IMG/VR virus record: IMGVR_UViG_3300032304_001168
Length of the DNA stretch: 64,000 bases
Source of the DNA: a virus
Strand: one strand, 5' to 3'
The notes below the pieces were generated by a model that saw nothing but the letters and a program-made list of their open reading frames with translations, was not told the origin of the DNA and searched no databases. How positions within the stretch are numbered: the stretch's first letter is position 1; every line of letters starts with the position of its first letter. Shown one piece after another: positions 1 through 64,000 of this stretch. The position numbers and the translations under genes are program-made.

Positions 1-232
1 ATTCATCTTCGTCATCATCATCATATTCTAATTCCCAATTTGCTTCATTGTTTTTGTTTGTGATATATTGTTCCAATTCTTTGGCGACTTCCAAGTATTT
101 TTCTCTTAACTCGTGGAATTTTTCATCCTCTATTTCTTCGAATGAGGAGTAGTGTTTGAAACAATAATGAAACCCTTCTGCGTCCATTCTATAATGAACA
201 TTATTCCAGTTTTCCGCTTCTTCTGCTTTCAT
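1..232 (-). CDS. hypothetical protein (3' partial at window edge)
   Basis: ATG at 232, open to the edge: MKAEEAENWNNVHYRMDAEGFHYCF..., acidic. Confidence 0.6.
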   Translation of the reverse strand, partial: MKAEEAENWNNVHYRMDAEGFHYCFKHYSSFEEIEDEKFHELREKYLEVAKELEQYITNKNNEANWELEYDDDDEDE

Positions 233-286
233 AATAATTTTATTTTTTGATGAGTTAAAGATAAGAAAAAATTTTTGTATAAAAAA

Positions 287-1087
287 TTAAATAGGTAAAT
301 TTATTTTACTTAATAACTGATTTGAAACGTGTGTATAAATTTCAGTTGTTTTAACATTATTATGACCTGCAATCTTTTGAATTATTCTCAAATCCGTTCC
401 ATTTTCTAATAAATTGGTGAAACAAGAATGTCTGAGTTGATGAATATGATATTCTTTACCTAAGTATTGCTTTACAATTTTATTACAACTCCCAAAACTA
501 TATTTTAGATTATTTTGACCATTGAATAGATGGGTGATTGGTTTATATTCTTTATAATATTCTCTTAGAAGTTGTAGGATATTTTGTGATAGTGGAACAA
601 TCCTATCTTTTCTACCTTTGGCATTTTTGATATGGATAATCATTCTTTTGGAATCAATATCTTCAATTTTGAGATTGACTACTTCTGACACTCTTAGACC
701 TACTGAAAATGTTAGTGATAGTAGTGTCTTATGTTTTAGGTTTTTGATTTTGGAGAGTTGTTCTTTAATAAAATCACCATCAATAACTTTTGGAAGTTTC
801 TTTTCTGATTTAGGTCTTTTGAAACTTACTTTATCATATTTTTTATCCAATCCAAATTTATAGAGAAATCTGATTGCGTTAATGATTTGGTTTTGTTGAG
901 AAACTGAGGTGAAGTTATAGTTATCTAAATAAGATTGAAAATCTTGAGAGGTTAATCTAGTTGGTGATGTTTTATTATTTTCTAAAAACTGATTGATGTA
1001 AAAAAGATAGGACTTGATTGTCCTATCTGAGTAATTTAAGTATTTCAATTTTTGATTACAAATTTCGTAGTAATTTGTCTTTTTCAT
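287..1087 (-). CDS. tyrosine recombinase/integrase (integron-integrase-like N-terminal SAM domain, XerC/D-type catalytic domain)
   Basis: YSDRTIKSY N-terminal domain; GLRVSE, KGRKDR, HQLRH, AGHNNVKTTEIY catalytic motifs (R-K-H-R-H-Y). Confidence 0.93.
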   Translation of the reverse strand: MKKTNYYEICNQKLKYLNYSDRTIKSYLFYINQFLENNKTSPTRLTSQDFQSYLDNYNFTSVSQQNQIINAIRFLYKFGLDKKYDKVSFKRPKSEKKLPKVIDGDFIKEQLSKIKNLKHKTLLSLTFSVGLRVSEVVNLKIEDIDSKRMIIHIKNAKGRKDRIVPLSQNILQLLREYYKEYKPITHLFNGQNNLKYSFGSCNKIVKQYLGKEYHIHQLRHSCFTNLLENGTDLRIIQKIAGHNNVKTTEIYTHVSNQLLSKINLPI

Positions 1088-1120
1088 TGTCTAAATCATT
1101 AATTATCAAGGTTTTGAAAT

Positions 1121-1145
1121 AGGTGTTGATATATTCTAGTTATAC
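1121..1145 (+). other. attI-like recombination site 1
   Basis: AGGTGTtgATATATTcTAGTTATAC just upstream of the integrase ATG; same motif and spacing at 34567 and 47195. Confidence 0.7.
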
Positions 1146-1157
1146 TCAATTAAAAAA

Positions 1158-1352
1158 TTATTTTGAGTTCTTTAATATACCTTCTTGTTTTGACATCTCA
1201 ATAAACTCTTCGTCAGAATCAACTAAAAGAATTGAAAATAATCTACCTTCAACCATTTCCGTAGGAACATTTGATGTTAAATATCCTCTAACTATCTCCA
1301 TATCCCAGTGTTTTTCAATTCTTTCTTCCATCATTTGTGTTAAGTTTTTCAT
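1158..1352 (-). CDS. cassette ORF, hypothetical
   Basis: 64 aa ORF between GTTATAC (1139) and GTATAAC (1390). Confidence 0.7.
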   Translation of the reverse strand: MKNLTQMMEERIEKHWDMEIVRGYLTSNVPTEMVEGRLFSILLVDSDEEFIEMSKQEGILKNSK

Positions 1353-1389
1353 CTATTTTTTTTAATTTGTAAAATAATTTTTTAACTAA

Positions 1390-1443
1390 GTATAACAAAG
1401 AATATGTGTCATTAAAACGAACACATATTCTCAACCGTTATGT
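1390..1443 (+). repeat. attC-like site (54 bp type)
   Basis: GTATAAC-aa-AGAATATGTGT-cattaaaacga-ACACATATTCT-caacc-GTTATGT. Confidence 0.8.
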
Positions 1444-1510
1444 GTAAGTGTTTCATTCATCATTCTAATCAACATTTCGGTTGAAAATTTTTAAAGAAAA
1501 ATCCATCGCA

Positions 1511-2503
1511 CTATTTTTTAATTACTAAATAATTTTTATTTTCTTTATTTGAATATAACTCATATTTTGGGTTAGTTGAAACAAGTTCATCATTATTTGG
1601 TTTAACATCAAAATATTCATCATTTTTTTCATTATAACCCATAATTTTATATTTACCATATAACTTAACCCATAATTTTCTTGCTTCTGGTGTTTGCATT
1701 TTATCTGAATATAATATAGTTTTATTTATAATATAGTCATACGCCTTTGTCGCAACACCTAAACCCCTTGCTGTGTCTTTAACGCCAAGTGTTGATATTT
1801 TATATCCATTATGAAATTTATTTAACCCTACATAACCAATAGGTAAATCATCATTATATATAATTAATTTAACACCATCACTATTTTCAGCCCATTGAAA
1901 CCCTAGCCCAGAGAATTTATCAATTGATTTCGTTATTTTATCTGCTTCACCCTTCGCCCAATCCACAAATTCATTGTAATCAATTTTACCACCTACTAAA
2001 GAAGTGGTTCTCTTGATTTCATTAATTGGGTTATAATTTAGTGGTAATGGGTAATTACCTTGTTCCAAATTTTTAGAATCCCAAAATTCAGTTTTTAATT
2101 TTATATTATCCCAAAAATTGTTTTCTTTATCTAAAAAATTTTTAATTAAATAAATTGCCGAAATTCTATGAGCACCATCTTGTAAACTACCATCAACCAC
2201 AATTATCGGTGGTAAATTTTTTGTTGATTTTGGGTTTTTTATTATATAATTAGCATATTCTAACACCTTTTTCGTTACACCCCAACTATAATCTTTATCA
2301 ATTACATCACTTAATACCTCTCTATAATAAGGTATATTTTTTATTCTATTTGTAATTTCATCAACAGTTAGAAACTTTATATTAGTTGGTTTAGAATTTT
2401 TCTTAAATTCTGCTGGTTTTCCAGAACTTTCACCAGATTGTGGGATATTCTCATTCAAAAAATCTCTAATTGTGGTTTTAATAAATTGTTTCAAATTTTT
2501 CAT
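1511..2503 (-). CDS. cassette ORF: ParB/Srx-like domain plus GNAT-like acetyltransferase domain, with N-terminal ...FLNE leader
   Basis: LPPIIVVDGSLQDGAHRISA (ParB-like); TLGVKDTARGLGVATKAY (GNAT motif A). Confidence 0.65.
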   Translation of the reverse strand: MKNLKQFIKTTIRDFLNENIPQSGESSGKPAEFKKNSKPTNIKFLTVDEITNRIKNIPYYREVLSDVIDKDYSWGVTKKVLEYANYIIKNPKSTKNLPPIIVVDGSLQDGAHRISAIYLIKNFLDKENNFWDNIKLKTEFWDSKNLEQGNYPLPLNYNPINEIKRTTSLVGGKIDYNEFVDWAKGEADKITKSIDKFSGLGFQWAENSDGVKLIIYNDDLPIGYVGLNKFHNGYKISTLGVKDTARGLGVATKAYDYIINKTILYSDKMQTPEARKLWVKLYGKYKIMGYNEKNDEYFDVKPNNDELVSTNPKYELYSNKENKNYLVIKK

Positions 2504-2613
2504 TGTTTTCTTTTATATAAATATTAAGATTTAAAAAAACCACACTTCTTTTTCTTTTAAATTTTTTGTTTAGTTCTTCGATTAAACATTCTACCTTAAT
2601 TAACCACACCTAC

Positions 2614-2707
2614 ACATAACAAGGTGTATAAGAAAGTTTGCTATAAAGTTTAGTGGTAATTTGAAAGTTCATCTAAGCAAACCTTCTCATACACCCAAAC
2701 GTTATAC
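2614..2707 (+). repeat. attC-like site (94 bp type, near-identical to 49314-49407)
   Basis: ACATAAC-aa-GGTGTATaAGAAaGTTTGCT...AGCAAACcTTCTcATACACC-caaac-GTTATAC. Confidence 0.8.
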
Positions 2708-2713
2708 ACAATA

Positions 2714-2926
2714 TTACGCAACCTCTTCAACAGTTACACCAATCAAAGGATATAATCTAACCATATCAGCAAATTGAGCGTGGTTTACATTCTCAATGTT
2801 TTCACCTACTTGTAATTTAAGTCTACTCAACCTATTAAATGTTGGTGTTGAATTTAATCGTTTTAGTATTTGTTCGTTGGGTATTGTAATTTTTACAGTT
2901 TTAATATTCCTAATTTTATCAATCAT
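2714..2926 (-). CDS. hypothetical protein (distal unit of array 1, no intact attC of its own)
   Basis: 70 aa ORF; only a lone GTATAAC at 2948 follows it. Confidence 0.65.
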   Translation of the reverse strand: MIDKIRNIKTVKITIPNEQILKRLNSTPTFNRLSRLKLQVGENIENVNHAQFADMVRLYPLIGVTVEEVA

Positions 2927-2989
2927 TTCTTTGTAATGTTAATAATAGTATAACCAATCAAACAACCATAAAGTTCCAAGTTTATAATT

Positions 2990-3562
2990 TTATTTTCTAC
3001 CACGAGCTCTTTGGATTTTATATTCCCCAAACGCTTCATTTATTGCAAATGGTATTGGTTCATTATTTTCTTGATGATTCCATTTAGGGTATTTATTTTC
3101 TATTTGAAAATATTGTTTCATAAACACCTCTTCTATACCCTTAGCACTTATTGGAACATAAATTATCTCATTATTGGTTAGTCCTGGTACTTTTACTTCA
3201 ATCAAATCCATATAAACCATATAAACTTCAACTTTGTTTCCTTTATCTAATTCTTCTCTGATTAATAAATTAATGAAAAATCTATTGATACCAGGGTCAT
3301 CTTGACCTGACTTGAGATAAAAATTCATACATCCAGAAATACCATTTTTCGCGGAAGATTGACCAATTTTATAAATTATATTATTGATTACAAATAGATA
3401 AACCAAAGCCAAATGTTCGTTTTTAAGATGTTTGGGGAAATTTTCATCATAGATGAGTTTCAAAGCATTTCTATGTAAGACATAAGAATTACCCTTAAAA
3501 TCAGTTTCTCCTAAAACAATCTGACCAACTCTAATACAATTTTTTGCGATTGTTATATTCAT
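2990..3562 (-). CDS. GIY-YIG nuclease, Hpy188I-like restriction endonuclease family
   Basis: LVYLFVINNIIYKIGQS GIY-YIG hairpin, NRFF...KVEVY, conserved Glu helix, 190 aa. Confidence 0.6.
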   Translation of the reverse strand: MNITIAKNCIRVGQIVLGETDFKGNSYVLHRNALKLIYDENFPKHLKNEHLALVYLFVINNIIYKIGQSSAKNGISGCMNFYLKSGQDDPGINRFFINLLIREELDKGNKVEVYMVYMDLIEVKVPGLTNNEIIYVPISAKGIEEVFMKQYFQIENKYPKWNHQENNEPIPFAINEAFGEYKIQRARGRK

Positions 3563-3618
3563 TATATTATATATTTAAGATTACAAATCTAAAAATAATG
3601 ATAAAATTTTATAAAAAC

Positions 3619-3654
3619 AAAAAAACTCCAATAATTTTTACAATTATCGGAGTT
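3619..3654 (-). terminator. intrinsic terminator
   Basis: AACTCCgATAATTg-taaa-AATTATtGGAGTT followed by a T-run on the minus strand. Confidence 0.65.
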
Positions 3655-3718
3655 CTATATATTGACCAACATAAGAAAGGGAAGTTGGGGATTTGTGAAA
3701 TATAAATATATCGAATTT

Positions 3719-4105
3719 TCAAAAAATCTTATTTATTATAAAAAAAAGTTGATTTTCTACCTTTTTGGGTAAAGTTTTTTTGGTAAACCACTTACACTCC
3801 TCGTGTTCATGCCCATCTTGAGCCTCATCCAAATCAATATTTATCTTTTTATCAATCTCATATAAGAACAAATAGAATTTCATTCTTGACCCACCACTTA
3901 ATGTCGCCACATAATCCAAGTTATCAACAATCTGATATCCAGTTTCTTCCCTAAACTCCCTTATAGCACCATCTTGAATATTCTCGTCTTTCTCCAAATG
4001 TCCTCCAGGAACTGACCAAATACCAGGTAAACTCCCTTTCTGACTTCTTTTGCATAATAAACAATGATTTTTATATTTTAATAAAATACCTGCACAATTT
4101 CCCAT
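3719..4105 (-). CDS. NUDIX hydrolase
   Basis: GGHLEKDENIQDGAIREFREETG Nudix box. Confidence 0.9.
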   Translation of the reverse strand: MGNCAGILLKYKNHCLLCKRSQKGSLPGIWSVPGGHLEKDENIQDGAIREFREETGYQIVDNLDYVATLSGGSRMKFYLFLYEIDKKINIDLDEAQDGHEHEECKWFTKKTLPKKVENQLFFIINKIF

Positions 4106-4131
4106 AATGAATTATTATTATATTTATATAT

Positions 4132-4479
4132 ATGAAGTTAAGTATAAATGACAACATTTTCAAGGTTAAAGTTCAAACATCTCCTGAAGAAACTCAAAAA
4201 GGTATGATGAACAAAACCTTTGACAAAACATTCAATGGAATGTTATTTGTTATGAAAAACCAAGACCATTGTTTTTGGATGAAAAATTGTATTATTCCAT
4301 TGGATATCATATTCATTGATAATGATGTAATAACCAAAATACACCACAATTGTCCTCCTTGTGAAACTAAGAATTGTAAATCATATTGTGGTGAAGGAAA
4401 CTTTATACTTGAAGTTAGAGGTGGAACTTGTAAGAAATTAGACATAAAAAAGGGGGATGTTGTTTCTTTCCCCCTTTAA
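4132..4479 (+). CDS. DUF192 family protein
   Basis: KGMM...GMLF...FWMKNCIIPLDIIFID...ILEVRGG. Confidence 0.85.
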   Translation: MKLSINDNIFKVKVQTSPEETQKGMMNKTFDKTFNGMLFVMKNQDHCFWMKNCIIPLDIIFIDNDVITKIHHNCPPCETKNCKSYCGEGNFILEVRGGTCKKLDIKKGDVVSFPL

Positions 4480-4481
4480 TC

Positions 4482-6152
4482 TTAACCTTTTATTGTTTTA
4501 TTTATCAAATTTCTAAAATAGTTTTCATTAACATTTTCACTTTGTATCATTTGAATTAATTTAGCCTTAAATGATTCTGCAATTCGTTTAACAAATGCAA
4601 CATATGGTGTTTCATCTTTCTTAACACCAAACGGATTATATTTGGTTATTTTAACAACAATACCATCTTCAACTTTGACAACTCTTCTCATTGTATCAAT
4701 ATAGTATAAACCATTGTCCAAAGGTTGTTTTTTCCCTCGTTTCATTTTAAATAACGAAGCATTAAGTTCTATATTTTCAATAATTAAATCATTAATATCA
4801 ACTTTAATAATCTTATCTTCATCATCAGTTTTTCTAGGGGCTTTTTGTTCTTTTTTTGGTGGTCTTTTAGACCTAACCAAATAATTTAAACCTGAAATAT
4901 TGGTTATACATTTATGTCCACCACTATTTCTAAGTACAATATTCCAACCACTTATAAAAATATTATCTAATATTTCTTTTTCTTCGTCAGATAATTTATC
5001 AAAATGTTGATTCATTATATTTTGTAATTCCTTTTCACTTACATCTTCATCTTGGATTACATAATCATTACCATACAATGCTTTTAAATCTCTATATGTG
5101 AAACCAATTGATTCTTCAGTAAACCCTGGGTCACTTTCCGAAATCCATTTTAAAGATGATAGACTAACTTTAATATTTTTAAGTTCAGTTTCAAATTCAC
5201 TCAATACTTCATCTTTGACTTCACCTAAATTAACACCTTTCAATGCTCTATCTGTCTTAAATGGATTACAAGATACTTGAACCATCCCCATTGGAAATGC
5301 TGTTATTAAGAAATCACCCTCTGGATTATTAATGAATGGGGTATATCTATCATAAGAACCTTTTTTTCCAATATAACCTAATCCATATTGGAAGATAATT
5401 TTATCTTCAACATCAATGTCTTTATCTGTTTTTCTATTTTCAATATAATCAATTTGATTTTGTAATAATTCTTCAGATTTTTCATCAAAACTACCACCAA
5501 TTAATTCTTTTATTTTCAAATAAAGATTTATTGCGGATGGGGTACAGTCCAATACTAATGTTTCCAAAAATTTATCCTTACTTTTGAATGTCAATAACCA
5601 TTTATTAACAATAAACATAAGCATAAATCTATTCTTAGTACTAGAATTTCTAAAATTAAAGTTTAGAATATCTTGTGGTGTAATATTATATCTAATAAAA
5701 TCCGCACTATCAATTGTTGATATTGCTAAAATATCAGTTCCATAAAATAAATCGTTTGGGGATATTACATCAGATACTGTTTTGACATTTGACCTTGAAT
5801 GCGAAAATTGTTTTGATTTGGTGAATTCTGCCCCAGCTTGTGTATCGTGGTGGTCGGTATGAATTAAAAACATAGGTTTACCATGTGCAAAATCTACCAA
5901 TACCGGCATAATTTCACCACTAGCATCTGGTTTCTTAACCGCAAATTCTGATGTTCCATATTGTATAACTTCGGCATCTACTATTTCAATCCCATATCTT
6001 TCCAAATATTTTTTCATGGCTAAAGCCGTAGTAACCCCATCTAGTCAAAGGTCCTGATGAAAGTAGATCTTCGCTTTTTTGTAACGAAGTGCAAGAGAAT
6101 TAATATCTCTTATTCCACTTTCAATCAGGACTATTTTTTGTTTTTTAGTCAT
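4482..6152 (-). CDS. DHH-family phosphoesterase-like protein; in-frame TGA at 6045-6047 inside the N-terminal motif
   Basis: Upstream in-frame segment MTKKQK...IYFHQDL*LDGVTTALA joins ORF 4482-6017; motifs VDFAH, TDHH, IDSAD, GGH. Confidence 0.7.
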
Positions 6153-6211
6153 GTTTTATTTTTTTATTAATAAATATCATATAAAAATAAAATAAGGGTC
6201 ATACCTGACTT

Positions 6212-7033
6212 TTATTTGATATTTTTAAAAATATGTGTTATAACATCTATAGTCCACCCATTCCCAAGTAATTTAAACCTTTCGGTGTTTGAAACTCCTC
6301 TAGTATAATTTAATGGCATTGTTTGTAATAGTTCACAATCTTGTGGTGTATATTTGTATATCTGACCTAATTCATTTTTACAATAAGATGAAATCTGTCC
6401 TTTATACATTGATGCTGTTAAACAAGATGCTTTATCACTATATGACTTAACAACATCCTTTCTTGTTCCCCTACCATAAAAAGGTAAATCTAAATAGTTT
6501 GGATATTTGTCCTTAAATTCTGGAGAGATAATATCACAAATATTTAATCCCAAGTCTTTTGGTTGTGTTATATTTGGGATATTTGTCCAATATAACCTTG
6601 GTCTATTTTGAGCTGAAACCAATCTACTATTAATCTTAATCGGTTTGACACCAAGGTGTTCAGTGATTACATCTTGCCATTCTTCTCTCATTACAACATT
6701 CTCCAATAAAAAATATTTTGGTTTAACTTCTTTTAATAGTCTAACATACTCAAAGAATAATTTACTCCTTGGGTCATTGAAATTCAATTGTTTCCCTACC
6801 TTTGAAAATCCTTGGCAAGGCGACCCACCTATGAGAAGGTCTATTGGTGGTAAATCACTTCCTTTAATTTCTGTTATATCACCCAATTGAATTGTGTTGG
6901 GATAATTTTGTTGTGTAACCTTAATTGAACTTTTATCAATCTCGGATGCAAAATACTTATCATATTTTATTCTAATTCTATTTAGGGCAATTTGACCACA
7001 ACTTAACCCATCAAAAAGACTTAATACATTCAT
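6212..7033 (-). CDS. dcm: DNA (cytosine-5) methyltransferase
   Basis: SLFDG, GGSPCQ, LLENV, QNRPR, GNGW motifs. Confidence 0.93.
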   Translation of the reverse strand: MNVLSLFDGLSCGQIALNRIRIKYDKYFASEIDKSSIKVTQQNYPNTIQLGDITEIKGSDLPPIDLLIGGSPCQGFSKVGKQLNFNDPRSKLFFEYVRLLKEVKPKYFLLENVVMREEWQDVITEHLGVKPIKINSRLVSAQNRPRLYWTNIPNITQPKDLGLNICDIISPEFKDKYPNYLDLPFYGRGTRKDVVKSYSDKASCLTASMYKGQISSYCKNELGQIYKYTPQDCELLQTMPLNYTRGVSNTERFKLLGNGWTIDVITHIFKNIK

Positions 7034-7851
7034 AATTTAATATTTTTAAAAATATGTGCAATTACATCAACAGTCCAACCATTGCCAATCATTTTGTATC
7101 TTTCTGTGTTACTAACAACAGATGTATACCCTTCTGGTATTGTCTGTAATTTCTCAAATTCAGTTGGGTTTAATAATCTACATAAAGTTTTATCCTCGTT
7201 GAAGAGATATTGATTTGTGTGACAATTCTTGGTGGTTAAACAATTTGATTTCTCATTCTTAACCCAATTAGGATTTTTATTTATTCTTTCTTTTGTTCCC
7301 CATTTATTATAAAAACATTTTGGTATTTCTCTAAACTTGTCATCAGTTAATACATCAGATAGTTTAATCTTCTTATCTTCAGGTTGGGTTATGTTTGGAA
7401 TGTTTGTCCAATATAATCTGTCCCTATTTTGACCAGATACTAGATTACTATTAATTCTTATAGGTTCAACACCCATTTCCTTTGTGATGATGTCTTCCCA
7501 TTCTTTTTTCATCTTTACATTTTCAAGTAAAAAATATTTGGGCTGAACTTCATTTAGGACTCTAACAAATTCCCAAAATAAACCACTCTTTCCATCAAAA
7601 CCTGTTCTGTTACCTGCTGATGAAAAACTTTGACAAGGACTCCCACCAAATAAGATATCTATTTTTGGTAAATCAGAACCTTTGATATTATTAATATTAC
7701 CTAACTGAATCGTGTTAGGATAGTTGTGTTGAGTTACTTTAATTGCGTGAACATCAATCTCAGAAGCATAATAGTTATCGTAACTAATCCCAACTTTATT
7801 TAAAGCGATTTGGCCACAACTTAACCCATCAAACAAACTCAGTACATTCAT
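7030..7851 (-). CDS. dcm: DNA (cytosine-5) methyltransferase
   Basis: SLFDG, GGSPCQ, LLENV, QNRDR, GNGW motifs. Confidence 0.93.
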   Translation of the reverse strand: MNVLSLFDGLSCGQIALNKVGISYDNYYASEIDVHAIKVTQHNYPNTIQLGNINNIKGSDLPKIDILFGGSPCQSFSSAGNRTGFDGKSGLFWEFVRVLNEVQPKYFLLENVKMKKEWEDIITKEMGVEPIRINSNLVSGQNRDRLYWTNIPNITQPEDKKIKLSDVLTDDKFREIPKCFYNKWGTKERINKNPNWVKNEKSNCLTTKNCHTNQYLFNEDKTLCRLLNPTEFEKLQTIPEGYTSVVSNTERYKMIGNGWTVDVIAHIFKNIKL

Positions 7852-8918
7852 AATTCTATGTTTTTAAATATATGTGTTATTACATCAACTGTCCATCCAT
7901 TACCTAACATCTTTCTTGCTTGACTATCACTTACAACATTAGTATATCCATCAGGTATTGTTTGTAGTCTTTCCATTTCAATTCGATAAAGTTTTCTGTA
8001 TTTCCAAGTTGGGTCAACAATATAATCCAATGGACTTTCAACGGTAACTAAACAATTTCCTTTGTTATTTTTATTTGGGACATACATCTTAAATTCTTTA
8101 CTCCTTGGAGTTGAATCTCTACCAGTTTCAATTCTTATTTTTCTCCTCATTTCTTTACCCTCCTTAGTTCTAGTTTCATAAAATGAAAATGGTACTTCGT
8201 TTGATAAATCTATATTAACTCTTTTTCCATTATTAGCATATAGTGTTACAATACCATCATCATTAATGGTTATAGGACTACCATAAGATTTAGTTAATGA
8301 ATCTATTTTTTCATCAATAGTCATATTACAGGGGTCATCAACAATGATATCTTTTAAAGTAATTTCTTTGTCTATTGGTTGATTAATATTTGGAATATTA
8401 GTCCAATATAATCTTCTTCTATTTTGGGCCGATACCAAAGTTGAGTTTATTTCAATTGGTTCTAATCCCAATACATTGTTTATTATGGTTTCCCACTTCT
8501 TTAACATTTTAACATTTTCTAATAAAAAATATTTTGGTTTAACTTCTTTTAATAGTCTTACATATTCCCAAAACAAATATGATTGTCCTTGAAAGTTAAA
8601 TCCATTTCTTTTTAAATCCAAATATTGTTCTAATGTTAATATTTCAATATCTTCTTTTGTTGACATCCCTTTCATCTTACCAGCAAATGAAAGATTTTGA
8701 CAGGGTAATCCACCACACATTAATGTAATTGTTGGTAAATCACTCCCATTTATTTGTGTAATATCCCCCAATTGAATCGTGTTAGGATAGTTGTGTTGGG
8801 TTACTTTGATACTATGTTTATCTACCTCAGATGCGTAATAATTATCATATTTAATTCCAGCACGATTCAATGCGATTTGTCCACAACTCATCCCATCAAA
8901 AAGACTCAGTACATTCAT
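7848..8918 (-). CDS. dcm: DNA (cytosine-5) methyltransferase with longer variable region
   Basis: SLFDG, GGLPCQ, LLENV, QNRRR, GNGW motifs. Confidence 0.92.
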   Translation of the reverse strand: MNVLSLFDGMSCGQIALNRAGIKYDNYYASEVDKHSIKVTQHNYPNTIQLGDITQINGSDLPTITLMCGGLPCQNLSFAGKMKGMSTKEDIEILTLEQYLDLKRNGFNFQGQSYLFWEYVRLLKEVKPKYFLLENVKMLKKWETIINNVLGLEPIEINSTLVSAQNRRRLYWTNIPNINQPIDKEITLKDIIVDDPCNMTIDEKIDSLTKSYGSPITINDDGIVTLYANNGKRVNIDLSNEVPFSFYETRTKEGKEMRRKIRIETGRDSTPRSKEFKMYVPNKNNKGNCLVTVESPLDYIVDPTWKYRKLYRIEMERLQTIPDGYTNVVSDSQARKMLGNGWTVDVITHIFKNIEL

Positions 8919-9163
8919 TTATTCTCCAATTGATTTATATGATGTTGGAGATAAAACATTGCTTTCTTTAAATCTTCCAATTCTTTATTGGGGTCTTTCT
9001 TTCCAGCTCTACTAATATATTTTACAGTATTACCCAAAGCAAATCCTAGTTGCCAAACATCAATCACCTTAATTGCTTCATAAACATTATTATCACCAAA
9101 TTGATAATGTTTTGGGTGGTTTACCATTTCTTTATTTTCCCAAGTTTTCATTAAGGTCTCCAT
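8915..9163 (-). CDS. DUF3310 (SaV-like) phage protein
   Basis: VNHPKHY...GNTVKYISRAGKK...EDLKKAMFYL. Confidence 0.85.
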   Translation of the reverse strand: METLMKTWENKEMVNHPKHYQFGDNNVYEAIKVIDVWQLGFALGNTVKYISRAGKKDPNKELEDLKKAMFYLQHHINQLENK

Positions 9164-9357
9164 TTTTGATAAGTTGTTTTATTTTGTTTGATATTATCTT
9201 CAACATTCTTTTGACTATCAATTAATTTTTCCAAGGTTTCATCAAGTAAACTATTTCCCTTTTCTTTTTCTAAAAGGTAGTGTGATAATTGAATAATTTT
9301 TGTTTCTTTCCAACCTTTTCCATCGGTTAGAGTCATTCTTAGTTTAAGGTTTTCCAT
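9151..9357 (-). CDS. hypothetical protein
   Basis: ORF coupled in the operon. Confidence 0.6.
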   Translation of the reverse strand: MENLKLRMTLTDGKGWKETKIIQLSHYLLEKEKGNSLLDETLEKLIDSQKNVEDNIKQNKTTYQKWRP

Positions 9358-9399
9358 TTTTTTAAAAAAAATATATAAAATTTATTTTTACTAATCAAA

Positions 9400-10101
9400 T
9401 TATCTTATTGCTAAGTTTTTTGTTTGTAATACATATGACATAACCTTTCTCTTGAATAATGGAATTAGGGTTTCTTCCATTGGTACATCTTTTTCGCAAT
9501 GAAGATAAAAAGAGGGTAACTTATTATCAATTGAATGAATATGTTTTAACAAATCATTCTCAAGTTTTTCCTCAATATTGAAGGTGTTATAACCTTTATA
9601 CTTTCTAATATTGTACTCCCAAATCTTGATTATTTGGTTAGATTTGGTATAGAAATAACCTTTCTTAGATGTTAAATTGTCTTCATTATATATTGATACA
9701 ATTTCTATTGTGTCATATACAACTATCCATATTGATTTGATAATATCAAAATAATCTTGGAGTTTGGATAAACTATATTCCAATATAATTTTGAGTTCGT
9801 TTAATTCGGTGACTTTGAGTGGGGGTAAATCTTTTGTTTTTAAATCAATAAAAGTTAACTCATCATCATAACTGGTGAGTTTCTTATCTGTATATAATAT
9901 TTTATTATTTTTGATGATGTTTTGGACATTAGCAAGATGTAGTGTTATTTCGGTAAACATAGGATAGACTTTCATCTCTTCCAATTGTTTATTCAATTTT
10001 TGGAAATAACCTAATAAAACATATTGTTTCTGTTCTGCGTCTATGACTCCATCAAATATCCAATCTGTGTCCATCACAAACTTTAATTTATTTTTTCTCA
10101 T
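9400..10101 (-). CDS. conserved hypothetical protein (resembles a Bacteroidota family)
   Basis: DWIFDGVIDAEQKQYVLLGY...YP...PMEETLIP pattern. Confidence 0.6.
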   Translation of the reverse strand: MRKNKLKFVMDTDWIFDGVIDAEQKQYVLLGYFQKLNKQLEEMKVYPMFTEITLHLANVQNIIKNNKILYTDKKLTSYDDELTFIDLKTKDLPPLKVTELNELKIILEYSLSKLQDYFDIIKSIWIVVYDTIEIVSIYNEDNLTSKKGYFYTKSNQIIKIWEYNIRKYKGYNTFNIEEKLENDLLKHIHSIDNKLPSFYLHCEKDVPMEETLIPLFKRKVMSYVLQTKNLAIR

Positions 10102-10135
10102 ATTAAAATATAATTAAAGTTTTTTAAAAAATAAA

Positions 10136-11494
10136 TTAATTTGTTCTTACGACAACAAAATTGTATCTATTGCCATCAGGTCCTGTTATATAAACATCAT
10201 CATAACTTCCATCATAACTTGATATTGTGCCAATACCATCATGATCAACAATATCTTCAGCGACTCCTCTCACATTAACATAATATTTGATATTATAATC
10301 CATGCCCATACTTTTTAACCAATAAACAGGGTCTTCCATAGCTCTTCTAACATTTTGACTTACTTTTTTTTCAATCATTTCCTCTGTTGGTTCATCGTCA
10401 GGTTCAATACTATCCAATTCGTTTTGTAATTCTTCTATTTGTTGTTCCAAGTCAGTAATTTCATCTTCCTCTTGCGTATTTTCTAATTGTTCTTGTAAAT
10501 CACTTATTTGATTCTCTAAAACTTCTTTTCTTTCCTCTTGTTCATCAGTTAGTTCATAATCGTCAGCAAAATAACTTTCTGGATCGTCTCTTATATCGTT
10601 ATCATAGAACTCCTCAATATATTCCCTAATACTATCTTCATCAAGATTACTCTCTATTAAACTTTGACTTATATCATCCAATCCAACATCATCCAATAAT
10701 TGTTCTGTATTTTCAATTGCCGCTTCATACATATCATCATATGTTCCAACCATATATTCTTCATTTCTCAATCCAATAACCTCAAAATTGTATAATGTTC
10801 CATAAGATTTATAATTTGTTGGAATTATATAATAAACATCAGCATAGTTTTCTTGTAATTCTTTTATTTCATCTTCTATACTATCTATTTCTTCATACAA
10901 TTCATCTCTTTCTTCAGAATCTGATTCTAATCCTCCTCCTTGTTGAATAAGCTCTTCTATTCTTTCTAATTTATTTTTTATTAATTCTTTGGTTTCTTCA
11001 TCCATTTCATCTAGTTTATTCTCACTAACTAAATGGTCAAATAAAGCATTTGCGGCCAATCCTTCTTCATCAATGTTTGGATTAGTCAAATCCCAATCAT
11101 TATCTTCTCTTCTTGATTCAGCATCATCCAATTTTTTTAACTCTTCTTGTCTAATTCTTTTAGCTTCAATTGGTGAGCCATAATCCGAGATATGTCCTTT
11201 AACTTGAACTCCCTCGACACTAGAAATATTTGTATCCCTTATATCCAAATTCCCATCAATATAAGCAATATTACCCAATGTTTTAATTGGTTTACCACTT
11301 AAATCCAAATTACCAGTAACATATAATTTTTTACCCTCAAAGAATTTTGGTTTTAAAGCCGCACTTGAATAAGATGCCAATTCCAATATATTCAATAGTT
11401 CTTCTGGGCTTATTTTATAATATTCCTCTTCTTGTTCTTTTATAACTTTAATCAAGTGTTTAAACTGACCTTGACTTAATATAATTTTTCTCAT
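10136..11494 (-). CDS. acidic hypothetical protein, putative virion/head-associated
   Basis: MRKIILSQGQFKHLIKVIKE leader; TATTTATA motif upstream; GNLDL repeats; coiled coils. Confidence 0.6.
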   Translation of the reverse strand: MRKIILSQGQFKHLIKVIKEQEEEYYKISPEELLNILELASYSSAALKPKFFEGKKLYVTGNLDLSGKPIKTLGNIAYIDGNLDIRDTNISSVEGVQVKGHISDYGSPIEAKRIRQEELKKLDDAESRREDNDWDLTNPNIDEEGLAANALFDHLVSENKLDEMDEETKELIKNKLERIEELIQQGGGLESDSEERDELYEEIDSIEDEIKELQENYADVYYIIPTNYKSYGTLYNFEVIGLRNEEYMVGTYDDMYEAAIENTEQLLDDVGLDDISQSLIESNLDEDSIREYIEEFYDNDIRDDPESYFADDYELTDEQEERKEVLENQISDLQEQLENTQEEDEITDLEQQIEELQNELDSIEPDDEPTEEMIEKKVSQNVRRAMEDPVYWLKSMGMDYNIKYYVNVRGVAEDIVDHDGIGTISSYDGSYDDVYITGPDGNRYNFVVVRTN

Positions 11495-11587
11495 ATTAAT
11501 ATATATTCAATTATTATTTACATAATATAAATAGTTTAGATATTTATTAATGAATAATATTCATAAAAAAAATAAAACTACTATCCA

Positions 11588-11731
11588 ATGAGCTGTGGCT
11601 GCAAAAACAAACAACCTCAACAACCTGCCCCTTCAACTTCAACTCCTGTAACACAAACTACTAATCAAACAAACAACAACATTCAGGAGTCTATCAAAAA
11701 AGTTGTAGAAAAATACTACACAAAAAAGTAA
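11588..11731 (+). CDS. small protein MSCGCK... (47 aa, not in ORF track)
   Basis: MSCGCKNKQPQQPAP...IKKVVEKYYTKK*; TATTTATT motif at 11541 upstream, terminator downstream. Confidence 0.7.
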   Translation: MSCGCKNKQPQQPAPSTSTPVTQTTNQTNNNIQESIKKVVEKYYTKK

Positions 11732-11758
11732 GATTTTATTTGGGGAGATTTAATTTAG

Positions 11759-11784
11759 AAGGGGACTATATGTCCCTTTTTTTA
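11759..11784 (+). terminator. intrinsic terminator
   Basis: AAGGGGAC-tatat-GTCCCTT followed by a T-run. Confidence 0.7.
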
Positions 11785-11835
11785 TTTAACTATTTAATGT
11801 ATGATTTTTTTTACATATAAATTTAATAAAAAATT

Positions 11836-12660
11836 ATGAAATACATTAATACATTATCAAAAGAGGGATTGGTTAATCTATTTGCGGATTATATAATAAA
11901 AAACATTAATCCAATCCATAAATCACGTTTCCAAGTTATTGATTTTAAATCCTTTTTGGTTGTTTATGGTTCAACATCATCAGATGTTGTTATAGACTTA
12001 AATAAACTCAGAGATGAATTCATTGAAGAAAACAAAAAACTATTTGATTTTATAAATCTAAAAACTCTCAGTATCATTGACTTAATTGACTATAGAGAAC
12101 CAATTAGTCTAAATCAATATTATTTCACATATTATAAAAGTGATAGACCAATATACCACAAAGAAGTCATTAAAGAAGTTAATAGACAAACAAGCGAATA
12201 TAACAAAGAGTTCTTAAATAACATCAATTATACAAACAAACTTGAACTTGAATTCTATTCTCCATTCTTACCTGACAAGTTGAATATCTTTAATTCAACA
12301 AACTTTATGTCTGTCTCTTCATCATTCCCTTATGGTTATAGTCTAAATCTTGGTAGGAGAGAGTTTTATTATGGTGAGTATGTCTGTAATCATCTTTTTG
12401 ATATTTTGGTCACAGATGAGATATTATTCAAATATACAACCGATGTGGTTGAAGATGATTTAAATATTGATATTATTTGTGATTCAATTTATTCAAATAA
12501 AGATATTAAATCATTGGTGTTGGATGTATTTGATTTTAATTTAAATAAATTCTCAAATGAATACTTAAATGAATTTAATATTGATAGTGATATAAAAAAC
12601 CAACTAGATTCAAAACCTTGGTTGGTTAAAGATAGAATAAAAGATTTGATATTATTTTAA
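11836..12660 (+). CDS. hypothetical protein, possibly a degenerate MetK-like fold
   Basis: 274 aa; weak MetK-like segments (LFADYII, VYGSTSS, PYGYS, FDF, KPW..KD). Confidence 0.4.
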   Translation: MKYINTLSKEGLVNLFADYIIKNINPIHKSRFQVIDFKSFLVVYGSTSSDVVIDLNKLRDEFIEENKKLFDFINLKTLSIIDLIDYREPISLNQYYFTYYKSDRPIYHKEVIKEVNRQTSEYNKEFLNNINYTNKLELEFYSPFLPDKLNIFNSTNFMSVSSSFPYGYSLNLGRREFYYGEYVCNHLFDILVTDEILFKYTTDVVEDDLNIDIICDSIYSNKDIKSLVLDVFDFNLNKFSNEYLNEFNIDSDIKNQLDSKPWLVKDRIKDLILF

Positions 12661-12664
12661 ATGA

Positions 12665-12704
12665 AAAAACCCCATCTTTATTAGAGAGTGGGGTTAATTT
12701 TTTT
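12665..12704. terminator. bidirectional terminator between convergent genes
   Basis: AAAAAACCCCA...TGGGGTT with A- and T-runs on either side. Confidence 0.6.
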
Positions 12705-12713
12705 GATGTTTTT

Positions 12714-13049
12714 TTACATATCTTTTAACATATCGTCAATCATTGTAATTGTATCAAAAGTTTTTTCAGACCAACTTCTTTTTCCAATTAAATCATTCAA
12801 CTTTCTTGTAATGTCTCTTACAGCCTTTCTCATAATCATATGTTGTCTGTCTGAACCTCCACCAAAAGCTGGTTTTTCTATTTCAGAGAAATCTTCATCT
12901 TCTAAATCATAAGATGTAAATTCTTCTGGTGGTGTACCTGTTGGTTTCCATCCACTTTCTTTTTTGTCTATGAAATCTCTTAATTCATTAATTGACCTTT
13001 TAACCAATCTAGTTAAATCTCTTTCAGTTAATCTTACTATTTTTTTCAT
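12714..13049 (-). CDS. hypothetical protein with head-protein-type leader
   Basis: MKKIVRLTERDLTRLVKRSINE; TATTTATA at 13080-13087. Confidence 0.65.
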   Translation of the reverse strand: MKKIVRLTERDLTRLVKRSINELRDFIDKKESGWKPTGTPPEEFTSYDLEDEDFSEIEKPAFGGGSDRQHMIMRKAVRDITRKLNDLIGKRSWSEKTFDTITMIDDMLKDM

Positions 13050-13111
13050 TGTATTTTTTTTTAAATTAATTTATTTCCATATAAATATCTATCAAAAAAA
13101 AAAAAACACTT

Positions 13112-13408
13112 TTACAAAATAAATTTTTTGATTATTTCCAATCCTTCATTCAATTCATTGAAATCAACTTCTGGTGCAAATAACATTGGTATTGGTTCAT
13201 CACTTTCACTTTCATCCACCAACATAAATGCCGGTACATAATCTTTTCCTGTTATTTCAACAAACATATCAAATTCATCCGAGTATTCATTTATATCCCT
13301 ATCATAGAATTCAATGTTATTTTCATTTAACATATCTTTGAAGTCTGTACAATGGGGGCATCCCTTCATCGTATATAATATGACTAACTTATTATCCATT
13401 GATGACAT
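13112..13408 (-). CDS. glutaredoxin-like protein
   Basis: YTMKGCPHC...VPAF. Confidence 0.85.
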   Translation of the reverse strand: MSSMDNKLVILYTMKGCPHCTDFKDMLNENNIEFYDRDINEYSDEFDMFVEITGKDYVPAFMLVDESESDEPIPMLFAPEVDFNELNEGLEIIKKFIL

Positions 13409-13700
13409 TGTTGATTATTGATTTTAATTCATTCTCAGATAACATACCAGGTTTTGAAAACATTTCAACACCATTACTGAATAGTTTAGTGGTGGGTACA
13501 GCTCTAATACCCAATTCAATAGCATATTCACCATCTTGTTCAACATCCATTATATACATAGGTATATTGACTGACTCAGATACTTTCCCAAATGTGGGTT
13601 TATATATCTTGCAGGGTCCGCACCATTGGGCCGTCCAGGCTACCATAATAGTCTCCCCAGCTTCAATTTTTGATTTTAATTCTTGTCCTGTAATTTCCAT
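13392..13700 (-). CDS. trxA: thioredoxin
   Basis: WCGPC, IRAVPT. Confidence 0.9.
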   Translation of the reverse strand: MEITGQELKSKIEAGETIMVAWTAQWCGPCKIYKPTFGKVSESVNIPMYIMDVEQDGEYAIELGIRAVPTTKLFSNGVEMFSKPGMLSENELKSIINNVING

Positions 13701-13712
13701 TTTTTTTAATTT

Positions 13713-14363
13713 TTAATCTTTCCACCTTGTTCCTTGTTTAATACTATAAATTGTATTAATGTTTATAGTGGGAAATAATTTATGAATATCAACAACTCTT
13801 TTTCCATCTAGCAGTAATTTTTTTATTTCATTTATTACGTTGATGTCATATTTTGATTTTTGTCTTTTAGTATTTTTTATTTTTTCACGAAGAATTATTT
13901 TTTGTTCTTCATTAAGAACTCTACCCCAACCTGCCATTTTTCTTTTTTCTCTTTCTTCTTGAGCTCTATTCCCATAAATTTCATCATAAGTTTTTCCTTT
14001 ATGAGACTTTCCATTTTTAACTGCTTCAGAGATTTTCACTCTAATTTCTGGTGAATGTTTATAACCTAGACAACCTTCACCACCAAGTGTAGAGTTTAAT
14101 CCATTTTCAAATGAATTGTATTCTTTAATCAGTTCTACTTCCCTTTCATAAATTTTTTCCAAAGAACATTCATCAATCAATTCAATAGTAAACTTCTCAA
14201 CACCATACTTCCTAATACTATTACATAATTTAGTATTAATATTTGTTTTTAAACAACGATAACAATGTTCTTCAAATCTATGTTTTAGGGTGTTTATCGT
14301 ACAACCAATATATAGACTATTATTTTCGTTATTTGTTATCTTATAAATTTTTCCATTTTCCAT
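13713..14363 (-). CDS. GIY-YIG homing endonuclease with NUMOD3-like motif
   Basis: GKIYKITN...YIGCT, RFEEH, GLNSTLGGEG, KHSPEIRVKISE. Confidence 0.88.
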   Translation of the reverse strand: MENGKIYKITNNENNSLYIGCTINTLKHRFEEHCYRCLKTNINTKLCNSIRKYGVEKFTIELIDECSLEKIYEREVELIKEYNSFENGLNSTLGGEGCLGYKHSPEIRVKISEAVKNGKSHKGKTYDEIYGNRAQEEREKRKMAGWGRVLNEEQKIILREKIKNTKRQKSKYDINVINEIKKLLLDGKRVVDIHKLFPTININTIYSIKQGTRWKD

Positions 14364-14412
14364 ACGACATAGTGTTTATTATAAATATCACCAAGTAGTA
14401 TAAAAAACCATT

Positions 14413-14727
14413 TTATTTGTTAAGTTTTATTAAATTATGTAATGTAAACTCCGCAACATTCAATCTATCTGTTGTGGTAAAAATAAATATATCAATACCT
14501 TCTTCTATGTAAATAAGAATTCCACTTGGGTCATATTCAACCAATTTTTCAAATTCAACTATTTTGTTATCAATAACCTTCTTATTGGTAAATATTAAAT
14601 GAGATTTACTTAAAAATTTATCCAAGTTTTCTTTGGATATCTTTTCATTTTTTATATATAAAGAAGATGGTATTTGTTTGTATCTTTCTTTAAAAATATC
14701 TTGTATTTTAGTATGGTATTTCATCAA
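14413..14727 (-). CDS. hypothetical protein
   Basis: ORF in the operon. Confidence 0.55.
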   Translation of the reverse strand: MMKYHTKIQDIFKERYKQIPSSLYIKNEKISKENLDKFLSKSHLIFTNKKVIDNKIVEFEKLVEYDPSGILIYIEEGIDIFIFTTTDRLNVAEFTLHNLIKLNK

Positions 14728-16438
14728 TTTCTAATGTTGGTGATTTTGTTCCTTTAATATCATAAATTTCTCTATTAGAAAAATATAAGGCTTTATTAAT
14801 TGTTTTTATTCCCCTCTGTCCTGGTCTCATTGCATATTCAAGACTATCTCTAAACTCCAATTCACTATACAATGTTTTTTTACCAAAACTAACTTCAAAG
14901 GTGGGTAATTTAAAAATACCATTGATTAAACAATATTCAACTCTATTATCCAATGCTTTTAATATTTCATCCCAACTAACATCCAAAACTTTATTGAATC
15001 TACCTAGTGATTGAACTCTGATTAAATTAACATCATCATTATCCCCAGTTATTCTATATTCAACTGACGCTCGTTCTTTATCTTCCATTCTTATTATTGA
15101 TAATATAATTGATTCTGGTCTACTTGCATAAGTTCTAACACAATTTGATTGGATAAAACTTTCAACGTTATATTCTTTATTATTAACTAGTATGATTGGG
15201 TGATATCCTAATATTGGTTCTTCTATAATTTTTTTGAATTCTTCATTGTAATATCTATTGTATGTTGCGGTTTGATATGAACCAAATTTCTCTGACCATT
15301 CAAAATGTTCCTCCATAAATTTTTCATATGTGTTGGATTGCCAATTTACTGGTTCTAAATTATGCAATCTATTCTTGGTCATTACGTGGTCTATAAATGT
15401 GTTAAAATTTATTTCACCAATCATAACCATTTTAAAAACCTCAAAACAATTTTTGATTTCTTTCTTGGTGAAATTATTAAGATGTAAATGTATGTTCCAC
15501 CCTTGAAAATTAAAATTGCAATTTGATTCAATAATTTTTTTAATGAGTTCATCATTTTGTGATAACATAAAATCATTCCCAAATAATCTTAAAACAAATC
15601 TAAACATAAGAATACCTGACGTTGAATTAACCATATGGAGAACTCTTTTTATCTTGTCACCACTTAGTTCATTAAATGTCATATAAGTGTCCACAAACTT
15701 GTTTTTGTGCTTTCTAAAGTCCTTTAGTTTAATCTGGGGATAAGTTCTTTCAAAACACATCCAATTGTTTGGAGTTTTAATATTATGTCCATCCAAATAT
15801 TTTTTATATAATCTATCATCTGGGTCTTTGATGGAATTATCCAATCCTGGTATATTGTTAAAGAATATTTCAAAAGCTCTGTTAATTTCCAATTGCCAAT
15901 TATGTAAGTCATCAAAATTATCTGACTTTAATTGTCTTAATGCTGAACTTATAATATTTGAGAAAAGTTTTAAACTTTTATAATTCCATTTGTTTTTTGA
16001 AAAACTTTTTCCACATTTTTTCTTGTGATAGTTTGTTATAGTTCCAGTATATTTTGAATTCGTTTTGAAGTTATATGTGATATACTGACAAGTTGTGTTT
16101 TTTGTGAAAAATTTAACCCCAACATTTTTATTCAAGTTATATGTAAAATATTTCAATGAAACTTTCTCATCAGTTTTTGTAACCACTAAACGTATTTTAT
16201 CAAAAGATATTCTAGCTAAAATATTCTTCTTGTTTTCATCGTAACTTTCATCACCAAAACTTCTATTTAAGACATCATATTCGCGTCTAAACATATTTCG
16301 GTTTTTATAAAGATAAAATCCAATATCAGAGTCATCTGATTTATGATGACCTAGAATTTCTTCTTCACTTAACTCACATACATCTTTATGTATTACAACA
16401 CCTTTGCTTGTCTTTATAAAATCAAATAAAGTTTCCAT
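14708..16438 (-). CDS. PcfJ-like domain protein
   Basis: C-terminal EYNVESFIQSNCVRTY...ERASVEY...VQSLGRFN. Confidence 0.65.
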   Translation of the reverse strand: METLFDFIKTSKGVVIHKDVCELSEEEILGHHKSDDSDIGFYLYKNRNMFRREYDVLNRSFGDESYDENKKNILARISFDKIRLVVTKTDEKVSLKYFTYNLNKNVGVKFFTKNTTCQYITYNFKTNSKYTGTITNYHKKKCGKSFSKNKWNYKSLKLFSNIISSALRQLKSDNFDDLHNWQLEINRAFEIFFNNIPGLDNSIKDPDDRLYKKYLDGHNIKTPNNWMCFERTYPQIKLKDFRKHKNKFVDTYMTFNELSGDKIKRVLHMVNSTSGILMFRFVLRLFGNDFMLSQNDELIKKIIESNCNFNFQGWNIHLHLNNFTKKEIKNCFEVFKMVMIGEINFNTFIDHVMTKNRLHNLEPVNWQSNTYEKFMEEHFEWSEKFGSYQTATYNRYYNEEFKKIIEEPILGYHPIILVNNKEYNVESFIQSNCVRTYASRPESIILSIIRMEDKERASVEYRITGDNDDVNLIRVQSLGRFNKVLDVSWDEILKALDNRVEYCLINGIFKLPTFEVSFGKKTLYSELEFRDSLEYAMRPGQRGIKTINKALYFSNREIYDIKGTKSPTLEIDEIPY

Positions 16439-16461
16439 ATATTTTTTTTCCTAACTATAAT

Positions 16462-16488
16462 AAAAAAAAAGGGGAGTGTAAACTCCCC
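16462..16488 (-). terminator. intrinsic terminator
   Basis: GGGGAGT-tta-cACTCCCC followed by a T-run on the minus strand. Confidence 0.7.
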
Positions 16489-16498
16489 AATCTTAAAT

Positions 16499-17257
16499 TT
16501 AGTAGACAAATGTTTCGGCCAATTCCCAAAGTTTGGTGTTCATTTGGTTTGTTGCCATAATGTTTTTCAAACCTTTTAGGGATGTTTTGCGGCCAGTTTG
16601 ACTTATGTACTCAAGACCACCTCTAACAAATCTCTCCTGAAGGATATTGAATGTTGTCCAAAGGTCATCGTTGTTGTCTCCAAGTCTTTGAGGAGTAATC
16701 AATTCCTCCAATTCCTCATAATCAAGGAATGGTACTGAACCCATTCCCCACTTGATGATTGAAGCACTTTTTGCAAAGTCGATTTTCTCACCTTCGGTCA
16801 ACATTCTATCCATCATCTTATCAACTGAGTTTTGTATGATGGGGAGTTTCGTTGCAAAACTCTCGGTCAATCTTTTGACTTCTTCTGAGTCAAATCCCAT
16901 ATGTCTCACATTGAATTGCTCTGCTGTAGAAGTGGGCACAGTCAAACCATTGCTACATACAAGGCGGAATAATCCAGCACCCACTGTTAGAGTGGTCATA
17001 CCATTATGTGAGTTTTTAACAATGGCTTCAACCAAGGTGTCTCCAACCGCAGGTAGTTCACCATTTCTAAATCTCAATTCGTGTATACCATAAAGACCAG
17101 TACCATTCTGTTTTACGGATTTAAGTTCCCAACCCTCGTTGGTGAATTTCTCCATAATATCAATCGTTGGTACGAATGAATATTTTTTAGACATTTTTGG
17201 GTCAGCTGAAGTTGTGAATACTGCTGGGGCGATAGACTTAATTTCTTGGATTGTCAT
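16499..17257 (-). CDS. DUF932/DUF945 family protein
   Basis: APAVF, YSFVPT, NSHNG, GLFRLVCSNGL, LWTTFNILQE. Confidence 0.85.
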   Translation of the reverse strand: MTIQEIKSIAPAVFTTSADPKMSKKYSFVPTIDIMEKFTNEGWELKSVKQNGTGLYGIHELRFRNGELPAVGDTLVEAIVKNSHNGMTTLTVGAGLFRLVCSNGLTVPTSTAEQFNVRHMGFDSEEVKRLTESFATKLPIIQNSVDKMMDRMLTEGEKIDFAKSASIIKWGMGSVPFLDYEELEELITPQRLGDNNDDLWTTFNILQERFVRGGLEYISQTGRKTSLKGLKNIMATNQMNTKLWELAETFVY

Positions 17258-17288
17258 ATTGTTATATTTTTATTGGTTAACGATGGGT

Positions 17289-17320
17289 CAAAATTACGGA
17301 TTAGATTTCTAATTTCCAAA
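17289..17320 (-). promoter_or_regulatory. Bacteroidota sigma70-type promoter
   Basis: TTTG-N20-TAATTTTG on the minus strand. Confidence 0.75.
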
Positions 17321-17335
17321 CTTTATTTACAAATC

Positions 17336-17473
17336 TTAAGAAAAAATTTCAACTTTGGTGGGTTTATAACCATAATTCATAATTATGGATGAAATCTCTC
17401 TGTCAGCCTCCTTTTCAGTCAATGGCTTTCTATTCAATTTAACATTTTGGTATTCCAAATTAAACATTTTCAT
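17336..17473 (-). CDS. small hypothetical protein (45 aa, not in ORF track)
   Basis: MKMFNLEYQNVKLNRKPLTEKEAD...VEIFS*. Confidence 0.5.
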   Translation of the reverse strand: MKMFNLEYQNVKLNRKPLTEKEADREISSIIMNYGYKPTKVEIFS

Positions 17474-17564
17474 ATTCTTTGATTTTTTATAAGGTTATTC
17501 AATCAGTCATCAATTATATAAACCATATCACCCCACCATTAGTTCCAAGATGATTGGATTTTTT

Positions 17565-17780
17565 TTAAAGAGCTTTAAAACTACTTAGGAACTCATTTTT
17601 GGTCATACATAATAGTAATTCATAACAACTAACCATACGGGTACTAAAACTAATTTCTTCAGTCAAGAAAGTAACCACATCACCTTTTTTGACTTTCCTA
17701 CCCAAAAGACCTCCACCTAATTTACGAATATACAAAAAGTTGGTATCTATTACTGCTTCAAATTTTTGTCCTTTTGTCAT
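17565..17780 (-). CDS. hypothetical protein
   Basis: ORF directly downstream of the promoter at 17811. Confidence 0.6.
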   Translation of the reverse strand: MTKGQKFEAVIDTNFLYIRKLGGGLLGRKVKKGDVVTFLTEEISFSTRMVSCYELLLCMTKNEFLSSFKAL

Positions 17781-17810
17781 AACATATATTTTTATTGGTT
17801 AACGATGGGT

Positions 17811-17842
17811 CAAAATTACAAACTACTTTTCTAATTTCCAAA
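17811..17842 (-). promoter_or_regulatory. Bacteroidota sigma70-type promoter (duplicate of the 17289 module)
   Basis: TTTG-N20-TAATTTTG; shares its downstream leader with 17264-17297. Confidence 0.75.
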
Positions 17843-17843
17843 T

Positions 17844-18122
17844 TTAATTCAAAGAAATTAATCCAAATTTTGTTTGTTGGAATACCCCATTGGTTAAAGC
17901 AATTTTGACATCACCCTTCTTGAGCTTAACGACAATGTCAATCAGTTGTTTTTGTGATAATGTTATCTCATCACCATTATTATGGTTCTTATAACATTGT
18001 TCTTTTACCTTCTCATAAAAAACTTCTTTGAGGGTATCTCCAATTAACTCAAGCAGTTCATTTGGATTATTCTCAAAGAAGTTTATAAAGTTCTTAATGT
18101 ATATTTCAACATCGATGTTCAT
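17844..18122 (-). CDS. hypothetical protein
   Basis: 92 aa ORF. Confidence 0.6.
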   Translation of the reverse strand: MNIDVEIYIKNFINFFENNPNELLELIGDTLKEVFYEKVKEQCYKNHNNGDEITLSQKQLIDIVVKLKKGDVKIALTNGVFQQTKFGLISLN

Positions 18123-18129
18123 AATTATA

Positions 18130-19845
18130 TTATTTTGGTGTCCAAAAATTGGGTTCTTCTATGTTTCCATTATCATCCCTATCTAATTCAAAATATTCTA
18201 AGAATGTACGAAGCCACATTGGTGCTCCACTACCATATTTAGCATCATACATTTTATTCAATTTATTTAACTCGTTTTCTAATTTAGATATACTTTCAGT
18301 TCGATTGTATTGTCTTCCAAATTCTAACTCTTTTTTAGTTTTATCAATCATTTCAGTCAAATCTTGTCCAAAATCAATCATACTACCTTTAAGATTTATA
18401 AATGTTATATTACATTTTTCAAAACCAATTGGTAACTTTTCTAAACTAGGATTATCAATTATTGAAACAAATTTAAGTCTTAAAAGTTGTGAAAAATCAT
18501 TAGGTAAAGATTTGGCAATATTTTTAATATTAAGACTCTGTAAATTTGTTAAATTTAATAGTTCATTAGGAATATCTACAAATAAATTTTCTTTAGTGTC
18601 GTTTTGTATCATTAATATAGTACAATCTTTTGGAACTTTCAGTATTTCTTCCTTAATTTTTTCATTTGGATTATCTTCTTCTAATCCTTCTTTACCATAA
18701 ACCTTAATATATTCACTTGTTGCACCAGGATTTGGATTATTTAATTTTATAACAATTTCACGCGGTAATTTACCCGGACTAGTACTAAAACTAGATGAAC
18801 CAACACCTTTTTTAAATTCATCTTTAAAAAATTCTTTAAACTCGGAAAACTTACCATTAGCTAACTCCTCAACAAAATTTAATATGTTACCATTTAATCT
18901 GTCTTTATATTGTCTATAATTACCGAAATGTATTTGATAACGTTCTTTAGGTAATTTACTTTTTATACCAACTTGTCCTTTGTCATCATTAGCCAAAATA
19001 ATATAAAGAGGAGCTTGTTGAATATAATTTCTAAAGTTGTGTGAGTTTTCTGGTGAAGTACACCAATTCGTTTCATTTGAACTAGGATTGGAAGATCCTA
19101 AATGATATCCACCAAAATGTGATGCTGCTTTTTGACCCAATTCACCCCCAGCAGGAATTCTAACCAATGTATAATTACCACCAACTTTTAATATCTCAGA
19201 GCCAGGATAAGAGAATCTAACTCTTGGTGAATCTGGTGACGCGTTCTCTTCTTTGTCAAAAGCTTTACTTACCAATTTACCTTCAAATTCTCTCAATGGA
19301 ACAGTTTCACCCCCAGCCGTTGCTCTTACTGGTAAATTCATTAATTCCTGAATACCTTTGATATTCATTATATTTCTCTTATCTTCCGTTACTCTTTTTT
19401 GGAATTTATGAAATTTAGCTAATAACCCTTTAATCATATCCTCATCTTCAAAAATTTCGTTTTGATAATGTTTGAATGATTCATCATATTCTGGAGTACC
19501 TTTTTCGTAATCACTAACAAAGTCACTAGGTTTTAAAAATGTTCTTAACAACCAATTAACATATTGTCCGGTTATAACATCTTTAAAATCTTCCTTTATT
19601 TTATCAGTATCTTTTGGAACACGTTTACCATCTTTATTTTTTGTCATACCAGCATTATCCCAATCAAAACCTGCTGGTATAACAGTAGTTGGGTCTATTT
19701 TCATTAATTTTTTTAAATCAGTTAAACTAATGTTTACTTGTTTTCCAGTTGATGGTTTCCCACTAACATTAACCGCATTGTCAAGTATGAATTCAAGACG
19801 TTTATCTTCTTGAATTAACTTTTTTAAAATGTATCTAAACTTCAT
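18130..19845 (-). CDS. leucine-rich-repeat protein with head-type leader
   Basis: IPNELLNLTNLQSLNI, LPNDFSQLLRLKFVSI, LEKLP LRRs; NWCTS motif; TATTTATA upstream. Confidence 0.65.
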   Translation of the reverse strand: MKFRYILKKLIQEDKRLEFILDNAVNVSGKPSTGKQVNISLTDLKKLMKIDPTTVIPAGFDWDNAGMTKNKDGKRVPKDTDKIKEDFKDVITGQYVNWLLRTFLKPSDFVSDYEKGTPEYDESFKHYQNEIFEDEDMIKGLLAKFHKFQKRVTEDKRNIMNIKGIQELMNLPVRATAGGETVPLREFEGKLVSKAFDKEENASPDSPRVRFSYPGSEILKVGGNYTLVRIPAGGELGQKAASHFGGYHLGSSNPSSNETNWCTSPENSHNFRNYIQQAPLYIILANDDKGQVGIKSKLPKERYQIHFGNYRQYKDRLNGNILNFVEELANGKFSEFKEFFKDEFKKGVGSSSFSTSPGKLPREIVIKLNNPNPGATSEYIKVYGKEGLEEDNPNEKIKEEILKVPKDCTILMIQNDTKENLFVDIPNELLNLTNLQSLNIKNIAKSLPNDFSQLLRLKFVSIIDNPSLEKLPIGFEKCNITFINLKGSMIDFGQDLTEMIDKTKKELEFGRQYNRTESISKLENELNKLNKMYDAKYGSGAPMWLRTFLEYFELDRDDNGNIEEPNFWTPK

Positions 19846-19936
19846 TTTTTTTACTATAAATATATCGTGAATATAAAAAGATTATAATTATATTCTTTAT
19901 TAATCTATGGTATTTAGTATTTTTTAATTAAAAATT

Positions 19937-20083
19937 ATGTCACAAGAAAAAAAATGCAATACATGTAAGAAGGGTTTAAGCGTAACTCACATTGGTTTAG
20001 TATCTTTATCTTTTCTTATTTTGGGTACTTCAATATATGGAACTATAATTCTTATTAAGAATTTAGTTTCTATGTTCTGGTAA
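19937..20083 (+). CDS. small membrane protein with CxxC (48 aa, not in ORF track)
   Basis: [41 protein letters not shown]... Confidence 0.55.
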
Positions 20084-21005
20084 ACTTTACGTGTAGATTA
20101 ATTATTAAATCACCATATTCAAATGAATGTTCTTCAGTAGATTTGTATCCCCTTTTTTTAACTCTTAAAGGTTTTGTTGTATCAATTTCATTTGGTAATT
20201 TAATTGATATTGTTCCATTTGGGTGGGGGATATCTAAACTATCCATTTGTATTTGTTCCAAATTCATATATGCGTGATATACCAAATCATTTTCTCTTTT
20301 CTCAAAATTCTTTTCAGGGATAACATATAATCTTATAATCAAATTACCATAACTATTGATATAATAATCTCCATGGTTTTGAAGTCTCATAAATTGACCA
20401 TCCCCAATTCCACGAGGTATTTTAATTTTAACCGAATCTTTCTTTGTTATAGTTGTTGAACCCTTACAAGTTTGACATACTTTGGTATAAAGTTCACCAC
20501 TACCTCTACAAGTGTTACAAGGTTGTCTTACCACTTGTTGAAAGAAACCTGAACCCATAGTTATAGTATGAAATCCAGCCCCATTACAACCATGACATCT
20601 AATTTTTTCACCACCTTTACCATTACAAGGTTCACATTTAATTTTTCTGTCAAAATTAATTGTTTTTTCAACACCTAAGTATGATTCAATAGCCCCGATT
20701 TCCAAATTTATTACTTTTTCTGGAGCACTTGTTTTTCTTTGTTGATGAAATCCTCCATTAAAGAACTCTTCAAACATACTACCCATTCCACCCATATTAC
20801 CAAATGGATTTTTTCTTTGGTTGTCGTATTGAGTTCTTTTACTTTCATCACCCAAGGTATCATAAGCTTCAGATATTTTTTTGAATTTCTCTTCATCCCC
20901 ACCTTTGTCTGGATGATGTTCTAAGGCTAATTGTCTATAAACTTTTTTAAGTTCATCTTGTGTTACGTTTTCACTTACTCCTAGTATTTCGTAATAGTTT
21001 TCCAT
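20070..21005 (-). CDS. dnaJ: DnaJ chaperone
   Basis: J-domain HPD, four CxxCxGxG repeats, C-terminal domain. Confidence 0.93.
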
Positions 21006-21039
21006 TTACTTATTATATTTAAGTGTATAATTTTTAATT

Positions 21040-21681
21040 ATGAATTATATTGTAGTTCTTTTCAAAGATAAGAAAAAGAAAAAAATAATCAACAAGTTTA
21101 AAACTGAGAAAAAAGCAATCGATTTTTATAAAAAGTTGATTGCTGAGAGTGATAACGTAATTTTTGAAAAAAAGACTGAGAATGGTGTTGAATGTTCATA
21201 TGAGTTGGGATTACTAAGAAAGAAAACTAAGAACCAACAACCATTGTATATTAAAGATGATTTGGGGAGGCAAATAAAAGTTGAATTGGAAGATGATGAG
21301 TATGAAATAAATAAAATTAAATCATACAATCTTGATGAAACATTTGTTGATTATTCAACAAAACAAAAAATATCAACTAATCAATTTATTAAAAAATATC
21401 TAAAAAAACCTGGTATAAAAATGTTATCCAAGTTAAATAATAAAGTTGTTCTTCAGAATCAAGATTATATAAATTTATTCACATTTAAATCTATCGATGA
21501 TTCAAATAGGTTTATAGACTCTTTACAAGAAAATTTAGATAAAGGAATAAAAAATGGTTGTATCTTCGTTAAAGATTATACAACCATTCATAGAAAATAT
21601 CTTTATAAGATATTAATCGAATATGGATATCCTATTAATTACCTTCAGAGACATTTAACAGCTCATCCTTCAAAAAAATAA
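21040..21681 (+). CDS. hypothetical protein
   Basis: 213 aa ORF. Confidence 0.6.
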   Translation: MNYIVVLFKDKKKKKIINKFKTEKKAIDFYKKLIAESDNVIFEKKTENGVECSYELGLLRKKTKNQQPLYIKDDLGRQIKVELEDDEYEINKIKSYNLDETFVDYSTKQKISTNQFIKKYLKKPGIKMLSKLNNKVVLQNQDYINLFTFKSIDDSNRFIDSLQENLDKGIKNGCIFVKDYTTIHRKYLYKILIEYGYPINYLQRHLTAHPSKK

Positions 21682-21880
21682 ATTCAATCCCAGATATATC
21701 AATTTTGAATTGATTCATATTTCCAAAATTATCTACTTGAAGTTTAGTGTTATTAAAATCAGTTTCATTTAATGAAAAAACTACTACAGACTTTCCATTT
21801 GGAAAAACTGTGCTTAAATCATCAGATATTTGAGCTAATTTTTGCATCAACCCATTAACACCTTCTTTAGTCTTTGCCAT
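21635..21880 (-). CDS. hypothetical protein
   Basis: coupled operon. Confidence 0.55.
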   Translation of the reverse strand: MAKTKEGVNGLMQKLAQISDDLSTVFPNGKSVVVFSLNETDFNNTKLQVDNFGNMNQFKIDISGIEFIFLKDELLNVSEGN

Positions 21881-22041
21881 ATTGATAATGGTTTTTGTTT
21901 TTTTGGAATTAAATCTTCCTTTTTATGTTTTTTTATATTTTCAATCAACAATTTTTTTTGTTGTTCTAATTCAAGGTTATCCCTTTGTTTCTCCTTGTTC
22001 AACCATTCTATTTGTCTCGGATTCTCCATCATCTTCTTCAA
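21847..22041 (-). CDS. hypothetical protein
   Basis: coupled operon. Confidence 0.55.
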   Translation of the reverse strand: MKKMMENPRQIEWLNKEKQRDNLELEQQKKLLIENIKKHKKEDLIPKKQKPLSIWQRLKKVLMG

Positions 22042-22429
22042 ATTTTATTTTTTTTGTTATTGGTTCTGAAATTTCAAATGATAAACTTTTCAATTTTTCA
22101 AGTCCTTGTTTTTCAAAAATCTTTTTTAGTTCATCAACTTTTAATTCAAATAATTTTTCTTTTTCCTCCCGATCCAAATTGTATCTAATAATGTTCTTAA
22201 TATTATTATAGACTCTTTCAGTATCTTCTTCAGTTATTTCACAAACATATGAAAATAATCTTTCATTGTTATTTTGTGATTGTTGTTCAACAATTTTATT
22301 TTCATCAACATATTTCTTAGGTAATTTCCAAGTTGTTGGGAAACTTATATCAAATGATAAATAATTTTTTATTTTCCTAACTGACTGTAAATATGGAAAT
22401 AATGTTGAAAATTCTTTATATAAACTCAT
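21977..22429 (-). CDS. hypothetical protein
   Basis: 150 aa, coupled operon. Confidence 0.6.
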   Translation of the reverse strand: MSLYKEFSTLFPYLQSVRKIKNYLSFDISFPTTWKLPKKYVDENKIVEQQSQNNNERLFSYVCEITEEDTERVYNNIKNIIRYNLDREEKEKLFELKVDELKKIFEKQGLEKLKSLSFEISEPITKKIKFEEDDGESETNRMVEQGETKG

Positions 22430-22614
22430 AATTTTATTAGATATGTTATAATATATGAAATGGTAAACCCTAAAAATAATAACTCTCTATTGTTTAAAAT
22501 TAACCTTTGTGGTGGATTTTGGAATAGAGAGCTAATAAACCTTACACAAATTCTAACTATTGTTAGAATTGAGAAGATAAATACGAACAAAAATAAACTA
22601 TCTAAACTAAACAT
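22426..22614 (-). CDS. small two-TM membrane protein
   Basis: two hydrophobic segments. Confidence 0.55.
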   Translation of the reverse strand: MFSLDSLFLFVFIFSILTIVRICVRFISSLFQNPPQRLILNNRELLFLGFTISYIITYLIKL

Positions 22615-22789
22615 TTCCTGGTTTATTTCTTTCTTTCAAAATTTCATTTCTAAGGTTTTGTAACTCATTTTTTAATTCTTGAGCTAATTTTCTTGCTCTA
22701 GTTCCCGCACTATTATTCCCTTTGAAAAATTTTGTAGTGTCTAATGATAGTTCTTCAGTTAAGATTTTGATTTTTTCTAGTGTATCCAT
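22607..22789 (-). CDS. histone H1-like Hc1 family protein
   Basis: KFFKGNNSAGTRARKLAQELK motif. Confidence 0.8.
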   Translation of the reverse strand: MDTLEKIKILTEELSLDTTKFFKGNNSAGTRARKLAQELKNELQNLRNEILKERNKPGNV

Positions 22790-22846
22790 TTGTTTATTTT
22801 TTTTATAAGTTTAATTTTATTTTTATTGATTGTAAATAGATTAACA

Positions 22847-23314
22847 TTAAATGGACATATTCTTATCCAAGTTTTTATAAATTAATTGTAAAACATCCAA
22901 ATCCGATTTAGAATAGGGTTTATCCATATCAAATAAATCATTAAAGAAGATATTAATAGATGATTTGATTTTATTATCTTTTTGGTTATAAAAGATATCA
23001 TTATAAAACGTTTTGAAATACGTAATATGGTCTCCTTTGTTTTTGAAAAAAAACCCTTCTTTACCAAAATTATCAATTGTTTTATTTAAACACCATTCGA
23101 AATGTTTGATGTTATCATCATCAGTTAAAACTACTTTCGTTTCATTGCTTTGACCTATTTCACCCAAGTATGTTTCAAAAATTAATAAATTCAAAGACTG
23201 ACAAAAATCAGAAAATAATTCCATTTTTTCAGGTATAATGTTATTAATCTTAAACCATATTTCCACGTCTTCAGGTGGTAAAGGTTTTGTTATGTAATTA
23301 AAAAAATTCTCCAT
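22847..23314 (-). CDS. hypothetical protein
   Basis: 155 aa ORF. Confidence 0.6.
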   Translation of the reverse strand: MENFFNYITKPLPPEDVEIWFKINNIIPEKMELFSDFCQSLNLLIFETYLGEIGQSNETKVVLTDDDNIKHFEWCLNKTIDNFGKEGFFFKNKGDHITYFKTFYNDIFYNQKDNKIKSSINIFFNDLFDMDKPYSKSDLDVLQLIYKNLDKNMSI

Positions 23315-23336
23315 AAGACATAAATCTTATGGAGAA
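23307..23336 (-). terminator. perfect 12-bp hairpin (terminator-like) overlapping the next start codon
   Basis: TTCTCCATAAGA-cataaa-TCTTATGGAGAA; T-rich tail on the minus strand. Confidence 0.5.
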
Positions 23337-23361
23337 TATAATAACAATATGAAAATAGTAA

Positions 23362-24885
23362 CTACTGAGTTTTTCTATTATAACCTAATAATTCTCTCAT
23401 TCTATTAAATTCTTCATTTAATATATTAACTTTTCTTTCATTCATTGTTTCTAATTTAAGATTCAATTTACCCTCATCATCTGTTGATGTTTCATTGAAA
23501 ACTGGTTGAGGTACTCTTTTGTATGATTGGTCTTTAATCTTTTTAAGAGTATTTTTCTTTCTCATTTTATTAAATCTTTCATTAGTCTCGGAATCTAAAG
23601 CATTTCCACCTGGGGCATTACCTGTTGTAGAATCTCCTTTGAAATATTTTTCCATTCTTTTTTCATCATAACCTATTTCATCAGGAATTGGGAATTGTTG
23701 TCCAGCTATTTCATAGTTAATATCTTCAAGTTCATCACTCATTTCAAAGGCCTTCTTAGTCATTTTTCCTAATTCGCCATTACCCTTTGGGAATGTTTTT
23801 GGATTCATATCAAATTTACCCTTAGAACCATCTTTTAAGTAATCTTTCATCTTAGTACCTAAAGACTTCATATATTCTTTATTTTCTTTTCCAGAATCCT
23901 TGTGAGCTTTTTCATATGTCGCTAATCCTACAGGTTTTCCCATTGATTTTAATTTTTCTTCTTTTACGATATGTTCAATCAAATCAATAACCTCATTCTC
24001 ATTTAGTTTGATAATGTCTCCTTGATTATCTAAAATATGATATTCAATTGATTCTTTAACAGGATATGTCTTTCCATCAACTTTGAATGTTTTCTTACCA
24101 GCTTTTTTAGCTTTAGCTAATTCTCCAGAAAATTCGTTACCTTCTTCCATTTCTTCCTCATCAACTTCGGATTTACGTTTTTTACTTTTATGTAAAAGTT
24201 TAAAATCTTCAGAGTCAATTCTGTTATTTTTGTTTTTATCTATCTTGAATTGTTTGCCAACCAATTTTTTACTTTCATTTAAAAAACTTTCTAACTCCTT
24301 AATTTTTTTAGTATCATTTTTTTCTTCTAAAGCGTCCATAGCTATACCACATTCATTTTTAGCATGATTCATTGAGACTTTATCTTTAGATTCTTTGGCA
24401 AGTTTCATTGATGATTTACATCCTTCTACTAAATTTTCTAATTCAAAAGGAGTTGTTTCTTCTTCCTCCTCAGTGTAATCAAATTCATTTTCACCATTTA
24501 AATCATATGTTGCACTTTCATACATACTTTTACTCCCACATTCCATACATTCACCTTCTCTCATTTCACCTGACCCACATTGTTCACACGTTTCACCTTC
24601 AAACATTAAATCCCTATCATCATCCTCATCCTCATCGTCATATCTACGTTTACGTTTACCTCCTAGTGTATAGTCTGAATATTTAATGATGTCTTCAATA
24701 TCATATTCTTCCCAATCTTTAGGATTGTAATCTAATGGGCCACCTTTAGTGAATTCATCATCCCCTCCGAGTTCATCTATCTCATATTTTCTAATTTTTT
24801 CTTTTAACATATGAGTTTTTTCATCTAGTGTTTCATTAAGAGTTCTTCTTAATAATTTTTTTAAATATAAGTCAGTATTTTTCAT
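23362..24885 (-). CDS. acidic/charged putative head-associated (core or scaffold-like) protein
   Basis: LRRTLNE leader, many (L/I/M)xE sites, C-terminal ILNEEFNRMRELLGY; TATTTATA upstream. Confidence 0.55.
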   Translation of the reverse strand: MKNTDLYLKKLLRRTLNETLDEKTHMLKEKIRKYEIDELGGDDEFTKGGPLDYNPKDWEEYDIEDIIKYSDYTLGGKRKRRYDDEDEDDDRDLMFEGETCEQCGSGEMREGECMECGSKSMYESATYDLNGENEFDYTEEEEETTPFELENLVEGCKSSMKLAKESKDKVSMNHAKNECGIAMDALEEKNDTKKIKELESFLNESKKLVGKQFKIDKNKNNRIDSEDFKLLHKSKKRKSEVDEEEMEEGNEFSGELAKAKKAGKKTFKVDGKTYPVKESIEYHILDNQGDIIKLNENEVIDLIEHIVKEEKLKSMGKPVGLATYEKAHKDSGKENKEYMKSLGTKMKDYLKDGSKGKFDMNPKTFPKGNGELGKMTKKAFEMSDELEDINYEIAGQQFPIPDEIGYDEKRMEKYFKGDSTTGNAPGGNALDSETNERFNKMRKKNTLKKIKDQSYKRVPQPVFNETSTDDEGKLNLKLETMNERKVNILNEEFNRMRELLGYNRKTQ

Positions 24886-24907
24886 TTTTTGTTTTTTTAT
24901 AAATATC

Positions 24908-25705
24908 TTATTTTTTATTACGAGACTCTAAAGTTATTAATTTCTTAATTAGTTTTTCATCAATATTGTGTTCTTTACTTAATTCTTTAATTATTTGTTC
25001 AGATTTTATTTTTTTATTTGGTTTAGTAATTTTAAGGGCATTAATATCACCTTGATTACAATATGGAAATGTTTTACATTTTTTCTTTACTTGAACAAAC
25101 GCCCCACCAGGTATTTGAGTTTTACTTTTACCTCTCCAATCTTTTTTACTAGTTGACTTAGCCCAAGCTGCTGGAGTTTCATATGACCCAGACGATGCTG
25201 ATAAAGTCCCTTCTTTGAATTCTCCTTTACTTGGTGTTTCTTTGAGACTATCACTAACAAATTTACTTGGTTTAAATCCTATAGGTGGTGAAAATCCGCC
25301 ACCAACAGCGCCTGAATCTGTCGCCTCTTTTGATTCAATTTTATTTGAATTTTTCTTTTTACCTTGACAATGGGCTTTTTGACTAAATCCTTTTGGATTA
25401 TTACAATCAATAGAGTCTTTGTATTTTTTACTCCATTTTTCTAATATTTGTTCTTTAGTTGTTGTAAACACTTTAGTTATTGGTTTATCCAATTTTCTTT
25501 TTTTATTTGATAAAATATTAGTAATATCACTTTTTTTAATTTTTCTTTTAATGATTTCTTCTTCTTTAGTTTCTTCTTTTTTTAGATTTGTCATTTCTTG
25601 GGAAATAGCAGTCATTGATTCTGGTTTTTGAAATGTTCCAAAATCAGAAAATGCTTTCATAATAATACTGTCTAAATTTTTATTTGTTTGTTCTATTATT
25701 TTCAT
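24908..25705 (-). CDS. hypothetical phage protein
   Basis: contains the EKWSKKYKDSIDCNNPKGFSQKAHC motif seen in large myophage proteins. Confidence 0.6.
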   Translation of the reverse strand: MKIIEQTNKNLDSIIMKAFSDFGTFQKPESMTAISQEMTNLKKEETKEEEIIKRKIKKSDITNILSNKKRKLDKPITKVFTTTKEQILEKWSKKYKDSIDCNNPKGFSQKAHCQGKKKNSNKIESKEATDSGAVGGGFSPPIGFKPSKFVSDSLKETPSKGEFKEGTLSASSGSYETPAAWAKSTSKKDWRGKSKTQIPGGAFVQVKKKCKTFPYCNQGDINALKITKPNKKIKSEQIIKELSKEHNIDEKLIKKLITLESRNKK

Positions 25706-25711
25706 AAAATA

Positions 25712-26362
25712 TTATTCTAGTTTTGTCTTTTTTCTCATTCCTAAAATTTTAGACCATTTAGATTTAAACTTTTCATAATACGTTTCTAATTTATTAGATA
25801 ATTCTCGAAACTCCTTATCAAGTTTAATCATCTTTCCCTCAATATATGTTCCACTATCTTCACCAACAGATAATTCAAAATCCAAATTAAAATCAATTAA
25901 TTTACCAGACCAAACAACATTGTTTTTATATATATTTAACGCATTAAAGTCAACCAAATCAGAAACTTCATTAACAAATTCTTCCATTGATTCTTGAAAC
26001 GCTATTTTTTCGTCTGTAGTTAACATAACATCTTTTTTATCCTTACCGTAAATATATAACGCACCATTAGAGATTTGATAACCTTGACTTATATCTTCTT
26101 TAGCTGGTCTAATTTTACTAGTTTTACCAATTTTAACTGTTTCGTATTCTTCATCATTATCTATATTATCTTCAATGGACTGTCCAATATCTATTTTATC
26201 TATTGGACTATTAGCGCCTAAATTCATTGATTGCATTTGTTGTTCATTTAATATACCATATTGTTTTTTTATCTCATTAGTTTCATATAATGAATTTCTA
26301 CTTGACAACATATCTCGTGATGCCTTTATCAAATTTTTAATTTCATCGTGTCTATTGCTCAT
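25712..26362 (-). CDS. hypothetical protein
   Basis: 216 aa, ILNE site. Confidence 0.6.
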   Translation of the reverse strand: MSNRHDEIKNLIKASRDMLSSRNSLYETNEIKKQYGILNEQQMQSMNLGANSPIDKIDIGQSIEDNIDNDEEYETVKIGKTSKIRPAKEDISQGYQISNGALYIYGKDKKDVMLTTDEKIAFQESMEEFVNEVSDLVDFNALNIYKNNVVWSGKLIDFNLDFELSVGEDSGTYIEGKMIKLDKEFRELSNKLETYYEKFKSKWSKILGMRKKTKLE

Positions 26363-26951
26363 TGTCTAATTTTTTTCTAAATTTTTCAAAATCAAAGGCC
26401 GGACTTAAATCCGTAATGTTCGAATCAAAATTACTTCTAGTAACTATCCCCTCAAACATTTCAACATTTCTAACCTTTGTATTATGACCTATTAAGTCTT
26501 TATTTATTCTTTTTTCTTTTGTTATTTTCCGACAAAGGATTGCTAAACTATTAATCTGTTCTTCTGTGTATTCATCCCAAAAAAAATAATCCCTCCATTT
26601 CCTTTCAAATACCTTACCTTTATAAATATCACCAATCCAATTAACATACTGATTTTCCAATGGTTGTTTTTCTAACCAACCCAAATTTTCTAAACAGATA
26701 ATAACCCCATTCCTATTGATATTTGGTTCTTTAAAATAATTTGTATGTTCAATATCATTCAATAATTGTAATACTACCCCATCTTTTTTAATTACATAAT
26801 TTGGAATTCTATCAAATTTACCATTGTATCTATAACGTAAAGAAACCAAATAATTCTCCACATTTCTTCCTGTATGTGTGAGAATTATTTGGTTCTTCTT
26901 CTTTTGTTTTCCCAAAGGTTTAAAGTCCCCATATTTGATTATGTCAATCAT
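26352..26951 (-). CDS. N-acetylmuramoyl-L-alanine amidase-like protein (Amidase_2 fold)
   Basis: IILTHT, NYVIKKDGVVLQL, ICLEN, YTEEQINSL, IGHN, SPAFDF. Confidence 0.7.
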   Translation of the reverse strand: MIDIIKYGDFKPLGKQKKKNQIILTHTGRNVENYLVSLRYRYNGKFDRIPNYVIKKDGVVLQLLNDIEHTNYFKEPNINRNGVIICLENLGWLEKQPLENQYVNWIGDIYKGKVFERKWRDYFFWDEYTEEQINSLAILCRKITKEKRINKDLIGHNTKVRNVEMFEGIVTRSNFDSNITDLSPAFDFEKFRKKLDNEQ

Positions 26952-27787
26952 AATCTATCTATTGAAACATTAGGTTTGGTGTATGTCAATTTTGATGGAC
27001 GTATAGATTTTGGTTGTTCTATTTTTGGTTCAAGAGGTATTGGGATTATTTCTTCTTCAACTTTTTCATTTTCAATTCTTTCCGACTCATTTAACACTAT
27101 TTCATCAATTTGTTGTTCTTGATTTGGTTCTAAAATTGATGGAATTGGTGATGTCTCACTCATTGGTTTTAATCCCTCTAATATTCCACTATTTCCCCAT
27201 TCATCTACTATTTCTTTTTTCTTTCTACCTCGTTTTGTTTTAGGTTTTTCTTCTTCTTTTTCCAAAGTTTCCAAATCCATCAGTGACACTATTTCCAAGT
27301 CTCTATCATTTTCAATAACTTTTTCAGATTTCTCATATTTTACAAAGAAATGTAAGGAAGTTAAAGATATAATTGGAAGTAATCCTCCACCCAATATTGC
27401 CAACCATCTTTTATGTGATATTATATCCGTTGGTTCTGTTCCAAATAATTCAAAGATTGGTGATGTAAGTTCAACCCAAGCAATAAATAATTCTCCATTT
27501 GGGTCAATCTCTTTATATGAATAGAATATATTCCCCACCATTTGAACGAATGTGACCAGTCCAAACATAAACCACACCCCACCTTTAATCTTCTGTGTGG
27601 CGGCAATCAGTGCTGTTATAGCCCCAATCTCAATTGCTATTGATAGATAAATCGCCCAACTGAATGGGTTTGTTATATCATACCACGCAACAACGTGAGA
27701 TATTGATATTCCCGCAACCAAAAAGATGGGTACAAGGAACATTGAACGAATGGGGTTGTCTTTAATCCAGGTTAGTAAGTTATTCAT
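26948..27787 (-). CDS. multi-pass membrane protein
   Basis: four N-terminal TM segments, charged tail. Confidence 0.6.
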   Translation of the reverse strand: MNNLLTWIKDNPIRSMFLVPIFLVAGISISHVVAWYDITNPFSWAIYLSIAIEIGAITALIAATQKIKGGVWFMFGLVTFVQMVGNIFYSYKEIDPNGELFIAWVELTSPIFELFGTEPTDIISHKRWLAILGGGLLPIISLTSLHFFVKYEKSEKVIENDRDLEIVSLMDLETLEKEEEKPKTKRGRKKKEIVDEWGNSGILEGLKPMSETSPIPSILEPNQEQQIDEIVLNESERIENEKVEEEIIPIPLEPKIEQPKSIRPSKLTYTKPNVSIDRL

Positions 27788-28074
27788 TATTTGTTTTCTA
27801 ATTCTTTACGAATCTCAGTTTGACGTTCTTTATCCATCATACGTCTATCAGTAGATTCAATCATTCTTAATTCAGTTTTCAATCCTTCAACTTTGATTTC
27901 TTTTTTCAAATCATTCTTCAATGTTTTGATTTCAGTTTTCAAACTATCAAATTGGTCACTTATTTTTTTCTCACTTCTTCGTTTACTCATACCACTAGAA
28001 CAAGTACTGGTTACGATTAAAACAACCAAAAGTATTAATCCATATTTTTCTATAAAATCCGTTACTTTTTTCAT
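27787..28074 (-). CDS. membrane-anchored coiled-coil protein (spanin- or lipoprotein-like)
   Basis: hydrophobic N-terminus, TSTC, coiled coil. Confidence 0.45.
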   Translation of the reverse strand: MKKVTDFIEKYGLILLVVLIVTSTCSSGMSKRRSEKKISDQFDSLKTEIKTLKNDLKKEIKVEGLKTELRMIESTDRRMMDKERQTEIRKELENK

Positions 28075-28108
28075 ATTCTTTATTTTATAAATATTAGTTT
28101 ATTATTTA

Positions 28109-28909
28109 TTACATCCACTCGAACAAATCACTAGATAAGTTTCTCAACTTTCTCAAACTTTTCTCTTTTATTTGGCGCACCCTCTCTTTCGTAAGATTGA
28201 AGTCCCCACCAATATCTTCCAATGTTCTTGGTGAACCTGTAAGACCAAAATAATCTTCAATGATGGTTTTCTCACGTTCATCCAAACAAGTCAATAATCC
28301 AAGTAGTTTGGTTTTAAGAATGTCTTTGGTATTAAATGATTCATCAGGCATATCAGCTTCATCATTCTTTAATACATCAAATAGTGTATCACCCTCTTCA
28401 TTGATGTCCATATCAAGGTCAATCATTGATGGTAATCCAGTGAATCTTTCATCTAGTTCACCACCTTTTTTATCAACCTCTTTCTTTGCTCTATGTAAAT
28501 CTTGAACCACATTTGTTGGGAGACGAATTGTTCTTGCATTCTCATTAAGAGATTGTAGAATTGACTGTTTAATCCACCATACAGCATAAGATATGAAACG
28601 TAAATCTTTGTTCCAATCAAAATTTTTGATGGCTTTCATAAGGCCAAAATTACCTTCGGCAATAAGGTCGGGTAAATCCAATCCTTGATTTTGATATTGT
28701 TTGGCCACGGTAATTACGAATCGTAGATTACCCTCCAATAATTCTTTATTTACTTTTTCCCTTTCTTCAATGGTCAACGTATCAGACTTCATTAGTTCTG
28801 CAAGTTGTTTCTCTCTCTCTGGGGTCATTACCTTTTTCTTTCTTATGTCTTTAAGATAAGATTGGATTTCTTCTTGATTGATTGGAATACCTGAATTTTT
28901 TTCTTTCAT
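28109..28909 (-). CDS. RNA polymerase sigma70 factor (RpoD/SigA-like)
   Basis: YLKDI (region 1.2), NLRFVITVAKQY, DLIAEGNFGL, FISYAVWWIKQ (2), TLEDIG...LTKERVRQI (4). Confidence 0.93.
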   Translation of the reverse strand: MKEKNSGIPINQEEIQSYLKDIRKKKVMTPEREKQLAELMKSDTLTIEEREKVNKELLEGNLRFVITVAKQYQNQGLDLPDLIAEGNFGLMKAIKNFDWNKDLRFISYAVWWIKQSILQSLNENARTIRLPTNVVQDLHRAKKEVDKKGGELDERFTGLPSMIDLDMDINEEGDTLFDVLKNDEADMPDESFNTKDILKTKLLGLLTCLDEREKTIIEDYFGLTGSPRTLEDIGGDFNLTKERVRQIKEKSLRKLRNLSSDLFEWM

Positions 28910-28910
28910 T

Positions 28911-29450
28911 TTATTTTGAATATTGTGTTAACAAATTTTTTTCATCAGCTGTAAGTGAACTCATACCACTAACATTAATCTTATCCAAGAGTTCATCCAA
29001 AGTTGGTACTTTAGGTTCACCGAATAATTTTTTCTTAATGTCAATTGATATTCTTTCCATTTTTAAATCATCCATAGGTTCATCTACACTCATATACATT
29101 GCATCTTGAACCATCTTTTGTTCTTCCTCCGTATATTCATCATTTGTCTTACACAAATCCGTACCAAATATATGTTGTTCATGTTCTTTTGGAAACCAAT
29201 ATGACATTTTGTCAGGTTTTATTGGGGTGAGGATATAAGTTATAGATAAATCACCCAAGATTACGTCAAATAAATTTTTAACCTTATCAAATCCTAACTT
29301 GGTTTCAAAGGTAATCAAAATTGTTTGTTCACCAAAAAAATATTTGATTGAACTACCCACAGGTATTGAATCTCTAATTTCGGTTGCAAGACTATGTGCG
29401 AACATTTCTTGTTTGTCGTGTTGGATAAAAACGTTTAATAGGTACTTCAT
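28911..29450 (-). CDS. hypothetical protein with C-terminal DUF6576-like domain
   Basis: PTLDELLDKINVSGMSSLTADEKNLL. Confidence 0.65.
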   Translation of the reverse strand: MKYLLNVFIQHDKQEMFAHSLATEIRDSIPVGSSIKYFFGEQTILITFETKLGFDKVKNLFDVILGDLSITYILTPIKPDKMSYWFPKEHEQHIFGTDLCKTNDEYTEEEQKMVQDAMYMSVDEPMDDLKMERISIDIKKKLFGEPKVPTLDELLDKINVSGMSSLTADEKNLLTQYSK

Positions 29451-29452
29451 AG

Positions 29453-29662
29453 TTATTTTGAATATTTGTTTAATAATTCCATTTCTTTTTTAGTCAGTGA
29501 CTCTAAACCATAACCAATTATCTTGTCTAAAAGTTCATCCAATGTTGGAATTTTTTCTCTGTATTGGTCTCCCAATAAACGTCTGAGTTTAAAATCTTTT
29601 CTATTATAACCTGGTCTCCAATCTATTTTTGGTCTCCTTGGTTGTTCATCTGGTTCTCTCAT
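29453..29662 (-). CDS. stand-alone DUF6576-like protein
   Basis: PTLDELLDKIIGYGLESLTKKEMELL. Confidence 0.6.
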   Translation of the reverse strand: MREPDEQPRRPKIDWRPGYNRKDFKLRRLLGDQYREKIPTLDELLDKIIGYGLESLTKKEMELLNKYSK

Positions 29663-29684
29663 ATTACTGTTCTTTTGTGTGAGT

Positions 29685-29715
29685 CAAAGATAATTTATAA
29701 CTATGAATTTTCAAA
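29685..29715 (-). promoter_or_regulatory. Bacteroidota sigma70-type promoter
   Basis: TTTG-N19-TATCTTTG. Confidence 0.65.
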
Positions 29716-29717
29716 AT

Positions 29718-32156
29718 TTATTTCAATAAAAATCCAAGTTCATAAACAAGTGGTCTCATTCTATCTTCCAAGTTTTTGTATAATTGTCTAAACTCTTTGA
29801 ATTCATCTGGAAAATATTCTTTCCAAACTAGTTTAAGTTGTGCATATCCAGCATCCCAACTATTTAAATGATTTGAGTTATCGGCCATAAGATGTCTTTG
29901 TCTCATAGATTTTTCAACTAATTCAATTGCTTTATCTAATACAAGTTTTGCATCAGGACTTAGTTTGTTGTAAATGTCTTGTTCACCGAATAGTAATTCA
30001 TAAACATATCTATTGTTACTGGTTCTAGCATCGTTGTATAATTCTGTGTAGTGATTATCATTAGCTAACTTCAACATCCTCTCTTTTGACATCCAAAAGA
30101 ATTCATTATTTATGTCCCAAAGTTTGTCTTTGTAAGTTACTTGTCTTAATGAACTTTGTTGACTTGAATTATTAAATAATGAATATACCACACTATCGTA
30201 TGTAAATTGTTGATATTGGGGGTGTTGTTCGTTGGGTTCAAGGTATTCATCTTTACAATTCATCCAATTTGGTTGTATTGTTTTTCTTGAGGTAAATGAT
30301 AATAAACATTTTTTAAAGTTAGATTGTTTAATAACTATTCCATGCGCATCAGAAAAAGCTCCACTAAAAATAGATACTTCCTTGATATTTTTTTCAACAT
30401 AATTTGACTTATTAAACATATACCCCAAAAAGTTTAGGGGTAATTTACAATTTCCAATTTGTTTAATATTTAATGAACTACTTAATTGAGGTGTATTATA
30501 TAAATTTTCTTTTTTATCAATATTCTTAACCCAATTAGATAAATTATTTAAATAATCTATGTTATATAGATTTTTGTTTCCTATTTTTTTTATTAATAAT
30601 TCTTTTTTATCATATTCTAATAAATCATATTCAAAATTAGTCTTAAATGTATTTGGTTTATCGTATATTGAAAATCCTATTCCCCAACCTTTGGCTACAT
30701 CTGAAAAGTTAGAGGCTTCAAATAAAAATCCTTTTTTATAACCAAAACTTTCAAGATATTCTTTTCTAAACTTTTTATATGAACTTCCAGTTAAATATAA
30801 GGGTGGACAAAATATTGAAATTTTTATATTATGATTAATTTCTTGTATTTTTGTTAATCTATACAAAAATTGAGCATACAAGTTTTCACTACATCTTCCC
30901 CATTTTTTTTCTTTCATTTCACTACCCATAATTGTATTATTTATACCACTTTTGTGGGTTTCACCAAAATTACCAGCTGTAGCATAAGGCGGATTTATTA
31001 AAATAATAATTTCCCTCCCACTTTCAATAGCATTTCTCAAACCTTTTGGTAATAGGTCATAATCATCATTCAAGAAATCAAATTGAAATTTTATTGCTTC
31101 AGGATTATATCCCATTTGTTCCGCAGTTTGAATATCTGAATAATTTAAAGTTGATACATATAGTTCTTTAAATTTAATTCCCCTTGTTAAATTACCAGTA
31201 CCCCAAGCTGGATCCCATACAATATACTTTTCTTTCCAATCCTCACCAAACACCGATGCTATATATTCATGTGCTTTATTCGCCCATATTGTTGGTGTAA
31301 AAAACTCACCTTGTTTTCTTCTAGTAATGTCTTGAATTAATCTATCAACAACTGCAGTTAATTCTTCTTTTTGTGTTGGTGAATAATTATGAGAAAAGTG
31401 ACTAAAAAAAGATGTAAAAGCTTCCTTAGATTTAACACTAACTTCGTTAAAAGATTTAGTAACTATTGTTTTTCTTTTAACAACAGGGTGCAAATAATTT
31501 TCATCAGGATTAATTAACAATTGTACAAATAAATTAGCCAATTGATTTGTATTTAAGCTATGTTTACCTAATACATTATTTTCAAAATAATTAAATACTT
31601 CAGTTATGTTATGTGGAGTAATTGGTATTAATCTCGTTACATTTTTAGCTAAATCTATGATTTTTTCAACAACAATATCCAACTCATTTATTGAAAAAAT
31701 AAATGGAGCAATCTTTTCATCTTGCATCAACTTTTCTTTAAGAGGAAATATCATATGAGCTTTAGATGCCGCTAATTCCCAATTAATATCCAAAGAAAGG
31801 TATTCAAATATTGTATTTGTATGGATTAAAAACCACTCGTTTTTATCTGCCAATAGTAAAACATTTGGTAACATCAATCCATTAAGTTCAAATTTTTTAA
31901 CATAATAGATTGCTTGTATTAATACATCAACTTGATTAGATTTATCTCTTAAATCAACATCTTTTTTGAATTCACACAATAATTTAATACCGTATTTTTG
32001 TGAAACACCATAACCATCACATTTGAATGGTGATGTAAATACCATATCAGGTATTTTTGTTGAGATGAATTGTCTGTAACTACTATTAACATCCATTTCA
32101 TCTTTTGATAAAGTTAATTGTGTTATGGTTTGGCCTGTTAAATTTCTCATAATCAT
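29718..32156 (-). CDS. N6-adenine methyltransferase with N-terminal nuclease-like domain (type IIG-like RM enzyme)
   Basis: GEFFTP, WDPAWGTG, NPPY; N-terminal CDG...LCEFK...Q..YY PD-(D/E)XK-like. Confidence 0.75.
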   Translation of the reverse strand: MIMRNLTGQTITQLTLSKDEMDVNSSYRQFISTKIPDMVFTSPFKCDGYGVSQKYGIKLLCEFKKDVDLRDKSNQVDVLIQAIYYVKKFELNGLMLPNVLLLADKNEWFLIHTNTIFEYLSLDINWELAASKAHMIFPLKEKLMQDEKIAPFIFSINELDIVVEKIIDLAKNVTRLIPITPHNITEVFNYFENNVLGKHSLNTNQLANLFVQLLINPDENYLHPVVKRKTIVTKSFNEVSVKSKEAFTSFFSHFSHNYSPTQKEELTAVVDRLIQDITRRKQGEFFTPTIWANKAHEYIASVFGEDWKEKYIVWDPAWGTGNLTRGIKFKELYVSTLNYSDIQTAEQMGYNPEAIKFQFDFLNDDYDLLPKGLRNAIESGREIIILINPPYATAGNFGETHKSGINNTIMGSEMKEKKWGRCSENLYAQFLYRLTKIQEINHNIKISIFCPPLYLTGSSYKKFRKEYLESFGYKKGFLFEASNFSDVAKGWGIGFSIYDKPNTFKTNFEYDLLEYDKKELLIKKIGNKNLYNIDYLNNLSNWVKNIDKKENLYNTPQLSSSLNIKQIGNCKLPLNFLGYMFNKSNYVEKNIKEVSIFSGAFSDAHGIVIKQSNFKKCLLSFTSRKTIQPNWMNCKDEYLEPNEQHPQYQQFTYDSVVYSLFNNSSQQSSLRQVTYKDKLWDINNEFFWMSKERMLKLANDNHYTELYNDARTSNNRYVYELLFGEQDIYNKLSPDAKLVLDKAIELVEKSMRQRHLMADNSNHLNSWDAGYAQLKLVWKEYFPDEFKEFRQLYKNLEDRMRPLVYELGFLLK

Positions 32157-32157
32157 T

Positions 32158-34527
32158 TTATTGTTTTACACTACTAATATTGTTTTCTTTAGATATTTTA
32201 ACCACGTTGTCCGCCCAATTACTTACAAGTGGATTATGGGTGATGACAAATATCTTTTCAAAATAGTTCTTGATTTTAATAAAAAATTCACCAACCATAT
32301 CCAAGTTCTCATTTGATATCTTTCCAAACACCTCGTCAAACACCACCAGGTTGGGTTTTGGTAATGAACTAATCTTACTTAACACCGCTCTCAATGCTAA
32401 TGATGCTATGGTTCTCTCATAACCCGATCCTGATGACATAAGTTTCTCAACCTGGGTATTATTATCAATCATCAAAAATTCAACCTCATTCTTATCATTA
32501 ATATTAATCTCCAATCTAAAATGACAACTATCTTCCAGCAACCTCTGTAACTCAGAATTCAACATTGGAATCATTGTTTTCATTATTGTCTTAGATATTC
32601 CATTCTTTCCAAAGATTTCCAAATATAACTTATATATTTTTTCCTTTTCAGATTCTTCCTTTATTTTTTCAATTTTTTGAAGATTATCTTTAATCTTATC
32701 TTTTAAACTATCAATTTGATAATTGTTAGAATCAATGATTCTCTGTACAGATACTTTTTCTCTATCCAATTCATCAATTCTCAGATTGGCTTTGATAAGT
32801 TGGGTTTCAATTTTGTTATTGGTGGATATTTTATCTTGTAACAAATTGAATTTTTCCAACTTATCTTCCAACCCTTTGATTTTCATCTCATAACCCTCAA
32901 TTGTAAGTTCATATTTTTCTTTGATAAGTTTGTTTTTCTCATACTCATCAAATTCTTTTTTCAATAGAACATACTTAGCTTCTCTGACTATTATATTAGA
33001 CATTAACCCCTCAAATTCAACTTTTTGACTATTATAATAGTCAAGTTCTGCTATCTTGTTTTGAGTTATTGATGCGGTTATTAATTCAATTCCACAATGT
33101 TCACATTTAATTCCCCCATCAACTGAAGACTTTAATTCTTCAATCGAATTGATTGTTTGTTCAACTTGAACAATCTTTTTATAGTATAGTTTGTGTTCAT
33201 CTTTTATCCAGTCGTGTTCTTGTTCCGAGTAAAACTCTGTAGGTTCAACTACTTTGAGTTCTTTTAATTGTCTTTCAACACTTTGTTTTTGGGTTTTTAT
33301 TCCCATAATTTCACTTTCAATACGTTCAGGAACAATATTGGAGATTTCAACATCAATATCCGTGTGTTTGGATTTTAATAATCCATCTCTATATTCTTGT
33401 CCTTTGATTATTCTGTTTTGAACATCAATAAGATTGTTTTGTTGGGTTATATTATCTGTTGTTAATTCTTGGATTCTTGAATTATAACCATCATTATCTG
33501 ATTTCAATTTCTCACTGGAATATACATTTGACAACATTGATTTTGAGAAGTCAGAATATATTTCTTTTGCAAGTTCTTCTTTCTTTTTGAGAAAGTCTAA
33601 CCCCATAAATTTTGATAATACTTGACCTCTTGCTGTTGGTTTGGAGTCAATCAAATCTTCAAGATTTGTTGCTGTTGTTAAGATTGTCATCAAGAAATCA
33701 TCTTTTGTTCCAATTGATGTTTTGATGAAATTCTCTGTTTCCCTCCTTTGTTCACCAGTAAAGTTTTGTAATGACCCATCGGATAATTTCTTATAAAAAT
33801 CCAATTCGGTTTTTACATTCCAAGTATCATCTTTCTTCTTCTTTCTTTCAATGTTTCTAATGATTACATATTCTTCCCCATCAATGATAATTTCACCTTT
33901 GACGTGGACTTTATCTTGAGTTGAGAATCTATTAAAAATTTCTTCAGCTTTTGTTGTCTTGGTGGTTTCATTGAAGAATAGGAATAACAATAGGTCAACG
34001 GTTAAAACTGTTTTCCCACCAAAATTTGCTGGATCTGATTCAACCACAGATATTCCATTACATTTTTCAAAATCTATTTTTTGATTTTGTCCATAAGATA
34101 AGAAATTGGAGAATTCAATATTTTTGATATACCATTTTTTGAATGGGGTAATATCTTCATCTGTCAATAATCTATTATCAACAATTCTATCTAGATTAAA
34201 GATTTCATCAGATAATTGATTTTGATTTTTGGAATCGAGATATGATTTAACCAATTCATATTGATAATTTTTATCCAAGATATTAAAGGAAACATCAACC
34301 GAGTGATTGGTTGTTTCTGTTATTTTTGTTTTGGTAATTACATTAACATTGGTTGAATTGTATTTTTTTTGGAAGTAATGTTTGATGCTCTTTATTTTTT
34401 CTTGTGTAAAGTTTTCAGCATAATCTTCCCATATTACCTGGATGTATGGATTATCAAACTTGGTAAAATCTATATCTTTAATCATATAATTGTAATTGTA
34501 TTCTATTGGTGGATTGAATAAATCCAT
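32158..34527 (-). CDS. sbcC: SbcC/Rad50 (gp46-like) recombination ATPase
   Basis: NFLSYG, NFGGKT Walker A, CEHC hook, SGSGYE signature, FDEVFG, ITH. Confidence 0.92.
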   Translation of the reverse strand: MDLFNPPIEYNYNYMIKDIDFTKFDNPYIQVIWEDYAENFTQEKIKSIKHYFQKKYNSTNVNVITKTKITETTNHSVDVSFNILDKNYQYELVKSYLDSKNQNQLSDEIFNLDRIVDNRLLTDEDITPFKKWYIKNIEFSNFLSYGQNQKIDFEKCNGISVVESDPANFGGKTVLTVDLLLFLFFNETTKTTKAEEIFNRFSTQDKVHVKGEIIIDGEEYVIIRNIERKKKKDDTWNVKTELDFYKKLSDGSLQNFTGEQRRETENFIKTSIGTKDDFLMTILTTATNLEDLIDSKPTARGQVLSKFMGLDFLKKKEELAKEIYSDFSKSMLSNVYSSEKLKSDNDGYNSRIQELTTDNITQQNNLIDVQNRIIKGQEYRDGLLKSKHTDIDVEISNIVPERIESEIMGIKTQKQSVERQLKELKVVEPTEFYSEQEHDWIKDEHKLYYKKIVQVEQTINSIEELKSSVDGGIKCEHCGIELITASITQNKIAELDYYNSQKVEFEGLMSNIIVREAKYVLLKKEFDEYEKNKLIKEKYELTIEGYEMKIKGLEDKLEKFNLLQDKISTNNKIETQLIKANLRIDELDREKVSVQRIIDSNNYQIDSLKDKIKDNLQKIEKIKEESEKEKIYKLYLEIFGKNGISKTIMKTMIPMLNSELQRLLEDSCHFRLEININDKNEVEFLMIDNNTQVEKLMSSGSGYERTIASLALRAVLSKISSLPKPNLVVFDEVFGKISNENLDMVGEFFIKIKNYFEKIFVITHNPLVSNWADNVVKISKENNISSVKQ

Positions 34528-34566
34528 TGTGAATCTTTTAATTGATTTTGGGGGTGAGTTATATTG

Positions 34567-34591
34567 AGGTGTGTATATATTTTAGTTATGT
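34567..34591 (+). other. attI-like site 2 (no adjacent integrase)
   Basis: AGGTGTgtATATATTtTAGTTATGT, same spacing as 1121 and 47195. Confidence 0.6.
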
Positions 34592-34608
34592 GTAATAAAA
34601 AACTAAAA

Positions 34609-34830
34609 TTAAACTACCTCAACTTTATACAGTGTTCTATTACCTAAAATTTCTTTTGAAAAACTTTTAATCACATCATTATTTTTGTGTGAAATAGTTT
34701 CCACATCTGAATTATTCTTAAATTCTTCTAATGTTTTACTTAACCTGTTAAAGTAGATTTGTTCCCACAAAAATATACCAGTCCATTGTAAGTTTTTCAA
34801 AATAAAATCTGTTAATTTAGTTCTTTTCAT
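34609..34830 (-). CDS. cassette ORF, hypothetical
   Basis: 73 aa inside the cassette. Confidence 0.6.
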   Translation of the reverse strand: MKRTKLTDFILKNLQWTGIFLWEQIYFNRLSKTLEEFKNNSDVETISHKNNDVIKSFSKEILGNRTLYKVEVV

Positions 34831-34848
34831 ATTGTTTAATTTTTAAAA

Positions 34849-35064
34849 TTATTTACCATATCTACTATTAACAAAAACTCTATTAGCTCCCGTTGTAAGT
34901 GATAATTGATTTTGTTGCTTCATCAATAGTTCAAATTGATTTTCTATTCTTAACCTGTCTGAATTACTTTTTAACATATTAATCAATTTATCCAACTCCA
35001 TATCTCTTTTTGAAGTTAGAAAACCAATTTGTTCCTTGTAATGTAGTTCGAGTTTTTGTTCCAT
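34849..35064 (-). CDS. cassette ORF, hypothetical
   Basis: 71 aa inside the cassette. Confidence 0.6.
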   Translation of the reverse strand: MEQKLELHYKEQIGFLTSKRDMELDKLINMLKSNSDRLRIENQFELLMKQQNQLSLTTGANRVFVNSRYGK

Positions 35065-35093
35065 TTGTATAATTTTTTAGTTTTTTTACATAC

Positions 35094-35178
35094 ACATAAC
35101 AACAAATATAAGAAATAAATTTTGATTTATCTATTTTTTATAGGTAAAATTTACTTCTCATATTTGCAACCGTTAGCG
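35094..35178 (+). repeat. attC-like site (85 bp)
   Basis: ACATAAC-aa-CAAATATaAGAA...TTCTcATATTTG-caacc-GTTAGCG. Confidence 0.75.
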
Positions 35179-35436
35179 GTAATGTTGAAAAGACAGCGTA
35201 TCGCCAGCATTGAACCTACCAACGCTATCCACAAACCAAGTTCCATACATATTCAAATCCATTTTATCAATAGGCTCGACTAAGTAAAGACTAGTTCCTT
35301 TTGTTTTGTTAGGTTTAATTCTTGTTACTACAAATTTTGATTGGCTATTAGGGAATTTGGTTTCTTCACCACAAGAAGAAAGTACTACAGCTAAAAACAC
35401 ATAGGCAAAAAAGCCGTTCAGTTTTCTATTTACCAT
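35173..35436 (-). CDS. putative lipoprotein
   Basis: lipobox-like VLSSC; its stop codon lies in the GTTA core. Confidence 0.6.
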   Translation of the reverse strand: MVNRKLNGFFAYVFLAVVLSSCGEETKFPNSQSKFVVTRIKPNKTKGTSLYLVEPIDKMDLNMYGTWFVDSVGRFNAGDTLSFQHYR

Positions 35437-35441
35437 TTGTT

Positions 35442-35615
35442 TTAATTTTTAGAACACTCAAATATTATTTCAATTTCATCTCCGTGGGTTTGAGTATCAA
35501 TTGCACCCACCATTGTAAGTCCACATTGATACTCCATTTCCCATACGTGAAGAGAATTGTCCTCTCGTTTTATTTCACACCCACATTTTGGACAATTATC
35601 AAATTCAATTTTCAT
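35442..35615 (-). CDS. small zinc-finger-like protein
   Basis: MKIEFDNCPKCG...YQCG. Confidence 0.5.
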   Translation of the reverse strand: MKIEFDNCPKCGCEIKREDNSLHVWEMEYQCGLTMVGAIDTQTHGDEIEIIFECSKN

Positions 35616-35865
35616 TTTGTGATTCAGGTTCAACATTGTTTTCCAATTCACTTGGGTCAACAACTGAAAATCCAAGTTCTTGTCCACCTAGGGTAACTTT
35701 CAACTCATTTTCTAATTGTTCGTTTTCAGTTAATTTTGCTTGATATTCTTTCAATTTTTGTTCCAACAATTGTGTGTATTGTTTTTGGAATTTTTTCTTT
35801 TCTGTTGCAATTTTTTCATTTCTTTTTGCAACTTTTTTTTTGTGTTCTTTAGTTTTCTTTCCCAT
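35605..35865 (-). CDS. hypothetical protein
   Basis: basic N-terminus, coiled coil. Confidence 0.6.
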   Translation of the reverse strand: MGKKTKEHKKKVAKRNEKIATEKKKFQKQYTQLLEQKLKEYQAKLTENEQLENELKVTLGGQELGFSVVDPSELENNVEPESQNEN

Positions 35866-35877
35866 CTGTAATATTAA

Positions 35878-36117
35878 TTATTTGTTTATTTTATTTATAA
35901 GTTTAACCCATCCCAATCCATTACAATAAGAATATCCAGCATCTTTGGCCTTCATTCTACATTTATCATTATCATTTTGAAATTCTTCTGGAGCGAAATT
36001 AACCCCCCATTTAATAATGGTGTCTTGTCCATCCATTTCAGCAATATCTTGTTCTGATGTTAGATAATGAATAAGAGTATCATTATTACCTTTCATTGTG
36101 TATTCATAAACTATCAT
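35878..36117 (-). CDS. hypothetical protein
   Basis: 79 aa ORF. Confidence 0.55.
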   Translation of the reverse strand: MIVYEYTMKGNNDTLIHYLTSEQDIAEMDGQDTIIKWGVNFAPEEFQNDNDKCRMKAKDAGYSYCNGLGWVKLINKINK

Positions 36118-36201
36118 TGTCTTATAAATTTTAAATTGTTAAACATTTAAGATAATATAGAAAATCAACCTTGGATTGTCAAATGGTGTGATATAATGAT
36201 T

Positions 36202-37038
36202 TCATTGAGGTTTAACTCTTTTAATAATATCTTTCATTCTTGAGAATACTTCCATACCAACAGGAAATGACATCAATGAAATTAAGAATTGATTGATATA
36301 AGCATACATTGATATTGCCTGACCTTGAGTCATTTGGAAATTGAAATTGGTAAATATTATTAAGGATCCCACCAAGAATATACTTTTTGTTATGTTCAAT
36401 GATGCCCAATTTCTACCTTGTAATGTTGATTGTAATATTATTACTCTTGCTCTACGTTTATAAAATGTCTCAATTACTTCATCGTCATTTGATTCCATTG
36501 CACGAGTTTTTTGTTCGTAGTGGGTATGTTCAACTTTTGTAACCTGGTCAATCTTACTATAAAAAATATAAACAATTATTATGATTGGTAAGATACAACA
36601 CATCACAATTAAACCTGTAATCCAACTCTGATAGAATATAAAAAATAAACTACCAAATAAACTCATAAATGACCATAAGAAATAATAAAGTCCATGTTCC
36701 AAGAAATTTATAACATAGTTGGATAAATCAGTTCTTGCAACTTTAACTGAGGTGTCAGCATCTTTATTATTCTTTAAGAATTTAAAAATTAAATCATTAT
36801 AAATTTTGGTATATATCTTGGTGTCAAATACCATTCTTCTATACATAAAAAAATTATGTAATAACTCTATAATCAAGAATACAAATAACCAAACATAATT
36901 TTTATTCAACAATCCATCAATTGCTTTTCCTAGAATAAAAGGCTCAACTAAAAACAATAGTTGAGCTATGAATATGTAAAAGTATATCATTAATAAAGAA
37001 AACTTATATTCCTTTATTATCCCATAAATGTATTTCAT
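36202..37038 (-). CDS. stand-alone ABC-exporter transmembrane domain (6 TM)
   Basis: EPFILGKAIDGL; TM spacing typical of ABC exporter TMDs; no NBD. Confidence 0.7.
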   Translation of the reverse strand: MKYIYGIIKEYKFSLLMIYFYIFIAQLLFLVEPFILGKAIDGLLNKNYVWLFVFLIIELLHNFFMYRRMVFDTKIYTKIYNDLIFKFLKNNKDADTSVKVARTDLSNYVINFLEHGLYYFLWSFMSLFGSLFFIFYQSWITGLIVMCCILPIIIIVYIFYSKIDQVTKVEHTHYEQKTRAMESNDDEVIETFYKRRARVIILQSTLQGRNWASLNITKSIFLVGSLIIFTNFNFQMTQGQAISMYAYINQFLISLMSFPVGMEVFSRMKDIIKRVKPQ

Positions 37039-37161
37039 TAATCTAAATCTTATTTTGAATTTTCAATTTTTGATAAGTTTCTTCTGTTATATAACCAGTT
37101 TCACCATCTGGTGCCATTATAATATAACCATTTTCCAATTCTTTGACAACTACAAATGTAT

Positions 37162-37995
37162 TCATATTGCTAACTCTAATTTTGAATTAATTTTAGTTAT
37201 ACCACTCATATTGTGAATCTTAAAATCATCTATAGTATAATCATAGAAGTTTTTATCAGTTAATAACTCAATGAATGGATGATTTTGTTTAATAGGTTCT
37301 TTATTTATCAACTCAGTCACCGCATCAAAATGTCTATCGTAAATATGTAAATTACCAACTAAATGACAAAATTTTCCTAATCTATATCCACAATGTCCTG
37401 CAACCATCATTTGTAGTGCAACATATTGGATTTTATTTATGTATCCAGCAACCAAGTAGTCATTTGACCTTTGGTATAAAGTTAAATCTAAAATATAATC
37501 GCCATTAACTTTTCTTACATGGAATTCAGCTAAAAATGCACAAGGATGAAGTCCATCACTTTCAATCAAATCTGATTCTTGATAAAGATTTATGATATGT
37601 CTTCTTGAAAATGGATTATTTTTCACTGAATCTAAAACTTTATTCATAATATCCCACTTCTTAACAGTTGCACCATATCTTAATCCTATAGTATCGTCAC
37701 CTACATTCCATTCATCCCACCAATTAATACCCATATCACGAGCAACTTGTAATGAGGATGTTTGTTTTTGGTAAATCCATAATATTTCTTTAATACCAAT
37801 TTTGATTGCCGTTGGTCTTAATGTGGTTATTGGAAATTCACCTTTTGAAATATCATATTCCTCATAGACCTGAGTGATAAATTTGGTATGTGCTGGTGTT
37901 CCATCCTCATATTTTGGTCTAGGATTCTCATCCCAAGAACCCTCTGACATAATTTTGGATATATTTTGGGTATAGTACTTATCAGCTTTGTTCAT
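37162..37995 (-). CDS. thyA: thymidylate synthase
   Basis: FPITTLR, WWDEW, SRRHII, LHPC, YQRSND, NLHIYDRH. Confidence 0.93.
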   Translation of the reverse strand: MNKADKYYTQNISKIMSEGSWDENPRPKYEDGTPAHTKFITQVYEEYDISKGEFPITTLRPTAIKIGIKEILWIYQKQTSSLQVARDMGINWWDEWNVGDDTIGLRYGATVKKWDIMNKVLDSVKNNPFSRRHIINLYQESDLIESDGLHPCAFLAEFHVRKVNGDYILDLTLYQRSNDYLVAGYINKIQYVALQMMVAGHCGYRLGKFCHLVGNLHIYDRHFDAVTELINKEPIKQNHPFIELLTDKNFYDYTIDDFKIHNMSGITKINSKLELAI

Positions 37996-37996
37996 T

Positions 37997-38314
37997 TTAT
38001 TCATATTCAATTTCGAATGTGTTGGGATTAATGTATTTTATTCTTTTACCTCCTGTTAAATCAACTATCTTATCATCAGGTATTCTACTTTCAATAATGG
38101 TATCTTTTAATTCCTGCGGTACATCAGGATTATTTAATATTTCATTACGCTTTTCTTCATGCTTACGTGCTAGTTCAGTACCGCATTCTATTAATTTATC
38201 TAGTTTGTTCATTTTTTTTAATCCATTTGATTTTAATTGGAGTGGCTGCATCCCATTGAGAAATGCAGTAGTGTGTGGATGTTTCCCAACTAACCCATTC
38301 GTATTGTTTATCAA
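37997..38314 (-). CDS. hypothetical protein (true start possibly 38212)
   Basis: ORF track. Confidence 0.5.
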   Translation of the reverse strand: MINNTNGLVGKHPHTTAFLNGMQPLQLKSNGLKKMNKLDKLIECGTELARKHEEKRNEILNNPDVPQELKDTIIESRIPDDKIVDLTGGKRIKYINPNTFEIEYE

Positions 38315-38323
38315 TGTTGTTCA

Positions 38324-38647
38324 TTATATTTTATTTTTAATGTAACCTTCTATATCGTTTATACATTCTCCAAGTGTTTGCCAAAAGTGAGATGGTAAAT
38401 TTGATAGAGAAACACCTCTACCACTATCAAGTATTATAATGTGTTCTTCAAGTTCTTTCTTAAATTCTATCAAATTTATTAAAGTGTTTGTTAAAGTGTG
38501 TTCTTCATTCATTTTAATCTTCTTTTCATTATTCATATATAATTGTGGATTATTTTCTAAAATGGTAGCAATTGCCCCCACTATTTGTTTTGGTCTAAAT
38601 GAAATTTTCCAATCGCATTCTTCTGCAACTTCATCTACCCACTCCAT
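38324..38647 (-). CDS. hypothetical protein
   Basis: ORF track. Confidence 0.5.
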   Translation of the reverse strand: MEWVDEVAEECDWKISFRPKQIVGAIATILENNPQLYMNNEKKIKMNEEHTLTNTLINLIEFKKELEEHIIILDSGRGVSLSNLPSHFWQTLGECINDIEGYIKNKI

Positions 38648-38658
38648 ATAGTTCTTCT

Positions 38659-38871
38659 TTATTGATTTTCATTTGTTCCTAAGTTTTTTAATCCTTCAAC
38701 AACTTCATTATTAAATTCTAAGGCGAAATCTCTTTCAAGCATATTCATTAGTACTTGTTCAGCATCTAACTTTCCATTGGTAGTTGCCATTTCAATACAA
38801 TCATCATCAGTTTTTTCACTCCAAAACATCATATGTTTGAGTAGTGCATTTCCATCAATATTAATTTTCAT
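38659..38871 (-). CDS. hypothetical protein
   Basis: ORF track. Confidence 0.55.
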   Translation of the reverse strand: MKINIDGNALLKHMMFWSEKTDDDCIEMATTNGKLDAEQVLMNMLERDFALEFNNEVVEGLKNLGTNENQ

Positions 38872-38877
38872 AACTTT

Positions 38878-39210
38878 CTATTTTTTTGGTTTTAATTCGT
38901 TTTCTATTAGTTTCATTATATCTCTAGTGAGAGAACCTGCAGTTTTAGTTCCATCAATATTCCACTTAATAATAAGTGTTTCAATTTCTGAGTAGAGTGA
39001 TTGTTTATTAACAACATTATGTTCTATGTCAAGTTTCTCTCTTTCTATCTCTTCAACTTTTAGTATTTTACAATCTTCAATGTTAGAACATTCTAACATT
39101 TCTTCTTTCCACTTTTTTAAAGTTTCCAAATCGGTGGTTTCTCTATAACCAATAGTATAATGGTCATTTCTTTCATCTAAGATGAGACCTATGTATTTTT
39201 CTTTATTCAT
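38878..39210 (-). CDS. hypothetical protein
   Basis: ORF track. Confidence 0.55.
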   Translation of the reverse strand: MNKEKYIGLILDERNDHYTIGYRETTDLETLKKWKEEMLECSNIEDCKILKVEEIEREKLDIEHNVVNKQSLYSEIETLIIKWNIDGTKTAGSLTRDIMKLIENELKPKK

Positions 39211-39224
39211 AACTCGTTATTGTT

Positions 39225-39665
39225 TTATGGTTGTATCTTAATGTTATTTTCTTTCATCCATTCATTATCAGGATAAACTCTATCTGATAATTTACAAAGT
39301 TTTTTTCTTTCTTCATAACTCAACTCTCGTTCTTCAATGGTTAATCTCCACTTTTCAGAGAATTCTTTATCTTCTTTACATTTGTTGATGAATTCTTCTT
39401 GTGTGTATGGTCTGAAATTTGTATATTCCATCACCATCCAATGTAGGGGATTTTTTTGGAGTTTCTTTTGTTCTTCGTTATATTCATCAGCATAGTGCTG
39501 TAAGTAGTTTTTATAAGCCTCATCAATTAGTAGTTGTTGTTCTTTATTTGATAATAACCCCTTCCAAAATTCATTACTTGTAATAATTCTATTATGTTTT
39601 AAATCGGAGAGTCCTCTTTCAAGGGATTCCAATTGTTTCTCGTTTAATGAATCAAAATCTTCCAT
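39225..39665 (-). CDS. hypothetical protein
   Basis: ORF track. Confidence 0.55.
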   Translation of the reverse strand: MEDFDSLNEKQLESLERGLSDLKHNRIITSNEFWKGLLSNKEQQLLIDEAYKNYLQHYADEYNEEQKKLQKNPLHWMVMEYTNFRPYTQEEFINKCKEDKEFSEKWRLTIEERELSYEERKKLCKLSDRVYPDNEWMKENNIKIQP

Positions 39666-39677
39666 ATTGTTTTGCGT

Positions 39678-40154
39678 TTATACAATCTTTTTTAATTCTT
39701 GTGTTGGATAAGCCTCGTGGAATACCATTTTAAGAATATCATAACTTGAAACAATTCCTACTAGTTCATTATCTTCAGTGATAATTGGTAAAGCGTGAAA
39801 ATAATTTTCTAAAAAGATTTCTACCGCAGTTCCAATTTTTTCATTTGGTTCAATCCTCACAACTTTTTTTGTCATCAAATCTTGGGCTGTATAATTTTCA
39901 AGTAATTTTTGATTTTCCGTTACAACAATATCAAGACTTTCAAATCTTGTATCGTGTATTGCTTTGTAAAAGTCAACTTTACTAATTATACCCACAAGGT
40001 CAAGGTAACGAACAACAGGAATATGGTGAATATTGTGTTGTTCAAAAATGTCCTTAACCATTTGTAATGAATCAGTTGGTAGAATTGTGATTAGTTTTTT
40101 TGTCATAATTTCCGATACTGGTCGGTTCATCATTTCTCTTAAAATTTTGTTCAT
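39678..40154 (-). CDS. CBS domain pair protein
   Basis: VSEIMT...HHIPVV...LVGIIS; MT...HALPII...LVGIVSSYD. Confidence 0.9.
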   Translation of the reverse strand: MNKILREMMNRPVSEIMTKKLITILPTDSLQMVKDIFEQHNIHHIPVVRYLDLVGIISKVDFYKAIHDTRFESLDIVVTENQKLLENYTAQDLMTKKVVRIEPNEKIGTAVEIFLENYFHALPIITEDNELVGIVSSYDILKMVFHEAYPTQELKKIV

Positions 40155-40175
40155 ATATTGTTATTTTTTTATTTT

Positions 40176-40808
40176 TTATTGGGAAATCTCACCAATTTTT
40201 TCTCTATCATAATTACTTTTTTTAACAATGTCAAATATATATTTTCCAACATTGGGATTAACACAATTTCTAATAATTTGGTCTTTCCTATGTTTTAATT
40301 TAAACCCCCTCAAATCAAAATAACCCTTATCTGAGCTTCCCCTCTCATTATGGGTCAACCCATCCTTAATATCAATAATTGGAATATCAAAGTTTGTCCA
40401 AAATAAATGTCTACCCAGTTTCAATGATGGTTTAACAAATGGTTCATAATAGGGTTTAACATTCTCAACAACAAACTTTATATTGGTATTCTTTGTGAAG
40501 TTTTGTAAGAAGATTATCTCCGCCCATAATTTCATATCTGGCATTACTGAATCATAACTTCCACCCTTACTTGCCATCATCCTAACTTTGCTATGACTTT
40601 GACAAGGGGGACTACTCCATATAAAATCAAAGTTTCTCCAATTCTTTGCAAGATATTCGTGGGCATCATCAACAATAACTTTATCATTGGGAAAAAAATG
40701 TTGATATACATTTGCGATTTCTTCATTATATTCAACCGCTGTTACTTCAACATCTTCCCAATATTTTCTATTCCCACCAATACCAGCGTATAGATTTAAT
40801 ACTTTCAT
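40176..40808 (-). CDS. short DNA (cytosine-5) methyltransferase
   Basis: NLYAGIGG, WSSPPCQ, VVENV. Confidence 0.85.
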   Translation of the reverse strand: MKVLNLYAGIGGNRKYWEDVEVTAVEYNEEIANVYQHFFPNDKVIVDDAHEYLAKNWRNFDFIWSSPPCQSHSKVRMMASKGGSYDSVMPDMKLWAEIIFLQNFTKNTNIKFVVENVKPYYEPFVKPSLKLGRHLFWTNFDIPIIDIKDGLTHNERGSSDKGYFDLRGFKLKHRKDQIIRNCVNPNVGKYIFDIVKKSNYDREKIGEISQ

Positions 40809-41428
40809 AATGTTGATGTTAATATTTCATTACAAAGTTGTTCAGGTATTTTACTTCTTTCATAACTTCCTTTTCTACCTTGAGTTCCAGTTTTACTTCC
40901 CCTTGGTGCTGGTTGGTGATGACATTCCGTATTACCATTCTTGCAAACAGGTCTTGGTATCCAAGTTGTACTATTTGTCCATATATCGGTGGGTTTAGCC
41001 CTTTCATCCCCATATTTGCAGTACCATAGGGTATGTCTTGTGAATTCTAACATCCAGGGCATCTTTCTTAACATACCCCTTGGATTTTCAATAAAGAAAA
41101 CCATATTTGGATTAATGGTTAACCATTGTTTTATCAATGAAATAAAATGTTGATTAACCATATCACATTTTTTGGCATATTCACTTTTGGCTTTAGTTCC
41201 GTTTCTGTGATGTGATATTGCAGCAATTGTATATGTTGTACAATCTGGTGAAGCCCAAACAATATCAGGGGTGAATGGAACATCTTCCATTGTTAATTCA
41301 CCAATATCTTTTGATAAATTTATCCCCTCATATTGTTCCCAATCAACTGAAAATACTTCCATTCCAAGTGATTCTGCGGCTTTACCAATAGAACGACTAC
41401 CAGCAAATAACTCTAAAACTTTTTTCAT
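40805..41428 (-). CDS. short DNA (cytosine-5) methyltransferase
   Basis: LELFAGS, WASPDC, IENP, YCKYG, KPTDIW. Confidence 0.8.
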   Translation of the reverse strand: MKKVLELFAGSRSIGKAAESLGMEVFSVDWEQYEGINLSKDIGELTMEDVPFTPDIVWASPDCTTYTIAAISHHRNGTKAKSEYAKKCDMVNQHFISLIKQWLTINPNMVFFIENPRGMLRKMPWMLEFTRHTLWYCKYGDERAKPTDIWTNSTTWIPRPVCKNGNTECHHQPAPRGSKTGTQGRKGSYERSKIPEQLCNEILTSTL

Positions 41429-41763
41429 TTGGGTCTATTCTCTTCATAATATTCAACAATTGCATTGATTGCCCATACAGCTCCTGATGATAAAATACCA
41501 TCAAAGAACCAACTAAACCATAGTGATGTTCCTATTAATGAAGCTGAAGGTGAATAATAAAAAATTGATAGGAAAAAACCAACCCAAGTTGATGTACACA
41601 TCATACAAGATAGTAAATCCCCAAAGAATTTTCCTAACACATTTAAAGGTAATCGTGAATTACCCCACTCTTTTATTCCATTTCTCACTCCCTGAAATAT
41701 TGACCCATAAACTAATATATTTGACATTCCGTACGCCGTTAATAACCAAATTAATATTATCAT
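41425..41763 (-). CDS. membrane protein, DUF1360-like
   Basis: TM segments with LLSCMMCTSTWVG. Confidence 0.6.
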   Translation of the reverse strand: MIILIWLLTAYGMSNILVYGSIFQGVRNGIKEWGNSRLPLNVLGKFFGDLLSCMMCTSTWVGFFLSIFYYSPSASLIGTSLWFSWFFDGILSSGAVWAINAIVEYYEENRPK

Positions 41764-42482
41764 ATCTTTCCTCCTTTTTTTAAATTATCTTCCGCCCATA
41801 ATGGTTGGAGATTTGTATAATGGTTTAATATTAAAATCTCTTCTTTATTTTTAGCACTACATAAAGGAATTATGTGGTCTAAATGCCATTTTCCATAATT
41901 TTCCCAACTCATACCATCAGAAAATTTACTTGAAATAAATTCTTTAAATTCGTTATAGTCAAGTCCTATTATTTCCTTAGTTTTAACTCCTTTATTCTCA
42001 CCTTTCATATAATCTCTAATTCTTTCCCTTATTCTTTTTTTCATTCTAAAAAAACCATCTTCTTTGTTTTTTTTGTTTTCCCAATCACGACTTAATTTTC
42101 TCATTTTTTCTTTATTTTTTTCCCTATACTCTTTTGATTTTTTAATTAAAATTTCTTTGTTTTTTTCATAAAATTCTTTTGAACATTTTCTAAATTTTTC
42201 TCTCCATTCCTCACTCTCTCTATATTTTTTAGTTCTTTCTTTGGAAGTCATATGAGGATTCTTATCCAAATACTTTTTTATAGTTTCTTTATATTTTTCA
42301 GGATTGTTTTTTCTATACAATTTAGAGCTTTCGTTTATTTTATCTCTATTTTTATCCCTATATATTTTTTTTCTTACCCTTTCACATTCAATACAATAAA
42401 TTGATAACCCATCTTTATTATTTTTGTTTTTACTAAACAAATTTTTATTCATAATAACATTACATTTTTTACAAGTTTTCAT
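41760..42482 (-). CDS. HNH homing endonuclease
   Basis: N-terminal CxxC...CxxC; WHLDHIIP...NHYTNLQPLWAEDNLKK. Confidence 0.85.
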   Translation of the reverse strand: MKTCKKCNVIMNKNLFSKNKNNKDGLSIYCIECERVRKKIYRDKNRDKINESSKLYRKNNPEKYKETIKKYLDKNPHMTSKERTKKYRESEEWREKFRKCSKEFYEKNKEILIKKSKEYREKNKEKMRKLSRDWENKKNKEDGFFRMKKRIRERIRDYMKGENKGVKTKEIIGLDYNEFKEFISSKFSDGMSWENYGKWHLDHIIPLCSAKNKEEILILNHYTNLQPLWAEDNLKKGGKI

Positions 42483-42533
42483 ATTTTCTTTTTTATATAA
42501 ATATCTTGTCCAATGTGTTTTATTAGAAAAAAA

Positions 42534-42698
42534 CTAAATTAAATTGTTTTTAAGTTGTTCACTCTCTTTTGGAGTAAGAATTTTAATGTTTCTAACAAGA
42601 GTTCCATCTTCGTGGGATAAAAGTTGTGGTGCAATAATTCCTTGTTTGTATAGCCAACTTGCTATTCTAAATCCAATTTTTACTAAAATGTTTTTCAT
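42534..42698 (-). CDS. small hypothetical protein (54 aa, not in ORF track)
   Basis: MKNILVKIGFRIASWLYKQG... Confidence 0.45.
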   Translation of the reverse strand: MKNILVKIGFRIASWLYKQGIIAPQLLSHEDGTLVRNIKILTPKESEQLKNNLI

Positions 42699-42702
42699 AA
42701 GT

Positions 42703-42987
42703 TTAATCTTTTTGTATGTTTATGTGAAATTCTCTAATCATATTATAAATTTCGTTGTCTTTGGGTACTAATATTCTCATTGGATTTTGAGTACCAACAT
42801 ATCTCAACTGATATATTTCTTCCAAATTGGAATCACTATGTAAATAGTAATCTGCAGTCTCTAAATAAAGTGATATATCATATTTAGTTACATCAAACTC
42901 AATATCATTAGTGTCAAATGTAAAGTAGTCATTTATTTTTGGTTTATCATTCCAAAAAACTTCATCAACTTTAAATAACCAAATCAT
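42703..42987 (-). CDS. hypothetical protein
   Basis: ORF track. Confidence 0.55.
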   Translation of the reverse strand: MIWLFKVDEVFWNDKPKINDYFTFDTNDIEFDVTKYDISLYLETADYYLHSDSNLEEIYQLRYVGTQNPMRILVPKDNEIYNMIREFHINIQKD

Positions 42988-42990
42988 AAT

Positions 42991-43797
42991 TTATTTTTTA
43001 TGTTTATTTAAAAATTCATTTATTTCTTGTCTTGTAACATTAATTCCTTTATGACCTAACTCTTCGATATATTTACTACCTAATTCGGATGGAATTAACA
43101 TTGAACGAAGTGCCACAGAAAAATCACCATCTTCAGCTCTTTGTTTTTCTAAAAAAAATAAGTTACTATAAGGATTAATTGTCTCTATATGGTTTGGATG
43201 AGTTAATTCTACCTCATCATTTTTTTTGATTTCAAACACCCCTCTAATCATTACACCCCTTTCACCTTTAATTTGATAATCTTGTGGTGAATCCAAAATG
43301 TTATCCAATGTTTGATGTAATTTTTTTCTTATACTTTTATATCTTTCATTTTCAGCATCCTCAATCATACTAGGACTTCCAAGACCATAAATTGCTTCGT
43401 CTTGTAATGTTTCAGGTTCAAACTCTATGATAATTTTCTTTTTTAATGTCAATGTTGATGGGTCAACTATTGCAGGAGTGATTGATGCACCATCTTTAAC
43501 CAAATCATTAATTTTATTTGGGTCAAACATTTCAGGTGTTAAAAAAATTGAGTGGAGATAACATTTACCTTTAAAAGATGTGTTGTCATCTACTTTAAAA
43601 GTTTGAGTCATCTTTGTTTTCCCATTTTCATCTTGAAACACTGGTTCTTTTATGATAATTAATTCATCACAATTTTGCAATTCCTCACATTCTTTTAATA
43701 AATCAATCATTACTGATAATTCATCTCCTCTGATAATTTCATCAGATAATTCATTTCCTTTGATAATTTTATTCTTAATTAATTCTTTTAATTTCAT
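42991..43797 (-). CDS. hypothetical protein
   Basis: 268 aa ORF. Confidence 0.6.
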   Translation of the reverse strand: MKLKELIKNKIIKGNELSDEIIRGDELSVMIDLLKECEELQNCDELIIIKEPVFQDENGKTKMTQTFKVDDNTSFKGKCYLHSIFLTPEMFDPNKINDLVKDGASITPAIVDPSTLTLKKKIIIEFEPETLQDEAIYGLGSPSMIEDAENERYKSIRKKLHQTLDNILDSPQDYQIKGERGVMIRGVFEIKKNDEVELTHPNHIETINPYSNLFFLEKQRAEDGDFSVALRSMLIPSELGSKYIEELGHKGINVTRQEINEFLNKHKK

Positions 43798-43798
43798 A

Positions 43799-44089
43799 TT
43801 AAAATTTATTTTCTTTTATTGAGTTTATACCCTCCTCCAAAATATGACAAATTTTTTTTAAATTGTCAATAGTGAAGTCAGTTAAATTAAACCACTCCCT
43901 CTCAATATTATGTTGTTTGAATCTAAAATGTAAGGCTTTTTCTAGTTGGGTGGGGTACTTCGACTCAAATTCAAGAATAACACTTAAATTTGGTGAATTC
44001 AACTCTTTTAACCTCTTTTGTACATCTCTTTTTGTGTACCCTATTTTAACTTGGTCAGAATTGTCTTTGACAAAGTAAACAAATCCCAC
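43799..44089 (-). CDS. T5orf172/MUG113-type GIY-YIG domain protein
   Basis: GFVYFV...VKIGYT...RLKELN...LEKALH...EWF. Confidence 0.85.
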   Translation of the reverse strand: MGFVYFVKDNSDQVKIGYTKRDVQKRLKELNSPNLSVILEFESKYPTQLEKALHFRFKQHNIEREWFNLTDFTIDNLKKICHILEEGINSIKENKF

Positions 44090-44144
44090 TATCTTTTTTA
44101 GTTAAAAATAGTGGGACTTTGTAAAAGTTAAATGTTAAAAAACT

Positions 44145-44468
44145 TTATAAGAATTTTGGATTAGTTCCAATATAATTACCATCATCATCTAAATCTTCAA
44201 ATGGTGGTAATTCAATATCAACATATCCAACTTCTTTATAATTTATTTCACCATCTTCATCAACACTCGCCAAACCAAGTGTTATTAGATTTTCATATTC
44301 CAAATTACTGAGTGGAATATCATAATCACCAATCATTGACCACATTTCATTGGCAATATCAATGTTTTCTTGAACTGGATTGTTTGCCAACACTTCAAAT
44401 ATTCTTTCAAATATTTCTGTACCACTTCTATCTGCCATATTATATATTATCTTTTTTATAGGTTTCAT
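44145..44468 (-). CDS. hypothetical protein
   Basis: MKPIKKIIY... acidic. Confidence 0.55.
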   Translation of the reverse strand: MKPIKKIIYNMADRSGTEIFERIFEVLANNPVQENIDIANEMWSMIGDYDIPLSNLEYENLITLGLASVDEDGEINYKEVGYVDIELPPFEDLDDDGNYIGTNPKFL

Positions 44469-44673
44469 TGTAATAGGTTTCACTTTCTGTAAACATTGAA
44501 TTAGGATAATAATAATCTTCACTATTAACACCAGCATTAAAAGCATTTTCTATCTGCTGTTTTTCAAGTTCAAGAGCTTGTTGAAATTTACCGTGCAATT
44601 CAATAGATACACCAAATGGAATATATTTACCTAAATCGGGTATGTTTTCAGTTAACCATTCTACTGCTGTCAT
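44440..44673 (-). CDS. hypothetical phage protein (TAVEWL...EKQQI family)
   Basis: MTAVEWL...ELEKQQIENAF...YYNETY. Confidence 0.65.
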   Translation of the reverse strand: MTAVEWLTENIPDLGKYIPFGVSIELHGKFQQALELEKQQIENAFNAGVNSEDYYYPNSMFTESETYYNETYKKDNI

Positions 44674-45170
44674 AAGTTATTTTTTAAATTTGAACCCTTC
44701 ATAAATACAGCACCAGTATTGGATACCAATTTTTCAAGTTGTTCAATCTTGTTATTTAATTCAATTATTGTTTTATCTTTCTCCCCAATCTCTTTTCTGA
44801 GTTTCATTAATGTCTCTTGTAACATTCCCATCTTATCATTTGGTTTCTCAACTTGTACAATTTTTTCCACTATCTTCTCAACTTCAATAGGAACTTGCAC
44901 AATTTTTTCTACTATAACCTCATTTGTGGAAAATATTTTCTGCTCAACTACCACTTCTTTTATTACCTCAACAATGACTTCCTTTTCAATGTATTCGATA
45001 ACTCTCTCATTATTTTCTCCTATTAATCCATATTTTTTTATATCAAATCCTTGTTTGAAACATTGTTGGAAAAATATCTCAACATCTTCAATATTGTTTA
45101 ACTTACAATAATCAGTTAAATCTTTTTGATTTTGTTTGTTAAGCGTTAGTGAGTTTTTCTTTTCCATCAA
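44670..45170 (-). CDS. hypothetical protein with VEKIV repeats and coiled coil
   Basis: EVIVEKIVQVPIEVEKIVEKIV. Confidence 0.6.
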   Translation of the reverse strand: MMEKKNSLTLNKQNQKDLTDYCKLNNIEDVEIFFQQCFKQGFDIKKYGLIGENNERVIEYIEKEVIVEVIKEVVVEQKIFSTNEVIVEKIVQVPIEVEKIVEKIVQVEKPNDKMGMLQETLMKLRKEIGEKDKTIIELNNKIEQLEKLVSNTGAVFMKGSNLKNNL

Positions 45171-45366
45171 TTATATCTTCAAATGAATTTATTGCAAATT
45201 TAAGAAAAGGTTTTGGATTATCCAAATCAACAAATGAATATTCATCCTTAACCACATCATAAATTCCAAATCCGTGATTCTTAATTGACTCCCCATAGTT
45301 CTGTTGGATTGTTGAACCCACTTGAATTATTGGTATTTTTCTTTTTATTTTAATTTTTCTATCCAC
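45139..45366 (-). CDS. sbcD: SbcD/Mre11 nuclease C-terminal fragment (split gene)
   Basis: IPIIQVGSTIQQNYGES...HGFGIYDV, the segment that normally follows GDIH. Confidence 0.75.
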   Translation of the reverse strand: MDRKIKIKRKIPIIQVGSTIQQNYGESIKNHGFGIYDVVKDEYSFVDLDNPKPFLKFAINSFEDIIDGKEKLTNA

Positions 45367-46211
45367 TCTGTTATGTTTTTATATTTTTTTTGATTTTTGG
45401 GTAAGAAAAAATTCATTTCATATTTTAAATTATTTTCTTTACAAAATTTTATAGTTTCTTGTATTTGGGCTTTAATTCTTTCCTCTTCTAATATGAGTCC
45501 TTTAATTTCTTCTAATACTTTTTTTCCATCCTTGTACAAAATTAAAAAATCAGGTAAATAATTTCTTTTTAATCCTCCAAAATCATATTTGATAGATATT
45601 TTGTGTTTTTTTGTCCAAAATATAACTTTTTCATCCTCATTAAGTTCTATCATTCTTTTTTGCTCCCAAGATGAATGGTAAAATTCATTTTCATTTGTTG
45701 TAGTGTTTAATATAAACCCTCTTTTATGATTACCATTTCTTTCATTTTCACTTTCTTTTATTAATCTTTCAATATTTTTTAAAGAAATATTTTCCCTAAA
45801 TTCTTTAGTATGCCAATCCATAGAACCATTAGATAATCGGTGTCTGTCAAAAAAAATTAAATGTTTCTCTAATCTTTCTTTTTTTCTCCAACTATCTTTA
45901 ACTTTTTCTTTTATCTTTTTTTTAGCATCATCAGTATGTTTAAACATGCCAGGTTTCCTATTACCAAAATTACCATTTTTTTCCCCTAATTGTGAGAATT
46001 TTTGCCACTCAACTTGACACAATCTACTACAAAATTTTTTTTTGGAGTTAGGTAATTTTATAAAATTATTTGTACATCCACTAAATTCACAATTTACTTC
46101 AATTTTGATTTGTTTCTTTTCACATTGACCACAAATTTTAGAGCAATATTTTTGTTTTTCCCTTCTAGGTTTGAAATCTAAATTACAACAATCGCATTTT
46201 TTATTTTCCAT
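45345..46211 (-). CDS. free-standing homing endonuclease (Zn-ribbons, NUMOD3-like, TnsA-N-like PD-(D/E)XK)
   Basis: KYCSKIC/KFCSRLC, GEKNGNFG, YHSSWE...YLPDFLI...EEIKG. Confidence 0.8.
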   Translation of the reverse strand: MENKKCDCCNLDFKPRREKQKYCSKICGQCEKKQIKIEVNCEFSGCTNNFIKLPNSKKKFCSRLCQVEWQKFSQLGEKNGNFGNRKPGMFKHTDDAKKKIKEKVKDSWRKKERLEKHLIFFDRHRLSNGSMDWHTKEFRENISLKNIERLIKESENERNGNHKRGFILNTTTNENEFYHSSWEQKRMIELNEDEKVIFWTKKHKISIKYDFGGLKRNYLPDFLILYKDGKKVLEEIKGLILEEERIKAQIQETIKFCKENNLKYEMNFFLPKNQKKYKNITEWIEKLK

Positions 46212-46253
46212 ATTTATATTTTTAAGTATAAATATAAATATCACCAAAAAACA

Positions 46254-46898
46254 CTAAATCACAATTTCCCAACCTTTTTTCAAATAAAAATCTAAATCTT
46301 TTTCATCAATTTCTATTTCTCTTTCTAAATAAATTGTTTGTCTGCGATGTATATCCCCACATAGAACGATATCACATCCCTCAAATTTACTCACCTCATA
46401 TCCTGTTTCAAACTTATATCCAATGTCTGTATATAACCCTATAATAGGTCCGTGAAACAATCCAATTTTAAGGTTATTAGATTTCTCAATTGTTGGGGGA
46501 ATATTGTGTTCAAATAAAGAATATACAACCCAATCAATATTCTCATCAACATATACACCTCTATCTTTGTAATAGACAATGTTATCATTATTCATTGATT
46601 CAATGATGGGGGTTAATGTATCCAATCTTGATAAATTGTTCTCAAGCATATCATGATTTCCAACAATGATTATTGTTTTTGCAATCTTGGAACATTTATC
46701 TAATGTCCATCTAACCATTTCAATAAGTTCTGGGCTGACTTGGTTTTTACTATGGACTAGGTCGCCACTGAATACCAGTCTATCAGGTTTAATCTCTTTG
46801 AATTGATTAAACATATCAATCAATATTGATTTGTATAAATCGTGGTCTTTTATTAATCTCAAATGTAAATCAGAGAAGTGACAGATTGTTTTTATCAT
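46254..46898 (-). CDS. sbcD: SbcD/Mre11 (gp47-like) metallophosphoesterase N-terminal fragment
   Basis: SDLH, GDLVH, GNHD, FHG, GDIH. Confidence 0.9.
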   Translation of the reverse strand: MIKTICHFSDLHLRLIKDHDLYKSILIDMFNQFKEIKPDRLVFSGDLVHSKNQVSPELIEMVRWTLDKCSKIAKTIIIVGNHDMLENNLSRLDTLTPIIESMNNDNIVYYKDRGVYVDENIDWVVYSLFEHNIPPTIEKSNNLKIGLFHGPIIGLYTDIGYKFETGYEVSKFEGCDIVLCGDIHRRQTIYLEREIEIDEKDLDFYLKKGWEIVI

Positions 46899-47134
46899 TT
46901 CAGTTTTTGTTTTGATTTAATAATATTCACCAATTCTTCTTTTATTTCGTTTTGAATATCCTCATCAATATTTCCCCACCAACCATCAAAACCACCTCTA
47001 TCACATAGAGCATCAATAATTTCATTTACAATTTCTTTTTCCATTTTATTTATTTTTTTCTTCCATCAAATACAACAATCATACTAAATCAGAGAAGTGA
47101 CAGATTGTTTTTATCATTTCAGTTTTTGTTTTGA
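46866..47134 (+). repeat. 50-bp direct repeat (46866-46915 and 47085-47134) containing the sbcD start
   Basis: TAAATCAGAGAAGTGACAGATTGTTTTTATCATTTCAGTTTTTGTTTTGA present twice. Confidence 0.9.
46895..47044 (-). CDS. small hypothetical protein (49 aa, not in ORF track)
   Basis: MEKEIVNEIIDALCDRGGFDGWWGNIDEDIQNEIKEEL...; ATGA-coupled to sbcD. Confidence 0.6.
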   Translation of the reverse strand: MEKEIVNEIIDALCDRGGFDGWWGNIDEDIQNEIKEELVNIIKSKQKLK

Positions 47135-47154
47135 ATTTCGTAATAGTTTCCCAT
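47134..47154 (-). pseudogene. remnant of integrase 5' end
   Basis: MGNYYEI versus MKKTNYYEI of 287-1087, with homologous upstream DNA. Confidence 0.65.
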
Positions 47155-47194
47155 TTTTACCTCTTAAATCATTGATTATTTGAGGTTTTAAAAT

Positions 47195-47219
47195 AGGTGT
47201 TGATATATTATAGTTATAC
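47195..47219 (+). other. attI-like site 3
   Basis: AGGTGTTGATATATTATAGTTATAC, one mismatch to 1121-1145. Confidence 0.75.
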
Positions 47220-47231
47220 TCAATTAAAAAA

Positions 47232-47378
47232 TTATTTTGAGTTATATAATATATTCCATTCAGTATATGTATTTGATAATAATTCTTCTATTGTAATCCC
47301 AAATCTTATACAATCACCTAAACATATTTTGTAAAAATTCACACTTCTTTCGTTTATTATATATTCTGAAAATGTCAT
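47232..47378 (-). CDS. cassette ORF, hypothetical (48 aa, not in ORF track)
   Basis: MTFSEYIINERSVNFYKICLG...ILYNSK*. Confidence 0.6.
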   Translation of the reverse strand: MTFSEYIINERSVNFYKICLGDCIRFGITIEELLSNTYTEWNILYNSK

Positions 47379-47416
47379 ATTTGTATTTTTAATTTGTAAA
47401 ATAATTTTTTAACTAA

Positions 47417-47470
47417 GTATAACAAAGTGTAAAAAACATTAAAACTATTTTTTACACTCAACCGTTATGT
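47417..47470 (+). repeat. attC-like site (54 bp type)
   Basis: GTATAAC-aa-AGTGTAAAAAA-cattaaaacta-TTTTTTACACT-caacc-GTTATGT. Confidence 0.8.
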
Positions 47471-47474
47471 GTAA

Positions 47475-47792
47475 TTAAACAGAGAAACCCTCGTTAATCA
47501 AATATTTTGTTATTGAATGATGGTTGCTCAATGGTCTGTGTTCAATTGAAATATGTCCTTTGTTGTTTTTCCAAGTCCAAGTATGGTCAACTTCTAATTC
47601 TGAATTTACAGATAAACCATATTCAATTGTATGATAGTTATCAGATACAACACAATCTTCTACTTTAAATACAGCAATAATAAAATCTTTTTCAGGTGTC
47701 CATTCAACTTTACCAGCATTACAAGGTTTTCCGATAATCAAAGAGTATATCTGATTAATGTTTTCTATTGTTAAATCTTTTATCGTTTTCAT
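47475..47792 (-). CDS. cassette ORF, hypothetical
   Basis: MKTIKDLTIEN...; start chosen downstream of the attC-borne promoter. Confidence 0.65.
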   Translation of the reverse strand: MKTIKDLTIENINQIYSLIIGKPCNAGKVEWTPEKDFIIAVFKVEDCVVSDNYHTIEYGLSVNSELEVDHTWTWKNNKGHISIEHRPLSNHHSITKYLINEGFSV

Positions 47793-47816
47793 AAATTTTT
47801 CGTTTAAATTAACTAC

Positions 47817-47910
47817 ACATAACAAGGTGTATATGTAATTTTTTTACAAAGGTACGAATAAGTTTTGACATTTCCAAATAAAAAACTACATATACACCCA
47901 TACGTTATAA
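47817..47910 (+). repeat. attC-like site with internal promoter
   Basis: ACATAAC-aa-GGTGTATATGTA...TACATATACACC-catac-GTTATAA. Confidence 0.8.
47847..47878 (-). promoter_or_regulatory. Bacteroidota promoter inside attC loop
   Basis: TTTG-N20-TACCTTTG. Confidence 0.75.
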
Positions 47911-47922
47911 GCAATATTATTT

Positions 47923-48165
47923 TTATTTTGAGTATCTATTTTTAAAATCCTCAAATGCTTCTAAAATTGTGTTTCCCACACCATAGTTCACATGTTCCCA
48001 TTCTTCTTTCATAAAGTGATGTGGGTCATATTGCCACTCTTCGTTTCCTTCAAGTGAGTTTACACAATCAGCATCACAACATGTTTCTACAATAGCAAAT
48101 TTACCGTGTCTCATGTGAACTATGGTCATTGGGTAAATGTCTTCAATTTTGTTTATATTCTTCAT
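47923..48165 (-). CDS. cassette ORF, hypothetical
   Basis: 80 aa between cassette inverted repeats. Confidence 0.65.
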   Translation of the reverse strand: MKNINKIEDIYPMTIVHMRHGKFAIVETCCDADCVNSLEGNEEWQYDPHHFMKEEWEHVNYGVGNTILEAFEDFKNRYSK

Positions 48166-48207
48166 AATTTTAAGTTTTTTAAATCGGTAAAATAAAAATA
48201 ATACAGC

Positions 48208-48261
48208 TTATAACAACAAATATATTGCATTAAAACGACAATATATTTGCAACCGTTATGT
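48208..48261 (+). repeat. attC-like site (54 bp type)
   Basis: TTATAAC-aa-CAAATATATTG-cattaaaacga-CAATATATTTG-caacc-GTTATGT. Confidence 0.8.
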
Positions 48262-48278
48262 GTAATAAAAAATAACTA

Positions 48279-48482
48279 TCAAACCTCGTTTCCATCATCA
48301 AAGATTGTAAAACACGATTTGTCTGATAAAGTCACCTTATATCCAACATATCCACCATCTGCAAAAATGTGCAAGTCTGTTATCCATTCATCAGTTGCAC
48401 CTTTTTCATCTAATTTGCTTTGTATTTTCACTCTTGCTGCATCGTGTTTTACAAAGTCTAATGTTATTCTATTTGCCCACAT
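48279..48482 (-). CDS. cassette ORF, hypothetical
   Basis: 67 aa between cassette inverted repeats. Confidence 0.65.
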   Translation of the reverse strand: MWANRITLDFVKHDAARVKIQSKLDEKGATDEWITDLHIFADGGYVGYKVTLSDKSCFTIFDDGNEV

Positions 48483-48517
48483 ATTATTAAGTTTAGTTTA
48501 AGTTATTTTTTACATAC

Positions 48518-48610
48518 ACATAACAAGGTGTATATGTAATTTTTTACAAAAGTACGAATAAGTTTTGACATTTCCAAATAAAAAACTACATATACACCCA
48601 ACCGTTAGCA
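48518..48610 (+). repeat. attC-like site with internal promoter (near-identical to 47817-47910)
   Basis: same stem; loop contains minus-strand TTTG-N20-TACTTTTG at 48547-48578. Confidence 0.8.
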
Positions 48611-48634
48611 CCAATACTACGAAAGTGCTTCGAT

Positions 48635-49252
48635 TTAAATTTCGTTTGGATTTTCATAGATTATTACTGGGATTTTTTTAATTTTTAATCTTTTTGCAGC
48701 TTCCCATCTATGATGTCCATCTAATATACCAAAATCATAATCAAGTAATATTGGTGGTAATTCATCACCATTTTTTAATTTCTTAATTATGTTCAATATA
48801 TTTTGTTCTTCTTGTTTTTCAGTTCCATATATTCTCGAATCATTGGTATCAATATATTTCAATTTACTCAAATATCTCCCAATCTCAATACCTCTCGTAT
48901 CACTCCACAAATATTTTTGTTTATTAACCAAATCTGTGTCAGTATTATACACCAAATCTGGTTTCTTTTCTTTTGGTTGTTTTAATTTTGGTTCAATTTT
49001 TATACCTTTTTTGGTTTCAACAAAATTGAAAAGATTTATAATATCACTTGGATTATCTTCACCAAATATTTTGCTAAATTGTTTATTATTATGCTCAACG
49101 GCACGATTCACATCATTGTATGCAGTCTCCAAATCTTTATAGTATCTATCTTTAAAAGATGAATACCACCCATACATTTTTTTTACATCTAAATCTTGGC
49201 TTTCATTAAGATATTCTCTTATTGTAGTTGCTATAAATTTTCTCAATTCCAT
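48635..49252 (-). CDS. cassette ORF: ParB/Srx-like domain protein with ...YLNE leader
   Basis: LPPILLD...ILDGHHRWEAAKRL...IPVI. Confidence 0.75.
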   Translation of the reverse strand: MELRKFIATTIREYLNESQDLDVKKMYGWYSSFKDRYYKDLETAYNDVNRAVEHNNKQFSKIFGEDNPSDIINLFNFVETKKGIKIEPKLKQPKEKKPDLVYNTDTDLVNKQKYLWSDTRGIEIGRYLSKLKYIDTNDSRIYGTEKQEEQNILNIIKKLKNGDELPPILLDYDFGILDGHHRWEAAKRLKIKKIPVIIYENPNEI

Positions 49253-49313
49253 GTTCTTTTACTTTATATATAAATATTCCAAAATTAAATTTTTGCTAAA
49301 CAAACCGTACTGG

Positions 49314-49407
49314 TGCTAACAAGGTGTATAAGAAAGTTTGCTATCAATATTTGTGGTAATTTGAGAGTTCATCTAAGCAAACCTTCTAATACACCCAACC
49401 GTTAGCA
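49314..49407 (+). repeat. attC-like site (94 bp type)
   Basis: TGCTAAC-aa-GGTGTAT...ATACACC-caacc-GTTAGCA. Confidence 0.8.
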
Positions 49408-49419
49408 GTAATATTGTGG

Positions 49420-49659
49420 CTACTTCCCAATTGGTCTATTACAAGTTGCACAGATATAACTACCATTCATTAAATAACATTGAGATTGCTGACAGCCACA
49501 ATACATACTGCTAACATCGGCTATACGCAAGTTTTTTGCTTCCGTTAGTCGGTTAATAACATTGTTTGCCTCTATCAACATTTCAATCAATTTGTCTTTT
49601 TCTATCATTTGATACATCTCTACTTTTTCAGAGTGTGTCATTTCAATTACTTGCATCAT
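49420..49659 (-). CDS. cassette ORF starting inside its attC loop; C-terminal Cys-rich zinc finger
   Basis: KNLRIADVSS encoded by the attC arm; CGC...CATC. Confidence 0.65.
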   Translation of the reverse strand: MMQVIEMTHSEKVEMYQMIEKDKLIEMLIEANNVINRLTEAKNLRIADVSSMYCGCQQSQCYLMNGSYICATCNRPIGK

Positions 49660-49722
49660 ATATTTTAATTTTAGTGTTTCAAATTCGCAAAAAACCTGAC
49701 GTATAGCCGAGAACCGTTATAG
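49509..49722 (+). repeat. attC-like site with long coding loop (214 bp)
   Basis: TGCTAAC-a-TCGGCTATACG-CAAGTTTTTTGC...GCAAAAAACCTG-a-CGTATAGCCGA-gaacc-GTTATAG. Confidence 0.75.
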
Positions 49723-49980
49723 ATAATAAGCATCCAACACACTTTCAATATAACCTATTGATATGTGTATTTTAACTAAATCATCATATGTTTTTATACG
49801 TTCAAAAAATTCCTCTTTATTCAACCACTCCACATAGAAACCACCTTCATGTAAATTCATACAATATCCATCATATTCCGTATAAAAACTATCTAACAGC
49901 TTACTATCTATAACATCAGATATATGTAATTTTTCATTACTCTTATCTAAGTTTTGTTCTAAATTTTTATCTTCTTTCAT
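49717..49980 (-). CDS. cassette ORF starting inside its attC loop
   Basis: KLHISDVIDS encoded by the attC arm; stop codon in the GTTA core. Confidence 0.65.
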   Translation of the reverse strand: MKEDKNLEQNLDKSNEKLHISDVIDSKLLDSFYTEYDGYCMNLHEGGFYVEWLNKEEFFERIKTYDDLVKIHISIGYIESVLDAYYL

Positions 49981-50027
49981 CTTATTAAATTTTGTGTTAA
50001 AACTACATATATCTGTAACCGTTATAA
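49908..50027 (+). repeat. attC-like site with coding loop (120 bp)
   Basis: CTATAAC-at-CAGATATATGTA...TACATATATCTG-taacc-GTTATAA. Confidence 0.8.
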
Positions 50028-50031
50028 AACA

Positions 50032-50682
50032 TTATAAACGACCACCCCACTCAAATCTAACATATTCAACTTTAAAATCAACATCGTAAATCTCTTTTAG
50101 TAAATTTACAGCATATTGTTCATAACTACAATTCTTATCATATTCTAAACGATGTTGATTATCGTTTACTTCCATTGTCATATGTTCACCTTCGAAACTA
50201 TGACTTTCAATAAATTTGATTTCCATATTTTTAATTTTTCTTCCATCAAATACAACAATCATACTATCTTTTGTACCACTTTGTACTTTACCCTTTGAAT
50301 TTACAGGATAATAAAAATTACCATCATTGTCAACTTTCCCAAATTTAATCCTCCCCCTTACAAATTCAATTTCAGTCGCATTTGGTTTAATATAATCGTG
50401 AAATAACTTTGTGGAGGTGGAAACTGGTATCAAAAATACACAAACTTTTCCCTTCTTCATCTCCTCAATCCCTTTCTTAATAAAGGCCTCCTTTAACTTC
50501 TGACTATATGGGGGATTTATGAAAGTTGACATCCCCCATTCAATATTTAAACCATCAATATCAACATCCTTTTCATTATATGGACAAGGGTCAAAATCAA
50601 ATTTAAACCTCTTATTTAACTCCTCATAAAATTCTGGGGGTGTTGCATAATTATCATCATTATTAATGTGAATCTTTTTCAT
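50032..50682 (-). CDS. phage DNA N6-adenine methyltransferase (Dam-like), apparently fused to a downstream small ORF
   Basis: YATP, FDFDPC, FINPPYS, LIPVST, RGRIKF; extra MEIKFIES... tail. Confidence 0.85.
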   Translation of the reverse strand: MKKIHINNDDNYATPPEFYEELNKRFKFDFDPCPYNEKDVDIDGLNIEWGMSTFINPPYSQKLKEAFIKKGIEEMKKGKVCVFLIPVSTSTKLFHDYIKPNATEIEFVRGRIKFGKVDNDGNFYYPVNSKGKVQSGTKDSMIVVFDGRKIKNMEIKFIESHSFEGEHMTMEVNDNQHRLEYDKNCSYEQYAVNLLKEIYDVDFKVEYVRFEWGGRL

Positions 50683-50906
50683 TAGAACAATTCAAAATCT
50701 TTGTTTATGTGACCACAATCGTCACAACGATATGTTGGGAATGGTACTAATGTGTCCTCCAAACTACCAGTAAATAGTTTTGATACCTTTTTAATCATAA
50801 CCACTTCTTTGAAGTACTTTGAACCACATTCTTCACAAGTAACGGTGGGCTGTTCTTTTAAATCAATCTTTGGTAAACTCTTTTCCGTATTAATTAAATT
50901 ATCCAT
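50682..50906 (-). CDS. zinc-ribbon protein
   Basis: CEECG...CDDCG. Confidence 0.7.
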   Translation of the reverse strand: MDNLINTEKSLPKIDLKEQPTVTCEECGSKYFKEVVMIKKVSKLFTGSLEDTLVPFPTYRCDDCGHINKDFELF

Positions 50907-51056
50907 TATTTTTCGTTTTTATATATTAGTTTATATGTATTTGGATTTATTCCAATTATTTCTTTGTCTGATACAAATTTAACACCATTATAAACATAAT
51001 GATATTTCTTTGATTTCATCCCAATGTAATTTAATAACTTTTCAATCTTTGTCTTT

Positions 51057-51284
51057 TCACAATTCATTTAAAATTTGTTTTGAATACTCTATATAAAATT
51101 GATTTCCATTTAATACTTCACTTAATCCAGCTTCATTTAATCTTCCATCCTCCCAAGCATCAACTACCATTTTTTCTTCTTTATCCTTCAATTCCAATAT
51201 CTTCAACATAATTTCTTTATGTTCATATCCATCCAATCTTAGTTCTTGGTCAACCCAATTTAATAGTTCTTGTAGTGGTGTCAT
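51057..51284 (-). CDS. hypothetical protein
   Basis: MTPLQEL...E..MVVDAW family-like. Confidence 0.55.
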   Translation of the reverse strand: MTPLQELLNWVDQELRLDGYEHKEIMLKILELKDKEEKMVVDAWEDGRLNEAGLSEVLNGNQFYIEYSKQILNEL

Positions 51285-52129
51285 AAATCTAATTTTAAAT
51301 TAAAAACTTGTGCAATTACATTCATAGGGATTCTAAACTCTTCAAATGTCCCATCCTCTTTCAATAATACAATTATTGCCCCAAAAAGTCCAATATTTTC
51401 ATATTTACTTCCAATCAACATTTTAAACAATAATCTCAAATATAATGGTAATTGAACATAATAATGTCCTAAAGCATTGTTGGGTAACTTATTGAAGGGG
51501 TATTTCATCGGTTTTGTAAAATGATTTGATTCAAAGTTCTTAACCTTATTGGTTTTCCAGTCTGTACAAAATATTCCAATTTGATTCTTCTCCTTATTCT
51601 CAATTAACCACATCTTATCTGGTTGTCCCACATAACATAATTCATTATCCCCCAACACCATTTCAGTATCCAATAATACAGCACCTCGTTCTTTCATCAA
51701 TTCCAAACATTTAATCCCACCACTGACCATTCTATCACTCTTTAATATTTGGTCAAAATCACAATCAAAGATTGGTTGTCTGACATCCTTTTTAATATCA
51801 AACATTTTAAGTGATTTTTGTTCCAATAAAAAGTGGGTTCTACTACCTAAGTTAGTTGAATATGTTCCGGCATCAGACCATTCTTTTAACAATTTTTGTT
51901 GCTCATCAATATTACCCTTTGTTTTCTTTAATGCAATTTCTTCAGCTGGAAACTCATCGTAATACTTTTTTATTATTTTTGATACAGAATACCAATCATC
52001 TTTCAATACAGAATTATTATCCAACATTGTGTATTGGTGTTTTTCTTCTTCAAATGTCAATTGTAATTCTTGTTGTCTTTTTTTAACTATTTCTAGTATT
52101 TCATCTCTTACTTTATATAAATCTGTCAT
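51281..52129 (-). CDS. PD-(D/E)XK (RecB/Cas4-like) exonuclease
   Basis: YSVS, GSRTH, TE, GQPD, DWKT, QLPLY. Confidence 0.8.
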   Translation of the reverse strand: MTDLYKVRDEILEIVKKRQQELQLTFEEEKHQYTMLDNNSVLKDDWYSVSKIIKKYYDEFPAEEIALKKTKGNIDEQQKLLKEWSDAGTYSTNLGSRTHFLLEQKSLKMFDIKKDVRQPIFDCDFDQILKSDRMVSGGIKCLELMKERGAVLLDTEMVLGDNELCYVGQPDKMWLIENKEKNQIGIFCTDWKTNKVKNFESNHFTKPMKYPFNKLPNNALGHYYVQLPLYLRLLFKMLIGSKYENIGLFGAIIVLLKEDGTFEEFRIPMNVIAQVFNLKLDL

Positions 52130-53037
52130 TTTATTTCAATATAATATTCATTTATTTGTCCCCTCAAATCAGCAATATCCTTATCCAAAGGTAATTTAAC
52201 TATTTTAATTTTTCCATACAAATTCCCGCCATTTAACTCGTGATATAATTTGATTGCATTATCCCAAGCATCACCATCCAAAGCAATTGTTATATTTCCA
52301 TTACACTTTTCATATAAAGTATCAAACAATAATGAACTCATATGTTTTCCCAACATTGGAATACTATTTGGGATGAATATGGAATCAAATGCTCCTTCAA
52401 CTAAGGTAATGTCTTTATTCCAATCAATCAAACTCTCAAAGAAAATGATTTCATCTTTTGGATTTTCAGGGTTTTTATATTTTGCTTTGGTATGTAAATC
52501 CCAACTTCTGGCAATATAGTAATTTAATTTGTTATTTTTATCATAAGATGGAATTATTATTCTACCAGCGTGACTGCCATTATCACAAAAACCAATTCCG
52601 TATCTTTCAATTATTTCATCAGTAATACCCCTATTCATTAAATAATTATGCGCTTGTCTTCTAACTGGGTATATTGATGAGACCTCATTGAACTTCCGAG
52701 TAAAACTCGGTAGTTCAAGTTTGTTTACCTTTTTCTTTTGTATTGGTTTGTTTTCCTCTGGTACTAATACGGAATAAGTTTTAAGGTGGGATTTTTTTCC
52801 ATATTTTTTTATTAACTTGTATAGTGTTCCGTGCATATCACTTGTATCACCACAACTCCAACAATGAAATAAGTGTTGAAAGTAATTTATTTCCAAATTA
52901 CCTTTATGTCTCCCCTCATCGCAGTTTGGGCAATGATGTGCGATTTGGCCCTTAGATTCATAATGTTGTTTTTCATCCCCAAATATATCACGTAGTAATT
53001 CTACGATTATTTCATTATCATCAGACATAATATTCAC
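52126..53037 (-). CDS. DNA primase (CHC2 zinc finger plus TOPRIM)
   Basis: CPNC...HCWSC, YLMNRGI, RIIIP, KYKNP, VEGAFD, LDGD. Confidence 0.9.
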   Translation of the reverse strand: MNIMSDDNEIIVELLRDIFGDEKQHYESKGQIAHHCPNCDEGRHKGNLEINYFQHLFHCWSCGDTSDMHGTLYKLIKKYGKKSHLKTYSVLVPEENKPIQKKKVNKLELPSFTRKFNEVSSIYPVRRQAHNYLMNRGITDEIIERYGIGFCDNGSHAGRIIIPSYDKNNKLNYYIARSWDLHTKAKYKNPENPKDEIIFFESLIDWNKDITLVEGAFDSIFIPNSIPMLGKHMSSLLFDTLYEKCNGNITIALDGDAWDNAIKLYHELNGGNLYGKIKIVKLPLDKDIADLRGQINEYYIEIK

Positions 53038-53081
53038 AAAGTTTTATTACATAATATATTTATTAAAAACAATTTTGTCAA

Positions 53082-53297
53082 ATGCCAACAACAATAACAA
53101 TAAATGGAGTTTCAGGTTCAACACCTTTTGACATTTATCTATGTGATGATCCCTTAACAACTTGTGTATATGTAGATACCATAACTAGTGGTACTTATTC
53201 ATTTGATGTTCCATTAATTATGGATGGTCAATTATCTTATAATCTTAAAGTTGTTGACGATAATGATTGTCAAATAATCTCAAATTTAGTAGTTTAA
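53082..53297 (+). CDS. small putative virion protein
   Basis: GSTPFDIYLCD...KVVDDNDC; similar to 55398-55697. Confidence 0.6.
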   Translation: MPTTITINGVSGSTPFDIYLCDDPLTTCVYVDTITSGTYSFDVPLIMDGQLSYNLKVVDDNDCQIISNLVV

Positions 53298-53300
53298 GAA

Positions 53301-55373
53301 ATGAGTTGTTTTTGTCCATTGGGTTATACCCCAACCATAGATTATGATGATTGTATTAATACCTTAACTGCCGCGACAAGTGGGGGTACATATTTTTATA
53401 CCGCAACAACTGGGAGTCAAAGTGGTTCATTTTGTAATTTAGGTACAATATTTTATGAAGATATAACAAATCTTTCATTCCCAATTACCAATTCAGGAAC
53501 AACAACATCTGCATTCACTCAAAATGGTACATTACTTTTTAATACAGAGTTCTTAGTAGATAATAGTGGAAGGGTTTTAAATATTCAAGCTGGGGGTCAA
53601 GGTGGTGGTTATTCTGGTTGTTTTGGCGGGATATCCCCGTACTATGGTCCACCAAACTTACAAAATTCATTGTGGGGTTCTGGTAGTACAACATCTGGTA
53701 GATTAAATGTTGCAGGTATTTTTGCAACCACTAATCCTAATCCTATTAATGAATGGATTGGTTTTTCATATTGTTTAGACATTCCTATCAAAGGAACTTA
53801 TTTTATTGGATTTGCGGCTGATGATTTAACTAGAATAAAAATAAATGGTGATTTAATATATGAAACATCCACAATAAATTATTGTAATTCAATACCCCAA
53901 ACATTGAATACTAATACTTGGACAATACTCCCATTTGCGTTTAACTCTGGGTTAAATATTGTTGAAATGGAAGGTTTAAACCTTGGGTCTAGTGCCGCAT
54001 TTGCCGCTGAAATATATTCAGGTTCAGTTGCAACACTTAGTGCTTATACCACAACAATACAATTAACTGCAGATACATTATTTAGTACTTTAGATTTTAT
54101 TGGTCAAGATATCCCCTTAACAAGTTCAATAACTGGTGGTACTTCTAATACTGGTTATACTTGTCCAAGTGGTTATACATTATACACTTGTAGTGGAACA
54201 CCATATTGTATTCAAATTGATAGAGTTGGTTTAATTAAATTCTGTATTAGTGATACTGGATTAGGTTATGATGATAATTTTTCGTTATCAGGCACATACA
54301 ATTCAGAACCATATTGGACTGGTGATACTAGCGGTAGATTTATTTATTTAACCTCAAGTGGTTATTGGTGTTTATCAGATTCTTTGGGGGGTACTTGTCT
54401 TTTGGAAGGTGCTTATCCATGCCCATCAACTTGTCCTGATTTATGTGATTCTTATTTCAATGAAGGTATTTGTCCAACACCAACTCCAACACCTACTGTT
54501 AATTGTTCCGTATTAGACTTTAACGCAATTTTTGATTGTGAGGTAACTCCAACACCAAGTATAACACCAACTAACACACCAACGCCAACTGTAACTCCTA
54601 CACCAAGTATTAGTGAACCTTGTGGGGGTAGGGCGGTTAATGTAACAATTACTGGTTATACACCAACACCAACACCGACCCCATCAATAACACCATCAAG
54701 TACACCTCAAATAACAAGACCTTGTAGTGTCTCTGGAAATGTTGTTTTTAATACAGTCCTTGGACTAATTGAATGCCCTAGTAGTAAAAAATTCATTGAT
54801 TGTGAAAATGGTAATTTATATTACGCATCCAATGCTCTTCCTTTACCTTCAGGTGGTACACTATCTCAATTATCAGTTTTCAAAGCTAATGTTGATGGTA
54901 TTTCAAGATGTATAACATATGTTGGTATAGACTTAACAATTAATGGTATGAATATTATTGAATTGGTTGATGGTCCTTTAGATTTTGATGCGGATTGTTC
55001 AGTTTGTGTTCCAAATGTAACTCAAACACCTACACCAACTCCAACACCATCAATTACTCCAACAATTACACCAACTCCAACCGCATCAGCTCTTGTTGGT
55101 TATTATTTATTCCAAAGATGTAACACAAATTCATATGTTATACAAACATTACCTGGTCCTACATCAGTAATTAACCAAGTATTTAGTTTAACTGATTATC
55201 CGTATTCAAATGAATGTTGGAAATATATCTCATATTCAAGTAGTTATCCATCATTACCATTAGGTTCAACATCGTCATTCTTATCAGGTAATAGTTTTCA
55301 AAGTTTGGGTGTTTTTTATTATTCAGATTGTAGTGAATGTATTGCAATAGTTGGGGATTCTGGTGAGTTATAA
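53301..55373 (+). CDS. putative virion/fiber protein with PA14-like domain and Thr-Pro repeats
   Basis: [11 protein letters not shown]...IKING; three TPTPT tracts; Cys-rich. Confidence 0.6.
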
Positions 55374-55397
55374 TATTTATATTATAATCTAAATTAA

Positions 55398-55697
55398 ATG
55401 AACGCACTTGTTTTTAATAATATTATTGGGTTAAATCAACCATATACCATTTATGTATGTGATGTATTTGGTAATCAATGTATTTTATTAGCTTACATTT
55501 CAACAACTGTTCCCGCAATAAATACAATAACACTCCCACCTCAATTTAATTCAGCTCCAGCAATTGGTGTCAAAGTTATAACAAGTGATGGTTGTGAAAG
55601 ATTTAAGGTTTTATATTGTAGTGAGGATATAAAAACTTTTATGGATTTGGATGATTTCTTTTTTATGGATGGTGTTGGATATTTCTTTATGTCCTAA
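55398..55697 (+). CDS. small putative virion protein
   Basis: PYTIYVCD...KVITSDGC. Confidence 0.6.
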   Translation: MNALVFNNIIGLNQPYTIYVCDVFGNQCILLAYISTTVPAINTITLPPQFNSAPAIGVKVITSDGCERFKVLYCSEDIKTFMDLDDFFFMDGVGYFFMS

Positions 55698-55719
55698 CTA
55701 TTTATAAATAAAATATTAA

Positions 55720-56703
55720 ATGGCATTTCTTACGGATAGAACTTTAGCAACTGGTGTAACGCCTAATGATTTGATTCATATTGTTGTAACTGGTGATACG
55801 TCTCAGAATCCAGCAGGTTCTTCATTCAAAGCAACAATGGGTCAAGTTTTGGATTTGATTAATCCAACAACGATAACTGGAGGTACTTATAATCCAATAA
55901 CTGGAGATATAACTTTTACCAATTCTTCTGGTGGTACTTTTGTTGTTACGGGACTTGTGACAGGTTATACAAATACCGCAGTAACTGCTTTTACTTATAA
56001 CAATTCAAATTCTTTTACAATATTTGAGAATGATGGTTCAACTTATAGTGCAAGTATTAATGTTGTTACTGGTTTAACTATTAATGGTGATTTAAATGTA
56101 ACTGGAACAACATCATCACAAACTATTTCAGCAACAACATATCAAAACTTACCTACAGATATAAGGGTGACTGGTGGAACTTACTCAAATGGTACTGCGA
56201 CTTTTACAAATAATACTGGAGGTACATTTAATATCACTGGATTCTTTACAAGTGCTAATGACATTAGAGTAACTGGCGCAACATATTCAAATAACACATT
56301 CACATATACAAATAATACAGGTGGAACTTTTAGTGTATTGTTTAACACGATGACTGGTTTAACTATTAATGGTGATTTAAATGTGACTGGAACTATTTTT
56401 TCTACTGGGTCAACCCAATTTATCAGTACTACGGGTATTACCATATCTGCGGTGACTATAAGTACGGGTACAACATACAATGGAATTAACTACGCTGGAA
56501 ATGTTGATTTAACAATACCTTCACCAAGTGGATTTACAGGTCTAAAAATCATAGTTAAAGATGAAAGTGGAAATGCTGGTACTTATAGAATAAGGTTAAC
56601 ACCATCAGTTGGAACAATAGATGGTAGCCCTTACGTTGATATGAACATAAACTATATGTCACTTACATTGGTGGCAAGAAATAATAATTGGTGGATAATA
56701 TAA
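55720..56703 (+). CDS. putative tail fiber-like protein with internal repeats
   Basis: repeats TGGTY..G..TFTN..GGTF and GLTINGDLNVTG; C-terminal KDESG...IDG...WWII. Confidence 0.65.
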   Translation: MAFLTDRTLATGVTPNDLIHIVVTGDTSQNPAGSSFKATMGQVLDLINPTTITGGTYNPITGDITFTNSSGGTFVVTGLVTGYTNTAVTAFTYNNSNSFTIFENDGSTYSASINVVTGLTINGDLNVTGTTSSQTISATTYQNLPTDIRVTGGTYSNGTATFTNNTGGTFNITGFFTSANDIRVTGATYSNNTFTYTNNTGGTFSVLFNTMTGLTINGDLNVTGTIFSTGSTQFISTTGITISAVTISTGTTYNGINYAGNVDLTIPSPSGFTGLKIIVKDESGNAGTYRIRLTPSVGTIDGSPYVDMNINYMSLTLVARNNNWWII

Positions 56704-56704
56704 T

Positions 56705-57928
56705 ATGGCATACATTTTTAACAACTCAATAAAATACTCAAATAGTCCAAACATAGATGCGTTTGGTAGGTTACGTGTTAGTAGTCCATTAACATTGTTT
56801 GACTCAAGTCATAGATACGCTGACAATGGACTATGGTCAACTAGTGCGTCTACAGGTGGTTCGGCAACATTTAATTCAAGTCAAGGTTTAGTAGACTTAG
56901 CTGTAACATCATCATCAGGTTCTCAAGTTATAAGAGAAACTATTAAGGTATTCGCATATCAACCAGGTAAAAGTTTACTTGTGTTAAGTACTTTTGTAAT
57001 GAGTCCCGCCAAGACTAATTTAAGACAAAGGGTCGGATATTACGGAGTAGAAAATGGTTTATATGTTCAACTAAATAATTCTACACTTAGCTTTGTTGAA
57101 AGAAGTTTAGTTACTGGAGTAGTTACTGAATCTGTAGTAAATCAATCATCATGGAATGTTGACACTATGGATGGTAGTGGTCCTTCTGGTATAGTATTAG
57201 ATATTACAAAAGCACAAATATTATTTATGGATATTGAGTGGCTAGGTCTTGGAACAGTTAGATTAGGTTTTGTTATAGATGGTAATTTTTATGTTTGTCA
57301 TAAATTTAATCATGCTAACTTAATAACTTCTACCTATATTACAACTGCTTCTTTACCACTTAGATATGAAATAACAAATACAGGTGCTACAAGTGGAACA
57401 AGTACATTAAAACAAATATGTTCTTCCGTAATATCAGAAGGTGGTTATGAATTAAGAGGTTTACAACAAGCTGTAGGTACACCAATAAATGCTCCTAGAA
57501 CATTAACAACAGCTAATACATATTATCCTATTGTTTCTATAAGACTTAAGTCTACAAGATTAGATGGTATAGCTGTAGCGACAGCTCTCTCTGCAATAGG
57601 CAACACAGCTGCTAATTTTAATTGGCAAGTTGTAGCAGCGGGTACAACAACAGGTGGTTCATGGGTTAGTGCAGGAACAAATTCTTGTATAGAGTATAAT
57701 ATAACAGGAACATCTTTTACAGGAGGTAGAATTATAGCATCAGGTTATTTTACAGCTACATCAAGTACAAGTGTATCTGTAGATATATTAAGAGCTGCAT
57801 TATTATCCACTCAATTAGAAAGAGATGGTTTAACGTCAACACCTTATGAATTTACATTAACTTTAGCATCAGGTACAAATAATGAAAGTGTATTTGGTTC
57901 AATGGACTGGGAGGAAATAAGTAGATAA
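56705..57928 (+). CDS. putative virion structural protein (beta-rich)
   Basis: DAFGRLRVS.P.TLFDS, YQPGK, EWLG.G motifs of a jumbo-phage family. Confidence 0.6.
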   Translation: MAYIFNNSIKYSNSPNIDAFGRLRVSSPLTLFDSSHRYADNGLWSTSASTGGSATFNSSQGLVDLAVTSSSGSQVIRETIKVFAYQPGKSLLVLSTFVMSPAKTNLRQRVGYYGVENGLYVQLNNSTLSFVERSLVTGVVTESVVNQSSWNVDTMDGSGPSGIVLDITKAQILFMDIEWLGLGTVRLGFVIDGNFYVCHKFNHANLITSTYITTASLPLRYEITNTGATSGTSTLKQICSSVISEGGYELRGLQQAVGTPINAPRTLTTANTYYPIVSIRLKSTRLDGIAVATALSAIGNTAANFNWQVVAAGTTTGGSWVSAGTNSCIEYNITGTSFTGGRIIASGYFTATSSTSVSVDILRAALLSTQLERDGLTSTPYEFTLTLASGTNNESVFGSMDWEEISR

Positions 57929-58051
57929 AAAACTTATATAAAATGTAAAGTTTTTATTTATAGGTAACCCCCTCCAACTTTTAATAGAACTACAGATATT
58001 CTATATTATTTATATAGTCAAATTATTATCTATATTTTTCATAAAAACTTT

Positions 58052-59032
58052 ATGGATAATAATTTGATATTTGTTTCTGCACATCCTGACATACCTTATT
58101 TTCATTGGCAAACAAAAGTATATACGAACAACTTTATTGAAAAAGGAATAAAACCTAAAAATATTCACGTTTTGTTTGTAATGGTTAATGGTAATACCAA
58201 CCCAACTGAGGAATCATTGAAATTAAAAGAATTGGGAATAAATGTTCATCATTATTTGGATGATAGAAAAGATAAAAAATATATCCCAAGTTTAAGGCCA
58301 ATGGCATTATCTAGATGGTTAAAAGAATATCAAGAATTAGGAAAATGTTATTTTTATCACGATTCAGATATTATTTTTAGAGAACTACCAAATTTTGATA
58401 AATTATTAAATGATGATATTGTTTATTTATCAGACACCTTAAGTTACATAAGTTATGATTATATTCTAGGATGTAATAATAGATATGAAACTCATCATCC
58501 AAAATTAGAAAAAGGTTATTTACTTAAATTAATGACAAATATTGTAGATATTTCAATTGATGTTGTTAAGGAAAATAATAAAAATTCAGGTGGTGCTCAA
58601 TATCTAATAAAAAACACCGATTACACATTTTGGGAAAAAGTTTTTGATGATTGTGAAATGTTATATCGTAAACTTTTTGATTTTAATGTAAGACATAGAA
58701 TACCATCAGGTGAACTTCAGATATGGACTGCAGATATGTGGGCAGTTTTATGGAATCTTTGGAGAACTAATCATAAAACAAAAATCGTAAATGATTTAAG
58801 CTTTTCTTGGGCAACTGACACTATTTTAACCTATGAGAAACATCCCATATTACATATGGCTGGTGTTACTGAAGATTTAAAATCAACAAAGTTCTACAAA
58901 GGTGAATTTATTAATGTTGACCCATTAATTAAATTAAAGGAAAATATTAATTATTTTGATTATATAGAAAAAAATAGTTCAACTATAAAATATGTAGAAC
59001 AAATGAAAAAAGTTATAAAAAATGAACAATAA
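58052..59032 (+). CDS. GT-A glycosyltransferase-like protein
   Basis: WQ...Y.PS.RP...WL...HDSDIIF (DxD), GGAQY, WTADMW, H.AG. Confidence 0.6.
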   Translation: MDNNLIFVSAHPDIPYFHWQTKVYTNNFIEKGIKPKNIHVLFVMVNGNTNPTEESLKLKELGINVHHYLDDRKDKKYIPSLRPMALSRWLKEYQELGKCYFYHDSDIIFRELPNFDKLLNDDIVYLSDTLSYISYDYILGCNNRYETHHPKLEKGYLLKLMTNIVDISIDVVKENNKNSGGAQYLIKNTDYTFWEKVFDDCEMLYRKLFDFNVRHRIPSGELQIWTADMWAVLWNLWRTNHKTKIVNDLSFSWATDTILTYEKHPILHMAGVTEDLKSTKFYKGEFINVDPLIKLKENINYFDYIEKNSSTIKYVEQMKKVIKNEQ

Positions 59033-59056
59033 ATCTATTTATAGAAAATTAATTTT

Positions 59057-59758
59057 ATGTCATATTTGAACCCTGGTTATTTACCTGTTAATAGTTGTAG
59101 TGTTTTTACTGTCGCACCAATGATAGTAAAATGTAATGTTACTAATGTTACTGGTAAAGAAGGTTCTGCTAATGGTTCTATAACTTTAGGGATAACTGGA
59201 GGTACAACACCATATACTATAACTTGGACTTATCCAAATGGTGTAACACTACAAGGTTCTCAAACTATTGATAATTTATCCGTTGGAACTTATATCGCGT
59301 CAGTTACTGACTATTATGGTGATTTTATGGTAACTACTAGTTGTACTGTTGGCGCACCTACAACAACAACTACCACTTCAACCACGACATCACCACCACC
59401 ATATACTGAATATAGTTTTTGTTATACTATTTTTATAAAGGATATTAAAGGTAATATTTTAGATGTAATTCAATTTAATTTTATACCAAATACATATATA
59501 AATGGTTATCCTAGTTGGATTTCTGACCCTGGTAATCAAGAAATAATATACTATGAACCAACAATACCAAATAATGGTGGTTGGTCTTTATCTGGTTCAC
59601 CTTCAAGTATTATAACGAGTAATAATATTGTCTCTTTTAATTCTGAACCCTCATACCCACCTATTGCAGGTATAAACCCCAACTTCACTGCTTGGACTGT
59701 ACTTATAGCTGGAAATCCAAATAGTTCAGTAACGGCTTCAGAAGGTTTATGTTTTTAA
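59057..59758 (+). CDS. SprB-repeat-containing putative virion protein
   Basis: NGSITLGITGGTTPYTITW...NLSVGTYIASVTD; poly-Thr. Confidence 0.6.
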   Translation: MSYLNPGYLPVNSCSVFTVAPMIVKCNVTNVTGKEGSANGSITLGITGGTTPYTITWTYPNGVTLQGSQTIDNLSVGTYIASVTDYYGDFMVTTSCTVGAPTTTTTTSTTTSPPPYTEYSFCYTIFIKDIKGNILDVIQFNFIPNTYINGYPSWISDPGNQEIIYYEPTIPNNGGWSLSGSPSSIITSNNIVSFNSEPSYPPIAGINPNFTAWTVLIAGNPNSSVTASEGLCF

Positions 59759-59761
59759 CAT

Positions 59762-60487
59762 ATGGCATTATTTTCATCAATTAATACAAATCAAGGTATA
59801 TGTGGATGTGATGGTTCTTTATCCATTACAGCACAAAATGGTGTACCTCCATATTCATATTCAATAGATGCTGGAGTTTCTTTTAGAAATACACCTCTAT
59901 TTACCAATTTATGTACTGGTGCTTACACGGTAGTCGTTAAAGATTCTTTATCCGCTGTTAGTACTAATACAATAGTAATTAACAAACCAAATGAACCTAT
60001 AACATATAGTATTTTTTTAAATACAACAACATCAATATTACAAAATAATGGTATAAGTATAACAAAAAAATATGAAACAAGTTTTGTTGTCACACCACCA
60101 TTACCTATTGGTACTTATATCACATTTGATATTAATCATACAAATGTTAGTAAAGTTTCACCAACATATTCAGCGTCAACAACTACAACAAATTCTCAAC
60201 TTGTAATTGATTCAATTGTTATTTCACCAACTCTAACTGGATTAACAACTGGTTCAACATATAATTCAATACCAGGTTGTCAATCAAATACCTTGTATGT
60301 TGACACAATTACCGATTCTTGGAATACTTTAACCTTAAGTGGTACAACAGATTTTTTACTTACAACAACAACATCATTAGTTAAAAATGTGGATGTGGAT
60401 TGTTATTACTCAACAAATGAAGATTTTTATTCTCTGAGTAATCTTAATATTTTTGGGTGTAGTTGTTGTAAAGTTTCAACTACATAA
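59762..60487 (+). CDS. SprB-repeat-containing putative virion protein
   Basis: CDGSLSITAQNGVPPYSYSID...FTNLCTGAYTVVVKD. Confidence 0.6.
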   Translation: MALFSSINTNQGICGCDGSLSITAQNGVPPYSYSIDAGVSFRNTPLFTNLCTGAYTVVVKDSLSAVSTNTIVINKPNEPITYSIFLNTTTSILQNNGISITKKYETSFVVTPPLPIGTYITFDINHTNVSKVSPTYSASTTTTNSQLVIDSIVISPTLTGLTTGSTYNSIPGCQSNTLYVDTITDSWNTLTLSGTTDFLLTTTTSLVKNVDVDCYYSTNEDFYSLSNLNIFGCSCCKVSTT

Positions 60488-60511
60488 TTTAAAACATTAT
60501 ATTTATATTTT

Positions 60512-63500
60512 ATGGGATACATTTTAAAAAATACATCAGGTTTAATAAATACGAGAATCACCGACACAGGTAGATTGAAAATCTCACAAGGTAATTTTAA
60601 TATTTCTTATTTCCAACTTGGAGATAGTGAAGTTTCATATAATGCGTTACCACAATCAACTTACAATCAATTTAATAATTTCATACTTGAACCTAGTTTT
60701 AATGCTCAAAACTCAGCAGGTGTTCCACAATCAAATAAAGAAAACATAAAATATCCATATTACGTGGATGGTAGTGATGGGAACACTTATGGTATTCCAT
60801 TTATGTCTTCTATTGTTGAACCCGTGTATAATAGAGCAACACCAAGAGGATTTTTTACAGGTATATCAGTTGATGATGTCTTTAATTGGAGTGCTAAAAC
60901 AAATAATACTCACGTTATTAATTCTAACTATGTTGTGGATATGAGTACATTACTAGGTACTAATACTATTGTAGTTACTGACAATTCTTGTAACGATAAT
61001 CCAATAAGAGGTATACAAGCTGGAGATATTATAACAATATACTACGATGGGAATGGATTGAATGATTGTCAATGTACTACGGCCACAACAACAACAACTA
61101 GTACTTCGACTACTACTACAACAACAAACCCATGTGTCACACCAATTCCAACAACTACAACTACAACAACTACTTGTTCGTTTATAAATCCTTGTTGTCC
61201 ACCACCAGTAGTTGATTGTTTAGTAAATGTATCATCTTGTTATTCAATTCTTACATATAGAGTAATAGCTGCTTGTAATAATACTTTAACTTTGGATAGA
61301 CCTGTTCCAGATTTTTCATACTTGTATTCTAGTTGTTTTGCAAGAGTTTTAGTTTATCCCCCAATTATTACTGAAATTTATGATAGTATAACACCAAGTA
61401 ATCATTGGTCGAATAACGTTATTAATTATGAATCAGTTTGTTCTACGGATGAATTTGATGTGAAAATATGGAATATGAATATTCCTTGGTCTGAAACACC
61501 AGCAGGTATTGATTCAAATGTTTATAAGGATTATACTAAATTCGGTTCAATTAATTATTTAGGTTCTAAAGAATATTTTGGTTACGCCTCAAGTAGTGGA
61601 CAAACTGATACAAGTTCAGTTTACTATTATAATTCATTTGATGAAAAAATAATAGTTAAACCTGAAGAACAAAAAACCATTGCAATAGTTCATTATACAA
61701 ATCAAACTATTGATTTATTTTATGGTGAAAAATTCGCATTAGAACCTTTTGATGAAACTGCTGAAGATACCACAGGACAAGCAAGAAATTTTAGAATTGA
61801 TTTACCTTGGTTAATGTGGCATAAAAATCCAAATTGTTGTAATGGTCAATCATTCTATATTGACCCTCCAGGATTTGATGATTTGAATCTATATACTATT
61901 CATTATTTAGAGTCAACCAAAAACTCGGATATGAATACCCCAGGTATTCGTTATTATCACTTGTGGGACACTAATCCAAATTTGGATGGTTATCCTAGTA
62001 GAGTTGGTAAAGTGTTCCCAGATAGTAAAATAATTATCTTTGATGATGAAGAAATCATTGCCGCTATGTCTTATAAGTCTAATAGGAATTGGACTTTGCC
62101 AGCACCAAAAGTTTCGTTGATAACACCTAATATATGTGGGTTAGATAATAATTCAGTCGAGGGTATTTTAACGGGTAATAGTGAATATCTTTATGTGACT
62201 TATAGATTATCGAATAATTTTGGATTTACAAATTCATTACATTGTAATTACTGCCAAAGTATTCAAGGACCAAATGTTTCTTGCAATCCTATTACATCTC
62301 AAAATGTTAGTGTGAGATTTGGTGATGAATTTTTATGTTTATCGACCGCTAATACATCGATTACCCCTTGTTGGTATTCTGGTTTCACATTTTGGGGTTT
62401 ACCACAACCAGAAACATCCCCTAATACTTATATCGCCTACCCATTTATTAACACAGAGCAAAATTTGAATGGTTATCCAATATTTAGAAGTCTTGTTGAT
62501 GAGGGTGCAATTTATAATATTTTTTATGATGGTAATGATTGGATTTTTAGAAACAACAATTATAGTGAGGATGAAATAATTAATTTCACGAATGGTGGAT
62601 TAATAGGTGACTTCACAATTGATTTTGAAGGAGGTATAACAGGTTATACTCAATGTAATTACAATCCTTTATTGTGTGTTACTTCGTGTGTTGAAAACGA
62701 ATCTTGTGTAATATCAACATACACCAATACTTTGAGTGGGTCAACAAACCTATATTTATCAAATTTTGATGTAACTAGTAGGTTGGTTTATTATAATTCT
62801 ACTTGGGAGATTTACTCAGCGGATACAAGAATTGCTATTTTAACAGGATTAACAAATAACGATATACCAATAGGTACATGGATTCCTGATGTTGTTCCTT
62901 TAACTGGTTTAACAACAAGTTTATTTGAAAGTTGTGGAAGTATTACTTGTAGTAGTTACTCAGCAAGTACTACGGCAAATAGTACAACAATTAAAGTTGT
63001 TGATTGTAGTTTTATTATTTCAGATGAAACAATTATAGTTTCAGGAATTACATATAGTGGTTGTGCAATAACTTTGGATGGTTCTTTAGACTCTGCAATT
63101 GTTCAAGTCTCAGGGGAAACTACGTATGGAAGTTACACTGGAACTTGTCCAACATATTCAGCCGTTACCGCAAGTACTATTTGTTCCGGGTTATGTAATG
63201 TAAATAATGGATTTATTGCTAATAAGTTTGAAATAATTTGTCAAAAAGTGGATGACACCGGAAGACCTATTTCTGATGAATGGAAAATCATTGATTTTAC
63301 AGACCAATTAAGTGGTTCAACAATAAATGGTTTCTTAACCCAATCAGGATTAACTGGTAACACTTTTGTAATTACTCAAGATTTATATGATAATGCCGAT
63401 ATATACGATTTAAATGATTATATTGATTTAACACCTATTGGTTTTACTGGTCATCAATTGAATTTTGGGGATGAATATTACTTCTATGGTAATGTTGAAA

Positions 63501-63721
63501 CTGATATTCAAGCAACAATATATGAAATGGTATATAAAATAAATTTGAGTAGTGTTGAATTTCAAACACCATCAAATCCAACTTGGTCTTCAAGTAATAG
63601 TCGTTATATCACTGAAATTGGTCTTTACGATTCTGATAAAAATCTTATGATTGTATCAAAAATGCAGTCACCCATATTAAGACAAGGTATTCAGCAATTT
63701 TTGATTAAATTAGATATATGA
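60512..63721 (+). CDS. large tail/baseplate-associated structural protein
   Basis: N-terminal ITDTGR..I..G.F.ISYFQLGDSEVSY and C-terminal YITEIGLYD....M..SK...PI; poly-Thr/Cys inserts. Confidence 0.65.
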   Translation: MGYILKNTSGLINTRITDTGRLKISQGNFNISYFQLGDSEVSYNALPQSTYNQFNNFILEPSFNAQNSAGVPQSNKENIKYPYYVDGSDGNTYGIPFMSSIVEPVYNRATPRGFFTGISVDDVFNWSAKTNNTHVINSNYVVDMSTLLGTNTIVVTDNSCNDNPIRGIQAGDIITIYYDGNGLNDCQCTTATTTTTSTSTTTTTTNPCVTPIPTTTTTTTTCSFINPCCPPPVVDCLVNVSSCYSILTYRVIAACNNTLTLDRPVPDFSYLYSSCFARVLVYPPIITEIYDSITPSNHWSNNVINYESVCSTDEFDVKIWNMNIPWSETPAGIDSNVYKDYTKFGSINYLGSKEYFGYASSSGQTDTSSVYYYNSFDEKIIVKPEEQKTIAIVHYTNQTIDLFYGEKFALEPFDETAEDTTGQARNFRIDLPWLMWHKNPNCCNGQSFYIDPPGFDDLNLYTIHYLESTKNSDMNTPGIRYYHLWDTNPNLDGYPSRVGKVFPDSKIIIFDDEEIIAAMSYKSNRNWTLPAPKVSLITPNICGLDNNSVEGILTGNSEYLYVTYRLSNNFGFTNSLHCNYCQSIQGPNVSCNPITSQNVSVRFGDEFLCLSTANTSITPCWYSGFTFWGLPQPETSPNTYIAYPFINTEQNLNGYPIFRSLVDEGAIYNIFYDGNDWIFRNNNYSEDEIINFTNGGLIGDFTIDFEGGITGYTQCNYNPLLCVTSCVENESCVISTYTNTLSGSTNLYLSNFDVTSRLVYYNSTWEIYSADTRIAILTGLTNNDIPIGTWIPDVVPLTGLTTSLFESCGSITCSSYSASTTANSTTIKVVDCSFIISDETIIVSGITYSGCAITLDGSLDSAIVQVSGETTYGSYTGTCPTYSAVTASTICSGLCNVNNGFIANKFEIICQKVDDTGRPISDEWKIIDFTDQLSGSTINGFLTQSGLTGNTFVITQDLYDNADIYDLNDYIDLTPIGFTGHQLNFGDEYYFYGNVETDIQATIYEMVYKINLSSVEFQTPSNPTWSSSNSRYITEIGLYDSDKNLMIVSKMQSPILRQGIQQFLIKLDI

Positions 63722-63725
63722 CAAT

Positions 63726-64000
63726 ATGAATAAAGATATTAAAGAAACACCGAAAGTACTTGGTCTAGATGTATCAACTAGTACAATAGGTTGGGCACTT
63801 TTTGATTTAGATTCCAAAGAATTATTAGAATTAACACATATTTCACCAAGAACAAAACCAAAAGAAGAAAACAAAATAAAGGAACTCATTCTTAAAAGTG
63901 AAATTTTTAAAATAAAATTAAAAGATTACTCAAGTTTTAATATCACAAAAGTTATAATTGAAGAGCCATTGTTAAATAGTAATAATGTTTATACTGTACA
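63726..64000 (+). CDS. RuvC-like Holliday junction resolvase (3' partial)
   Basis: VLGLDVSTSTIGWA...VIIEEP RNase H-fold motifs. Confidence 0.75.
   Translation, partial: MNKDIKETPKVLGLDVSTSTIGWALFDLDSKELLELTHISPRTKPKEENKIKELILKSEIFKIKLKDYSSFNITKVIIEEPLLNSNNVYTV

Follow-up and report, generated by a model that had tools for sequence, protein, structure and literature searches.

In integrons, a tyrosine recombinase gene has an attI site at its 5' end, and single-gene cassettes, each a promoterless ORF followed by an attC site, are transcribed away from intI from the promoter Pc. Arrays with at least two attC sites and no integrase gene nearby are termed CALINs. Recombination of folded single strands is also carried out by Xer-type enzymes that lack the I2 helix: in CTX phage and other IMEX, the substrate is a dif-mimicking hairpin with two arms and a bulged centre, and one strand exchange is followed by replication. 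In Acinetobacter plasmids, Xer-type sites delimit the pdif modules, discrete sets of genes that recur in varied contexts; these sites are double-stranded and alternate in orientation, and the enzymes are the host XerC/D. We know of no attI or hairpin covariation in pdif modules. The I2 helix, which lies in the IntI insert, has been viewed as the innovation enabling single-stranded attC recombination (PMC7790495).

Two further descriptions concern phages directly. The PeSL cassettes of T4-type phages comprise small accessory ORFs that lie in the hyperplastic regions of large myoviruses and are flanked by stem-loop and promoter motifs and swapped among close relatives by homologous recombination, with no dedicated recombinase, attI or cassette-specific end complementarity (PMC2839356, PMC4122927). 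Qi et al. (2023) found attC clusters in phage genomes, including that of a Polaribacter phage, with DNA methyltransferases in the cargo; these were captured integron fragments or solitary attC clusters, which bacterial IntI1 recognises (PMC9892861).

Here, we studied a window of 64,000 nucleotides (IMG/VR record IMGVR_UViG_3300032304_001168) from a large phage, probably of Bacteroidota. An earlier note had described one of its regions, locus 2, as a hypervariable library of cassettes behind a deleted integrase. Comparison of this region with related contigs suggests that this cassette array belongs to an integron-like system native to the phage and that it still works without an integrase gene of its own, a reading to which we assign a probability of about 0.78.

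Organization of the cassette array

Locus 2 (47134-50024, - strand) comprises an integrase remnant, an attI-like site and seven complete cassettes. These are listed here with the flanking features and the recombinase gene of locus 1; own-end complementarity compares the two ends of one cassette.

287-1087, - strand: intact tyrosine recombinase gene of locus 1 (266 aa), whose product is presumed to act in trans; attI at 1088-1143
47058-47137, - strand: junction scar; copy of the phosphoesterase 5' region at 47085-47137 (matches 46866-46918) abutting a Dam 3' copy at 47058-47088 (matches 50228-50262)
47134-47154, - strand: recombinase gene remnant of 7 codons, MGNYYEI against MKKTNYYEI of the intact gene
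47155-47213, - strand: attI-like site; its specific part, TATAATATATCAACACCT..., extends to the ATG of the remnant
47214-47464, - strand: cassette 1; 48-nt hairpin site 47420-47467 and ORF 47232-47378 (48 aa)
47465-47904, - strand: cassette 2; 88-nt site 47820-47907 and ORF 47475-47792 (105 aa); own-end complementarity 10/14
47905-48255, - strand: cassette 3; 48-nt site 48211-48258 and ORF 47923-48165 (80 aa); own-end complementarity 12/14
48256-48604, - strand: cassette 4; 88-nt site 48521-48607 and ORF 48279-48482 (67 aa); own-end complementarity 11/14
48605-49401, - strand: cassette 5; 88-nt site 49317-49404 and ORF 48635-49252 (205 aa)
49402-49716, - strand: cassette 6; 208-nt site 49512-49719 and ORF 49420-49659 (79 aa)
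49717-50021, - strand: cassette 7; 114-nt site 49911-50024 and ORF 49717-49980 (87 aa); own-end complementarity 11/14
50022-50232, - strand: eighth cassette, 5'-truncated and without a hairpin; ORF 50032-50232 fused in frame to Dam after residue 149

Within each cassette, a hairpin site comes first and a small ORF follows, encoded on the same strand and read towards attI; all seven sites are oriented with the genes. On the gene strand, a cassette runs from C through a one-sided bulge, (G)GTT(G), the hairpin, GTTAT, a short arm, the ORF and a complementary arm to ATAA. Neighbouring cassettes meet at a conserved ATAA|C, and the last cassette of the array is joined directly to attI. The ORFs are mostly small, at 48-105 aa, as the earlier note had stated; the one in cassette 5 is longer.

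Five types are represented among the sites (a1 to a7, numbered as their cassettes). Sites a1 and a3 belong to a 48-nt type, and a2 and a4 to an 88-nt type that contains a promoter; a5 stands for another 88-nt type, a6 for one of 208 nt and a7 for one of 114 nt. Two of the five also occur in locus 1, at 1393-1440 and 2617-2704, the latter 88% identical to a5, so that the earlier count of at least four types with two in common holds. The loop of a2 carries a Bacteroidota-type promoter motif (47847-47878), and a promoter motif likewise lies in the loop of a4 (48547-48578). The ORFs of cassettes 6 and 7 begin within the loops of their sites; translation of the former runs through the 3' arm (..LRIADVS..), the 3' arm of the latter codes for KLHISDVI, and the ORF of cassette 7 ends on the TAA that begins the TAAC of the next site. 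Relatives of Dam stop at residue 149-150, and the ORF fused to it here has its counterpart in an ordinary cassette of contig L016 (2679-2876).

The recombinase and its attI sites

The recombinase gene nearest to locus 2 is that of locus 1, 46 kb away. Its product matches the Pfam families Phage_int_SAM_4 and Phage_integrase, and the catalytic residues R132, K157, H216, R219, H242 and Y251 are invariant among 22 family members. TIGR02249 aligns in two separate segments for a score of 154 bits (cutoff 265), the best NCBIfam model, NF040815 (XerA / 'integron integrase'), scores 179 bits, below its cutoff of 220, and the best solved structure is XerA of P. abyssi (4a8e). In the alignment with VchIntIA (2a3v), query residues 177-211 span IntI residues 180-262, with about 48 residues missing, and the IntI-specific insert (the I2 alpha-helix region) is absent from all 22 family members examined. 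By these alignments the recombinase is Xer/IntI-like and lacks the IntI-specific insert. Because the missing stretch of some 48 residues is the one that bears I2 (PMC7790495), recombination of hairpins by this enzyme is a prediction only. The family is conserved in over 60 phage contigs, where the arrays occupy the same position.

The attI region of locus 2 matches that of locus 1 at 94% (47183-47253 against 1109-1179), confirming the homology to 1061-1145 proposed earlier. A core, ATAACTA(T/G)AATATATCAACACCT, occurs at 47195-47217, at 1121-1143 and in a third copy at 34567-34589, where 0.06 matches would be expected by chance; the cores of locus 2 and of locus 1, beside the intact gene, are identical at 22 of 23 positions. 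In most loci, the motif ATAAC|TAnnATATAT precedes the integrase start codon by 50-70 nt. attI is not a hairpin, and it has only ATAAC in common with the hairpin sites. The crossover at the attI of locus 2 would fall between A47214 and C47213 of ATAA|C.

As the earlier note had observed, only seven integrase codons remain at locus 2 (MGNYYEI, 47154 to 47134), after which homology to the intact gene ends and runs into the copy of the phosphoesterase 5' region. The same remnant and junction are found in contig L064 (13351-13371) and in L181 (G002 near 247120). In G002, the module of attI and remnant lies 50 kb from the integrase of G002, behind 8-9 other sites. We infer that deletion of the cis integrase predates the split of the window, L064 and G002 lineages.

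Structure of the hairpin sites

When the six sites of 150 nt or less were folded against shuffles as single-stranded DNA, the z-scores of the gene strand ranged from -3.4 to -7.5, and in all six this strand was more stable than its complement; the 208-nt site (49512-49719) was folded without shuffles. The strand asymmetry arises from G.T wobbles, two of which are conserved in the 48-nt class. In that class, pairing is found in 97.7% of cells, compensatory changes affect 9 of the 12 inner pairs, and the 11-nt loop is invariant. TAAC and GTTA are invariant across sites, which fall into size classes of 48, about 88 and about 125 nt.

The sites are thus attC-like in that they are imperfect palindromes whose structure is kept while the sequence varies, and they fit the 7-mer attC core consensus RYYYAAC / GTTRRRY only in part (e.g., GTTATGT). 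Integron sites have a symmetric unpaired spacer with extrahelical bases, whereas no unpaired central spacer with extrahelical L-box bases was seen in the phage folds, which have instead a one-sided 3-nt bulge, G.T wobbles and near-perfect inner stems. The site consensus, ATT-N4-ATAA | CGGTTG.. | ..TAT-N4-AGT, would fit a dif-type core, in which two inverted arms of roughly 11 bp enclose a central region of 6-8 bp, at the putative cleavage points. The sites also have a role outside recombination, as the unvarying loop of the 48-nt class and the promoters in loops show.

Cassettes as discrete, probably mobile units

If a cassette moves as a circle, its own two ends may be expected to correspond, as in integrons. 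Across 203 cassettes, we compared the 3'-terminal 12 nt with the 12 nt that follow GTTA in the cassette's own site: on average 7.8 of 12 positions pair (mode 10), against 4.2 of 12 for the adjacent site and 4.0 for random sequence. All seven cassettes of locus 2 show this own-end complementarity, at 7-12 of 14 positions. A cassette of L033 (3947-4312) is 88% identical to one of L038 (8445-8812) with different neighbours, and homology stops directly after ATAAC.

The arrays are also polarized. In 27 IMG/VR loci, the 5 kb upstream of the integrase gene contain 128 co-oriented strong sites, against 2 on the downstream side, and over 93 loci there are 357 co-oriented and 69 opposite sites, the opposite ones mostly weak. 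Arrays reach 19 sites in this phage lineage. The longest ORF is on the gene strand in 233 of 242 cassettes, and the ORF starts within the site in 76 of 209. The contigs L007/L009, L008 and L010 have 100% identical integrase genes and are 98-100% identical over 2.5 kb from attI onwards; in L007/L008/L010 homology breaks exactly at the TAAC of attI, and the DNA upstream, including the attI-proximal cassettes, is unrelated.

Exchange among related phages

The flanks of locus 2 are kept at 89-98% identity in L064 and L065, and L181 has the same remnant module at a different location, yet no cassette ORF of the window was found in any of these three contigs. Together with the unrelated attI-proximal cassettes beside identical integrase genes, this bears out the earlier description of a hypervariable library. 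The further suggestion of exchange with locus 1 finds indirect support in the common attI and the two common site types, in the 5' and 3' ends of cassette 1, which are common to the attI-proximal cassettes of both loci, and in a cassette from the integrase-less array of L065, which matches at 97% identity a cassette from the array beside the integrase gene of L019. However, locus 1 and locus 2 of the window genome have no cassette in common.

Part of the exchange in these regions was clearly not site-specific. The Dam/phosphoesterase composite of the junction scar recurs in L064 (11026-11126) on the opposite side of the array, L019 has a hybrid site with non-complementary arms, and the body of one ORF is common to L072 and L087 although both flanking hairpins differ. 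A relative of the cassette 5 ORF occurs in L179 without sites. The difference between L064 and the window could also have arisen if co-infecting phages swapped the whole array by homologous exchange, with no integrase acting in trans at this locus. The relatives carry a T4-type portal.

Alternative explanations

The likeness to PeSL cassettes raises the question of whether the sites are regulatory repeats only, that is, promoter or terminator hairpins between early genes, shuffled by homology, with the neighbouring recombinase irrelevant. The Bacteroidota promoter consensus in the a2 and a4 loops, the invariant loop of the 48-nt class, the portal type of the relatives, the homologous or illegitimate events represented by junction scars and the hybrid site, and the documented cases of PeSL-mediated shuffling (PMC2839356, PMC4122927) all speak for this. 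We nevertheless find it decidedly improbable, since exchange by homology alone leaves over the complementarity of each cassette's own ends, the exact joining of cassettes to an attI that is no hairpin and has just ATAAC in common with the sites, the association with the recombinase gene seen in the 128:2 site placement, and stem covariation with free sequence. The same cassettes might instead be exchanged as double-stranded DNA at a 5' core of Xer/dif type, where the arm ATT-N4-ATAA and an inverted arm enclose a 6-7 bp spacer, CGGTTG; the hairpin would then serve expression or termination. An enzyme without the I2 insert whose closest match is XerA, inverted ATT-N4-ATA half-sites visible around the spacer without folding, and the view that the ancestors of IntI acted on double-stranded dif-like sites (PMC4792948) make this an unlikely reading that still deserves serious attention. 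A core of about 30 bp would suffice for it, and it leaves unexplained both the arm-to-arm complementarity at variable positions over 11-23 bp and the complementary cassette ends, as well as conserved wobbles that let only one strand fold well.

That locus 2 is a dead relic, in which recombination ended with the integrase deletion and relatives differ through homologous array swaps across the conserved flanks, seems improbable: the near-identity of attI in the window, L064 and G002 despite differing arrays and contexts, the intactness of all seven sites and their end complementarity, and the intact cognate recombinase elsewhere in the window outweigh the loss of the cis gene, the truncation of the distal cassette and its fusion to Dam, and the scars of illegitimate exchange in the flanks. 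Capture of a bacterial integron fragment from the host has precedents in phages carrying such fragments and CALINs (PMC9892861), and a few Bacteroidota and Ignavibacteriota genomes have arrays beside recombinases of 40-45% identity. It is barely credible here, given a recombinase family kept with its arrays across phage contigs, a G+C content of 26-29%, as in the remaining phage DNA, ORFs co-oriented with phage transcription and opposite to those of bacterial arrays, and a nearest genome match (74%) that is a 2-kb contig in a metagenome bin.

A probable phage-native integron-like system

In our preferred reading of a working integron-like array, the recombinase of locus 1 would excise cassettes as circles, which would be integrated through strand exchange at ATAA|C, either into attI or into another hairpin site; this point corresponds to the AA|C (= G|TT) crossover of integrons. 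Its substrate would be the gene strand folded as a hairpin, presenting a dif-like site in which a bulged spacer of about 7-8 nt separates two ATT-N4-ATA arms; such a site resembles both the attC sites of integrons and the hairpin on which XerCD acts in CTX phage. The array would be served in trans, because the cis integrase appears to have been lost before the window, L064 and G002 lineages split, yet their arrays differ completely. Locus 2 resembles a CALIN, and differs from most of them in retaining attI and an integrase remnant.

The phage system is a new variant of the integron principle. It has the order of recombinase gene, attI and site of a classical integron, single-gene cassettes bounded by structured palindromes with TAAC/GTTA cores, complementary cassette ends and integrase-less arrays elsewhere in the genome. 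It departs from integrons in an enzyme without the I2 helix, in residing in a phage genome with several attI copies, and in having its ORFs on the opposite strand, read towards the recombinase gene. Because of this strand, each site lies 5' of its gene and is able to give it a promoter or a start codon and leader: a2 and a4 could provide promoters, and a6 and a7 a start codon with a leader, while no outward Pc promoter logic is evident. Unlike the CTX and IMEX cases, the recombinase is phage-encoded, sites flanking cassettes are many, and the target is an attI within the phage rather than the host dif. The lineage is likewise set apart from the cases of Qi et al. by its own recombinase family, its own attI and the length of its arrays (PMC9892861). 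For the broader proposal of a jumbo-phage integron, in which folded hairpins are recombined by a Xer-like enzyme that lost I2 or never had it, the sites are expression modules and counter-defence cargo is distributed over several attI, we see the odds as even. If true, this would be an independent or ancestral route to single-strand cassette recombination, in which recombination sites double as promoter, start codon and leader peptide modules, and the phage would possess a rapidly exchanged counter-defence arsenal with several attI sites per genome.

Cargo

Anti-defence and host-range factors had both been suggested as the cargo. The seven ORFs of locus 2 belong to no informative family, except for cassette 5, whose product has a leader ending in ..YLNE and a C-terminal ParB-N/sulfiredoxin-like (ParB/Srx-like) domain, and we found no support for host-range factors. 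An anti-defence role is made plausible by related arrays, in which Pfam searches of 147 cassette ORFs identified the Thoeris inhibitor Tad6 (4.6e-41) and four DNA methyltransferases (MT-A70, N6_N4 twice and D12). The cargo would be a fast-turnover accessory pool, probably enriched in counter-defence genes. The ORF of cassette 3 has a 46%-identical relative in the array of L016.

Structure of the recombinase-less array

All of the elements that the earlier note described at locus 2, the array without its own recombinase gene (47134-50024, - strand), are present: a recombinase remnant, an attI-like site, seven cassettes, and site types shared with locus 1, the array and attI beside the intact tyrosine recombinase gene. 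The core of attI, ATAACTA(T/G)AATATATCAACACCT, is identical at 22 of 23 positions between the two loci (chance expectation, 0.06). The parts are as follows.

47154-47134, - strand: recombinase remnant, MGNYYEI (MKKTNYYEI in the intact 266-aa recombinase, 287-1087)
47155-47217: remnant start codon to ATAAC, matching locus 1 DNA
47420-50024, - strand: seven strong sites, all in gene orientation
47058-47137: other array end, where the seven-codon remnant joins a copy of the phosphoesterase 5' region and then a copy of the Dam 3' end
34567-34589: third attI-like copy (ATAACTAAAATATATACACACCT), directly upstream of a gene for a 789-aa SbcC-like ATPase

The third attI-like site (with its cassette, 34567-35175) has no recombinase gene nearby; a single cassette stands behind it, holding two ORFs (71 and 73 aa) and a hairpin site of its own (35097-35175).

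Sites were found by scanning for TAAC-spacer-stem...stem-spacer-GTTA, in which only stems of at least 14 are informative, a weak threshold giving background-level counts on both strands. Six sites are no longer than 150 nt; folded as single-stranded DNA, they gave z scores of -3.4 to -7.5, with the gene strand beating its complement in all six; an Rfam search of the window gave no match. The sites fall into five types, in agreement with the earlier count of at least four, and two of these types are, as claimed, common to locus 1 (1393-1440, and 2617-2704, which is 88% identical to 49317-49404). Relatives of the Dam methylase stop at residue 149-150, the window Dam continues into a 64-residue ORF, and that ORF is an ordinary cassette in the related contig L016 (2679-2876), because of which we read it as evidently an eighth cassette whose hairpin was lost at an illegitimate joint.

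Anatomy of the cassettes

On the gene strand, a unit reads ...ATAA/C-(G)GTT(G)-5' arm-loop-3' arm-T(T)GTTAT-short arm-ORF-complementary short arm-ATAA/C... (slash, exchange point). The consensus of 269 distinct sites from the window and 93 related loci has ATT-N4-ATAAC-G(G)TT(G) on the 5' side and ATT-N4-ATA...TGTTAT on the 3' side, followed by ..GTAGTT. Three lines of evidence place each site 5' of its own ORF and the exchange point at ATAA/C. In the last cassette, ...ATAA abuts C and attI-specific sequence, with no hairpin between the ORF and attI. The ORF starts inside the loop of the upstream site in 76 of 209 cassettes; locally, the ORFs of cassettes 6 and 7 begin there and translate the 3' arms of their sites (LRIADVS and KLHISDVI). 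Finally, a cassette of L033 (3947-4312) is 88% identical to one of L038 (8445-8812) among different neighbors, and the homology takes in the upstream hairpin and ends right after the downstream ATAAC. Pairs of homologous ORFs were set aside as a guide to this question, as only four independent non-syntenic pairs were available and they disagreed.

The two ends of a cassette are complementary to each other. When the 12 nt before the next TAAC were compared with the 12 nt after a cassette's own GTTA in 203 non-redundant cassettes, the mean match was 7.8 of 12 (mode 10), against 4.2 for the arm of the adjacent site and 4.0 for random arms; this test alone cannot tell an upstream-hairpin from a downstream-hairpin cassette model. 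All seven local cassettes show such complementarity (7-12 of 14, some offset by one base). These ends can pair only if they meet, as they would in a circle, which is the integron signature. In the 48-nt class of sites, an 18-pair structure accounts for 97.7% of cells across 24 sites, with shuffle and slide controls far lower, and double changes that preserve pairing occur at nine of the 12 inner pairs. Also conserved are two G.T wobbles, and C.A mismatches are therefore expected on the complementary strand; the loop is invariant (TCGTTTTAATG). Viewed on the bottom strand of a classical integron, the order recombinase gene-attI-site has the same polarity, a match that we infer by analogy; the phage ORFs, however, are sense on that strand and are read toward attI and the recombinase gene.

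The recombinase and its tie to the sites

The recombinase matches Phage_int_SAM_4 and Phage_integrase in Pfam, and its best NCBIfam models are NF040815 (XerA/'integron integrase'; 179 bits, cutoff 220) and TIGR02249 (integron integrase; 154 bits, cutoff 265), the latter matching in two stretches. In alignment with VchIntIA (2a3v), 34 query residues lie opposite 82 of IntI, so that ~48 residues of IntI-specific insert are missing, and Pyrococcus abyssi XerA (4a8e) aligns end to end. All 22 family members keep the residues R, K, H, R, H, and Y, and the IntI insert occurs in none. The I2 helix has been described as the step by which integron integrases exchanged double-stranded substrates for single-stranded ones (PMC7790495, PMC4792948). 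Because this insert is absent, the enzyme fails a defining test of IntI, although it is housed in an integron-like element.

In 27 IMG/VR loci with 5 kb on each side of the recombinase gene, 128 strong co-oriented sites lie upstream and two downstream, compared with one and zero in the opposite orientation; at least one upstream site is found in 26 of the 27. The largest arrays (L016 and L033) have 19 sites, and in most loci an attI motif lies 50-70 nt before the recombinase start codon. Four loci from four different samples (L007, L008, L009, and L010) carry identical recombinase genes, and the next 2.5 kb is 100% identical in L007, L009, and L010 and 98% in L008, yet the upstream sequences of L007/L009, L008, and L010 are unrelated from the base before TAAC. 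Since sites and attI have just ATAAC in common, such repeated, precise joints are best explained by site-specific exchange. A lysogeny integrase with an attP was considered and rejected: the variable DNA upstream of attI is not from a host and consists of hairpin-bearing, AT-rich phage cassettes. IMG/VR nevertheless classes the 276-281 kb genomes G001 and G002 (the records of L001 and L002) as 'provirus', and the lineage may yet be temperate.

Turnover at locus 2

The related contig L064 resembles the window on both sides of the array (Dam 99% and phosphoesterase 96% identical in amino acids; flanks 89-98% in nucleotides) and has the same remnant joint, there directly before the real phosphoesterase gene. 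No cassette ORF is common to the two, and matches are confined to site sequences; L065 shows the same pattern. The composite scar of the window (47058-47137), a phosphoesterase 5' copy joined to a Dam 3' copy, recurs in L064 at 11026-11126, on the opposite side of the array, giving the pattern A-X-B'A'-Y-B across the two, which is as expected if unequal or illegitimate exchange took place between co-infecting genomes. G002 has a recombinase that is 85% identical and also carries attI, the remnant, and the start of the phosphoesterase gene (five codons) with a single mismatch; there the module lies in a different gene context, behind another set of 8-9 sites and 50 kb away from the intact recombinase gene. 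Because this module is common to the window, L064, and G002, the integrase deletion is evidently old; attI has been kept almost to the base, and the cargo has turned over completely.

Hairpins, double strands, or replaced arrays

We read the array at locus 2 as one that is probably served in trans by the locus-1 enzyme. Homologous exchange may instead have replaced whole arrays, without service in trans, and exchange in these regions is not all site-specific: an ORF common to L072 and L087 (93% identical) has different hairpins on both sides, and a relative of the cassette 5 ORF occurs in L179 with no sites beside it. In L019 (~3860-3910), a hybrid 48-nt site has 5' and 3' arms from different site variants, unpaired, which suggests exchange inside the invariant loop. 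The earlier description of a hypervariable library is upheld insofar as L064 and L065 have like flanks and no cassette ORF in common with the window; recombination itself is inferred from comparisons between relatives, and the earlier interpretation as a whole is partly supported.

How the sites are used is a separate question. In the folded site, a bulged spacer separates two inverted ATT-N4-ATA arms, an arrangement that resembles a dif site and the CTX-phage hairpin, and the unfolded 5' half has the same arms. A conventional, dif-type exchange on double-stranded DNA is therefore possible, its arms existing without folding, and the missing I2 helix calls for caution with a hairpin mechanism; however, the complementarity of variable positions, the pairing of cassette ends, and the strand-specific wobbles favor the folded form, and we put the probability of a single-strand, hairpin mechanism at roughly 0.6. 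The sites act in expression too, because the 48-nt loop is invariant and a complete promoter motif lies in the loops of two local sites (a2 and a4), and in this they are like the PeSL motifs of T4-type phages (PMC2839356, PMC4122927). Regulatory repeats of that kind cannot explain why cassette ends are complementary, why joints fall at attI, or why sites are distributed 128:2 about the recombinase gene. The phage element is the integron principle in a new form.

Cargo

The longest ORF lies on the gene strand in 233 of 242 cassettes (median 93 aa; 48, 105, 80, 67, 205, 79, and 87 aa in local cassettes 1-7). Pfam matches were obtained for ~13 of 147 cassette ORFs of related arrays, including the following.

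L024, 8211-8846: Tad6, type I Thoeris inhibitor (4.6e-41)
L024, 7420-7992: MT-A70 DNA methylase, in the cassette next to Tad6
L015 and L025: two N6_N4 DNA methylases
L036: D12 DNA methylase

Others were GNAT, YopX, DUF5662, DUF7448, a radical SAM protein, and a phosphoesterase; Dam itself lies between sites in L072 and three other loci. The anti-defense cargo proposed earlier is thus found in relatives' arrays, as Tad6 and four DNA methylases, but none was recognized among the seven local ORFs, for which it is plausible. Six of these had no match in Pfam, PHROGs, or the ESM Atlas. Cassette 5 (48635-49252) alone has a recognizable part: the ESM Atlas gave weak viral ParB-N leads, and its last ~80 residues are predicted to adopt a ParB-N/sulfiredoxin-like fold (model pLDDT 76; Foldseek 1.6e-4 to 5k5d). 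It shares a leader, ..FI.TTIR.(Y/F)LNE, and a ParB-N-like motif with a 330-aa locus-1 cassette protein (1511-2503); the two otherwise differ, and the leader goes together with the type of the upstream site. One cassette 5 relative adjoins an Acb3 gene. Relatives in L179, L176, and L177 were uninformative as boundary evidence, having no flanking sites.

Relatives and significance

More than 120 metagenomic protein clusters are at least 77% identical to the recombinase and annotated only as XerD. Among species-representative genomes, the closest match (74%) is on a 2-kb contig in a Chitinophagales bin, and homologs at 35%-51% are mostly from Bacteroidota. A few bacterial homologs (35%-50% identical), also without the insert, adjoin arrays of ~125-nt sites.

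L141, 10400-15335: Ignavibacteriota, seven sites
L117, 9147-11049: Flavobacterium, four sites
L100: Pseudopedobacter
L158: Flammeovirgaceae

In L141 and L117, which we examined in detail, the ORF comes before its own site, as is classical, and the recombinase gene has the inverse orientation, unlike in the phage arrays. Isolates of Polaribacter phage Freya (L094, Freya_10, 1-4150, vs. L095, Freya_1) differ by 0 to ~4.1 kb in the small, co-oriented ORFs that lie just upstream of an integrase of 37% identity; Freya was dropped as a cultured example, as there are no TAAC/GTTA hairpins upstream of that integrase. A full-text literature search for this phage system found no description, and phage-borne integron fragments and attC clusters have been reported (PMC9892861).

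IntI-based surveys may miss integron-like elements of bacteria, because members of the same recombinase family adjoin arrays in a few genomes of Bacteroidota and Ignavibacteriota. Integrons are held to be bacterial, and recently also archaeal, devices; a phage-native integron with an I2-less enzyme, reversed genes, and sites that serve as promoters and start codons would mean that the cassette principle has evolved more widely than supposed, and would make a natural experiment on the origin of hairpin use by Xer-type enzymes. The accessory and counter-defense genes of large phages would be renewed faster than by point mutation, a fast turnover suggested because identical integrase genes accompany different cassettes. 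The arrays are also a concentrated pool of small uncharacterized phage proteins, Tad6 and orphan methylases included, and a good hunting ground for new anti-defense functions.

The phage and its genome

The window is AT-rich (26%-33% G+C) and has almost every gene of its first 53 kb on the - strand. Its genes include those for a virion structural protein (match to phrog_1645, 3e-143), the SbcD-like phosphoesterase, the Dam methylase, and a NUDIX enzyme. Its relatives are IMG/VR contigs of 100-465 kb, one with a T4-type portal gene; the promoter consensus of Bacteroidota, TTTG-N18-21-TAnnTTTG, is present at 12 places (4.7 expected), nine of them on the gene strand; and the nearest homologs of the recombinase, cultured-phage and genomic, are from Flavobacteriia phages and Bacteroidota. 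Because of these contig sizes, promoters, and homologs, we take the source to be a jumbo phage, probably with a Bacteroidota host.

Three tandem paralogs (273, 273, and 356 aa) lie at 6212-8918, in repeat families that are 60%-76% identical to one another in nucleotides. An 87-nt direct repeat (17263-17349 and 17785-17871; 82% identical) holds a Bacteroidota-type promoter motif, and its copies are probably duplicated promoters. The phosphoesterase gene (45139-46898), unbroken in L064 (258 aa), is in two pieces in the window (46254-46898 and 45139-45366), split by a 300-aa ORF (45345-46247) with zinc-ribbon motifs and a TnsA-like endonuclease domain, which looks like a mobile endonuclease insertion. 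In the related phage L177 (1-3224 and 7111-8615), inteins break up a T4-type portal gene, and a second intein/LAGLIDADG gene flanks a group of small ORFs, among them a relative of cassette 5.

Follow-up and report, generated by a model that had tools for sequence, protein, structure and literature searches.

How a gene that changes place by recombination comes to be expressed at its new position is the question raised by an array of small genes and hairpins in viral DNA (IMG/VR virus record IMGVR_UViG_3300032304_001168). The whole stretch that was analysed, one strand of 64,000 nucleotides, is referred to here as the window. Classical integron cassettes rely on one platform promoter, and their expression drops with distance from it. 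A preliminary description of this DNA proposed a different arrangement, in which two hairpins of the array carry a complete host-type promoter in their loops, so that recombination site and early promoter form a single portable part. On the basis of sequence comparisons, we consider it likely that these hairpins are the recombination sites of a phage-borne, integron-like cassette system with an Xer-type recombinase, and that the loop constitutes a complete sigma-A promoter.

Genomic context of the array and probable host

The window has a G+C content of about 28%, and up to 53 kb almost all of its genes are encoded on the minus strand. Phage-like genes encode a primase domain, a Dam methyltransferase, a metallophosphatase and a protein with a weak, sub-threshold ParB-like match, and further genes encode an SbcC-like protein (below the Pfam cut-off) and a tyrosine recombinase. 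A search against Rfam gave no hits in the window, and no tRNA gene was found in it. The region 47.2–50.0 kb contains small minus-strand ORFs with hairpins between them, and all of these hairpins share a single geometry. On the coding strand they read xxTAAC, 5 nt (usually GGTTG), an 11–12-nt arm, the loop, the arm complementary to the first, 2 nt (mostly TT) and GTTAxx. A script identified 10 hairpins of this geometry in the window, all in gene orientation and with loops ranging from 11 nt to ~170 nt; two of the 10 carry the candidate promoter. The ends of the modules are complementary over 9–26 nt, as for 47904–47929 with 48189–48214 (92%) and 47213–47238 with 47398–47423. In a distant-mode search of the 8 kb around the array against known phage records, only a 116-nt match and gene-level hits were obtained, the 116-nt match being another hairpin, located in a 462-kb uncultured phage.

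The phage is large and, judging from its genome, probably infects Bacteroidota. This host type is suggested by the kinship of its integrase with those of Cellulophaga and Polaribacter phages, by A-rich leaders that lack a Shine-Dalgarno signal, and by the lack of sigma-70 enrichment. Among isolates, the recombinase is closest to the integrases of Cellulophaga and Polaribacter phages (37–40% identity). Window-wide, a Shine-Dalgarno signal is absent (4/71 starts versus a background of 8%) and leaders are A-rich, and A-rich leaders without a Shine-Dalgarno signal are likewise reported for Flavobacterium (PMC6847099). Sigma-70-type motifs are not enriched in the region 46800–50800, where 25 were counted versus 30 expected. 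A scan of bacterial and archaeal genomes with the 16-mer TAACGGTTGGGTGTAT was rejected as host evidence: it returned 120 loci, only ~30 of which were real hairpins, and these were mostly situated on short contigs within metagenome bins of mixed taxonomy. By chance, this 16-mer is expected a few hundred times in 596 Gb.

Anatomy of the two hairpins and their loops

Hairpin A (47820–47907) and hairpin B (48521–48607), both on the minus strand, form a stem of 19–20 bp between TAAC and GTTA cores. In the order of the minus (coding) strand, each consists of xxTAAC, a 5-nt spacer (GTATG in hairpin A, GGTTG in hairpin B), GGTGTATATGTA, the loop, TACATATACACC, TT and GTTAxx. The arms of hairpin A are 12 nt each, with TT preceding the GTTA core, and hairpin B has the same stem. 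The fold energies are −15.4 kcal/mol (z −4.45) for hairpin A and −15.3 kcal/mol (z −4.71) for hairpin B. When the hairpins are folded as single-stranded DNA, the stem is lengthened by a T-run and an A-run to ~20 bp, and the unpaired remainder is a ~33-nt loop that coincides almost base for base with the candidate promoter. Near-identical copies of hairpin A are present on other viral contigs. The two copies in the window, each ~90 nt long, are ~91% identical and therefore count as one independent event, leaving the statistical weight to come from related loci.

The primary-sigma consensus of Bacteroidota is TTTG at −33 and TAnnTTTG at −7, as given in the preliminary description and confirmed by published work (PMC7366714, PMC2483708, PMC9723704), and full promoter activity in Bacteroidota requires the −33 box (PMC7366714, PMC2483708). 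Candidate promoter A, of sigma-A type (47847–47878, minus strand), has its −33 TTTG at 47878–47875 and its −7 box, TACCTTTG, at 47854–47847, which is an exact match to this consensus. Candidate promoter B, of the same type (48547–48578, minus strand), has TTTG at 48578–48575 and TACTTTTG at 48554–48547. Promoter A can be written as TTTG-N20-TACCTTTG and promoter B as TTTG-N20-TACTTTTG, with one difference among the two free 'nn' positions of TAnnTTTG. The earlier observation that both loops are nearly one Bacteroidota promoter is thus reproduced; on the minus strand, the loops are close to TTTG-N20-TA(C)(C/T)TTTG. The −7 box TAnnTTTG, present in both loops, shows no variation in 10 of the 11 family members, and it follows TTTG at a distance of 20 nt (19 nt in one relative). 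The −7 box of Flavobacterium psychrophilum extends from −12 to −5 (PMC9723704); with this placement, the G of TTTG falls at −33, and transcription starts are predicted near 47842 for promoter A and near 48542 for promoter B, close to the 47840 and 48540 given in the preliminary description. The motif occurs 18 times in the window versus 7.3 ± 2.7 times in shuffles, and a count of 18 was reached in 0 of 100 shuffles.

ORF A (47792–47475, minus strand, 105 aa) begins with an ATG at 47792, 54 nt past the −7 box of promoter A, and has no Pfam family. ORF B (48482–48279, minus strand, 67 aa) begins with an ATG 64 nt past the −7 box of promoter B. The two ORFs are unrelated (BLASTP E = 11), in agreement with the preliminary description. 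Along the array, the promoter hairpins are found in alternation with short, promoterless ones. The first of these (48211–48258, minus strand, 11-nt loop) heads the next cassette towards the attI-like end, which contains the ORF 48165–47923; the second (47420–47467, minus strand) lies downstream of promoter A and heads the last cassette before the attI-like junction.

Cassette boundaries and the associated recombinase

Searches of viral contigs recovered 7 loci with an exact 21-mer from the loop and at least 118 loci with a 16-mer over the core and the start of the stem. The hairpin script, applied to 121 loci (1.09 Mb), yielded 471 hairpins, of which 381 are unique. The loops of this related family range from 11 to >100 nt, and their contents are unrelated. 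Three stems (GGTGTATATGTA, CAAATAT(A/G)TGTA and GGTGTATGAGAAGG) differ between copies yet pair by compensatory change.

The relationship between a hairpin and its flanking modules was assessed with a mutual-information test on 494 distinct hairpins, which considered the 5 nt after the 3′ GTTA and the box that precedes the 5′ TAAC. A strong association was obtained between hairpin family and the 3′ box, that is, the start of the downstream module (z = 15.7), whereas these 494 hairpins display no association with the 5′ box, the end of the upstream module (z = −0.1). Among same-family pairs in different loci, the 3′ box alone is shared 435 times and the 5′ box alone 62 times. A comparison of homologous modules, aimed at the hairpin that accompanies them (6 versus 2 discordant pairs, and 16 pairs in which both hairpins are different), was too weak to decide. 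In a search for cassette presence or absence between close relatives, 3 indels were found, all outside arrays. Orientation of the strand by likeness to the aadA7 attC was dropped as unreliable.

At 16 distinct loci, a variable box and TAAC are followed by a conserved platform, TAnn(A/T)TATAT…, located 40–60 nt 5′ of the recombinase start. Since the variable sequence ends at TAAC in these 16 loci, the break is placed at the TAAC core. In the window, the attI-like junction (47134–47218, minus strand) reads …TATAAC and then TATAATATATCAACACC…, forms the downstream end of the array and is accompanied by a truncated recombinase gene of which only the first few codons are left, as seen by comparison with the intact copy at 1060–1142. 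The linkage test and the junctions together define a cassette as a hairpin, a GTTA box, an ORF and a TAAC box. These sequence patterns support a layout in which the hairpin precedes its ORF and the arrays are read in the direction of the attI-like site and the recombinase gene, the link between a hairpin and its downstream ORF being a statistical one. The claim that each promoter points into the ORF of its own cassette agrees with both the hairpin-to-downstream linkage and the attI-like junctions.

An intact tyrosine recombinase of 266 aa (287–1087, minus strand; Pfam Phage_integrase 5.7e-34, Phage_int_SAM_4 1.3e-13) forms the downstream end of a second hairpin array (1139–2950). Its best solved relatives are XerC-like (4a8e, 3.2e-39) and XerA, and the match to IntI4 (2a3v) falls into two separate stretches; by its sequence, the enzyme is a short Xer-type recombinase and not an IntI. 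In at least 16 distinct contigs, homologues that are 42–85% identical are encoded on the strand of a hairpin array and directly downstream of it, and the recombinase presumably acts on the hairpins.

Among known elements, the promoter-early stem-loop (PeSL) is the closest functional analogue of these hairpins, and integrons are the closest structural analogue. PeSLs of T4-like phages combine a strong, repeated intergenic host-type promoter with a stem-loop before small ORFans in plastic regions of large phages (Arbiol et al. 2010, PMC2839356; Comeau et al. 2014, PMC4122927). For both PeSLs and the present hairpins, the proposal is that an ORF moves along with the signal for its own expression, and the PeSL authors themselves compared PeSL cassettes with integrons. 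A PeSL-like element would insulate or terminate upstream transcription and then restart it, and would be shuffled by homologous recombination and not by a hairpin-specific recombinase. T4-like PeSLs are such composites between ORFans, with ORF mini-circles arising by homologous exchange (PMC2839356), and copies of ~90 nt with 91% identity are sufficient for homologous recombination. However, this explanation appears unlikely. The TAAC/GTTA cores and the asymmetry of 5-nt and 2-nt spacers are fixed while the stems covary and the loops are wholly different, the module ends are mutually complementary, as in former circles, and a conserved recombinase and an attI-like junction mark the array end at 16 distinct loci. 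In addition, the stem is not followed by a U-tract; at the array, the coding (minus) strand contains no predicted intrinsic terminator, and terminators are not enriched in 46800–50800. The two types of element also differ in construction. The PeSL promoter is a sigma-70 promoter with a G/C-rich terminator stem-loop beside, between or over its boxes, whereas here the whole candidate promoter lies within a 33-nt loop on an A/T-rich stem with no T-run after it. PeSL exchange is homologous, with no dedicated recombinase or core sites known (PMC2839356), whereas the present hairpins are associated with fixed TAAC/GTTA cores, complementary module ends, an Xer-type recombinase and an attI-like site. 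Site-specific recombination at the hairpins is thus the preferred reading.

Conservation of the candidate loop promoter in related hairpins

The related hairpins also bear on whether the boxes are merely a non-functional resemblance, either a chance match in an AT-rich loop or a fossil promoter that no longer fires. Such a resemblance would be in keeping with the 28% G+C of the window, with the ~7 motifs that arise per window by chance, with the two window copies being a single duplication, and with the loss of both boxes in one related copy (L034). Among 347 unique related interiors of ≤125 nt, however, the strict motif occurs 13 times on the coding strand and 4 times on the opposite strand, compared with 0.25 (maximum 2) in shuffles, and this ~50-fold, strand-specific enrichment argues against chance.

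In an alignment of 11 distinct promoter hairpins, the boxes are kept while the neighbouring spacer varies. Minority cells make up 2/110 at the ten consensus positions, both of them in L034, compared with 4/22 at the two 'nn' positions and 42/219 in the 20-nt spacer; for the spacer and 'nn' positions combined (46/241) versus the consensus positions (2/110), Fisher p is 1.4e-6, a value that is indicative only, as the cells are not phylogenetically independent. The sequence GAAAT after the −33 box is invariant in this alignment. Part of the conservation is due to recent spread, with many copies being close relatives that share the same stem. In L034, both boxes are mutated and the hairpin is kept, so the promoter is dispensable for keeping the site. 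In three other copies (L002, L005 and L008), the 5′ arm is degenerate and the 3′ arm absent, the 32-nt promoter is identical, and an ATG occurs 14 nt later; here the promoter has outlasted a decayed hairpin, which is difficult to reconcile with a non-functional resemblance. In 12 of the 12 promoter-hairpin contexts listed, an ORF start is found close downstream on the same strand, and the coding sequences differ. Among the promoter copies examined for ORFs, the start codon always lies 33–71 nt past the −7 box, a promoter-appropriate distance. A non-functional resemblance is therefore very unlikely.

The same class of promoter is also found without hairpins. A search for TTTGGAAAT-N14-16-TAYYTTTGTAAAA returned 58 distinct contexts in viral contigs, 16 in hairpins and 42 outside them. 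Most of the 42 non-hairpin contexts are located shortly 5′ of an ATG, one precedes an apparent, putative tRNA gene, and many come from phages without any sign of an array. In the window, two promoters of this class without a hairpin, TTTGGAAAT…TAATTTTG (17289–17842, minus strand, with copies at 17289 and 17811), are each located ~30 nt 5′ of an ordinary gene start. Their presence before ordinary genes in the absence of hairpins indicates a general promoter class and not a hairpin-specific signal.

The promoter occupies a minority of the related hairpins, and most loops contain another conserved motif or a start codon. The conserved motif of the dominant loop family, AACTTTCAAATTA…, is not promoter-like, and its matches with ≤1 mismatch within a known element occur in hairpins only; this confinement implies that loops can carry hairpin-specific signals. 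As a general phage promoter, AACTTTCAAATTA was rejected, with 14 matches (≤2 mismatches) versus 17.9 expected in the window. An alternative reading takes TTTGGAAAT and TAYYTTTG not as a promoter but as sequences to which the recombinase or an accessory protein binds in the single-stranded loop. This reading could appeal to AACTTTCAAATTA, which is absent outside hairpins in this window, but is hardly credible given that both blocks occur with the same spacing in 42 hairpin-free contexts directly 5′ of genes and match the published sigma-A consensus position for position.

Collectively, the comparisons support the view that the loop behaves in evolution as a real promoter would, with boxes fixed, 'nn' positions and spacer free, and stems covarying. 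The central proposal of the preliminary description, a recombination site and a promoter fused as a portable part, is strengthened by this promoter-like conservation, by the linkage to the downstream gene and by the differing ORFs in 12 contexts.

Proposed mode of expression

As the cassettes point towards the attI-like site, a platform promoter at that site would be unable to serve them, and expression would have to originate within the cassettes or upstream of them. Of the whole recombination hairpin, only the loop escapes the demands of pairing, and it would thus be a natural place for a promoter. Transcription presumably initiates in the loops. In duplex DNA, initiation by the host RNA polymerase would be expected near 47842 and 48542, within the A-run that precedes the 3′ arm, and the predicted transcript would consist of the 3′ arm and GTTA core, followed by a short A-rich leader and the ORF of the same cassette. 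With one arm only, this transcript would form no hairpin in RNA. Transcription probably runs on through the next cassette, headed by a promoterless hairpin, towards the attI-like end; each promoter would plausibly drive a pair of cassettes, and transcription from the last promoter may reach the position of the recombinase. Read-through into promoterless cassettes nearer the attI-like site, as suggested in the preliminary description, is plausible because promoter hairpins alternate with promoterless ones and no coding-strand terminator is predicted, and the ORF 48165–47923, read from promoter B, would be an example. Cruciform extrusion of the hairpin, in turn, would destroy the promoter.

Comparison with known cassette systems

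The system resembles integrons in its single-ORF units, its imperfect palindromes with AAC…GTT cores and its complementary unit ends. In both, arrays adjoin a tyrosine recombinase and a hairpin-less platform site, and some cassettes have their own promoter. The outer cores of attC sites are RYYYAAC (R″) and GTTRRRY (R′). Every element described here has TAAC…GTTA as its outer cores, and the full 7-mers (for example, ACATAAC and GTTATAA) fit the purine/pyrimidine consensus only in part. However, a classical attC is found on the 3′ side of its ORF, and transcription of the array starts at the platform promoter Pc and leads away from attI, whereas here the hairpin is on the 5′ side of the ORF and the direction of reading is towards the attI-like site and the recombinase gene. 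The partner enzyme of attC is an IntI integrase with a specific extra domain, whereas the 266-aa enzyme is Xer-like. The hairpins contain one 3-nt, one-sided bulge (5-nt versus 2-nt spacers) followed by a continuous stem, and they lack the unpaired central spacer and the two extrahelical bases that mark the recombined strand in attC. The label 'attC' used in the preliminary description therefore holds in so far as the hairpins are integron-like, but only as an analogy, since the recombinase is Xer-like and not IntI and the geometry is unlike that of attC.

Promoters within cassettes have been described before, in other positions. Known cassette promoters, including those of class 1 cmlA, qac and qnrVC cassettes and of toxin-antitoxin cassettes in chromosomal integrons, are located in the 5′ UTR and not in the attC loop (PMC8876359). 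In Vibrionaceae superintegrons, gene-less cassettes supply promoters (Blanco et al. 2024, PMC11014356), and for the cassette F2, transcription starts were mapped even within attC and judged possibly spurious (PMC11014356). Those promoters are dispersed in gene-less cassettes, with no conserved promoter in the attC loop, in contrast to the arrangement found here. Clusters of attC sites without an integrase (CALINs), as small cassette arrays, have been reported in virulent phages, including a Polaribacter phage, in the consulted sections of Qi et al. 2023 (PMC9892861). According to these sections, integron attC models were used to call the sites and IntI1 to test them, and the sole promoter mentioned there is in a toxin-antitoxin cassette; a loop promoter, an Xer-type recombinase and a 5′ hairpin do not appear in them (PMC9892861). 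Group IIC-attC introns with outward promoters can drive the following cassette, as reported by Léon and Roy 2010 (PMC3001079), but in the cases treated there the promoter arrives on an inserted intron, whereas here it is part of the hairpin loop. A search of the literature found no description of the phage cassette system reported here. The element is related to cassette-borne promoters and to PeSL-type composites and is a member of neither family.

Implications

It has long been asked how distal cassettes come to be expressed and how cassettes are assembled in the first place, and the arrangement described here represents a different solution. The ~90 bp element may serve both as a recombination substrate and as a strong Bacteroidota promoter, and a promoter in the loop is predicted to render a captured gene self-expressing wherever it lands. 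The combination also implies a coupling, in that cruciform or single-strand folding should silence the promoter.

A broader proposal, which we rate slightly below an even chance, is that a widespread family of large phages, probably infecting Bacteroidota, carries an integron-like system of inverted logic. In such a system, the hairpin would head the cassette, arrays would read towards an attI-like site and an Xer-type recombinase, and the loop would act as an exchangeable expression slot holding a sigma-A promoter, another conserved motif or a start codon with its leader. If this is true, site-specific recombination would move a gene together with its expression programme, and hairpin extrusion could switch the promoter off, coupling recombination to transcription. 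The recombinase-associated cassette system is present in well over a hundred viral contigs, and the loop-promoter design may be a common route by which large phages acquire, and at once express, accessory genes.

Promoters and start codons associated with hairpins

Among related loci on other viral contigs, a second family of promoter-bearing hairpins, lying on the minus strand at L127 (~1757) and L134 (~4327), has a stem of the form CAAATATA…/…TATATTTG, in which the stem's own 3' arm provides the -7 box (TATATTTG). A TTTG motif lies 20 nt upstream of this box, which is itself followed by a short leader and then an ATG. The commonest hairpin family, represented in the window by two minus-strand members (49317-49404 and 2617-2704) and at other loci by approximately 60 related hairpins, harbors an inner second stem (GGTTTGCT…AGCAAACT) and a conserved loop motif approximating AACTTTCAAATTA(C/A)CAC. 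This motif does not match the sigma-A promoter, and within the window it is not enriched outside hairpins. Two further minus-strand hairpins (49911-50024 and 49512-49719) carry the downstream ORF's start codon in their loop, so that the 3' arm is translated together with the GTTA core. In addition, a lone minus-strand hairpin of the 64-nt class (35097-35175) is distant from both arrays.

Promoters of the TTTGGAAAT class also occur outside hairpins. Two ordinary examples are present on the minus strand of the window (17250-17320 and 17770-17842), where an identical 25-nt leader (ACCCATCGTTAACCAATAAAAATAT) precedes two different genes. On another viral contig, at L285 (~10170-10260), a tRNA-gene-like sequence begins about 5 nt downstream of a promoter of this class.

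Repeats and gene-content differences within and outside the arrays

A 53-nt direct repeat with 98% identity between its copies (46866-46918 and 47085-47137) represents a duplication of the metallophosphatase gene's start region; it adjoins the truncated recombinase start and marks the deletion that took the recombinase out of this array. Outside any hairpin array, whole small genes present in one phage contig are missing from a close relative, as in L062 (1743-2132) versus L098 and L069 (677-842) versus L021, and the edges of these differences lie in short repeated stretches around start codons. On the plus strand of the window, degenerate 12-nt periodic repeats resembling ACNCCAAC (54470-55085) are located inside a 690-aa ORF (53301-55373), where they probably encode Thr/Pro-rich linkers.

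Some cassettes are bounded by terminal inverted repeats of at least 26 nt that reach far past the TAAC and GTTA cores, including those in the window at 47213-47238/47398-47423, 47904-47929/48189-48214, and 1139-1170 with 1372-1398. The same terminal repeat pairs recur in cassettes with different coding sequences, both in the window and at the related loci L003, L015, and L034, thereby placing the same 5' leader ahead of different coding sequences.

Follow-up and report, generated by a model that had tools for sequence, protein, structure and literature searches.

A 64,000-nucleotide stretch of viral DNA (analysed in full and hereafter called the window) is part of a large phage with an integron-like cassette system, in which, as we consider likely, each cassette is made of a hairpin and the gene body downstream of it, and genes start inside the hairpin loops. 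The window is AT-rich and phage-like (28.7% G+C), carries most of its genes on the minus strand and encodes Dam, a ParB-like nuclease, a primase, DnaJ and a C5 methylase. The host is probably of the Flavobacteriia type, and the closest integrases among isolated phages (37–40% identity) are those of Cellulophaga and Polaribacter phages. Jumbo phages of Flavobacteriia bearing DnaJ/DnaK were described in a 2025 paper, in which integrons and hairpins go unmentioned. The cassette region gave no match to isolated phages by megablast, the window gave none in an Rfam search, and a scan for sigma-70 promoters and terminators found no enrichment.

Following the minus strand from 50100 to 46800, nearly every small gene is succeeded by the same kind of site. 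On the coding strand, six nucleotides and TAAC come first, then a spacer of four nucleotides, usually GGTT; the 5′ and 3′ arms follow with the loop between them, and after one or two T the site closes with GTTA and six further nucleotides. The sequence TAACGGTT is found eight times in the window (1.3 expected), on the minus strand every time, and each copy opens a hairpin that closes in GTTA. A strand-neutral scan of the window recovered ten TAAC...GTTA hairpins of 48–208 nt, all in one orientation, and neither direct-repeat flanks nor target-site duplications were seen at the sites. The main features are the following.

50024-49911, 49719-49512, 49404-49317, 48607-48521, 48258-48211, 47907-47820, 47467-47420, 35175-35097, 2704-2617 and 1440-1393, minus strand: hairpin sites found by the scan
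49911..50024, minus strand: hairpin site 1 (attC-like), with TAAC 50024-50021, GGTT, 5′ arm ~50015-49999, loop, 3′ arm ~49933-49917 and GTTA 49914-49911
49717..49980, minus strand: ORF87, 87 aa, with N-part codons 1-23 (49980-49912), C-part 49911-49720 and stop TAA 49719-49717
49905..49914, minus strand: R' box of the ORF87 body (GTTA and 6 nt), complementary over 10 nt to the R'' box 49725-49716
49512..49719, minus strand: hairpin site 2 (attC-like, 208 nt), with TAAC 49719-49716, GGTT, 5′ arm ~49710-49687, 3′ arm ~49540-49518 and GTTA 49515-49512
49420..49659, minus strand: ORF79, 79 aa, with N-part codons 1-49, junction Val49 (GTT 49515-49513) and a C-part of 30 aa
49506..49515, minus strand: R' box of the ORF79 body (GTTA and 6 nt), complementary over 10 nt to the R'' box 49413-49404
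49317..49404, minus strand: hairpin site 3 (88 nt, without a loop ORF), which closes the ORF79 cassette; z -5.6 as a single-stranded DNA fold
48607-48521, 48258-48211, 47907-47820 and 47467-47420, minus strand: four further sites of the same array, between ORFs of 205, 67, 80, 116 and 48 aa

Folded as single-stranded DNA, site 1 forms a 17-bp inner and a 6-bp outer stem (MFE -10.7 kcal/mol, z -2.4) around a loop containing an A-rich leader and an ATG, while site 2 has ~23 paired bases with one bulged T in the 5′ arm (MFE -27.1, z -4.1) and a loop that holds the first ~40 codons of ORF79. At 7/7 successive sites of the array at 50–47 kb, what follows GTTA is the reverse complement of what precedes the next TAAC; every body therefore has complementary ends, which is the signature of an integron cassette. 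The layout of a cassette on the coding strand is C-GGTT, 5′ arm, loop, 3′ arm, GTTA and 6 nt, body, and 6 nt and TAA.

The original prediction held that two ORFs begin in hairpin loops and read on through the arm and core, giving the peptides KNLRIADVSS and EKLHISDVID, and both coordinates and peptides were confirmed on the minus strand. The ATG of ORF87 (49980) lies in the site 1 loop, 44 nt after the TAAC of that site, and the ATG of ORF79 (49659) in the site 2 loop, 60 nt after the corresponding TAAC. Both reading frames continue across the 3′ arm and the GTTA core, GTT being read as Val23 in ORF87 (...LHISDV|ID) and as Val49 in ORF79 (...LRIADV|SS). In ORF87, the loop, 3′ arm and GTT of site 1 code for the N-part and the cassette body for the C-part; in ORF79 the N-part comes from the site 2 loop and 3′ arm. 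ORF87 stops on the TAA of the site 2 TAAC. The 5′ end of the gene is therefore formed by the 3′ half of the recombination site. The claim that such a site is at once a structured, recombination-type site and coding sequence is borne out, and so is the claim that each protein is divided into a part encoded by loop and arm and a part encoded by the body.

The same arrangement was followed in a set of 201 distinct hairpins from the window and from loci fetched from relatives, in which the hairpin types of ORF87 and ORF79 are over-represented because the loci were fetched via these two ORFs. A loop ATG in the GTT phase is present in 89/201, and from it the frame stays open past the core for a median of 51 codons, against a median of 6 codons for the 103/201 without an in-frame loop ATG. 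Expressed differently, 89% of the GTT-phase loop-ATG hairpins are open for at least 25 codons past the core, versus 7–20% where there is no ATG or in the other phases. As in the cassettes of ORF87 and ORF79, the loop combines an A-rich leader, an ATG and the first codons in ~40% of the 201 hairpins, a share inflated by the fetching of loci. Among distinct bodies, 21/35 stop on the TAA of the next TAAC and 22/35 have ends complementary over exactly 10 nt; bodies behind loop starts have no start of their own or do not need one, and many contain no Met at all. This conservation of frame argues for translation from the loop ATGs. The proposal that an L-x-I-x-D-V motif would mark attC-derived proteins was right for one hairpin superfamily, in which it is the translation of the arm, but it is not general, as other families give other peptides, nearly all of them ending in V (GTT).

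The stems themselves appear to be conserved as structures. In the family of 48-nt hairpins (n=12, 11 distinct), TAAC, GTTA and an 11-nt loop are invariant while the stems differ, yet 98.9% of the cells are paired, and nine of the twelve inner pairs show changes on both sides. The covariation score is 0.63; shuffles give 0.16, with 0/500 reaching the observed value, and sliding the partners gives no more than 0.155. A G.T/U pair is conserved at the base of the stem. Across the set of 201 hairpins, the coding strand folds better in 190 (mean difference -5 kcal/mol, p 1e-31). Taken as sequence evidence, these figures argue for selection on the structure that the hairpin sites adopt on the coding strand. 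The recombinase gene described below has this better-folding strand as its sense strand; in integrons, the attC strand that is recombined (the bottom strand) is likewise the sense strand of the integrase gene.

Three further features concern the recombinase and the ends of the arrays.

287..1087, minus strand: XerA/IntI-clade tyrosine recombinase of 266 aa (Pfam Phage_integrase and SAM_4)
47191..47216, minus strand: attI-like end of the 50–47 kb array, with TAAC 47216-47213, the conserved motif and then a stub of the recombinase N-terminus
34565..35175, minus strand: third small array, with hairpin 35175-35097, two ORFs, and TAAC 34588-34585 with the attI-like motif

The attI-like motif, which follows a TAAC without a hairpin, is present in three copies (~1117-1142, 34565-34588 and 47191-47216). 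The first of them (TAAC ~1139) is beside the recombinase gene, just upstream of it, with the hairpins 1393-1440 and 2617-2704 nearby. In NCBIfam the recombinase scores highest with the archaeal-type XerA model (179 bits) and with that of integron integrases (TIGR02249, 154 bits), both below the cut-off, and the latter match (cut-off 265) is split over two stretches. Its nearest solved structures are XerA-like proteins and IntI4. Aligned with IntI4 (2a3v), residues 178-210 of the query lie opposite 181-261 of IntI, the ~48 missing residues being the IntI-specific insertion. Related recombinases (85% and 72% identical) were found in two of five large related viral contigs, all five incomplete. 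One of these contigs (L027) has the identical attI-like motif beside the 85% identical recombinase, and the gene of the adjoining cassette starts in a hairpin loop. The attI-like site at 47134-47216 is followed by a short ORF, MGNYYEIQNKN, resembling the N-terminus of the recombinase; this segment is a duplicated platform from which the recombinase gene has been deleted.

Some loops carry what look like expression signals instead of gene starts. In two near-identical 88-nt hairpins, the minus-strand loops at 47847-47878 and 48547-48578 match the Bacteroidota promoter consensus (TTTG, ~20 nt, TAnnTTTG), and similar matches lie between genes at 17289-17320 and 17811-17842. Over the window the motif is enriched, with 14 occurrences where 5.8 would be expected. 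Hairpin loops may thus carry promoters for the downstream cassette gene.

Signals of this kind fit the alternative that the hairpins act in RNA only, in the control of translation, processing or stability, and that modules are swapped by ordinary homologous recombination between conserved arms without any site-specific enzyme. The transcribed strand is the one that folds better in 190/201 hairpins, and this bias fits a role at the RNA level equally well; the G.U pair at the stem base is conserved, start codons as well as the promoter motif lie in loops, and chimeric hairpins suggest exchange inside hairpins. An RNA stem, however, leaves three observations unexplained: bodies whose ends are complementary over 10 nt, arrays that end at a conserved attI-like site beside a tyrosine recombinase, and one body found behind hairpins with unrelated arms at an identical GTTA joint. 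We regard an exclusively RNA-based function as unlikely, although an RNA role may well coexist with recombination. As to the chimeras, loci L012 and L037 contain hairpins with mismatched arms and L088 a loop swap, showing that other recombination routes act too.

In relatives, the two halves of these proteins are met in many combinations. In 13 IMG/VR loci the match to ORF87 is confined to residues 1-26, beyond which each locus runs in frame into a different sequence. A large protein collection yielded 106 proteins matching ORF87, of which ~80 share the N-part only (85–100% identity) and 11 are full-length homologues of the C-part with at least five different N-parts; a metagenome scan with the whole ORF87 as query added 54 loci. 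At the DNA level the 23-aa leader occurs 59 times in the fetched loci with 39 distinct continuations, and all of its junctions that are not cut by a contig end (55/55) are open for 29–64 codons. The N-part of ORF79 (49 aa) is joined to at least 15 different C-parts, while its C-part follows at least six unrelated N-parts, each time with the junction ...V|S; at the DNA level these N-parts lie in genuine hairpins that belong to different families, and in one further case the arms are the same but the loop ORF is another. The same N-part joined to different C-parts, proposed as a check of the original prediction, is therefore found for both genes, and so is the reverse. Individual proteins illustrate the incongruence, P0001 being 18% identical to the window in the loop-encoded part and 98% in the body, and P0008 100% in the N-part and 52% in the C-part. 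Overall, the identities of N-part and C-part to the window are not significantly correlated (Spearman 0.12).

Three loci deserve separate mention. At L022:4901-4986 a tRNA-Val(TAC) gene takes the place of the hairpin 5′ arm, directly upstream of an ORF87 homologue with a loop start. At L024:3433-3648 an ORF87 homologue in a phage contig without hairpins starts MNISDT..., a remnant of arm and core in which GTTA has become ACTA; either the cassette has decayed or this is the ancestral form. Lastly, the contig containing L037:1253-1452 (compared with window 50032-50223) is 97.5% identical to the window over 1.25 kb of the Dam region, but the last ~65 codons of Dam are unrelated, a different body follows hairpin 1, and the hairpin is chimeric, with the 5′ arm of another hairpin type.

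To delimit the mobile unit we used homology blocks (at least 93% identity, both ends internal) together with a symmetric linkage test. Blocks comprising the hairpin only are the most numerous (200), 45 extend from the TAAC edge of a hairpin into the downstream body, eight of them ending exactly at the next TAAC, 13 contain the body only, and none runs from GTTA to the GTTA of the next hairpin, i.e. body plus downstream hairpin. In the linkage test, in which just 18 pairs had a common upstream context, 41 pairs had hairpin and downstream body in common but differed in what lies upstream, and no pair showed the reverse. The geometry of the arrays is in line with this, the last body abutting the attI-like site and a complete hairpin standing at the far end. 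Linkage, blocks and geometry together suggest that the usual mobile unit is the hairpin with its downstream body, in which case a gene would normally travel whole, with its own site at the 5′ end and its ORF within one cassette. The opposite composition, a body with its downstream hairpin, was rejected on the linkage test and the block classes. An earlier linkage test based on hairpin-body-hairpin triples (12 vs 0) was discarded as biased by locus fetching.

Exchange at the inner core has nevertheless taken place. Between the window and locus L029 a 99.5% identical stretch reaches from the last 3′ arm bases before GTTA to just after the next TAAC, while the flanking hairpins differ or are unrelated; a body so nearly identical between unrelated hairpins means that inner-core exchange has happened, and recently. 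The suggestion that exchange at the core could make chimeric proteins therefore holds in part: the incongruent N- and C-part identities and this body speak for it, but the usual unit appears to be hairpin plus body, and exchange at the inner core to be the rarer event.

Could the G|TTA crossover inside the ORF be the main reaction instead, a cassette then being a C-part body followed by the next hairpin with the next N-part, so that each protein would come from two neighbouring cassettes? The many combinations of leader and body and the sharp break of homology at GTTA would both be expected. Nevertheless the scheme is improbable, given that blocks of the required kind number none against 45 of hairpin and downstream body, that no pair combines the same upstream body and hairpin with a different downstream body against 41 of the reverse, and that the last body of each array abuts attI without a hairpin of its own, attI offering nothing but TAA|C on the coding strand. 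We hold, then, that the main crossover probably falls at TAA|C on the coding strand, where the hairpin has its 5′ foot; exchange at GTTA looks like a second, rarer route, perhaps through recombination of the other strand.

The abundance of hairpin-only blocks could also recall selfish palindromic repeats (MITE-like or RPE-like) that are inserted by or into genes and translated by chance. Palindromic repeats translated in frame are known from Rickettsia, and the phage hairpins do belong to repeated, sharply bounded families. It is highly improbable that they are of this nature, since target-site duplications are absent, the inverted ends belong to the bodies and not to the hairpins, the stems covary while TAAC and GTTA stay fixed, and the hairpins form ordered one-strand arrays ending at attI-like sites with the recombinase adjoining.

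The two N-parts differ in character. The leader of ORF87 is modelled with pLDDT <60; from the junction onwards the model is a confident helical domain. Variants of the 23-aa leader amount to 16 synonymous and 62 non-synonymous counts, which suggests a weak constraint at the protein level, although codons 14-23, arm included, hardly vary; compensatory changes in the arm alter the peptide, as in LHISD to LRISN. Disordered in the model and weakly constrained, the leader looks like a dispensable start module, with a role like that of ORF-11 of attI1, fused rather than coupled. The N-part of ORF79, on the other hand, is predicted as a helical domain (pLDDT >90), with ten invariant columns in homologues down to 42% identity. 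Its C-part is a zinc-ribbon-like body; the junction falls in a low-confidence linker before a small beta-hairpin with CxxC, and the core here lies at a domain boundary. Searches of Pfam, PHROGs and Foldseek gave no match indicating a function for ORF87 or ORF79, and the ORF87 model compared with the PDB by Foldseek gave nothing at E <1. That the loop ORFs are untranslated, the true genes starting downstream or the small bodies being non-coding, is most improbable: the weak amino-acid constraint in the 23-aa leader and a Met just after the junction in the ORF79 body would agree with it, but the 55/55 junctions open in frame, the phase-specific effect, the many bodies without any Met, the conservation of the ORF79 N-domain in diverged homologues and the confident predicted folds for both ORFs all contradict it.

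The following mechanism would account for these observations. The folded coding strand would be the substrate of recombination, and the XerA-like tyrosine recombinase of the phage would cut TAA|C both at the hairpin's 5′ foot and in the attI-like sites, so that the unit that moves would be the hairpin with its downstream body. Compared with classical integrons the genes would be placed 'backwards', each with its own site at the 5′ end. Since all loop-start cassettes have a common GTT-A phase, any leader hairpin fits any body in frame; by comparison of the loci, bodies have moved repeatedly from one hairpin to another exactly at GTTA and TAAC, with chimeric small proteins as the result. More tentatively, it is possible that GTT|A is a second crossover used by the enzyme, via the other folded strand, and that the GTT-A/TAA-C phase is kept by selection; the phage would then own a device for in-frame 'exon shuffling' of small proteins at the DNA level.

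The resemblance to integrons, including the sedentary chromosomal integrons with homogeneous attC families, extends to a tyrosine recombinase beside an attI-type site and to single-gene units set between imperfect palindromes with ...AAC / GTT... cores, the two ends of each unit being complementary. In the sense of IntegronFinder, the phage has an attI-like site by the recombinase gene at the end of an array, attC-type imperfect inverted repeats with AAC/GTT cores, an internal bubble, loops that vary and a conservation of structure but not of sequence, and bodies whose 5′ end is complementary to their own R''; it lacks the extra domain of IntI near patch III and promoterless ORFs reading away from attI with an attC at the 3′ side. 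Actually, the phage ORFs read towards the attI-like site and the recombinase gene, and the linked site is 5′ of the ORF. Unlike integrons, moreover, the system is carried by a phage and has several arrays in one genome, the recombinase is without the IntI insertion and below the TIGR02249 cut-off, the R boxes measure 10 nt, and the loops carry start codons or promoter-like motifs. In integrons it is the IntI-specific insertion that recognises the folded attC, and its absence speaks against the proposed mechanism. A precedent for a Xer-family enzyme managing without it is CTX-phi, whose folded single-strand hairpin is integrated by XerCD, but that system consists of one attP hairpin and the host dif, with no arrays, cassettes or coding role. 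The Xer/dif systems with pdif modules differ as well, in that their double-stranded sites of 28 bp (two arms of 11 bp, a spacer of 6 bp) flank modules in alternating orientation, whereas the phage sites are hairpins of 48–208 nt in one orientation. In phage genomes, the T4-type promoter-early stem-loops (PeSL) are intergenic, carry expression signals and mark points of shuffling; neither they nor RPE have a recombinase with attI, TAAC/GTTA cores, complementary body ends or a fixed junction phase.

Clusters of attC sites (CALINs) and small cassettes have been described in virulent phages, a Polaribacter phage among them (Qi et al. 2023, PMC9892861); the standard attC model served to detect the sites and IntI1 to test them, and that paper reports neither a Xer-like recombinase of the phage's own with attI copies nor gene starts encoded in loops. 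In class 1 integrons, ORF-11 and ORF-18 of attI1 and short attC ORFs, with a start region of their own, span the crossover point and aid cassettes that lack a start region, and N-terminal fusions occur occasionally, e.g. aac(6')-Ib with the N-terminus of OXA-1 (PMC8876359). Translational coupling is how those site ORFs mostly work, and they usually end within the core, whereas in the phage in-frame fusion is the rule and involves dozens of bodies. Fused integron cassettes likewise give chimeric or co-translated products at cassette junctions (PMC4670013), but they arise by loss of attC, while the phage cassettes keep the hairpin intact and translate it. A full-text literature search found no description of cassette genes that, as a rule, take their start and N-terminus from a hairpin loop, of a common junction phase or a stop codon in the next core, or of a phage-own Xer-like recombinase with attI copies.

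If this reading is right, half of a structured recombination site can act as the 5′ end of a gene, with the pairing of the stem dictating amino acids, and one codon phase common to many cassettes makes pieces of proteins interchangeable. A recombinase without the IntI insertion beside attC-like hairpins would bear on the origin of integrons from Xer recombinases. The arrays point to a large pool of fast-recombining small phage proteins, many of them zinc ribbons, and provide a signature that can be searched for in viral metagenomes: a loop ATG, the arm, GAT-GTT-A and a body ending in TAA-C.

Some smaller features were noticed around the attI-like sites. Two different ORFs adjoining them (1158-1352 and 47232-47378; 64 and 48 aa) have identical 26-nt inverted ends, which encode a common C-terminal NSK and the stop. 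A 53-nt direct repeat (46866-46918 and 47085-47137, 98% identical) encloses a 219-nt segment with a 49-aa ORF (47044-46895); the repeat is the start of a metallophosphoesterase gene, and, situated beside the attI-like end of the array, the pair looks like the scar of an insertion or duplication. In L028 (reverse strand), just upstream of the recombinase gene, there is a 'cassette' reduced to complementary GTTA... and ...TAAC ends round an 11-nt loop, TCGTTTTAATG, the same invariant loop as in the 48-nt hairpins; this minimal form may be an empty unit or a protein-binding motif.
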